A stretch of 42,251 nt of DNA from Macrostomum lignano (Eukaryota). Where the stretch lies: positions 1-42,251 of the forward strand of contig NIVC01002535.1 in NCBI GenBank assembly GCA_002269645.1, written 5' to 3'. Shown here in pieces: positions 1 through 42,251 of this stretch. Below the pieces are notes generated by a model that ran no database searches, was not told the DNA's origin, and saw only the letters and a program-made list of their open reading frames with translations. Position 1 is the first letter of the stretch. Each line of letters opens with the position of its first letter. A program made the translations under genes and the position numbers.

Positions 1-554
1 AATCCCCTTTGCTTCTAGAAGTCTTCGATCCCAGACTCAACTATGCACCACCATTTCTGCACTAGCTACACTACAATCGATTCCTTTTAGCCACGCAAAG
101 CAGTTTGTCCCATTGTTGCTTCTGTTCAGGAAAAAAGCCTATGCAGGGACGCCTAAAGTCAGAAACCTGGAAATGTTTTTTCTCTAAAAAGTGTCTAAAA
201 ATTGAAGTCACAGCTGCGATCTTTCCTCTTCAACTAATCAGCCTTGAGCCGATGTTTAAGTAACATTATTCTAGCTAAAGCACTTCAAAAAATGAAAGAT
301 TAGTTAAAGAAATTGTTAATGATATAGGAGAGATAGGAAGAAGTAAAATGAGGTAGGAAATGAAAGTGGATGGATGGGAGAACATACGAGTACAATATGC
401 TTCACTTAGCTATAATACTCATTTAATCAGCGTCATGGTTTTTGTGCAAGACAAAGCCGTTTTTGATAAGAATTCCGAATGCAGTTTTCCATCTTTCAAC
501 TATTATAACTTAAACTAGACTATTGCTTATTTAGTTTAACATTATGTTGTGTCT

Positions 555-1005
555 AATGAGCTGAGAGGCAACCAAGCCCCAATGAGCTGGGAGAGAGAGG
601 CAACCAAGCCCCAATGAGCTGGGAGAGAGAGGCAACCAAGCCCCAATGAGCTGGGAGAGAGAGAGGCAACCAAGCCCCAATGAGCTGGGAGAGAGAGGCA
701 ACCAAGCCCAATGAGCTGGGAGAGAGAGGCAACCAAGCCCCAATGAGCTGGGAGAGAGAGGCAACCAAGCCTCAATGAGCTGGGAGAGAGAGAGGCAACC
801 AAGCCCCAATGAGCTGGGAGAGAGAGAGAGCAACCAAGCCCCAATGAGCTGGGAGAGAGAGAGAGGCAACCAAGCCCCAATGAGCTGGGAGAGAGAGAGA
901 GGCAACCAAGCCCCAATGAGCTGGGAGAGAGAGAGAGGCAACCAAGCCCCAATGAGCTGGGAGAGAGAGAGAGAGGCAACCAAGCCCCAATGAGCTGGAG
1001 AGAGG
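555..1005. repeat. Minisatellite: constant GGCAACCAAGCCCCAATGAGCTGG core plus variable (GA)n tract, about 12 units
   Basis: Read directly; lies downstream of the NOL12 stop codon. Confidence 0.95.
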
Positions 1006-1332
1006 CAACAAAGTCTCGAAAGTCAGATGAAAATAATTTACTAATATCATTAGTTTACATAATCTCTTTGTCGAAAATTACAAATATACTCACGTATTTT
1101 ATTACTAAAATTGTTTCATGAATAAGATCATTCAGCTCATTTAACTCGAAAACTTTTTATCACTGACAACGGAGCAGACGCGCAATGATCTCGCGTTCAG
1201 TTTTGCTTTATATTTTGGCTTAAAAATATACAGGTAACAATGCTACAAACTTCAATGACAGCAGGTAAGAAAATGCTTGAGAGAACAAAACCTCGATAAA
1301 GGCAGATATTACTAAAAGTAAAATTACATCGC

Positions 1333-2815
1333 TTATCTCTTAGACCTTTTCTTGCCTTTAGTCTTCTTCTTGGATTTTCTTTGAAACTTTCGCTTGTTTG
1401 GCTTCATCTTCAATTCGTCTTTCAACTTCTTGTTGAAGCTCTTCTTTGATCTGCGGACCGGAGACGCGAGAGCAATGATCAGTTTCTCGCACTGCCTACT
1501 GGAAAGTAGCATGTTAGGGAAAATTTAAAATGGTATGCATTGACAAGCTCACATTGCTGGTAGTGGCTGAGAAGGACCTGACTGTTGTGCCGGCTAAAAT
1601 AGAAAACAAAATATATACTGGCAATAATTAAATGACTTTTCATGCTACTTACCAGATGTGTATACTACTAACCGTATAATAAACTTCTTTTTAAGTTTCA
1701 CATGAGAATTCTCCAGTGAGTTGGAGGGCGATTCTTTAGGGGTTGGAGGGCGATTCTTTAAAAATGGGAGGGCGATTCTTTAGGGGTTGGAGGGTGGTTC
1801 TTTAAAAATTGAGGGCGATTTTTTAGTGGGTTGGAGGGCGATTCTTTAAAAATGGAGGGCGATTCTTTAGGGGTTGGAGGGCGATTCTTTAAAAATTGGA
1901 GGGCGATTTTTTAGTGGGTTGGAGGGCGATTCTTTAAAAATGGGAGGGCGATTTTTTAGTGGGTTGGAGGGCGATTCTTTAAAAATGGGAGGCGATTTTT
2001 TAGTGGGTTGGAGGGCGATTCTTTAAAAATGGGAGGGCGATTCTTTAGGGGTTGGAGGGCGATTCTTTAAAAATGGGAGGGCGATTCTTTAAAAATGGGA
2101 GGGCGATTCTTTAAAAATGGAAGGGCGATTTTTTAGTGGGTTCGAGGCGATTTTCAAGTGGGCTGGAGGGCGATACTTTAGTGTGTTGGAGGGCGATTCT
2201 TCAGTGTGTTGGAGGGCGATTTTTAGTGAGTTGGAGGGCGATTCTTTAGTGAGTTGGAGGGCGATTCTTATAGTGGGTTGGAGGGCGATTCTTAAGTGGG
2301 TTGGAGGGCGATTCTTTAGTGAGTTGGAGGCGATTCTTTAGTGGGTTGGAGGGCGATTCTTTAGTGGTTGGAGGCGATTCTTAAGGGGTTGGAGGCAAAT
2401 TCTGATTGGGTCAGATTTTCAAATTTAAAAAACTACTTTTAAAGAGTTAATTTGCTATAAATAGCATTAAAAAAGAACAGCACAGCAAGCTCACAGCAGC
2501 GGTAGGCTGCAGGTCCAGCTCAGTAACCGTGACAGTGTGCTCAGGCAGCTCCTCAGTCACTGGCTGGCACTCAATCATCTGCATATCCGGTGCCAGAACT
2601 CCCGCCCGCTGCAGCACCAGCGCCTCGTGCCGCTCCTTCAGCAACCGTTTCTCCTCTTTTAACTCGTCCGCCGCCTTGCGCAGGGCCAGCTTGCGCCGTT
2701 CCACTTTGCGCTTGTGAAATCCGGTCAGGTATTCAGCTCGTTTAGCCTCGTCGAATAGAATGACGCGCTTGGCGGTTGGCTTTTTGTTTTTCTGCTTTGA
2801 TGGAGGTCGCGTCAT
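1333..2815 (-). CDS. NOL12: Nucleolar protein 12 / Rrp17-like; exons 2815-2495, 1593-1553, 1498-1333 (~175 aa; possible extra 12-nt exon 1664-1653)
   Basis: ORF contains the family motif ILFDEAKRAEYLTGFHKRKVERRK and HTVTVTELDL. GTGAGC donors and TTTTAG/TTCCAG acceptors keep frame into a K/R-rich C-terminus. The 3' exons are less certain than exon 1. Confidence 0.85.
1722..2396. repeat. GGAGGGCGATTCTTTA-core minisatellite (~21-23-nt units) in NOL12 intron 1
   Basis: Read directly. Confidence 0.95.
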
Positions 2816-3912
2816 GACTTCAAGCTGCAGTGCATTTTAGTGTCACTATGAGAACTTTTATGAGCATTGTCTATAATTAAACATAGATGTCAGATGAGAT
2901 CAAAGATTTTAGGATTGGAAGTACATTTTACAGCTATTATAATTGCCTCTGGTACACCCATTAAATCACACTACTTTTATCCTATTTTACCAATTCCAGA
3001 CTGTCTCAGACTCAAAAAAGAAAACATTTTGGACTTTGTAAGATCTTGAAATTGAAGACATTAAGAATCTTGTTAGATCACTTTATTTGGTCTTCTCGGG
3101 TCCCCTTTTTGCTAAAAAATTAAGGCTAAAAAGCAAATTATGGCATTTGAATAATAAAGGTAAAGGACAAAGAACATTTATAACTAGGAGAATATCTATG
3201 TCCTTATATAAAATATGCTTAGCAAATTTTAAAAAGGCTGAAGATCAGAAAAAGCTGAATCTTTTCTCATTAACTTTCTTCATATTTTTTTCTAATTCAC
3301 AAATAATTCTGCATGATTCTATAAGTGCATGCCAGGTATGCACATACACTATTTTCTTAGGAGTGATGCATGCCAACTGTGCACGTCTACTTTTGGCGTA
3401 CGAGGCCAATGCACACCCAAATTTTGGGCATATACTATATGATCCAGAGTGTGGCTTGTGGTCACCTTGTTTTATCACCAAAGTAAAAGCTTAAATGAAA
3501 CTGAAAGGCTAAGGCTAGGTCTAGTCTAGGCCTGGGCTTTTCTTGCAATACTACAAGTATTAACTTTTATAGGCCTAAGCAGATAAATAATAGACCTAGG
3601 CTTAGCCTAATAGGCTAATACTAGGCCTAATTAATACTAATGGGCCTAAGACTAGGAAAATATTGTAGGCCTTTTAAGTTTTAAAATTTAATAGGCCTAG
3701 GCCTATACAATGAGATAGGCCCTATGTTGCTGTTAGGGGGGGAGGGGCTAGTTAGGCTACAAAAGTAGGCTTAGACCTAGGCCCTATCATTAAAAAATAA
3801 AAAAATGCTTATCTAAACATGAAATTAAAGATTAACAATAAAGGCCTAGGCCTATTCAATAATAAATAGATAGGCTTTACAAAAGAAAAATGGACATTAT
3901 CAATAGGGTCAC

Positions 3913-4020
3913 CAATCACTTCGGCAACAGGTCACTTCGGCAATAGTCACTTTGGCGGCGACAAGTCACTTCAGCGACAGTCACTTTGGTGACACATTTA
4001 GATTACTTTGGCAACAGACA
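3913..4020. repeat. Short degenerate repeat (GTCACTTYRGYRAC, about 6 units of ~17 nt)
   Basis: Read directly; could be the subterminal repeats of a decayed DNA element, but no partner end was seen. Confidence 0.6.
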
Positions 4021-4244
4021 TATATTGCATAAGCAGTAAACCTGGTACGCCTAAAATAAAAAAGAAAGCAATGAAAAACAAATGCAAGAATAACAAATTT
4101 ATAGCACCAAGTTTTTTACGCATTATAATAGAAAGCATTGCAATTATTTTGTTCTAAAAAAATACTGGTATACTGAATACATTACACACTTGTACATGTA
4201 CAATGTTTAGATGTTTTGTTCATTTCAAGAACATTTTCATTTCT

Positions 4245-4340
4245 CCGTTTCTCTTCTCTCTTAATCTCTATCTGTTCCCTTTTTCTCTATATATCTCTCT
4301 CTTTCTCTCTCTCTCCTCTCTCTCTCTTTCTCTTTCCCTC
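4245..4340. repeat. Degenerate (CT)n microsatellite
   Basis: Read directly. Confidence 0.85.
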
Positions 4341-6510
4341 TAATCTCACACTCTGTCTCTTAGAGGATTATCATTTTTATTGATATTTAGCTAGTTTCTC
4401 ACTGTCACACTGTCCCACATTCTGCAAATCTTAATATGGTTATTGGCACATCATCTTTGCTACGCGAGAAATGCTGTCTCTCCTTGCCCAGGCCAAAGGT
4501 CTTGGTGTGTAGCAGTCTTAGTCATGTCATGTGCCACTTAGCCTATGCTCAAAATAGAACACTTTTTGGATTTAGTATTCAATTTTCTATAAAGTGAATA
4601 TAAACATAAATCAGACATAAATCAGTAAAATATATATAGGCCTAGTTGAACAAAATATGCTCCTTTGGTAATACTAAACTACCTAGGCCTATTATATTAG
4701 ATAATTTAGATTTCAGAATCATCAGCTCAACAAAATCTTTTAACTGAATGCACAAAAAAGGTCGAAAAAACTAAGACAAACGCCGCAAACCTAGACTAGA
4801 GCTCATTTATAGCCTAATAGGCCTAATCACAACGTGGGTGTGTTAATTTGATAGGCTTTGTTTCATTTACTTAGCCCAGTGATTTATAATTATTTAAGGC
4901 ATAGTCAAGACACGACCAAATTCTTATTAGGTTATAATACCACATAAGCCACGTGTTTTTTTTCTAATCAGCCGCTAAAGGCGCGATTGCTATTTCTTTT
5001 CTAAGCGTAAATAGCTTGATTGCAAAATTGCCACGGCCAGAAAGATCACTTCACGCACGCGCGCGCTATAGGCTGCGTGGATGGGGGGTAACGATATCTA
5101 AGAAAGTATACGCTAAAAGGAAGAAATAGAAAAATTACGTTTTCATATGTTTAACTCTTTCTTTTTGATATTCATAGAATTAGTTAAAGAAATCAATTAA
5201 ATTATTAGAAATCAATTAATTTATCTAAGTTCTAAGAAAGTAATTGTTTGATTTATTCTTTTGCATTAGTGGATTGAATTTAATTTGTATATTTTCTGAG
5301 AATAGAGAAAACTCCATAAATCAGAGACATAAATCACATCACGATCTCACTAGTGATTCACTGAGGTTGAAACTATATTTTTATAGTCGAGGTAGCCAGG
5401 TAGATTAGTTATTTTGTAGTGTGTCTATGTCTAGACTAGACTCCAATGCTGTATCTAGTAGCTCAGTAGCTGTTGAGTCAAGAAATTCCTTTTGAAGTTT
5501 TTCCAGTTTTTTAAAGTATGGGCCTGGCTTCCTGGCTAGCTATGTGCCTGCTTGCACTGTGAGTGGGAGTAGACTGTAGAGTATAGGCTCATAGAGCCAT
5601 ACACTATGACTTATTCTAAGGCTAGGCCTATATTATAGTAGGCCAATGTTATAGGCTCAGGCCTTTTAATATATCAAAATATAAGTTTAACTATTTTTTT
5701 TGTTTCAAGTAATAGTAGGCCTAAAATGTATGCACCATGCTCTATTTTAATTTATTAACTAATCTTAAACTTATAGTCTTTAAATTACACGATCACTAAG
5801 GCCTTCACTAATATAATATTAGGCATATATAATATACTAATATATGTAGGCCTATTACCTATATAGTAGATAATTTTTTGAGACAGGTATTTTAAAGATA
5901 TAAATCTATATAATATAGGCATACATATAATGATATATAGCTACCTAGTTACTGATATTTCATAATGTATATTTAGCTTTAATAAGGGAAAACACCTTAC
6001 CTATAATTATTAATATAATTAAACAAGAATAACAAAATATGCCATTGGAGGATTAAGGTTATAAAATAACTATACTAGGTAATGTTTGAATAAGATCCCA
6101 ATATTATTTGATCCCAAAGCTCCATCTCGATAATTATAATTAAAGGTTATAATATTGCCCAAAATGAAAAAGAATGAATCCCATCCTATTACTAAGAAAA
6201 TGCAATATAGCTGAGCATTTAATATATTTAGATCTTAGCACCAACTGATATACTCATAATTCATACCATTACTTGTAAATTTTTCAACTGTAGGTAATGC
6301 AATTTGAATCACAAGGCCCCATGCCAGCTTAGGCTGGTGAAGAGAGAGTAAAGAGTTATATCTAGAGTTGAATTAACACTGTCACTTGTTAGCCACTGGT
6401 TTTAGCGTGGAAACTTCAACATGTTACTGAGTATGCTTGTTTCCATTGCCTAAATGTCCAGGTCCTAAGTATTTTAAGGGCAGATATTTGTCAATGATTT
6501 CAGACCAGCC

Positions 6511-9500
6511 ATGCATGGCAGACCCCGAGTTCGCACAACAGAAGAGCAACGAGCCGCTAAGGCTAAAGAGCGTGCAGCCAAAGTGATTGAATATCGAGCA
6601 GCTATGGATGATGCAATGCGGCTGAGACAGTTGTGCCAAGATTCTCTGGCCGGCTTAGAAGCAGATGAAAGGCGCAAAAATCGGGAACAACTTCTGCGAG
6701 TGACACAGGCTCTACTTCAGGTATTCAATTTTCTTATCCAGCTGTATTGAAGTTAAATGTGAGCTAGTAGAAATTCACTTTGTCATCTTGTGATTCTCGC
6801 TACTGAGGTGAGATTTACCTATCCTAATCCTCACTCCCGATTGGGTGAGATTCTCATAGATAGATGTGTTTCTCACATATCACTTTTTCGTCGTTTTTCG
6901 AAGATCTCTCAACAACTAAGTGCGGTTGTCCTAACTCTCACTTAAAAGAGATGGGAGTTGCTCCATTCAGAGCGAGAATCTTGTTTTTTTGAAAGGGTGA
7001 TTCTTGTAGATCTCACTCAACTAACTGTGAGATTCTTGTAGATCTTACTCAAGTTACTCAACTAACTGTGAGATTCTTGTAGATCTTACTCAAGTTACTC
7101 AACTAACTGTGAGATTCTTGTAGATCTTACTCAAGTTACTCAACTAACTGTGAGATTCTTGTAGATCTTACTCAAGTTACTCAACTAACTGTGAGATTCT
7201 TGTAGATTGCACTCAGGGGGCCGTAGCCCAGCGGTAGCGCAGCTGCTCTGGTGTGCCAGCGACCCAGGCTCGATTCCAAGTGCAGTCACATTAATTTGGG
7301 GCTGAATTGGAATCTCGGCTTGGCTCTGCTCGTGCAATTAACGGCCTTGAGGGCCAACCCCCCAAGGCGCAGTGAAGTGTACATGCCTAACGATAAAATA
7401 AAGTTAGGGCCGCTGTACAATCCTGTGTGAGTGTGTGCCTGCGTACGTATCCGCGCGCTTGTATGCCTGCTCAGGGGAGTCGGCGGAATGGGCAGTAATG
7501 CCTCTCGCCGGTTGTGTGACAATGTCGCTTAAAGTGCGCCAGGGTGCACACAACCCCCCTGCCTCTAATAAAAAAAAATGTAGATCGCACTCAAGTTACT
7601 CAACTATCTGTGAGATTATTGTAGATCTTACTCAACCAACTGTGATTTTCTTGTATATCTCACTCAATTAACTGTGAGATTCCTCTAACTCTATAAATCT
7701 CGCTTCAAAGAGATCAGATTATCCTAACTCTCGATCTCATTCCAAATTGATTTGCTGCTCCAAGATTTGCCGCCTACATGTAAACTCGTGCCTCCCTACG
7801 TATTTACTGTCAGGCCAACCCGGACATTGGCACCCTGTGGGCGGCCAGACGGGAGACACTGCAGCAGATAGAACAACAGCAACAACAGCAGCAGCAAGAA
7901 CAACAGCAGCAGCAAGAACAACAGAAGCAGCAAGAACAACAGAAGCAGCAAGAACAACAGCAGCAGCAAGAACAACAGCAGCAGCAAGAACAACAGAAGC
8001 AGCAAGAACAACAGAAGCAGCAAGAACAACAGAAGCAGCAACAGCAGCAGCAATCAGACGAAGCAATTGTTGCCCAATTAAGCAACGAGCTGCAATTAAC
8101 CGCCGCCTGTCTGATGCAGAATCCCAAATCCTACGGTGCCTGGCATCACCGAGCCTGGACGCTGGACCGTCTGGGAGTCAGCCGGGCCGACTTAGCAGGG
8201 GAGCTGCGACTCACTAGGCAGTTTCTGCAGCGAGACGAGCGCAATTTCCACTGCTGGGATCACAGGCGTCACGTGTGTCGCCTTGGCGGCGTGCCGGCTA
8301 GCGAAGAGCTGGCGTTCTCGGATAAACTGCTGACAGCCAATATGGGCAACTTCAGCGCCTGGCATTATCGATCCAGGCTGCTGCTGGCCCAGACTGATGG
8401 AGGACTGACTGCCCAGACCAGAAAGCAAGGAGGGGCCTGTTTAGACGCAGAAATTGAAGCAATTTGAAGAGTTCTATGTAGCACCTGACTCGCTGTTGAC
8501 CCACTAATGACTAATCTAATAGTGGCTGCTGTTGACCCACCAATCTAATAGTGGCTGCTGTTGACCCACCAATCTAATAGTGGCTGCTGTTGACCCACCA
8601 ATCTAATAGTGGCTGCTGTTGACCCACCAATCTAATAGTGGCTGCTGTTGACCCACCAATCTAATAGTGGCTGCTGTTGACCCACCAATCTAATAGTGGC
8701 TGCTGTTGACCCACCAATCTAATAGGGGCTGCTGCTGACCCACCAATCTAATAGGGGCTGCTGTTGACCCACCAATCTAATAGTGGCTGCTGTTGACCCA
8801 CCAATCTAATAGTGGCTGCTGTTGACCCACCAATCTAATAGTGGCTGCTGTTGACCCACCAATCTAATAGTGGCTGCTGCTGACCCACCAATCTAATAGT
8901 GGCTGCTGTTGACCCACCAATCTAATAGTGGCTGCTGTTGACCCACCAATCTAATAGTGGCTGCTGTTGACCCACCAATCTAATAGGGGCTGCTGTTGAC
9001 CCACCAATCTAATAGTGGCTGCTGTTGACCCACCAATCTAATAGTGGCTGCTGTTGACCCACCAATCTAATAGTGGCTGCTGTTGACCCACCAATCTAAT
9101 AGTGGCTGCTGTTGACCCACCTATCTAATAGTGGCTGCTGTTGACCCACCAATCTAATAGTGGCTGCTGTTGACCCACCAATCTAACAGTGGCTGCTGTT
9201 GACCCACCAATCTAATAGTGGCTGCTGTTGACCCACCAATCTAATAGTGGCTGCTGTTGACCCACCAATCTAATAGTGGCTGCTGTTGACTTGACCCACC
9301 AATCTAATAGTGGCTGCTGTTGACCCACCAATCTAATAGGGGCTGCTGTTGACTTGACCCACCAATCTAATAGGGGCTGCTGTTGACCCGTATGTATCTG
9401 ATGGGTAGGTCATGTTGACTTAGATGTATCTGACAAGGTCCTACTAGAACTGTTTCCACCCCTAGCAACTAAACCCGCTGATTCGCTATATCCGTGCACA

Positions 9501-10547
9501 CCCGACAGGCGCGAGCTGGACACGGCTCTCTCGGCGATGTTCAGCGACCCGGCGGACACGGCGCCCTGGGCCTACTACCGCTGGCTGATGTCGCCGCCTA
9601 GCGAGCCCCAGCGGCTTCTGTGGCTGCGCTATTTATCGAGAAACGGCAATACAGACGGGGACAATGACGAAAATGTTTCCAGCTGCGTTCTGATGTGTCT
9701 CAGCCGGCCAGTTACTAAGGCCTGGCTAGCTAAGCTGCTCGACATTCGACTGTTACCAGCTGGCAATAATGGCGACGGTTGCAGACTTGAGGCCGAGGAT
9801 CCGGTGCCTGTGGTCGCCGTGTCCGGCTGCGGCTCCGCCAATCCGGCTGCTCATCTCTGGCGCTTGCCGATCAAGGCCGCTGACGGCGTCGACGTTATTC
9901 GCGTCTCAGTCGGCGCCGATTCGACGCTGATGAGTTCGACTGTGTCGACCGCGGCGCCTGGCAGACTTCGATTGCTGCCGTCGCCGACGCAGCCGTCGGC
10001 AGTCGACGAAGCGCTTCGATCCGAGCAGCTCAATTTGATTCGTCAGCTCAACGAGTTGGCCGGCGACTCTCGACAGGGTCTGCTGACCGAGGCCGCCCTG
10101 CTGCCGACGCCGGCCGAGGCTTTGCCGCTGCTGGATCGGCTGGCGCAGCTGGACCCCACCCGCTCGGGGGCCTACGGTCACGCCCGCAGCCGCCTCGCTG
10201 TCCGAGCTCGCCTACAGGAGGCCAAGTCCGAGCCAGAGACGCTGAGTCTGGCCGGTCTGGGCCTCACAGCTCTGCCACTGATGCACGAGTTTGCTTTCGT
10301 GTCCGAGCTGGACCTGTCCGACAACCGCCTGACCCGCCTGCCCGGCCAGGCGGCCGGCCTGCAGCTCTTGCAAACTCTCGACGCCCGCCGGAATCGGCTG
10401 GCCGACGCAGACGCCTGCCGACCTCTGGTCGCGTGTCGGCGTCTTCGCGTTTTGCGCCTGACCGGCAATCCTCTGGCCGAGGAGACCGCCGCATTGGCTG
10501 AACTGTCCGGCCAGCTGTCCGAACGTGTCCGGATTGAGTTGGATTAG
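6511..10547 (+). CDS. RABGGTA: Rab geranylgeranyltransferase (GGTase-II) alpha subunit; exons 6511-6720, 7814-8424, 9509-10547
   Basis: N-terminus MHGRPRVRTTEEQ; prenyltransferase-alpha repeats (ANPDIGTLW, NPKSYGAWHHR, DERNFHCWDHRR, NFSAWHYRS, FSDPADTAPWAYYRW); C-terminal LRRs (LDLSDNRLTRLP, LDARRNRL, LRLTGNPL), matching the metazoan domain order. The exon 2/3 junction is inferred. Confidence 0.93.
7013..7200. repeat. 41-bp tandem repeat ACTAACTGTGAGATTCTTGTAGATCTTACTCAAGTTACTCA in RABGGTA intron 1, resuming after the SINE to ~7640
   Basis: Period of 41 read directly (7021, 7062, 7103, 7144, 7185). Confidence 0.92.
7216..7578 (+). mobile_element. tRNA-derived SINE, 363 bp
   Basis: tRNA-like head with A-box TAGCCCAGCGG and B-box-like GGCTCGATTCC; 3' AATAAAAAAAAA tail; flanked by 15-bp TSD TGTAGATTGCACTCA / TGTAGATCGCACTCA (1 mismatch); interrupts the 41-bp array. 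Confidence 0.88.
7862..8053 (+). repeat. Coding minisatellite: eight 18-nt units giving (QEQQ[Q/K]Q)8 inside a 64-codon Q-rich tract of RABGGTA exon 2
   Basis: In frame between conserved TLWAARRETL and ELQLTAACLMQNPKSY. Confidence 0.9.
8495..9388. repeat. 29-bp minisatellite GCTGCTGTTGACCCACCAATCTAATAGTG (~31 units) in RABGGTA intron 2
   Basis: Read directly. Confidence 0.97.
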
Positions 10548-10687
10548 GGTGCAACTGTGGCAATTGGCGCATGCTATAAGTCGCTATTGGGCGAAACAAT
10601 TGTCACGTGACAGAATCTTTTCTAAAGGAGTGTCTCCCTTTCTTAGTTCCAAGTGTTTCTCGGCGAATTGCTCTCTCTAACTTTAGT

Positions 10688-11030
10688 CGTAGCCCTAGCC
10701 CTAGCCGTAACCATAGTCCTAGCTGGAACCCTAGCCGTAATCACAGGCCTAACCGTAGCCCTAGCCGTAACCCTAGCCCTAGCCGTATCCATAGCATTAT
10801 CCCTAGCCGTAACCATAGCCGTAGCCCTAGCCGTAACACTAGCCCTAGCCGTAACCCTAGCCCTAGCCGTATCCCTAGCCCTAGCCGTATCCATAGCATT
10901 ATCCCTAGTCGTAGCCCTAGCCGTAACCATAGCCGTAGCCCTAGCCGTAACCCTAGCCGTAGCCCTAGCTGTAACCATAGCCGTAGCCCTAGCCGTAACC
11001 GTAGCCGTAACCCAATCCCTAACCTTGAGT
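10688..11030. repeat. Hexamer-based repeat (CCCTAG/CCGTAA/CCATAG) just 3' of RABGGTA
   Basis: Read directly. Confidence 0.92.
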
Positions 11031-12386
11031 AAACCCCAACTCTCAATCACATCACCAACTTTGTGCTAACTAGGAAAAGCCAAATTCGAGCTTCACTTAT
11101 TTATCTCGTAAATTGAAATTATTGCGCTTATGAGCTACCAGTGTTCCTAGGTGTGCCATCAGATGCACTGCAATACATGCAAACCAATTTGATCTGTTGG
11201 CTCTTCTAATTAACCTTTGCTTGTTTCCCTTGCTTTATTTTGCATAGCCAGTGGCAATTAATTATGAGCAAATTTGTTATACTGATAAATGTAGTAAACT
11301 AGACACATCAGTATGTGTCATTTCAAGGTCAATTTCTATCCAAAAAGTGGTGAATTTTAATAATGGTTAAATTTATTTAAATTGTACGAGTAGTTTTGGT
11401 AGAAAAGAACAATACAACACTTAAAATATAGGTCAACCTCAGAAGTTGGATTAGAGGGGTTGAATAATTATTTAATAATTAATTGAATTAATTATATAAT
11501 AATAATGTAAACGACCAGTTTAATACAAGTGCCGATATAGTTTCTTTATTTAAGAAAGCACACGATAAAATAGCATATATTATGTTAATGAGTCAGTCTG
11601 TAATTACTCGAGAAAACAGCTTTGTCAGTTGTAAAAAAGCAATTGTTTAGGCGCCAGGACTAGAGAGTAAAATTTTTAAACAAGCTTTCGGTTTTGAATC
11701 CAGATCCAGACAGTCGTGCATGGGCGCAGAAATTGAAAAAAATTAAAGCACAAATCTTGCTACTTACTTAGTAGTTAGCATGATTTTAGTATACATTTTA
11801 TGATATATATGTGTAAATCTAAAAAAACTATATTAGTACATGGGTAGCAATGACTAGAGCAAATGTATGCGTATGAACAAAAATAAACCACAGCAACTGT
11901 TAAGAGTTCGAAAGGCTCTGCAAAAATTAATTGTTTCATAAGTGGTTATCCAACTCTAATTACAGAAAAGCACGCAGCCAACATGGAAATTTATCATTGC
12001 ACAACAAAAAGCACAGCCAACACAAAATTGCACTATCTTATTCTTTTAATCGAGTCCCAAATAAATTCTGCTTCCGCAACAGAGTTGAAAAAATCCAAGC
12101 AAAAGTTTAGTAAAATTACACGCACAAGCCAAAACCATAATGCAATACTTTATCAATCTGTTATCGTAATCGCGGTTACCTAGGAGACAAAGAAAAACTC
12201 TAATTGGGAGAACAAAAAGTTGGTTTCTTGGAAATCCGTGGAATTTTATTAAACGGAACAAATGGGAAAATTTTAATCGATAAAAATGTAATACTCAACA
12301 AGCGCAATATGCTACATACGCTACTTGTGCAGTAGTAAAGTTAGTGGCATGTCTACTTCTCTCGGTATTTGAATAGCCATTGCCGA

Positions 12387-15300
12387 TCAGGGCTTGTGAA
12401 AGCGCGTGAATCGTTTGCTTTCCTCGTGCACCGGCATCTCGTTTGCTTTGAAGTCATTCAGCTCCTTCCGAATGCGGGCCTGCGGGGTGCAGATTATCAA
12501 GTGTGAAAGAAGCAGGTCTGAGATGAGATTATCGAGTAAGAAACATACAGGTGTGAGATGAGATTATCAAGTGTGAAACAGGCAGGTTTGAGATGAGATT
12601 ATCAAGTGAGAAACAAGCAGGTGTGAGATGAGATTATCGAGTAAGAAACAGACAGGTGTGAGATGAGATTATCAAGTGTGAAACAGGCAGGTTTGAGATG
12701 AGATTATCAAGTGAGAAACAAGCAGGTGTGAGATGAGATTATCGAGTAAGAAACAGACAGGTGTGAGATGAGATTATCAAGTGTGAAACAGGCAGGTTTG
12801 AGATGAGATTATCAAGTGTGAAACAGGCAGGTGAGATGAGATTATCAAGTGAGAAACAAGCAGGTGTGAGATGCGATTATCAGGTGAGAAACAAACAGGT
12901 TAGATGAGATTATCAGGTGAGAAACAGGCAGGTGAGATGAGATTATCAAGCGAGAAACAAACAGGTGAGATGAAATTATCAATTGAGAAACAGGCAGGTG
13001 AGATGAGATTATCAGGTGAGAAACAGGCAGGTGAGATGAGATTATCAAGTGAGACACAGCACGTGAGATGAGATTATCAGGTGAGAAACAGGCAGGTGAG
13101 ATGAGATTATCAAGTGTGAAACAGGCAGGTGAGATGAGATTATCAAGTGAGAAACAAGCAGGTGTGAGATGCGATTATCAGGTGAGAAACAAACAGGTTA
13201 GATGAGATTATCAGGTGAGAAACAGGCAGGTGAGATGAGATTATCAAGCGAGAAACAAACAGGTGAGATGAAATTATCAAGTGAGAAACAGGCAGGTGAG
13301 ATGAGATTATCAGGTGAGAAACAGGCAGGTGAGATGAGATTATCAAGTGAGACACAGCACGTGAGATGAGACAGTCCAGAGCAGACAGTACAAACCTTGT
13401 CAGTGCCCGACAGCCGGGTCCACGGCTTGTCAATGACTCTGTCGTACTCCTCAGTATTGGTAACCTCAACGTAGTCGTTAAACCTTATGATTCGTTTCTC
13501 GCGCAACTCCTGCACAGTCGGCCTGAAGCTCAGCTTTCTAGTTAGAAATCGGATCTTCTGCTGCTTCTCAGTCTCCAACGCCGCCTCGGACTTGTCGTGC
13601 AGAATATTGCGGTCCTGCAGGTCAGTCGGACTCGGCCGCAGGCTCAACCGCCGCTCCAAAGCGTTGCCAATCTTCGTGCGCTCCTCTTTCCTCTGATCTG
13701 ACGGCACCCGACGCAGCGACAGGGTCTGCTGGCGCTCCCGCTGTTTGTTTTCTAAGAAACGAGCCATCGAATCGCGTCGACGAACTCTGGCGGCCAGGTC
13801 TGATGATGCTGCGGCGTCTCTGCGTTCGGGCAGCCCCTCCTCCTCCTCGTCTGAGGTCGGCGGCGTCGGTGGCCGGTGCCTCACGGTGACGGGCCGCGCG
13901 GGGCCGCCGCCGCCGGGTCGCCTGATGATGCCGCGGGCGGGCCGGCAGCTGGGGTCGGCCGGCTCCTTGGCTGGCACCCGTTCGTAGCGGCCGACAACTG
14001 CTGCGGGGACAGCGGCAGCAGTTGGTGGCAGCGCTGGCTGAGACTGCCGAGGTGACGCCGGGGAAGCCGCCGCCGCCGCTGCCGGCTTCGACGCTTCGTC
14101 CTCGTTGGGTACATCGTCGTAGAATCGATCGCCGCTACCCGGATCGACGTTTGCATCGGCATCCGTCGTGTCGACGGCGACGGCGGCGACGACTGTTGAA
14201 TCGGATTTCGTTTCCGGCGCTTTTGTCGCGGGAGGCGACGGTGAAGGCCTGATTCGAGACGCGAGTTCGGCTTGTAGATTGGCAGTGGCAGAAACTGCTG
14301 ATGCTGCTTCTGCTTTTGCTGCTGCAGCTGACGAAACAGTTGGAGAGAAGGTTTGGAAACACTGAGCCAGGTTCATTCTTGTTACTTGCAGTCCCCAGGG
14401 ATTTCAGTTTTTACAGATCCTTCTTGATCCCAGATCCTTCTTGATCCCAAATCCTTCTTGATCCCAGATGCTTCTTGATCCCAGATGCTTCTTGATCCCA
14501 GATGCTTCTTGATCCCAGATGCTTCTTGATCCCAGATGCTTCTTGATCCCAGATCCTTCTTGATCCCAGATCCTTCTTGATCCCAGATGCTTCTTGATCC
14601 CAGATCCTTCTTGATCCCAGATCCTTCTTGATCCCAGATCCTTCTTGATCCCAGATCCTTCTTGATCCCAGATCCTTCTTAATCCCAGATCCTTCTTGAT
14701 CCCAGATCCTTCTTGATCCCAGATCCTTCTTGATCCCAGATCCTTCTTGATCCCAGATCCTTCTTGATCCCAGATCCTTCTTGATCCCAAATCCTTCTTG
14801 ATCCCAGATCCTTTTTGATCCCAAATCCTTCTTGATCCCAGATCCTTCTTGATCCCAGATCCTTCTTGATCCCAGATCCTTCTTGATCCCAGATCCTTCT
14901 TGATCCCAGATCCTTCTTGATCCCAGATCCTTCTTGATCCCAAATCCTCTCACCAGTTCCCGTAGTTCGAGGCTTAGGTGGCGGCAGTGGCGGCAAGACG
15001 GCCACGCCGCCAAAGGCTTTTGCCGGATGTTGCAGCACCGGCTGCTTTGGCACAGGCTCTGAAAGCAGAATTTAACAGCCCAACAGTTACAAAAAGGTTG
15101 AAATCTTTGTTAGTAAATTGGACTCAGAAAAAGCAAAAAATTGAAAACAAACCTGTCTGCGACATATCTATTTGCTCACTTATAGCCTGCTGCTGCTGCA
15201 GCTTCGTGGCCGTATCAGGCGTAGAAGTTGCAGATTCTGCTAAATTATCAGAAGCAATCCCGTCTGCTTCTGTCTGGCCTCCACTGGGCCGCTCGGAGTC

Positions 15301-18300
15301 TGCAGAATCTGTGCCGACAGGGTTCGCTGCCGCTGTTGCTTCTTCTGGCACAAAAATTAACAGATGATTTACTACTTCGATTAGCAGTTCAAACAGCTGA
15401 TGAATTAGTAGATATTAATTGAAACCAGTAAACCATATAAAGCTGTTGGTGGGAAGCGGCGAAACGGTTCCGAACGGATAAACCATATTTACATTTGGAG
15501 TAGATGCATGGAAATTTTACTTACAAGAGCTTCAAATCAGATCAGAATGTACTTAAAGAGAGCATTATTAAGCAACAATGCAGATGCTGAGTTCGGACTC
15601 GTCAGTGCCAGGGCACGAGTATGCGTTGGTTTTATATTTTTATCAACTATCCAAAACCTTGCAAAAATAGTTTGTGATAACATTTAGTGTAAAATTATAC
15701 AGATCTTTGGTTACGGTGTCAGCTATGGGATTGGGTCAGGGTCGTGTGTCAGCTATGGGATTGGGTCAGGGTCGTGTGTCAGCTATGGGATTGGGTCAGG
15801 GTCATGTGTCAGCTATGGGATTGGGTCAGGGTCATGTGTCAGCTGTGTCAGCTATGGGATTGGGTCAGGGTCGTGTGTCAGTCATGAGATTGGGTCAGGG
15901 TCGTGTGTCAGTCATGAGATTGGGTCAGGGTCGTGTGTCAGTCGTGAGATTGGGTCAGGGTCGTGTGTCAGTCGTGAGATTGGGTCAGGGTCGTGTGTCA
16001 GTCGTGAGATTGGGTCAGGGTCGTGTGTCAGTCGTGAGATTGGGTCAGCCATGGGATTGGGTCATGTCACAAGAATCATGGGATTGGGTCATAAAGTCAC
16101 AAGAATCATGGGATTGGGTCATGAAGCCACAAGAATCATGGGATTGGGTCATGAAGTCACAAGAACCATGGGATTGGGTCATGAAGTCACAAGAATCATG
16201 GGATTGGGTCATGAAGTCACAAGAACCATGGGATTGGGTCATGAAGTCACAAGAATCATGGGATTGGGTCATGAAGTCACAAGAATCATGGGATTGGGTC
16301 ATGAAGTCACAAGAACCATGGGATTGGGTCATGAAGTCACAAGAATCATGGGATTGGGTCATGAAGTCACAAGAACCATGGGATTGGGTCATGAAGTCAC
16401 AAGAATCATGGGATTGGGTCATGAAGTCACAAGAATCATGGGATTGGGTTATGAAGTCACAAGAATCATGGGATTGGGTCATAAAGTCACAAGAACCATG
16501 GCATTGGGTCATGAAGTCACAAGAATCATGGGATTGGGTCATGAAGTCACAAGAATCATGGGATTGGGTCATGAAGTCACAAGAATCATGGGATTGGGTC
16601 ATGAAGTCACAAGAATCATGGGATTGGGTCATGAAGTCACAAGAATCATGGGATTGGGTCATGAAGTCACAAGAATCATGGGATTGGGTCATGAAGTCAC
16701 AAGAATCATGGGATTGGGTCATGAAGTCACAAGAATCATGGGATTGGGTCATGAAGTCACAAGAATCATGGGATTGGGTCATGAAGTCACAAGAATCATG
16801 GGATTGGGTCATGAAGTCACAAGAATCATGGGATTGGGTCATGAAGTCACAAGAATCATGGGATTGGGCCATGAAGTCACAAGAACTATGGGATTGGGTC
16901 ATGAAGTCACAAGAACCATGGGATTGGGTGTCAGACATGGGTTTGGGGCAAAGCAAATTAGCTATAGACCCGACAAAGGTGCCAAAGCAAATCAGTAAAA
17001 CTTTGTTGCAAATCTTGCTTTTCTATAACGAATCACATACATGTATATAAAGACTTGAATACTACTAAACAGCCAAACCCAGTAGGCATAAGGTGTTTAT
17101 AACGAATAAATAAACAATACTAGCGAATTATCATTAACATACCGACATCAAGATTCAGCAGCTGTTCGAAACTTTTGGCCTTGGCCAGGCTTGGGAAAAG
17201 ATTTCTGAAGAATTTCAGCATTAGCCACTAAGAGCTGGATTGATAGCTATTTGAGCATTTCTGCTTTGGGAATCTTTCCTTTGGAGGTGCTTTACTAAAT
17301 AAAAATCACATTATAATGCTTGAGGCGAAATGAAAGCGAAATGTGGAGGAGGCAGAGCTACAGAATTTGGGTGAATAATACTTATATGGGGATTGTGGGT
17401 GGATTCGTTAAGGAGGGAACTCCAGCGATTCAAGATCAATATAAAACGGACAGGGGGGGTTTAGGGCTGGGGTTGAGAAAATAATCCAAAGGTATATAAA
17501 ACTAAGGATTTGCTCAAGAGCAGAGAGAGAAGAGAGAAATAGAGAGCAAGGGAAGACATCTAGGTAAAGGTGGGTGAGTGGGTGGGTGTTCGGTATTTTA
17601 CAATGTACTCTTGCACCATTTCGCTATGCATGCGGCAGTACAGATTTTGCCTATGAAAAAGGCTGTTGTGTTCAGATCGGGCATAGGGTAAGAAGCAGGG
17701 CAGCATTGCACAGATAACACGTGTGCCGAGGCGCCGATCATAATGTAGCATAAACGTAGCTCTGTCCTACAGTAGTACGGGTCTCTTCTCTGGCTATATC
17801 GATCTGTCCCGGTAGCAAACCCCACCCACGTGTGCGCGAACAGGGACAGGACAGCTGAGACAACGGAAATGTATGTATCTGTGTTGCGTGTGCGTGGGTA
17901 TCTTCATACAGAATCAGAGTACAGAAAGTGAAGTAGAGAATTGAGCTGGTGAGACGGCTATTATCCACCCACTAATTATCCATCGAATCTAGGAATGGTA
18001 ACGAGTCAAGAAATTCAAAATTAAGTGTAAAATGCCAACATCTATCATTTACACTCACACGCGCAACAATCAGCGCTGTCTGCTACTTCAAGTAGAACCA
18101 ATGCTTTAATTATGCGCAATTAAATAATAGAAAAAACTCTTAATATACTACTTACAGGGGGGTTAGAAAGATAGACGATCCGGGCCAGGATTGCATGTTA
18201 GCCAAGGAATGGGATGTGGGATATTGTGCGCATTTTCATAGCTGGCCTCAGTTCAAAATAACAGCATATGTCCCCCGACTGGAGTTGGATTGTGTGTCGT

Positions 18301-19599
18301 ATACAGAATTACCAATTGCATCAGGCAGAAACTGCTTATTATAAACTTTATTTAAAACAAATCGCGCAACAATCAGCTTTCTCTGCTACTTAAAGTAGAA
18401 GAAATAGTTTACTTCCAAGCACAATTAAGTCAAATAGAAAATGCCAAACTGCCAAACTGGGATGGGAAAACAGACGATGTGGGTGGAACCGAAATAAAGA
18501 TGATTTGAGGGCGTGGCCATTGGATGTCATTATCGGGTTACAGTTGCCAATGGGAATTGGGAAAGATCAGACTGATTCCAGAGGAGTGTGAAATCCGATC
18601 TAATCAGGCACGATGAACTCACTCACCGCAGGGGGCCTCACCGGGTGGATCTTTGTCCCGTCGTTTGCGCCATTTCCATGGCTTGAATAATCGGCCAAGA
18701 CTGGCTAAACGGCTGCTGCTGGCCCGAGTTTTGGCTGGCAAAGCTTGCAATGGCAGAGGCTGCTGCTGTTGAGCTGCTGCAGCGCTGATCGCGTGCACAG
18801 AGCAGCTGCGGGTGTTCCTGCCTGATGAAAATGGGTAATCGGTGAGAGTAACATTGCACTCTTTAATAGGCATGATGCTTCGTCATATTGAAAGTTGTTA
18901 CACTAATTTTCTTATTGTAACTTTTTGAATTTGCCATATGTTCTTTAGCCGAGACCTGCACTAATCTATTTACTATCTATGAAATAAATTTATTCTAATG
19001 AAGTGTCAATTTCACTAGAATTATCAGCGATGCAATTTTAAACTTATATGGGTGAATCCCAAGTGTATATACTTTTTATAACTACCAATATTATTTTTTA
19101 TTATTAAACATAATCTAAAAACAGTCAAATTCAAACAACTTCAAACATTAATTGCAAAATATCTTTTTTAATACTTCAAGTCCTCCTATGACAAATGTTC
19201 TAAATATGTAAAAACTAGACTCATGATTTAATGCATACCCACCTATCTACCAAAAACAACAAATTTTTAGTATTATATATTACCTTTTTGCATGTAGATT
19301 TTTTTGGAAATTTTTTTCCAATTTTTTGGAAAATATTTGAAAACAAAACTATAATTATAAAACTTACCTGTATCTTGATTAGATGTTGGAGCATATTCAT
19401 TTGGCCTTGAAGCTCTATCTAGTTTATCATCAGATATATATAAGCCATTACTACTATAGGGTTCATTGGATTCCTCTATTAACTCTTTACTGCAATTTTC
19501 AACTGTTTCTCTTTTTTCACTATCACCTACATTGATGGAGTTCAATACTGATTCTTTTATTTTCAATGAATTCAGGGGAACACTTGTGCTTCTTTGCAT
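12387..19599 (-). CDS. PHACTR: Phosphatase and actin regulator; exons 19599-19368 (less certain), 18821-18627, 15344-15153, 15058-14954, 14327-13396, 12479-12387 (~582 aa)
   Basis: N-terminal LGRLFKPWKWRKR motif; RPEL repeats ERRLSLRPSPTDLQDRNIL and TRKLSFRPTVQELREKRII; RFNDYVEV...YDR..DKPWTRL; terminal ARIRKELNDFKANEMPVHEESKRFTRFHKP. All junctions are GT-AG and phase-compatible. Confidence 0.92.
12490..13372. repeat. ~33-34-bp minisatellite (GAGATGAGATTATCAAGTGAGAAACAGGCAGGT) filling the last PHACTR intron
   Basis: Read directly. Confidence 0.95.
14415..14948. repeat. 17-bp minisatellite GATCCCAGATCCTTCTT (~31 units) in a PHACTR intron
   Basis: Read directly. Confidence 0.97.
15716..16930. 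repeat. Composite 30-bp array: GTCAGCTATGGGATTGGGTCAGGGTCGTGT-type (to ~16047), then ATGGGATTGGGTCATGAAGTCACAAGAATC-type
   Basis: Read directly; in a PHACTR intron. Confidence 0.97.
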
Positions 19600-21236
19600 T
19601 ATTGATTATCAATGTTCAATATAGCAATTGTCAAAATATGGGTTTATGTCTATGACATTTGCATTAGCTTAATTCCAATAGAATGAAAAATAAGAAACCT
19701 TCTGCTAAAGCCCATCCAACAAACTTAAATTCTTTGTTCCTGTTTTGCTTTTAAGAAGTTTAAGAATCAGTTTGAATGAAGAACTTAAAGCTTATCATAT
19801 AGAGACAACTGAAACCAGGTCCAGATTACTAATGACAGAAAAAATACAACTCTACAGGATTCGCAATGAATACGAGATTAAGAATAAATATGACAGAACA
19901 CAAAACTTTAGTTGACTAGTAATAAATGTATCAGGTATAAAATAAATGCAACGAAAATCTAGGCGAAATAAATTAAATGATTGCGTAGAATCGACTTTTA
20001 AGTATAATTTTCGTAGTTTTATTCACGCCTACTGATTGTTGATAGTCTAAGCCCGTCCGCACTAATCTAATCAATGTCTTGGAAAAAAATTGTGCGATAA
20101 TTAGTCGAAATTAAAATATGAAAAGTCTTTAAAAATTAAAAAAACTGCTACCTACTGAAACATATCCTAAGTAATTATATAAACTTCTAACAATTAAATT
20201 GAAAGTTTTTTTTTTAAACTAAAAACTAATGCGTATGCTGTGTTATAACGGTACGAATTTTTAATGCTCGAATTTTACAAGAAACGAAATATAGCTATTA
20301 CCTATTACCTAATTACCTACCTAAGTAATTTGCAACACATATTATCCTAATTTTTTGTTGCATAAATGCATTTTTTAGCTCAATTGCAAAACGCATTGCA
20401 TTTTTTCTCCAAGTTTTCCATCTTAAGTATTAGTCCTTTGCCTATTAAAGTAGTACCTAGTAGAATGATGCTGTATGCAATGCAATATATGCAACTTTGG
20501 TAATGGTACTAACTAGTACTAGGCCTAGTAGTCCATATTAAAAAATGTGTGATTTATGCAATTGGCTAATTGCCACACTTTACAGATAGACCTCTTTGAC
20601 AGCACAGTGTAACATGGCAAAAGGGAAAATGTATAGTTTGTACTTGTTGGAGTGCCTGGAACACTTACATCGTATATGCCCTAGCTAGAAGTTTCAAAGG
20701 AGCTTTAGCATTTATAGTGTGTAATAGCATTATAGGCATAGATCATTGATCGTTGTAGCTTATAATAGAAACTTAAATAGGTCCCAGTATAGCTGAGAGC
20801 ATGAGTGGCAAGTGCCACTAAGTATATAAAACAAGCTAATATTCATAGACTCATATATGACACATTGTGACTGAAGTATTTATGCATATTGGCCAATTCA
20901 ATTGCCACATTCGAAAATTTATTCGAATAGGCATAGTAATGGCATTCTATTTTAATAAAGAACTAAATTAATAAAGATAAAGTAAGACATAAAATATACT
21001 TTTATTTTACTGGAATAGTAGATATATTATGAAAGTGATTGACTTTAGCAGTGTTTATTTGATAGCTTATATAATAGTGCATTGTTATCATTATAAAGAA
21101 TAATTACTTTGACATGTTTTTTTTGCATTTAGGCCTAGTTTTTTATAGAATATAGCACAGACTTATAATTACAATTGTTCTAGGTCTAACTTCTGTCTTA
21201 CTAAGATTCTACTTTTTGTCACCAAGCATACATGTG

Positions 21237-21384
21237 TAACCTAGGGATTCACCTAGCTGTTTCTATTGGCAACATATACATATAAGTCGCTATTGGCTAA
21301 GAGTAGTCATGTGACTACTATTCCATCCAATAGCAACTTACATGTGTGTTGCCAATAGAAATGGCTGGGTGAATCCCTGGGTTG
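21237..21384. other. ~148-bp imperfect palindrome (foldback element), copy 1
   Basis: Arms GGGATTCACC..TTTCTATTGGCAACA..TAAGT.GCTATTGG pair with CCAATAGC.ACTTA..TGTTGCCAATAGAAA..GGTGAATCCC; centre AGTAGTCA-TG-TGACTACT. Confidence 0.85.
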
Positions 21385-22334
21385 CGCCCAAGCATGTCAC
21401 TATCACCAAATTGTTCTAGTGCTAATTTCTGCTTTCTAAGAAAATATCTTAATTCACTTGATTTCTTGGAAAACTAATGGTAGCTATGAGTGCCTGAGTG
21501 GTAGGACTACTAAATTTAAAACAAGTCTGAAATTATTGCATTTTCCAGGGATCAAAGGTTTCTAATATCAGCCATTAATCTACTAACACCTTCATAGTTT
21601 TTTGTTAATGCTAATGCCTAATGTCTAATGTTTACTAACCTACTGTCTAATCACCTGATCCTAGTGCCTAATTTTAGCCTTCACAGCTTGATTTCCTAGT
21701 TTAAGCATTTATGGCTTGATATTTACTAAGCTTTTCTAGCTTTCTCTGGGGCTTTTACAGCTTTTCCCTGAGCCTTTACAGCCCTTTGCCCTGAACATTT
21801 CTTAGGGTCTTTATAATCTTGCTTGACTAAAAGAATTAAAACTTCAGGGAAAACTTGAATTTAAAGCCTATTTGGATGGCTAATTGGCAACTGCAACTTT
21901 GGAGCATAAAAGTTAGAATGGTTCTCCAGAAGCCAAAAGTTAGAGTTTATTTCTTCTATAGGTGTCACTGCTTATATAGTACCCATAAAATCAAGTGAAA
22001 TATCCTTGGTTGGGCAAAGTTGATCAACTTTAACAAATTTTTTCATTGGTTTAAAACAAAATTTTAGAAAATTGCTCATTGTTGCAAGAATTATATGAAA
22101 TTTTGTCAACTGTACACTACTAAAAGTAAGCAAAGACAAGAATGTTTTAAGAATTAATTTTTCCCTTTATCACAATTATCCAATAGCCTTAATAAGACAT
22201 GACATAAAAACCAATCAACAGATGGCGAGGGAGCCAATTATAACAGACCAAAAGTCTTAGACCCTCTGTCCTGAGCTGCTGCATGAACTCAAGCTGTAGG
22301 GATCATGCAGGCAAGGCCAAGGGCGAATGGCGAG

Positions 22335-22445
22335 ATTCTCTTCTGTCCCATTTTCTCTCCTCTCTCCCCTCTCCTCCCCTCTCCCCTCTTTTTTTCCCCT
22401 TCTCTCTCTTTTCTCCCTCCCTCCTCTCTCCCTTCTCTCCTTTCC
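22335..22445. repeat. CT-rich low-complexity tract (paralogue at ~31628-31740)
   Basis: Read directly. Confidence 0.8.
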
Positions 22446-22851
22446 TGACATGTTTTCTTTAATTCTTTTCTTACTATTCAAGATCTTCTGTGAGGGCCAT
22501 GGCCTACTTATCAAGGATTGGTTTCCAAGAAGGCCCTCCTTTGCAATCTAGCCTTCTTTGATAGTGGCAAATGCTGGATGGCTTCCCCATTGGCTTCATT
22601 CATCCTAACTTAAGCCCCCACCATCTCAATCATAAATGTACATGTAGTGCAAAACTGTTGTTTGAGTTTGAGTTTGAGTTGTATCATAAAATCGTCAACC
22701 ACTATATATACAATTTAATTGCTTTTCTTAAAATTTCAGCATTTAGCATTGTGAAACAATAGTTAATCGATTATTTTTGCATATTGACAACCTAAATAAA
22801 ATGTTTGTTACTTTGTATTAACTATACTTTTTCAGTGTTGCCATAGGTGCC

Positions 22852-25420
22852 ATGACGCACAATGAGAAACGAGCTCATTGGCTTAAGGAAGGGGGCATAG
22901 GTCTAGGCGTTGGCATCCTCTATGGTGTCACCAATGTGGTTGTTGGCCACCCATTTGACACTATGAAGACCAAAATGCAGGCCCAGCGAGGCTTTGACAC
23001 TGGCGGAATGCTGAAAGCTTTTAGCAAAACTTGGCGTGCTGAAGGAGTTATTGGATTATATCGGTAAGTCTAAATGCCGCTGTCTACATTTGATTCACCA
23101 AGAAGACACGAAGTTCAATATAAATTAATTCCCTGCCTTTTATACATCCTAGGGGTTGCATTCCGCCTCTGTGGGGCTCTGGAATTTTTCGTTCAACCCA
23201 ATTTGCCGTGTTCGAAAGTGTCTACACCGGCTTGAGCTCTAGTCTGTTTATTGAGCCCATCCCCTTCACCGGCGGAGTGCAAGGGTGAGTGCTATCAATC
23301 CCAACGATTGTAGCGTTTCAATCTTCAATATTGATTTGCCACCTTAACCCCAGCAGCGAGACTCAGCCACCACCACCCCATCTGAGGACCCACAGCACTG
23401 TATCAGATGAGGACTATAAGCCCACAGCACTGTATCAGATGAGGACTATAAGCCCACAGCACTGTATCAGATGAGGACTATAAGCCCACAGCACTGTATC
23501 AGATGAGGACTATAAGCCCACAGCACTGTATAAGATGAGGACTATAAGCCCACAGCACTGTATCAGATGAGGACTATAAGCCCACAGCACTGTATAAGAT
23601 GAGGACTATAAGCCCACAGCACTGTATCAGATGAGGACTATAAGCCCACAGCACTGTATAAGATGAGGACTATAAGCCCACAGCACTGTATAAGATGAAG
23701 ACTATAAGCCCACAGCACTGTATCAGATAAGGACTATAAGCCCACAGCACTGTATAAGATGAGGACTATAAGCCCACAGCACTGTATCAGATGAGGACTC
23801 TAAGCCCACAGCACTGTATCAGATAAGGACTATAAGCCCACAGCACTGTATCAGATGAGTACTATAAGCCCCACAGCACTGTATAAGATGAGGACTATAA
23901 GCCCACAGCACTGTATAAGATGAGGACTATAAGCCCACAGCACTGTATCAGATGAGGACTATAAGCCCACAGCACTGTATCAGATGAGGACTATAAGCCC
24001 CACAGCACTGTATAAGATGAGGACTATAAGCCCACAGCACTGTATAAGATGAGGACTATAAGCCCACAGCACTGTATAAGATGAGGACTATAAGCCCACA
24101 GCACTGTATCAGATGAGGACTATAAGCCCACAGCACTGTATAAGATGAGGACTATAAGCCCACAGCACTGTATAAGATGAGGACTATAAGCCCACAGTAC
24201 TGTATCAGATGAGGACTATAAGCCCACAGCACTGTATCAAATGAGGACTATAAGCCCCACAGCACTGTATCAGATGAGGACTATAAGCCCACAGCACTGT
24301 ATCAGATGAGGACTATAAGCCCCACAGCACTGTATCAAATGAGGACTATAAGCCCCACAGCACTGTATCAAATGAGGACTATAAGCCCCACAGCACTGTA
24401 TCAGATGAGGACTATAAGCCCCACAGCACTGTATCAGATGAGGACTATAAGCCCCACAGCACTGTATCAAATGAGGACTATAAGCCCCACAGCACTGTAT
24501 CCGATGAGGACTATAAGCCCCACAGCACTGTATCCGATGAGGACTATAAGCCCCACAGCACTGTATCAAATGAGGACTATAAGCCCCACAGCACTGTATC
24601 AAATGAGGACTATAAGCCCCACAGCACTGTATCCGATGAGGACTATAAGCCCACAGCACTGTATCAGATGAGGACTATAAGCCCCACAGCACTGTATCCG
24701 ATGAGGACTATAAGCCCACAGCACTGTATCAAATGAGGACTATAAGCCCACAGCACTGTATCAGATGAGGACTATAAGCCCACAGCACTGTATCCGATGA
24801 GGACTATAAGCCCCACAGCACTGTATCCGATGAGGACTATAAGCCCCACAGCACTCCATGGCTGATACAGTGCTCTCCCCATCAGCGTTTCAGCATCAGC
24901 GCTCTCCCCATCGCCGCAGGCGGGTCATCTTAGGCGGCATTCTGGCATCCACCGCTCGCGCCATAATCGAGTGCCCGCTTGAAGTGGCGAAAATCCGTCG
25001 CCAAACTGGCCAAACTTGGACCCTGGGCGGACTCTACAGCGGTTTCAGCGTCACCTGGGTTCGAACCCTCGGCCTAATGACTACTTACTTTGTTTTAATT
25101 GACTCCGGTCGGAGACATTTTCCGGACTTTTTTCCCGTTCAGTTGCTGGACCATTCCTGGCATCGGGAATGGCTGCGACAGCCGCCTGGTGGCTCGTGTG
25201 GCCGCTGGAGTACATGAAGAGCCAGGTGCAGGGCCAGTATGGCCAGCCCATGCCAATCCTTGCCAGGCTCAGGCTCACTATTCAGCAGCGAGGCGGCTTC
25301 TTCGGACTTTATCGCGGCCTGCTGCCGGGCACCATTCGCAGCTTCTTAGCTAACGGCACTTCAATGGTTGTTATGCAGTTTGCTCAACGGAAAGTCTCCG
25401 AATTAGGATTGCGAGGCTAG
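22852..25420 (+). CDS. SLC25 mitochondrial carrier, copy 1; exons 22852-23063, 23153-23284, 24920-25420, with a 1-nt frameshift near 25128-25133 (281 aa if corrected)
   Basis: Three carrier signature motifs HPFDTMKTK, CPLEVAKIR, WPLEYMKSQ; canonical GT-AG phase-2 introns. Subfamily not assigned. Confidence 0.88.
23385..24855. repeat. 32-33-bp minisatellite GAGGACTATAAGCCC(C)ACAGCACTGTATCAGAT in SLC25 intron 2, copy 1
   Basis: Read directly. Confidence 0.97.
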
Positions 25421-25534
25421 GCCTTGGATATGAACTTGCCTACTTGTAGTAGACATGTGCTGATGAAATACTCCTACAACTTTAATTATTCATACTACTA
25501 CCCGTTTCCTGCTACCCAGCCTTAAGTAATTCAA

Positions 25535-26757
25535 ATCTGCCTCTCTGCTCCCCTCAGTGTCCTTGAATCTGCCTCTCTGCTACCCTCAGTGTCCTTGAAT
25601 CTGCCTCTCTGCTCCCCTCAGTGTCCTTGAATCTGCCTCTCTGCTCCCCTCAGTGTCCTTGAATCTGCCTCTCTGCTCCCCTCAGTGTCCTTGAATCTGC
25701 CTCTCTGCTCCCCTCAGTGTCCTTGAATCTGCCTCTCTGCTCCCCTCAGTGTCCTTGAATCTGCCTCTCTGCTCCCCTCAGTGTCCTTGAATCTGCCTCT
25801 CTGCTCCCCTCAGTGTCCTTGAATCTGCCTCTCTGCTCCCCTCAGTGTCCTTGAATCTGCCTCTCTGCTCCCCTCAGTGTCCTTGAATCTGCCTCTCTGC
25901 TCCCCTCAGTGTCCTTGAATCTGCCTCTCTGCTCCCCTCAGTGTCCTTGAATCTGCCTCTCTTCTCCCCTCAGTGTCCTTGAATCTGCCTCTCTGCTCCC
26001 CTCAGTGTCCTTGAATCTGCCTCTCTGCTCCCCTCAGTGTCCTTGAATCTGCCTCTCTGCTCCCCTCAGTGTCCTTGAATCTGCCTCTCTGCTCCCCTCA
26101 GTGTCCTTGAATCTGCCTCTCTGCTCCCCTCAGTGTCCTTGAATCTGCCTCTCTGCTCCCCTCAGTGTCCTTGAATCTGCCTCTCTGCTCCCCTCAGTGT
26201 CCTTGAATCTGCCTCTCTGCTCCCCTCAGTGTCCTTGAATCTGCCTCTCTTCTCCCCTCAGTGTCCTTGAATCTGCCTCTCTGCTCCCCTCAGTGTCCTT
26301 GAATCTGCCTCTCCGCTCCCCTCAGTGTCCATGAATCTGCCTCTCTGCTCCCCTCAGTGTCCTTGAATCTGCCTCTCTGCTCCCCTCAGTGTCCTTGAAT
26401 CTGCCTCTCTGCTCCCCTCAGTGTCCTTGAATCTGCCTCTCTGCTCCCCTCAGTGTCCTTGAATCTGCCTCTCTGCTCCCCTCAGTGTCCTTGAATCTGC
26501 CTCTCTGCTCCCCTCAGTGTCCTTGAATCTGCCTCTCTGCTCCCCTCAGTGTCCTTGAATCTGCCTCTCTGCTCCCCTCAGTGTCCTTGAATCTGCCTCT
26601 CTTCTCCCCTCAGTGTCCTTGAATCTGCCTCTCTGCTCCCCTCAGTGTCCTTGAATCTGCCTCTCCGCTCCCCTCAGTGTCCTTGAATCTGCCTCTCCGC
26701 TCCCCTCAGTGTCCTTGAATCTGCCTCTCCGCTCCCCTCAGTGTCCTTGAATCTGCC
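25535..26757. repeat. 32-bp minisatellite ATCTGCCTCTCTGCTCCCCTCAGTGTCCTTGA (~38 units) between the convergent SLC25 and peptide genes
   Basis: Read directly. Confidence 0.97.
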
Positions 26758-27579
26758 ACCCCTCTACTTAAATTTGATATTACTTCCAATCCAATAACTA
26801 ACTGGTGCACGTTATTAATCCGTGTTAGGAAGAAATCGGGATCAATGAAATGTGCATTTCCATCTGTTTTGTATAATATAAGTTTTAATCATGACCCGAC
26901 ACTTAGTCATTTTTCATCTACCAGTTACTAATTAAGTCAATTGGCATATATTAATCTATTCCAAATGCATTGTAATTTGAATTTTTCGATCATGTTTTAT
27001 AAATCCCAGCTAGCCAGACTTCACCTACTGTTACAAAATGTTATTAGGTAGTTTTTACACGAGCTCATTATTTTTACTACGTCATTTTATGACTGGCCGC
27101 TTCCGGTGCCTAAAATGAGCCATGGATTTTTGAGTAAGTCGAGTAGGTCTGCTCATGTTGCTCTGGTGTCATAAAAAATTAAATATACACTTTTTGTTGC
27201 TTACTGCTGCTAAATGATTTGCCCGTGTAAATGAGTATTTGAAAACCTGAGTAAATTGCAATTAAACCCTTGAATGTATTAATCAATGTGCGGGTCTGCA
27301 GACTAAATGCTAATCAATTAAATAATGTTGAACACGAAACGCCAAACAGATTATAAGTACTCGTATTTGCCCGAACTAATTAAATCCAGTACAAAATTAA
27401 TCTCAGTGTAGGGAATACTTCATTAAATTATATTTCAGTCAACAATACAGTTACAGTACATGGTTAGCAACTAGAAATAATCTGATTGAGTCCCACAGTT
27501 CAAAGGCCAGCGATCATGGGCGGTGTCCGGTCCGTGTCCGAGGTCAGTGGGTGCAGCGGAGCACCTGCCTACAGTCTAC

Positions 27580-27849
27580 CTACTTGCCTAGCGGCAGGTG
27601 GCGGTAGATCCTGTAGGCCCTGCTGGCAACGCGGAGCACCCTCCTCCACCTGATGCGGATGCGGCGAAGGAGCCACTTCTTCTGCAGCTCGGCGGCCCTC
27701 TCGTCCGTCATCTCCGGCTCGTCCATGTCGGCCAGAGCCTCCAGCGCCGCCATCGCCTCCGCGTCCTCTTGGCTGTTCTCCTGGCTGTTGGGTCTGGCGG
27801 CGGCCAGGGCTGCGCACAGCAGGAGTCCGAGAACAAACTGCCACCTCAT
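27580..27849 (-). CDS. Secreted cationic peptide precursor (candidate antimicrobial peptide), copy 1, intronless, 89 aa
   Basis: Hydrophobic signal MRWQFVLGLLLCAALAAA; D/E-rich propiece; KK; Arg-rich WLLRRIRIRWRRVLRVASRAYRIYRHLPL; terminal GK; GC-rich codons; TATA box upstream. Confidence 0.85.
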   Translation of the reverse strand: MRWQFVLGLLLCAALAAARPNSQENSQEDAEAMAALEALADMDEPEMTDERAAELQKKWLLRRIRIRWRRVLRVASRAYRIYRHLPLGK

Positions 27850-27948
27850 GATGAAGAAGTTAAGAGCTGTAGCCTGATGAAGCTGAGAAGCTGGTAGAGT
27901 TATCTAGCCTTGGCTGCTTGGTTGTCCGCTAAGCATCCAAGGGCCCTG

Positions 27949-27956
27949 TATTTATA
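27949..27956 (-). promoter_or_regulatory. TATA box (TATAAATA) of peptide gene copy 1
   Basis: Consensus match 100 nt upstream of the ATG; same spacing in all three copies. Confidence 0.7.
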
Positions 27957-28749
27957 GTGTAGAAATCAGCACGTTTTTCCGGTCGATTGGAATGCCAAGG
28001 GCTCCGCTGTGTCCCCTTCACGTGCTGCCGTCTTTTCTTGGATGGTTAGCCCCTTATGTCTTAGCCATCTTTTAGCTTTATTGTCCATTTGTCCACTCAT
28101 TGCCAAGGCTCTGAGGGCATTGAACTTGAATACTACTGCATTTGAATTGAATTTGTTGGCCTGCCCGCCTGCATGCAATGTGTTATAGAAAGCACACTGA
28201 GCTTCTCAAGTAGTTTGAGAACAATAGCTAAAGGTTTGAGTCGCTAAAATTGTGTATTCCATTTTATAGAAGCCTAAAAGTTGAGTTTGAGATTGGAGAG
28301 GGCTGTCTGGACACCTCAGGTCGAGTTCAAGTTCGCTGCTTTGAGATAACGATTTGGCTGAACAAGCATGTTGTGCATCACTGCTGACAAGATGTTTGAT
28401 TGTGATCGGCAGCTGATTCACTTCACCAATGAAGTTTTTTTCTTTGAACATCTAAAACGCATTTGTCTTTTCATTTGAAGTTTCTGCTGTTCGTAGTACA
28501 CACTGCAGAAATAAGTACAATAGTTCATGTTACGAGCAACTTATCCTTATCAATTTTTTAAATGATATGATGCTTTCTAGGTCCTACATTTAATTAACTT
28601 CTACGTGTAATTTTGAGTTCTGCATGCAATAATTTTTTAAGAATCTGGAAAATAACGTTTCTGTCAATAATTTTAACTTGTCCTATACTCAACAACTATT
28701 AAAGACTCACGAAGCTTGCTTGGCTCTAGTGTTTGCTCGGGTATCATGC

Positions 28750-29490
28750 TGAGATGCCTTATGCTCAGATGCCATATGCTCAGATGCCATATGCTCAGAT
28801 CCTATTTGCTCAGATGCCATATGCTCAGATCCTATTTGCTCAGATGCCATATGCTCAGATCCTATTTGCTCAGATGCCATATGCTCAGATCCTATTTGCT
28901 CAGATGCCATATGCTCAGATGCCATATGCTCAGATGCCATATGCTCAGATGCCATATGCTCAGATCCCATATGCTCAGATGCCATATGCTCAGATCCTAT
29001 TTGCTCAGATACCATATGCTCAGATGCCATATGCTCAGATCCTATTTGCTCAGATCCCATATGCTCAGATGCCATATGCTCAGATGCCATATGCTCAGAT
29101 CCTATTTGCTCAGATGCCATATGCTCAGATCCTATTTGCTCAGATGTCATATGCTCAGATCCTATTTGCTCAGATGCCATATGCTCAGATCCTATTTGCT
29201 CAGATGCCATATGCTCAGATGCCATATGCTCAGATCCTATTTGCTCAGATGCCATATGCTCAGATCCTATTTGCTCAGATGCCATATGCTCGGATGCCAT
29301 ATGCTTAGATGCCATATGCTCAGATGCCATATGCTCAGATGCCATATGCTCAGATGCCATATGCTTAGATGCCATATGCTCAGATGCCATATGCTCAGAT
29401 GCCATATGCTCAGATGCCATATGCTCAGATGCCATATGCTCAGGTATACCATATGCTCAGATACCATATACTCTGATGCCATATGCTCAT
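28750..29490. repeat. 15-bp minisatellite GATGCCATATGCTCA / GATCCTATTTGCTCA (block B copy 1)
   Basis: Read directly. Confidence 0.97.
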
Positions 29491-29612
29491 GTAGATTTGC
29501 TCAGATGTCTCAATTATACCAGAGCAGCTGCTTTCTGCAACCAAAACGATGTGCCGTGTTATGAAGGCTGCTGTGCTAACATATCCTCTGAGGTGCTTCA
29601 GGGAATTTGTTA

Positions 29613-29965
29613 GGCGCCGTTCCGGTTCGTTCTGGTGCTTCACTGTACGCTGCGAACTGCTCTTCCTTCGACGAGAACTTCTGTTGCGGTGACGCGTGGG
29701 TCGACGCGAACCGTCAAGGCGGCTCGGCATGCTTGGTGGCCAACACGCTGAAAACCGTAGTCTTATGCACCGCGCCGACCTGGTCCGATGCTGGCGACTC
29801 CTGCTGGCAGGCCGCAAGATCCCCGGAGCCCCAGATTCGGTCAGCGCGAGGCCTACGTTCGCGTCCAAGCCCAGACAGATGCGCCCTGACGCTGATTCTG
29901 CAAGACCCCGATATCATAATTTTTTCTGTTGTTCAGAAAGATTTTCCCAGATGCAATGTGCTCAG
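29613..29965 (+). other. Candidate orphan exon (GC-rich, open Cys-containing frame) between two satellites, copy 1
   Basis: Open frame GAVPVRSGASLYAANCSSFDENFCCGDAWVD...CLV...LCTAPTWSDAGDSCWQ, bounded by TTGTTAG and CAG|GTAAAT. No family recognised; strand uncertain. Confidence 0.3.
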
Positions 29966-30136
29966 GTAAATTAGCTTAGATATGCAATGTGCTCAGGTAA
30001 ATTAGCTTAGATATGCAATGTGCTCAGGTAAATTAGCTTAGATATGCAATGTGCTCAGGTAAATTAGCTTAGATATGCAATGTGCTCAGGTAAATTAGCT
30101 TAGATATGCAATGTGCTCAGGTAAATTAGCTTAGAT
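29951..30136. repeat. 31-bp repeat ATGCAATGTGCTCAGGTAAATTAGCTTAGAT, 6 units
   Basis: Read directly. Confidence 0.95.
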
Positions 30137-30159
30137 ACGAGCGTATGTAATGTGCGCGT

Positions 30160-30287
30160 GGCGATTCGTCATATTCTCGGGGAGATTCGCCATATTCTTC
30201 GGGAGATTCGCCATAGTCTTCGGGAGATTCGCCATATTCTTCGGGAGATTCGCCATAGTCTTCGGGAGATTCGCCATATTCTTCGCC
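30160..30287. repeat. Truncated 21-bp array GGAGATTCGCCATATTCTTCG (~6 units) ending at the duplication junction
   Basis: Reverse complement of the array at 38196-39060. Confidence 0.92.
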
Positions 30288-30529
30288 ATTACTTTTATTT
30301 TACTGGAATAGTAGATATATTATGAAAGTGATTGACTTTAGCAGTGTTTATTTGATAGCTTATATAATAGTGCATTGTTATCATTATAAAGAATAATTAC
30401 TTTGACATGTTTTTTTTGCATTTAGGCCTAGTTTTTTATAGAATATAGCACAGACTTATAATTACAATTGTTCTAGGTCTAACTTCTGTCTTACTAAGAT
30501 TCTACTTTTTGTCACCAAGCATACATGTG

Positions 30530-30677
30530 TAACCTAGGGATTCACCTAGCTGTTTCTATTGGCAACATATACATATAAGTCGCTATTGGCTAAGAGTAGT
30601 CATGTGACTACTATTCCATCCAATAGCAACTTACATGTGTGTTGCCAATAGAAATGGCTGGGTGAATCCCTGGGTTG
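30530..30677. other. ~148-bp imperfect palindrome, copy 2
   Basis: Same sequence as 21237-21384. Confidence 0.85.
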
Positions 30678-32144
30678 CGCCCAAGCATGTCACTATCACC
30701 AAATTGTTCTAGTGCTAATTTCTGCTTTCTAAGAAAATATCTTAATTCACTTGATTTCTTGGAAAACTAATGGTAGCTATGAGTGCCTGAGTGGTAGGAC
30801 TACTAAATTTAAAACAAGTCTGAAATTATTGCATTTTCCAGGGATCAAAGGTTTCTAATATCAGCCATTAATCTACTAACACCTTCATAGTTTTTTGTTA
30901 ATGCTAATGCCTAATGTCTAATGTTTACTAACCTACTGTCTAATCACCTGATCCTAGTGCCTAATTTTAGCCTTCACAGCTTGATTTCCTAGTTTAAGCA
31001 TTTATGGCTTGATATTTACTAAGCTTTTCTAGCTTTCTCTGGGGCTTTTACAGCTTTTCCCTGAGCCTTTACAGCCCTTTGCCCTGAACATTTCTTAGGG
31101 TCTTTATAATCTTGCTTGACTAAAAGAATTAAAACTTCAGGGAAAACTTGAATTTAAAGCCTATTTGGATGGCTAATTGGCAACTGCAACTTTGGAGCAT
31201 AAAAGTTAGAATGGTTCTCCAGAAGCCAAAAGTTAGAGTTTATTTCTTCTATAGGTGTCACTGCTTATATAGTACCCATAAAATCAAGTGAAATATCCTT
31301 GGTTGGGCAAAGTTGATCAACTTTAACAAATTTTTTCATTGGTTTAAAACAAAATTTTAGAAAATTGCTCATTGTTGCAAGAATTATATGAAATTTTGTC
31401 AACTGTACACTACTAAAAGTAAGCAAAGACAAGAATGTTTTAAGAATTAATTTTTCCCTTTATCACAATTATCCAATAGCCTTAATAAGACATGACATAA
31501 AAACCAATCAACAGATGGCGAGGGAGCCAATTATAACAGACCAAAAGTCTTAGACCCTCTGTCCTGAGCTGCTGCATGAACTCAAGCTGTAGGGATCATG
31601 CAGGCAAGGCCAAGGGCGAATGGCGAGATTCTCTTCTGTCCCATTTTCTCTCCTCTCTCCCCTCTCCTCCCCTCTCCCCTCTTATTTTCCCTTTCTCTCT
31701 CTTTTCTCCCTCTCTCCTCTCTCCCTTCTCTCCTCTCCTGACGTGTTTTCTTTAATTCTTACCATTCAAGATCTTCTGAGGGCCATGGCCTACTTATCAA
31801 GGATTGGTTTCCAAGAAGGCCCTCCTTTGCAATCTAGCCTTCTTTGATAGTGGCAAATGCTGGATGGCTTCCCCATTGGCTTCATTCATCCTAACTTAAT
31901 CCCCCACCATCGACCATCTCAATCATAAATGTACATGTAGTGCAAAACTGTTGTTTGAGTTTGAGTTTGAGTTGTATCATAAAATCGTCAACTACTATAT
32001 ATACAATTTAATTGCTTTTCTTAAAATTTCAGCATTTATCATTGTGAAACAATAGTTAATCGATTATTTTTGCATATTGACAACCTAAATAAAATGTTTG
32101 TTACTTTGTATTAACTATACTTTTTCAGTGTTGCCATAGGTGCC

Positions 32145-35100
32145 ATGACGCACAATGAGAAACGAGCTCATTGGCTTAAGGAAGGGGGCATAGGTCTAGG
32201 CGTTGGCATCCTCTATGGTGTCACCAATGTGGTTGTTGGCCACCCATTTGACACTATGAAGACCAAAATGCAGGCCCAGCGAGGCTTTGACACTGGCGGA
32301 ATGCTGAAAGCTTTTAGCAAAACTTGGCGTGCTGAAGGAGTTATTGGATTATATCGGTAAGTCTAAATGCCGCTGTCTACATTTGATTCACCAAGAAGAC
32401 ACGAAGTTCAATATAAATTAATTCCCTGCCTTTTATACATCCTAGGGGTTGCATTCCGCCTCTGTGGGGCTCTGGAATTTTTCGTTCAACCCAATTTGCC
32501 GTGTTCGAAAGTGTCTACACCGGCTTGAGCTCTAGTCTGTTTATTGAGCCCATCCCCTTCACCGGCGGAGTGCAAGGGTGAGTGCTATCAATCCCAACGA
32601 TTGTAGCGTTTCAATCTTCAATATTGATTTGCCACCTTAACCCCAGCAGCGAGACTCAGCCACCACCACCCCATCTGAGGACACACAGCACTGTATCAGA
32701 TGAGGACTATAAGCCCACAGCACTGTATCAGATGAGGACTATAAGCCCACAGCACTGTATCAGATGAGGACTATAAGCCCACAGCACTGTATCAGATGAG
32801 GACTATAAGCCCACAGCACTGTATCAGATGAGGACTATAAGCCCACAGCACTGTATCAGATGAGGACTATAAGCCCACAGCACTGTATCAGATGAGGACT
32901 ATAAGCCCACAGCACTGTATCAGATGAGGACTATAAGCCCACAGCACTGTATCAGATGAGGACTATAAGCCCACAGCACTGTATCAGATGAGGACTATAA
33001 GCCCACAGCACTGTATCAGATGAGGACTATAAGCCCACAGCACTGTATCAGATGAGGACTATAAGCCCCACAGCACTGTATCAGATGAGGACTATAAGCC
33101 CCACAGCACTGTATCAGATGAGGACTATAAGGCTCATTCCATATAAGCATGGTCGTAACATGACAGGTTATTTTTACTTATAAAATGAAATCTAATAATA
33201 GAATATACTAAACCAATATTTTAAATGAAAGATTATTTTGTCTAGAATATATTTATAGAGTTTCATATAGATATCATCATTAGTATAGATGCTATTAAAC
33301 CTTAAATGACACTTATGGTCGTAACGACAGGATTTTTGACATATAGAAACTAAAAGGTAAAAGTCTTATAACATTTTTCATTTTTGATATTTTGCAATAC
33401 ATTTTTAAAATTTGACTAAGAACATCTTTAGAAATCATACTCTTTTATTAGAATATATAAACTCAAAAGGCAACAAAGATACAAAAGAAAAGGCAGCCTT
33501 ATGGTCGTAACATTTTTTTTTCTGTCAATTCAGTAACTTTGAGGTACTAATACATTAAAAATATAATAGATTATTTGGTCACCAATGCTTTTATCTGATG
33601 ATGCAAGTACTATACTTTTATCTATAGTTTGTTTCAACCTTCAAAAGCTTTCTATTTGTTTTTAAAAGGTACAAAATCTTAATGATGTCTTTTGCTTCAA
33701 AAAATGTCCAAATTTTTACTAAAATGACTTTTTGCCAATTGATAACATACTAATCCAACATTTTACCATTCCTTTATTCTTAGATTGTATATATTGCACA
33801 ATATAAACATTTGGTAAAAAAATAGGCTAATTAGGCAATGGCAAGCAAAAATATTGACTTTTTTCTATTTTCCAAATATGTCCATCTTATATGGAATGAG
33901 CCATAAGCCCCACAGCACTGTATCAGATGAGGACTATAAGCCCACAGCACTGTATCAGATGAGGACTATAAGCCCACAGCACTGTATCAGATGAGGACTA
34001 TAAGCCCACAGCACTGTATCAGATGAGGATTATAAGCCCACAGCACTGTATCAGATGAGGACTATAAGCCCACAGTACTGTATCAGATGAGGACTATAAG
34101 CCCACAGCACTGTATCAGATGAGGACTATAAGCCCACAGCACTGTATCAAATGAGGACTATAAGCCCACAGCACTGTATCAGATGAGGACTATAAGCCCA
34201 CAGTACTGTATCAAATGAGGACTATAAGCCCACAGCACTGTATCAGATGAGGACTATAAGCCCCACAGCACTGTATCAGATGAGGACTATAAGCCCACAG
34301 CACTGTATCAGATGAGGACTATAAGCCCACAGCACTGTATCAGATGAGGACTATAAGCCCACAGCACTGTATCAGATGAGGACTATAAGCCCACAGCACT
34401 GTATCAGATGAGGACTATAAGCCCACAGCACTGTATCAGATGAGGACTATAAGCCCACAGTACTGTATCAGATGAGGACTATAAGCCCACAGCACTGTAT
34501 CAGATGAGGACTATAAGCCCACAGCACTGTATCAGATGAGGACTATAAGCCCACAGCACTGTATCAGATGAGGACTATAAGCCCCACAGCACTGTATCAA
34601 ATGAGGACTATAAGCCAACAGCACTGTATCAGATGAGGACTATAAGCCCACAGCACTGTATCAGATGAGGACTATAAGCCCACAGTACTGTATCAGATGA
34701 GGACTATAAGCCCACAGTACTGTATCAGATGAGGACTATAAGCCCACAGTACTGTATCAGATGAGGACTATAAGCCCCACAGCACTGTATCAGATGAGGA
34801 CTATAAGCCCACAGCACTGTATCAGATGAGGACTATAAGCTCCACAGCACTGTATCAGATGAGGACTATAAGCCCACAGTACTGTATCAGATGAGGACTA
34901 TAAGCCCCACAGCACTGTATCAGATGAGGACTATAAGCCCCACAGCACTGTATCCGATGAGGACTATAAGCCCCACAGCACTGTATCAAATGAGGACTAT
35001 AAGCCCCACAGCACTGTATCCGATGAGGACTATAAGCCCCACAGCACTGTATCAGATGAGGACTATAAGCCCCACAGCACTGTATCCGATGAGGACTATA

Positions 35101-35778
35101 AGCCCCACAGCACTGTATCCGATGAGGACTATAAGCCCCACAGCACTGTATCCGATGAGGACTATAAGCCCCACAGCACTGTATCCGATGAGGACTATAA
35201 GCCCCACAGCACTCCATGGCTGATACAGTGCTCTCCCCATCAGCGTTTCAGCATCAGCGCTCTCCCCATCGCCGCAGGCGGGTCATCTTAGGCGGCATTC
35301 TGGCATCCACCGCTCGCGCCATAATCGAGTGCCCGCTTGAAGTGGCGAAAATCCGTCGCCAAACTGGCCAAACTTGGACCCTGGGCGGACTCTACAGCGG
35401 TTTCAGCGTCACCTGGGTTCGAACCCTCGGCCTAATGACTACTTACTTTGTTTTAATTGACTCCGGTCGGAGACATTTTCCGGACTTTTTTCCCGTTCAG
35501 TTGCTGGACCATTCCTGGCATCGGGAATGGCTGCGACAGCCGCCTGGTGGCTCGTGTGGCCGCTGGAGTACATGAAGAGCCAGGTGCAGGGCCAGTATGG
35601 CCAGCCCATGCCAATCCTTGCCAGGCTCAGGCTCACTATTCAGCAGCGAGGCGGCTTCTTCGGACTTTATCGCGGCCTGCTGCCGGGCACCATTCGCAGC
35701 TTCTTAGCTAACGGCACTTCAATGGTTGTTATGCAGTTTGCTCAACGGAAAGTCTCCGAATTAGGATTGCGAGGCTAG
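32145..35778 (+). CDS. SLC25 mitochondrial carrier, copy 2; exons 32145-32356, 32446-32577, 35278-35778, same 1-nt frameshift
   Basis: ORF-track translations are identical to copy 1. Confidence 0.88.
32680..35213. repeat. 32-33-bp minisatellite in SLC25 intron 2, copy 2, interrupted by the MITE
   Basis: Read directly. Confidence 0.97.
33131..33902. mobile_element. Non-autonomous DNA transposon (MITE), 772 bp, 17-bp perfect TIRs, 4-bp TSD ATAA
   Basis: GGCTCATTCCATATAAG ... CTTATATGGAATGAGCC. The repeat unit ACTATAAGCCC is split as ACTATAA|element|ATAAGCCC. AT-rich, no ORF, absent from copy 1. Confidence 0.92.
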
Positions 35779-35892
35779 GCCTTGGATATGAACTTGCCTA
35801 CTTGTAGTAGACATGTGCTGATGAAATACTCCTACAACTTTAATTATTCATACTACTACCCGTTTCCTGCTACCCAGCCTTAAGTAATTCAA

Positions 35893-36411
35893 ATCTGCCT
35901 CTCTGCTCCCCTTAGTGTCCTTGAATCTGCCTCTCTGCTCCCCTCAGTGTCCTTGAATCTGCCTCTCTGCTCCCCTCAGTGTCCTTGAATCTGCCTCTCT
36001 GCTCCCCTCAGTGTCCTTGAATCTGCCTCTCTGCTCCCCTCAGTGTCCTTGAATCTGCCTCTCTGCTCCCCTCAGTGTCCTTGAATCTGCCTCTCTGCTC
36101 CCCTCAGTGTCCTTGAATCTGCCTCTCTGCTCCCCTCAGTGTCCTTGAATCTGCCTCTCTGCTCCCCTCAGTGTCCTTGAATCTGCCTCTCTTCTCCCCT
36201 CAGTGTCCTTGAATCTGCCTCTCCGCTCCCCTCAGTGTCCATGAATCTGCCTCTCCGCTCCCCTCAGTGTCCATGAATCTGCCTCTCCGCTCCCCTCAGT
36301 GTCCTTGAATCTGCCTCTCCGCTCCCCTCAGTGTCCATGAATCTGCCTCTCCGCTCCCCTCAGTGTCCTTGAATCTGCCTCTCCGCTCCCCTCAGTGTCC
36401 TTGAATCTGCC
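35893..36411. repeat. 32-bp minisatellite, copy 2 (~16 units)
   Basis: Read directly. Confidence 0.97.
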
Positions 36412-37233
36412 ACCCCTCTACTTAAATTTGATATTACTTCCAATCCAATAACTAACTGGTGCACGTTATTAATCCGTGTTAGGAAGAAATCGGGATCAAT
36501 GAAATGTGCATTTCCATCTGTTTTGTATAATATAAGTTTTAATCATGACCCGACACTTAGTCATTTTTCATCTACCAGTTACTAATTAAGTCAATTGGCA
36601 TATATTAATCTATTCCAAATGCATTGTAATTTGAATTTTTCGATCATGTTTTATAAATCCCAGCTAGCCAGACTTCACCTACTGTTACAAAATGTTATTA
36701 GGTAGTTTTTACACGAGCTCATTATTTTTACTACGTCATTTTATGACTGGCCGCTTCCAGTGCCTAAAATGAGCCATGGATTTTTGAGTAAGTCGAGTAG
36801 GTCTGCTCATGTTGCTCTGGTGTCATAAAAAATTAAATATACACTTTTTGTTGCTTACTGCTGCTAAATGATTTGCCCGTGTAAATGAGTATTTGAAAAC
36901 CTGAGTAAATTGCAATTAAACCCTTGAATGTATTAATCAATGTGCGGGTCTGCAGACTAAATGCTAATCAATTAAATAATGTTGAACACGAAACGCCAAA
37001 CAGATTATAAGTACTCGTATTTGCCCGAACTAATTAAATCCAGTACAAAATTAATCTCAGTGTAGGGAATACTTTATTAAATTATATTTCAGTCAACAAT
37101 ACAGTTACAGTACATGGTTAGCAACTAGAAATAATCTGATTGAGTCCCACAGTTCAAAGGCCAGTGATCATGGGCGGTGTCCGGTCCGTGTCCGAGGTCA
37201 GTGGGTGCAGCGGAGCACCTGCCTACAGTCTAC

Positions 37234-37503
37234 CTACTTGCCTAGCGGCAGGTGGCGGTAGATCCTGTAGGCCCTGCTGGCAACGCGGAGCACCCTCCTC
37301 CACCTGATGCGGATGCGGCGAAGGAGCCACTTCTTCTGCAGCTCGGCGGCCCTCTCGTCCGTCATCTCCGGCTCGTCCATGTCGGCCAGAGCCTCCAGCG
37401 CCGCCATCGCCTCCGCGTCCTCTTGGCTGTTCTCCTGGCTGTTGGGTCTGGCGGCGGCCAGGGCTGCGCACAGCAGGAGTCCGAGAACAAACTGCCACCT
37501 CAT
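37234..37503 (-). CDS. Secreted cationic peptide precursor (candidate antimicrobial peptide), copy 2, 89 aa
   Basis: Protein identical to copy 1. Confidence 0.85.
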   Translation of the reverse strand: MRWQFVLGLLLCAALAAARPNSQENSQEDAEAMAALEALADMDEPEMTDERAAELQKKWLLRRIRIRWRRVLRVASRAYRIYRHLPLGK

Positions 37504-37602
37504 GATGAAGAAGTTAAGAGCTGTAGCCTGATGAAGCTGAGAAGCTGGTAGAGTTATCTAGCCTTGGCTGCTTGGTTGTCCGCTAAGCATCCAAGGGCCC
37601 TG

Positions 37603-37610
37603 TATTTATA
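37603..37610 (-). promoter_or_regulatory. TATA box of peptide gene copy 2
   Basis: TATAAATA 100 nt upstream of the ATG. Confidence 0.7.
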
Positions 37611-37961
37611 GTGTAGAAATCAGCACGTTTTTCCGGTCGTTGGAATGCCAAGGGCTCCGCTGTGTCCCCTTCACGTGCTGCCGTCTTTTCTTGGATGGTT
37701 AGACCCTTACAGTATGTCTTAGCCATCTTTTAGCTTTATTGTCCATTTGTCCACTCATTGCCAAGGCTCTGAGGGCATTGAACTTGAATACTACTGCATT
37801 TGAATTGAATTTGTTGTACAAATTTGTCGAATTGAATTTGTGCACAAGCGCGGCATTGAACTCTACAGCGCTGCCCAAGCTCTTACGAGTATAGTAGCTT
37901 CTATTGAGAACAATAGAGCTTGCTGTTCTCATAACTCCCCCCCCAGCCACCTAGCCAAAGA

Positions 37962-38073
37962 CACTCTAGCTAGCGCCACTGGGCAGGGTGCGGGGAGAGG
38001 TCACAGCTTCCAGAGAGCACTCTAGCTAGCGCCACTGGGCAGGGTGCGGGGAGAGGTCACAGATTCCAGAGAG
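37962..38073. repeat. Two-copy 56-bp direct repeat in the unique spacer
   Basis: CACTCTAGCTAGCGCCACTGGGCAGGGTGCGGGGAGAGGTCACAG.TTCCAGAGAG twice. Confidence 0.9.
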
Positions 38074-38195
38074 ATGTTAGCAAAGAAGCGACTCTACTAG
38101 AGCTGATTAAGTTTCAAACCAAAGTTTAAAAATTGAAGAACATGCTTCCTAAGAATTTAAAAATGTTTCTGAAGCCTAATGTTGACCTCTGTGTT

Positions 38196-39060
38196 GACCT
38201 CCCCAAGAATATGGCAAATCTCCCCAAGAATATGGCAAATCTCCTCAAGAATATGGCGAATCTCCCCAAGAATATGGTGAATCTCCCCAAGAATATAGCC
38301 AATCTCCCGAAGAATATGGCAAATCTCCCCAAGAATATGGCGAATCTCCAAAAGAATATGGCGAATCTACAAAATTTTATAGGGCGAATCTCCACAAGAA
38401 TATGGCAAATCTCCCCAATAATATGGCGAATCTCCAAAAGAATATGGTGAATCTCCCAGAGAATATGGCGAATCTCCCCAAGAATATGGCGAATCTCCAA
38501 AAGAATATGGCGAATCTCCAAAAGAATATGGCGAATCTCCACAAGAATATGGCGAATCTCCCCAAGAATATGACAAATCTCCTCAAGAATATGGCGAATC
38601 TCCCCAAGAATATGACAAATCTCCCCAAGAATATGGCGAATCTCCCCAAGAATATGGCAAATCTCCTCAAGAATATGGCGAATCTCCCCAAGAATATGGC
38701 GAATCTCCAAAAGAATATGGCGAATCTCCAAAAGAATATGGCGAATCTCCACAAGAATATGGCGAATCTCCCCAAGAATATGACAAATCTCCCCAAGAAT
38801 ATGGCGAATCTCCAAAAGAATATGGCAAATCTCTCCAAGAATATGGCAAATCTCCCCAAGAATATGGCGAATCTCCAAAAGAATATGGTGAATCTCCCAG
38901 AGAATATGGCGAATCTCCCCAAGAATATGGCGAATCTCCAAAAGAATATGGTGAATCTCCCAGAGAATATGGCGAATCTCCACAAGAATATGGCGAATCT
39001 CCCGAAGACTATGGCGAATCTCCCGAAGAATATGGCGAATCTCCCCGAGAATATGACGAA
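38196..39060. repeat. 21-bp minisatellite AAGAATATGGCGAATCTCCCC (~41 units)
   Basis: Read directly. Confidence 0.97.
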
Positions 39061-39087
39061 TCGCCACGCGCACATTACATACGCTCG

Positions 39088-39460
39088 TATCTAAGCTAAT
39101 TTACCTGAGCACATTGCATATCTAAGCTAATTTACCTGAGCACATTGCATATCTAAGCTAATTTACCTGAGCACATTGCATATCTAAGCTAATTTACCTG
39201 AGCACATTGCATATCTAAGCTAATTTACCTGAGCACATTGCATATCTAAGCTAATTTACCTGAGCACATTGCATATCTAAGCTAATTTACCTGAGCACAT
39301 TGCATATCTAAGCTAATTTACCTGAGCACATTGCATATCTAAGCTAATTTACCTGAGCACATTGCATATCTAAGCTAATTTACCTGAGCACATTGCATAT
39401 CTAAGCTAATTTACCTGAGCACATTGCATATCTAAGCTAATTTACCTGAGCACATTGCAT
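39088..39460. repeat. 31-bp repeat, inverted copy, 12 units
   Basis: Read directly. Confidence 0.95.
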
Positions 39461-39924
39461 CTGGGAAAATCTTTCTGAACAACAGAAAAAATTATGATAT
39501 CGGGGTCTTGCAGAATCAGCGTCAGGGCGCATCTGTCTGGGCTTGGACGCGAACGTAGGCCTCGCGCTGACCGAATCTGGGGCTCCGGGGATCTTGCGGC
39601 CTGCCAGCAGGAGTCGCCAGCATCGGAACAGGTCGGCGCGGTGCATAAGACTACGGTTTTCAGCGTGTTGGCCACCAAGCATGCCGAGCCGCCTTGACGG
39701 TTCGCGTCGACCCACGCGTCACCGCAACAGAAGTTCTCGTCGAAGGAAGAGCAGTTCGCAGCGTACAGTGAAGCACCAGAACGAACCGGAACGGCGCCTA
39801 ACGAATTCCTTGAAGCACCTCAGAGGATATGTTAGCACAGCAGCCTTCATAACACGGCACATCGTTTTGGTTGCAGAAAGCAGCTGCTCTGGTATAATTG
39901 AGACATCTGAACAAATCTACATGA

Positions 39925-41185
39925 GCATATGGCATCTGAGCATATGGCATCTGAGCATATGGCATCTGAGCATATGGCATCTGAGCATATGGCATCTGAG
40001 CATATGGCATCTGAGCATATGGCATCTGAGCATATGGCATCTGAGCATATGGCATCTGAGCATATGGCATCTGAGCATATGGCATCTGAGCATATGGCAT
40101 CTGAGCATATGGCATCTGAGCATATGGCATCTGAGTATATGGCATCTGAGCAAATAGGATCTGAGCATATGGCATCTAAGCATATGGCATCCGAGCATAT
40201 GGCATCTGAGCATATGGCATCTGAGCATATGGCATCTGAGCATATGGCATCTGAGCAAATAGGATCTGAGCATATGGCATCAGAGTATATGGTATCTGAG
40301 CATATGGTATACCTGAGCATATGGCATCTGAGCATATGGCATCTGAGCATATGGCATCTGAGCAAATAGGATCTGAGCATATGGCATCTGAGCATATGGC
40401 ATCTGAGCAAATAGGATCTGAGCATATGGCATCTGAGCATATGGCATCTGAGCATATGGCATCTGAGCATATGGGATCTGAGCATATGGCATCTGAGCAT
40501 ATGGCATCTGAGCAAATAGGATCTGAGCATATGGCATCTGAGCATATGGCATCTGAGCATATGGCATCTGAGCATATGGCATCTGAGCAAATAGGATCTG
40601 AGCATATGGCATCTGAGCAAATAGGATCTGAGCATATGGCATCTGAGCAAATAGGATCTGAGCATATGGCATCTGAGCAAATAGGATCTGAGCAAATGGC
40701 ATCTGAGCATATGGCATCTGAGCATATGGCATCTGAGCAAATAGGATCTGAGCATATGGCATCTGAGCAAATAGGATCTGAGCATATGGCATCTGAGCAT
40801 ATGGCATCTGAGCATATGGCATCTGAGCAAATAGGATCTGAGCATATGGCATCTGAGCAAATAGGATCTGAGCATATGGCATCTGAGCAAATAGGATCTG
40901 AGCATATGGCATCTGAGCATATGGCATCTGAGCAAATAGGATCTGAGCATATGGCATCTGAGCAAATAGGATCTGAGCATATGGCATCTGAGCAAATAGG
41001 ATCTGAGCATATGGCATCTGAGCATATGGCATCTGAGCATATGGCATCTGAGCAAATAGGATCTGAGCATATGGCATCTGAGCAAATAGGATCTGAGCAT
41101 ATGGCATCTGAGCATATGGGATCTGAGCATATGGCATCTGAGCATATGGCATCTGAGCATATGGCATCTGAGCATAAGGCATCTC
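39925..41185. repeat. 15-bp minisatellite, inverted copy (longer than copy 1)
   Basis: Read directly. Confidence 0.97.
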
Positions 41186-41983
41186 AGCATGATACCCGAG
41201 AAAACACTAGAGCCAAGCAAGCTTCGTGAGTCTTTAATAGTTGTTGAGTATAGGACAAGTTAAAATTATTGACAGAAACGTTATTTTCCAGATTCTTAAA
41301 AAATTATTGCATGCAGAACTCAAAATTACACGTAGAAGTTAATTAAATGTAGGACCTAGAAAGCATCATATCATTTAAAAAATTGATAAGGATAAGTTGC
41401 TCGTAACATGAACTATTGTACTTATTTCTGCAGTGTGTACTACGAACAGCAGAAACTTCAAATGAAAAGACAAATGCGTTTTAGATGTTCAAAGAAAAAA
41501 ACTTCATTGGTGAAGTGAATCAGCTGCCGATCACAATCAAACATCTTGTCAGCAGTGATGCACAACATGCTTGTTCAGCCCAAATCGTTATCTCAAAGCA
41601 GCGAACTTGAACTCGACCTGAGGTGTCCAGACAGCCCTCTCCAATCTCAAACTCAACTTTTAGGCTTCTATAAAATGGAATACACAATTTTAGCGACTCA
41701 ACCTTTAGCTATTGTTCTCAACTACTTGAGAAGCTCAGTGTGCTTTCTATAACACATTGCATGCAGGCGGGCAGGCCAACAAATTCAATTCAAATGCAGT
41801 AGTATTCAAGTTCAATGCCCTGCAGAGCCTTGGCAATGAGTGGACAAATGGACAATAAAGCTAAAAGATGGCTAAGACATACTGTAAGGGTCTAACCATC
41901 CAAGAAAAGACGGCAGCACGTGAAGGGGACACAGCGGAGCCCTTGGCATTCCAACGACCGGAAAAACGTGCTGATTTCTACAC

Positions 41984-41991
41984 TATAAATA
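41984..41991 (+). promoter_or_regulatory. TATA box of peptide gene copy 3
   Basis: TATAAATA 100 nt upstream of ATG 42091. Confidence 0.7.
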
Positions 41992-42090
41992 CAGGGCCCT
42001 TGGATGCTTAGCGGACAACCAAGCAGCCAAGGCTAGATAACTCTACCAGCTTCTCAGCTTCATCAGGCTACAGCTCTTAACTTCTTCATC

Positions 42091-42251
42091 ATGAGGTGGC
42101 AGTTTGTTCTCGGACTCCTGCTGTGCGCAGCCCTGGCCGCGCCAGCCCAACAGCCAGGAGAACAGCCAAGAGGACGCGGAGGCGATGGCGGCGCTGGAGG
42201 CTCTGGCCGACATGGACGAGCCGGAGATGACGGACGAGAGGGGCCGCCGAG
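42091..42251 (+). pseudogene. Peptide precursor copy 3, partial (window end), with two 1-nt deletions near 42139-42146; pseudogene or consensus error
   Basis: GCCGCGCCAGCCCAAC versus GCCGCCGCCAGACCCAAC in copies 1 and 2. Confidence 0.65.

Follow-up and report, generated by a model that had tools for sequence, protein, structure and literature searches.

What is encoded by the short open reading frame at 27580..27849 of Macrostomum lignano contig NIVC01002535.1, and what might its product do for the animal? The window considered here is the whole stretch of this contig that was analysed, 42,251 nucleotides in length, for which a first-pass annotation, naming no strand, had proposed an undescribed, Arg-rich, amidated host-defence peptide precursor that is intronless, TATA-driven and present in three copies. 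Its pointer to flatworms was correct. We take the gene to be real, transcribed and intronless and its product to be a putatively secreted prepropeptide, and regard it as evenly poised whether the cationic peptide acts as a host-defence (antimicrobial) effector. The antimicrobial function is plausible but unproven. The coding sequence, its predicted parts and the promoter elements upstream of it are as follows.

27580..27849, minus strand: complete coding sequence of copy 1, 89 codons plus stop, intronless, with the translation MRWQFVLGLLLCAALAAARPNSQENSQEDAEAMAALEALADMDEPEMTDERAAELQKKWLLRRIRIRWRRVLRVASRAYRIYRHLPLGK*
27796..27849, minus strand: predicted signal peptide, residues 1-18, MRWQFVLGLLLCAALAAA, with Ala at -3 and -1 of the putative cleavage site
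27682..27795, minus strand: acidic propiece, residues 19-56 (38 aa), with 12 D/E and 2 R and a net charge of -10
27676..27681, minus strand: Lys57-Lys58, putative convertase cleavage site
27589..27675, minus strand: predicted mature peptide WLLRRIRIRWRRVLRVASRAYRIYRHLPL, 29 aa, with 10 Arg, a predicted amphipathic helix
27580..27588, minus strand: Gly88-Lys89-stop, candidate amidation signal
27949..27956, minus strand: TATAAATA box of copy 1, 107 nt upstream of the ATG
27970..27980, minus strand: promoter motif GGAAAAACGTG of copy 1, about 14 nt upstream of the TATA box

A recount reproduced all residue and charge totals first given for the signal, propiece, Lys-Lys pair, 29-mer and Gly-Lys-stop, as well as the placement of the hydrophobic residues of the 29-mer at positions 6, 10, 13, 17, 20, 24 and 27. 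Besides its 10 Arg, the 29-mer contains one His and neither Asp, Glu nor Cys, giving a net charge of +10. We infer secretion of the precursor, as well as every processing step and the exact mature product. Because the predicted 29-mer itself carries internal RR sites at 4-5 and 11-12 plus a furin-type RWRR, the end-product is uncertain and may be shorter. The amidated 29-mer has a computed monoisotopic mass of 3842.35 Da, and a cut at RR would leave the 17-mer VLRVASRAYRIYRHLPL, the amide of which has a computed mass of 2081.25 Da.

The helical character of the peptide was assessed by hydrophobic moment and by structure prediction. The Eisenberg hydrophobic moment of the 29-mer reaches its maximum, 0.58, at 100 degrees, and 2.8% of 5000 shuffles of the same sequence attain the observed value. 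AlphaFold2 modelled the precursor with helices only (pTM 0.29), predicting one at residues 3-17 in the signal region and a single helix across residues 49-84, with a mean pLDDT of 75-83 per 10-residue block between residues 51 and 80. Searched against PDB sequences, the mature peptide matched 2js5 alone, an uncharacterised protein, and we discarded this match as chance (E = 0.52).

The surroundings of the gene are built from large repeated segments, and these contain the further copies.

37234..37503, minus strand: coding sequence of copy 2, protein identical to that of copy 1
37603-37610: TATA box of copy 2
37624-37634: promoter motif of copy 2
42091..42251, plus strand: copy 3, inverted and head-to-head with copy 2, ending at the window edge
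41984-41991: TATA box of copy 3
41960-41970: promoter motif of copy 3
20997..28158: segmental duplication unit 1, carrying the peptide gene along with a mitochondrial-carrier gene and minisatellites of 32 bp
30290..37816: segmental duplication unit 2, 98.8% identical to unit 1
39274..42251: inverted duplicate of 27688-30137 at 95% identity, containing the 5' part of the peptide gene, its promoter and a 15-bp minisatellite

Thus the original count of three copies holds in part: two are intact and identical, and the third is inverted, carries indels and is cut at the end of the window (42251). Compared with copies 1 and 2, copy 3 shows a 2-nt deletion in the coding sequence (at about 42150-42156) and a 1-nt insertion near 42234, with the rest identical. 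Its counterpart on another GenBank contig, NIVC01002243.1, is intact, and for this reason the two indels may be assembly errors. That contig also carries an annotated protein identical to the copy 1 product.

The TATA box that had been described upstream of the gene is indeed present, at the distance from the ATG given above, and is kept across copies. Its ATAAAT is unchanged in 7 family promoters, as is the motif GGAAAAACGTG, which within the window is found at the three gene copies only; the short subfamily has the variant GGAAACACGTG. All family members examined, including the short subfamily, have in common a promoter layout of GGAAA[A/C]ACGTG followed by ATAAAT. Whichever function of the peptide holds, this compact conserved combination of motif and TATA box lends itself to work with reporter transgenes.

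Evidence for transcription comes from a paralogue with 78% amino acid identity to the window protein. It was detected as transcript RNA815_1838.3 (Mlig001477.g4), which is collinear with the paralogue at L005:5977-6340, and the primers designed on this transcript for in situ hybridisation match the paralogue exactly with a spacing of 364 bp on transcript and genome alike, in agreement with the earlier description of the gene as intronless. More generally, the GenBank gene models of M. lignano were built on an RNA-seq-based transcriptome assembly (PMC5730564); many of the family's models are ‘partial’ and include translated 5'UTR. The only published in situ hybridisation for the family is the one for RNA815_1838.3, which is recorded as "gonads" (Ramm et al. 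2019, via Brand et al. 2020), the transcript having been picked from the study of socially sensitive expression by Ramm et al. 2019. The probe has 82% nucleotide identity to the window gene, and cross-hybridisation between paralogues may occur. Positional RNA-seq gives 93 reads for this transcript in head-only fragments, 94 when the testis region is added, 49 when the ovaries are added and 176 in whole worms, and its positional class is [0,0,0], with low counts and no enrichment by region. Since similarly low read numbers are already found in head-only fragments, the transcript is not gonad-restricted.

By sequence comparison, the window gene is a member of an unnamed, lineage-restricted M. 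lignano prepropeptide family (M[RK]WQ; BOX15_Mlig hypothetical proteins). Clustered at 90% identity, this family comprises at least 23 groups, every one annotated as "hypothetical protein" or ‘uncharacterized’, and profile E-values for its members run from 1e-15 to 1e-52. Three close homologues were found, and a HMMER profile scan without filters, covering 1.84 billion representative proteins, yielded 10 representatives at 50% identity; its matches were from Macrostomum plus one unplaced Logan contig, SRR31628392_42504 (P0006). No relatives outside Macrostomum-like sequence, in other flatworms or animals, were detected in the 1.84 billion-protein scan.

The view of the family as undescribed has therefore stood up to these searches: Pfam gave nothing over threshold, the database relatives are all hypothetical or uncharacterized M. 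lignano proteins, and the BLASTP/HMMER-type check for a close match to a characterised family returned only such proteins and the Logan contig. Two Pfam candidates, HCMV_UL124 (17 bits) and DUF5324 (14.5 bits), fell below their cut-offs of 27 and were rejected as chance. The family is not mentioned in the literature that we searched by its gene IDs and sequence, or in that on M. lignano antimicrobial peptides, neuropeptides and prohormones, or on single-cell atlases, the microbiome or immunity, and the supplements of PMC5946080, PMC5816591, PMC12896417 and PMC10786194 contain nothing relevant to it. Apparent fusion proteins among the gene models were also set aside: P0001 (139 aa), in which two family copies are joined over 27 kb, is a chimeric or read-through model rather than a true fusion, and the same applies to P0004 (634 aa, ‘Sushi’) and P0025 (‘SERPIN’) as supposed domain fusions. 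Some copies in the family are broken.

When the members are compared, the amino-terminal half of the precursor proves to be the constant part. The signal follows the consensus M[RK]WQ[FLI][AV]LGLLLCAALA, with L7, G8, L9, L10, L11 and C12 unchanged in 16 members; the propiece keeps an (A/V)LEAL core, with L36, E37, L39 and K58 conserved (K58 does not vary in alignment A4 and reaches at least 90% conservation in A2); and the residue after K or KK is aromatic or aliphatic. The window gene fits on each of these points. The net charge of the propiece lies between -4 and -16 across all 21 distinct members, and 17 of the 21 end in G, GK or GKR, the window gene in GK. The C-terminal peptide is hypervariable, ranging from 6 to 34 aa and occurring as long Arg/Trp putative helices, one Pro/Arg repeat and peptides of 6-10 aa with alternating hydrophobic residues and Arg, and its sequences almost wholly lack Asp and Glu. 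A few members are weakly cationic or very short (FIHIHF-amide, IFRVHVRF-amide and AVYKPNYYKD). Propiece and peptide net charge are strongly anticorrelated across the members (rho = -0.90, n = 21, a statistic that ignores phylogeny); within the short subfamily the correlation is also found (rho -0.77, p = 0.005), and within the long subfamily it is not significant (rho -0.43).

Taken across the family, the constancy of signal and propiece next to a hypervariable cationic peptide, the Gly signal in 17/21 and the co-variation of the charges favour an antimicrobial or toxin-type precursor. For the window gene, the 18-aa signal would direct the precursor to the ER and be removed after Ala18, and the acidic propiece (net -10) would balance the charge of the cationic peptide (+10) during trafficking. 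A subtilisin-type proprotein convertase would then cut after Lys57-Lys58, a carboxypeptidase would trim Lys89, and PHM/PAL would turn Gly88 into a C-terminal Leu-amide. The freed Arg/Trp-rich peptide may fold as an amphipathic helix on anionic membranes and disrupt or cross them.

By analogy, the layout of the family is like that of frog, Hydra and spider precursors of cationic peptides, without detectable homology. In preprodermaseptin-type precursors a conserved signal and acidic spacer lead through a dibasic site to one hypervariable C-terminal cationic peptide, and the amphibian dermaseptin superfamily is a large paralogous family, often with a Gly or Gly-Lys signal, in which substitution rates are raised in the mature part. 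The Macrostomum family shares with it the conserved preproregion and hypervariable mature part as a functional analogy only, since the 1.84 billion-protein scan gave no amphibian match and no Pfam family exceeded threshold. It also differs in having KK rather than KR, in being intronless, in being Arg-rich rather than Lys-rich and in a paralogue recorded in gonads, whereas dermaseptins are made in skin glands. The arminins and periculins of Hydra are likewise taxon-restricted, and behind the signal their anionic N-terminal part is followed by a strongly cationic, Arg/Trp-containing C-terminal region of about 30 aa with a Gly-Lys-type tail; periculins show maternal germline expression, which would fit a ‘gonads’ pattern. 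The window gene has the same anionic and cationic layout as arminin, at -10 and +10, as an analogy of layout only: the phylum differs, and homology to arminin was not found in Pfam or in the 1.84 billion scan, assuming that Hydra proteins were included. The Macrostomum family also has its 6-10-aa peptides and the Pro/Arg-repeat member.

The cathelin-like prodomain of cathelicidins, with its four Cys, is absent from the window gene (no Pfam match, and a propiece without Cys), and the profile scans gave no match to trematode helminth defence molecules (FhHDM-1-type). At the level of the peptide itself, R-DIM-P-LF11-322 (PFWRIRIRR-P-RRIRIRWFP-NH2), a designed peptide derived from lactoferricin, perturbs anionic (phosphatidylserine) membranes (PMC6347193). 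The window peptide shares with LF11-322 and R-DIM-P-LF11-322 the heptamer RRIRIRW, amidation (predicted here) and a net charge of about +9 to +11, but is predicted to be a helix, whereas R-DIM-P-LF11-322 is predicted to form a beta-hairpin. Since the designed peptide is synthetic, this likeness is one of compositional convergence and not of ancestry.

Several observations speak against the antimicrobial reading. The paralogue is listed from "gonads", not epidermis or gut, and its positional RNA-seq is flat and low. FIHIHF-amide, IFRVHVRF-amide and AVYKPNYYKD make unconvincing antimicrobials, being so short or so weakly charged, and the convertases invoked for KK could also cut at RR and RWRR. 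A more specific proposal, which we put forward tentatively as possible but doubtful, is that the family is a Macrostomum counterpart of the dermaseptin and cathelicidin principle, in which one cassette of signal, anionic propiece and promoter has been duplicated with three types of peptide and which may be gonadal and regulated by the social or mating context, protecting gametes, embryos or received ejaculate. The three types would be the Arg/Trp helices, the Pro/Arg repeat and ultra-short beta-strand peptides such as FVRVRVRL-amide. We know of no characterised gene-encoded antimicrobial peptides in free-living flatworms, and literature searches agree; if the cassette proposal is true, this would be the first such family. 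Among flatworms, stable transgenesis is available in M. lignano alone (PMC8717057), and RNAi and gnotobiotic protocols are established for it (PMC5730564, PMC10024726). If antimicrobial, the family would offer a tractable model for mucosal and gonadal immunity and for microbiome control in a regenerating animal, and its very short natural peptides, Arg-rich and amidated, would be of pharmacological interest.

Among the alternatives to a host-defence effector, the one that fares best is a reproductive secreted peptide from testis and/or ovary, acting on gametes, eggs or the mating partner and not in immunity, which we consider unlikely. Its roles could lie in fertilisation, egg-coat and sperm interaction or sexual conflict, with the diversification of the family representing the usual speed of reproductive proteins. 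The "gonads" entry for RNA815_1838.3 and its origin in a study of socially sensitive expression point in this direction, as do the lineage restriction of the family and its fast-evolving mature region. However, the [0,0,0] class of that transcript and its reads in the head-only fragment argue against it, and the in situ probe may have cross-hybridised among paralogues. To our knowledge, extreme Arg content with amidation is no trait of Macrostomum seminal or gonadal proteins. A hybrid of the reproductive and defence readings is possible in the form of a gonadal antimicrobial that guards gametes or embryos.

It is rather improbable that the gene instead encodes a signalling-peptide precursor (a neuropeptide, hormone or pheromone), with the short -VRI, -VRL and -VRF-amides typical of its output and the long Arg-rich peptides split at RR into smaller ones. 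The canonical prohormone layout is there in the form of a signal, a spacer rich in acidic residues, a dibasic cleavage site and a Gly at the C-terminus, the short subfamily would yield amides of 6-10 aa, the long peptides have the internal RR sites that such processing would use, and the expression of the paralogue in head fragments fits neurons. Lophotrochozoan FVRIamide and myomodulin-type -RLamide peptides have C-termini that resemble those of the short-subfamily amides, and FVRIamide and myomodulin-like precursors are alike in dibasic site, Gly signal and -VRI- or -VRL-amide ends. Yet in the aligned family the conservation is the reverse of that expected for a receptor ligand: the putative bioactive part is the least conserved and the spacer and signal the most, the opposite of neuropeptide precursors. 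Unlike lophotrochozoan neuropeptide precursors, each Macrostomum precursor has a single, variable peptide, and a single species has more than 20 diverged paralogue clusters, with no orthologue detected in other flatworms or animals. The co-variation of peptide and propiece charge also suits the masking of toxicity and not ligands. If the function should prove reproductive or signalling, this would be a large, fast-evolving and socially regulated peptide family relevant to work on sexual selection.

We hold it very unlikely that the peptide is a cytolytic gland secretion, a toxin or repellent against predators, competitors or prey with the same membrane chemistry and eukaryotic targets. This possibility shares the structural arguments for the antimicrobial reading, and head-fragment expression would fit frontal and pharyngeal glands. 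Spider and scorpion linear cytolytic peptides have a similar layout, in that latarcin-type precursors place a cationic amphipathic helix with a Gly amidation signal behind a signal peptide and an acidic propeptide. The Macrostomum family differs from these in showing no homology, in the lack of a known venom gland and in having KK in place of the Arg-ending processing quadruplet motif. We know of no described venom apparatus in M. lignano, which is a diatom feeder; the read counts are low, and the in situ record gives no gland pattern for the paralogue.

Paralogue pairs also allowed us to compare rates of change along the precursor. Within M. lignano, dN is about 1 to 9.5-fold higher in the mature part than in the signal and propiece, and 2-5-fold in most pairs. 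We do not claim positive selection in the mature part because pairwise Nei-Gojobori dN/dS there is mostly below 1 (0.3-1.1, with one pair above 1), dS is raised too and the alignment is uncertain in this Arg-rich, low-complexity region. By contrast with the mature part, signal and propiece show a dN/dS of 0.19-0.55 in the gene's frame. This frame is maintained in more than 20 paralogue clusters and between paralogues whose proteins differ by up to about 50%, and indels among aligned intact paralogues are whole codons. Thus, while the region is GC-rich with long overlapping open reading frames in other frames and on the opposite strand, the near-identical window copies are by themselves uninformative about constraint and broken copies occur, the idea of a spurious or non-functional stretch left open by chance inside a recent duplication, against which the conserved promoter also speaks, is effectively refuted by this constraint on the frame, the paralogue's transcript and the transcript-based gene models.

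We found that the minus strand from 27849 to 27580 encodes a complete prepropeptide, whereas no sensible reading was found on the plus strand of 27580-27849. Recounting the residues upheld the layout proposed in the first-pass annotation: an 18-aa hydrophobic N-terminus ending in Ala-Ala-Ala, a 38-residue propiece with 12 Asp/Glu and two Arg (net -10) followed by Lys-Lys, a 29-residue C-terminal peptide with 10 Arg, one His and neither acidic residues nor Cys, and a closing Gly-Lys-stop. The 3/4 spacing of hydrophobic residues was also borne out (peptide positions 6, 10, 13, 17, 20, 24 and 27), and the Eisenberg hydrophobic moment of the peptide reaches its maximum at exactly 100 degrees (0.58), exceeding 97.2% of 5000 shuffles. 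In the AlphaFold2 model built on a 16-sequence family alignment, residues 49-84 form a continuous helix, with mean pLDDT of 75-83 per 10-residue block over residues 51-80, and no tertiary fold of the precursor was found (pTM 0.29). The main features of the window are as follows.

2447-2815, minus: Nop25
8114-10547, plus: protein prenyltransferase alpha-subunit-repeat protein with C-terminal LRRs (Rab GGTase alpha-like)
13198-14376, minus: RPEL-repeat protein (phosphatase-and-actin-regulator-like)
22852-25420 and 32145-35778, plus: SLC25-type mitochondrial carrier (Pfam Mito_carr), duplicated alongside the peptide gene
27849 to 27580, minus: peptide gene copy 1, ATG to stop, 89 codons, translated as MRWQFVLGLLLCAALAAARPNSQENSQEDAEAMAALEALADMDEPEMTDERAAELQKKWLLRRIRIRWRRVLRVASRAYRIYRHLPLGK
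27949-27956, minus: TATAAATA box, 107 nt upstream of the copy 1 ATG
27970-27980 (minus), 37624-37634 (minus) and 41960-41970 (plus): promoter motif, from a motif search of the window
37234-37503, minus: peptide gene copy 2, encoding the same protein as copy 1
42091, running off the window at 42251, plus: peptide gene copy 3, inverted, from a sequence match
563-1004, 1720-2395, 8513-9389, 12491-13371, 14414-14948 and 15716-16929: minisatellite arrays, first half
23389-24855, 25534-26757, 28746-29489, 33903-35213, 38199-39062 and 39922-41190: minisatellite arrays, second half

The genes other than the peptide copies are ordinary eukaryotic genes. Minisatellites are dense across the window (period 15-44 bp, up to 85 copies), several of them lying within gene introns or flanks, and they generate numerous long ORFs that are spurious, in every frame.

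Of the three copies originally claimed, two are intact in the window and the third is truncated by its end. Copies 1 and 2 show no mismatches over the 44-nt stretch searched and are 99.1% identical over the surrounding ~1.16 kb. They belong to a segmental duplication (20997-28158 versus 30290-37816, 98.8% match), each unit of which carries the mitochondrial-carrier gene, 32-bp minisatellites and the peptide gene; the 32-bp array in the carrier intron differs in copy number between the two units. In addition, 27688-30137 is repeated inverted at 42251-39274 (95%). Aligned over 272 nt, copy 3 matches copies 1 and 2 except that 2 nt are missing at ~42150-42156 and a G has been added near 42234; both changes shift the frame. 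Since GenBank contig NIVC01002243.1 carries this copy undamaged, they appear to be either errors of long-read assembly or a lesion of very recent origin; the assembly probably introduced them as indels at short GC-rich repeats, which points to local consensus errors in the window assembly. Part of NIVC01002243.1 (GCA_002269645.1) is 99.6% identical to the window but differs elsewhere, with the 96%-identical family protein P0002 standing where the window carries copy 1. This makes the window a different assembly or haplotype of that locus.

When 5.8 billion proteins were searched, three relatives emerged, all Macrostomum lignano 'hypothetical proteins'. Scanning 1.84 billion representatives with a profile HMM and the word filter off yielded just 10 hits; all but one come from M. 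lignano, the exception being a 929-bp genomic Logan contig of unassigned species. A wider profile gave 23 clusters at 90% identity. The profile HMM scans detected no relatives outside Macrostomum-like sequence, and Pfam has no family for the window protein. In databases the family appears solely as hypothetical proteins. Together with the lack of any discussion in the searchable literature, this agrees with the earlier description of the precursor as undescribed. Long gene models (139 aa, 634 aa 'Sushi' and 'SERPIN') were rejected as true fusions and are chimeras; GenBank model Mlig001477.g4, for example, splices two family copies 27 kb apart.

Every member begins with the signal M[RK]WQ..LGLLLCAALA and continues into an acidic propiece built around an (A/V)LEAL core. 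Next come K or KK, with K58 invariant across family alignment A4, and an aromatic or aliphatic residue; the region C-terminal of the K/KK site is hypervariable. Long-type members, including the window gene, carry Arg/Trp-rich peptides of 18-34 aa, while the short subfamily has 6-10 aa in which hydrophobic and basic residues alternate (FVRVRVRL, FIRARVRVRL, IFRVRVRI, WLRVRARVRI, FVRVHVRF and FIHIHF). One further peptide type has two Cys and another is a Pro/Arg repeat, FLRVRLPRVRMPRVRLPRVRLPRLRVRFRW. The classical amidation signal (C-terminal G, GK or GKR) is present in 17 of 21 distinct members. The member on Logan SRR31628392 contig 42504 (541-813), with the Pro/Arg-repeat mature part RVRLPRVRMPRVRLPRVRLPRLRVRFRW, ends in KK without Gly; its peptide recalls proline-rich antimicrobial peptides. 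At other M. lignano loci, P0013/P0017 and P0029 have barely or non-cationic peptides (AVYKPNYYKD and FIHIHF-amide), so a single conserved prepro cassette may deliver peptides of different kinds.

When M. lignano paralogues are compared, the mature part shows ~1 to 9.5 times the dN of the signal and propiece, most pairs falling at 2-5 times, and its dS is also raised, ~1 to 5.6 times. The frame is under constraint, dN/dS being 0.19-0.55 for signal plus propiece and 0.3-1.1 for the mature part; the paralogue dN/dS did not demonstrate positive selection. Without phylogenetic correction, propiece and peptide net charges are inversely correlated (Spearman rho -0.90, n=21), as they are within the short subfamily (-0.77, p = 0.005), the long-subfamily value (-0.43) not being significant.

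The TATA element claimed for the gene was found and is conserved in family promoters. The invariant motif GGAAAAACGTG, recovered by promoter alignment, lies ~14 nt upstream of it in every member examined, including the upstream regions of family-bearing loci L003, L005, L006, L007 and L008-L010, and the arrangement is present in 7/7 aligned long-subfamily promoters, Logan contig included. Short-subfamily promoters have GGAAACACGTGCC then CATAAAT, GGAAACACGTG being their version of the motif. Exactly three occurrences of GGAAAAACGTG were found in the window, one upstream of each copy. The motif contains an ACGTG core (E-box/HRE-like) adjoining a GGAAA element.

The Mlig_3_7 GenBank annotation derives from an RNA-seq-based transcriptome assembly (PMC5730564), and several family gene models are 'partial' owing to a translated 5'UTR; the family is therefore transcribed. 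For one paralogue, the entry in Table S11 of Brand et al. 2020 (PMC7336406) gives transcript RNA815_1838.3 (501 nt, equivalent to Mlig001477.g4), ISH primers with a 364-nt probe, expression in 'gonads' and the reference Ramm et al. 2019. Both primers match NIVC01001664.1 (locus L005) exactly, at 5977-6000 and 6320-6340, and the amplicon covers the complete coding sequence of a paralogue of 88 aa (WLGRRRRVRIRWRKVLRLVYRIYRHMPL-GK) with 78% protein identity to the window gene. Because the primers lie 364 bp apart on the genome as on the transcript, this paralogue is transcribed and intronless, which bears out for it the intronless structure first claimed for the window gene. The probe is 82% identical to the window copies at the nucleotide level, and the 'gonads' pattern need not hold for them. 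A role in the gonads or in reproduction would fit this ISH entry and the origin of the probe in a social-sensitivity study, but not the reads in the head fragment; we consider it unlikely. Arbore et al. 2015 (PMC4490696) counted 93 reads for RNA815_1838.3 in head-only samples, 94 with testes added, 49 with ovaries added and 176 in whole worms (positional class [0,0,0]), so paralogue expression is low and extends anterior to the gonads, without regional enrichment. The ISH and positional RNA-seq do not agree well, and these sparse data do not point clearly to immunity.

We favor a defence-type precursor. On established secretory-pathway biology, signal peptidase would cut after Ala18 and a proprotein convertase after KK, with Lys89 removed by carboxypeptidase and Gly88 serving PHM/PAL amidation. 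The acidic propiece may mask the cationic peptide until release, an idea supported by the balance of propiece and peptide charges across the family. With a net charge of ~+11 and helix-arrayed Arg, Trp, Ile, Val and Leu, the predicted product resembles membrane-active host-defence peptides in its physico-chemical properties. The heptamer at its core, RRIRIRW, is identical to the one in an amidated lactoferricin-derived design that perturbs anionic membranes selectively (PMC6347193). As RR also occurs inside the 29-mer at 4-5 and 11-12, with a furin-type RWRR at 9-12, the true product could instead be a 17-mer, VLRVASRAYRIYRHLPL-amide, or different fragments.

A signalling peptide would account for the prohormone layout and the short amides; however, a variable peptide beside a conserved spacer is the contrary pattern, and the number of paralogues and absence of orthologues also contradict this role, making it quite improbable. 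A cytolytic toxin seems very improbable, and a spurious ORF is excluded by the constraint on the frame across paralogues. For the defence-type precursor the structural case is good, and by analogy a defence function is proposed. The layout works like those of frog preprodermaseptins, Hydra arminins and periculins, and spider linear cytolytic peptides; the analogy is one of layout, and Pfam and profile HMM scans found no homology to these groups, nor to cathelicidins or trematode HDMs. The finding belongs most naturally with a known kind of precursor, of which it is a new family confined to one lineage. Lineage-restricted cationic peptide families are common, and M. lignano is a tractable model organism.

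The second locus, NIVC01001664.1, holds five family copies (6001, 12837-13007, 14340, 22089-22354 and 33055). Two are broken, one by an in-frame stop with loss of the C-terminus and one by a frameshift. Isolated promoter or 5'UTR-like fragments also occur on this contig at 29495 and 31138.
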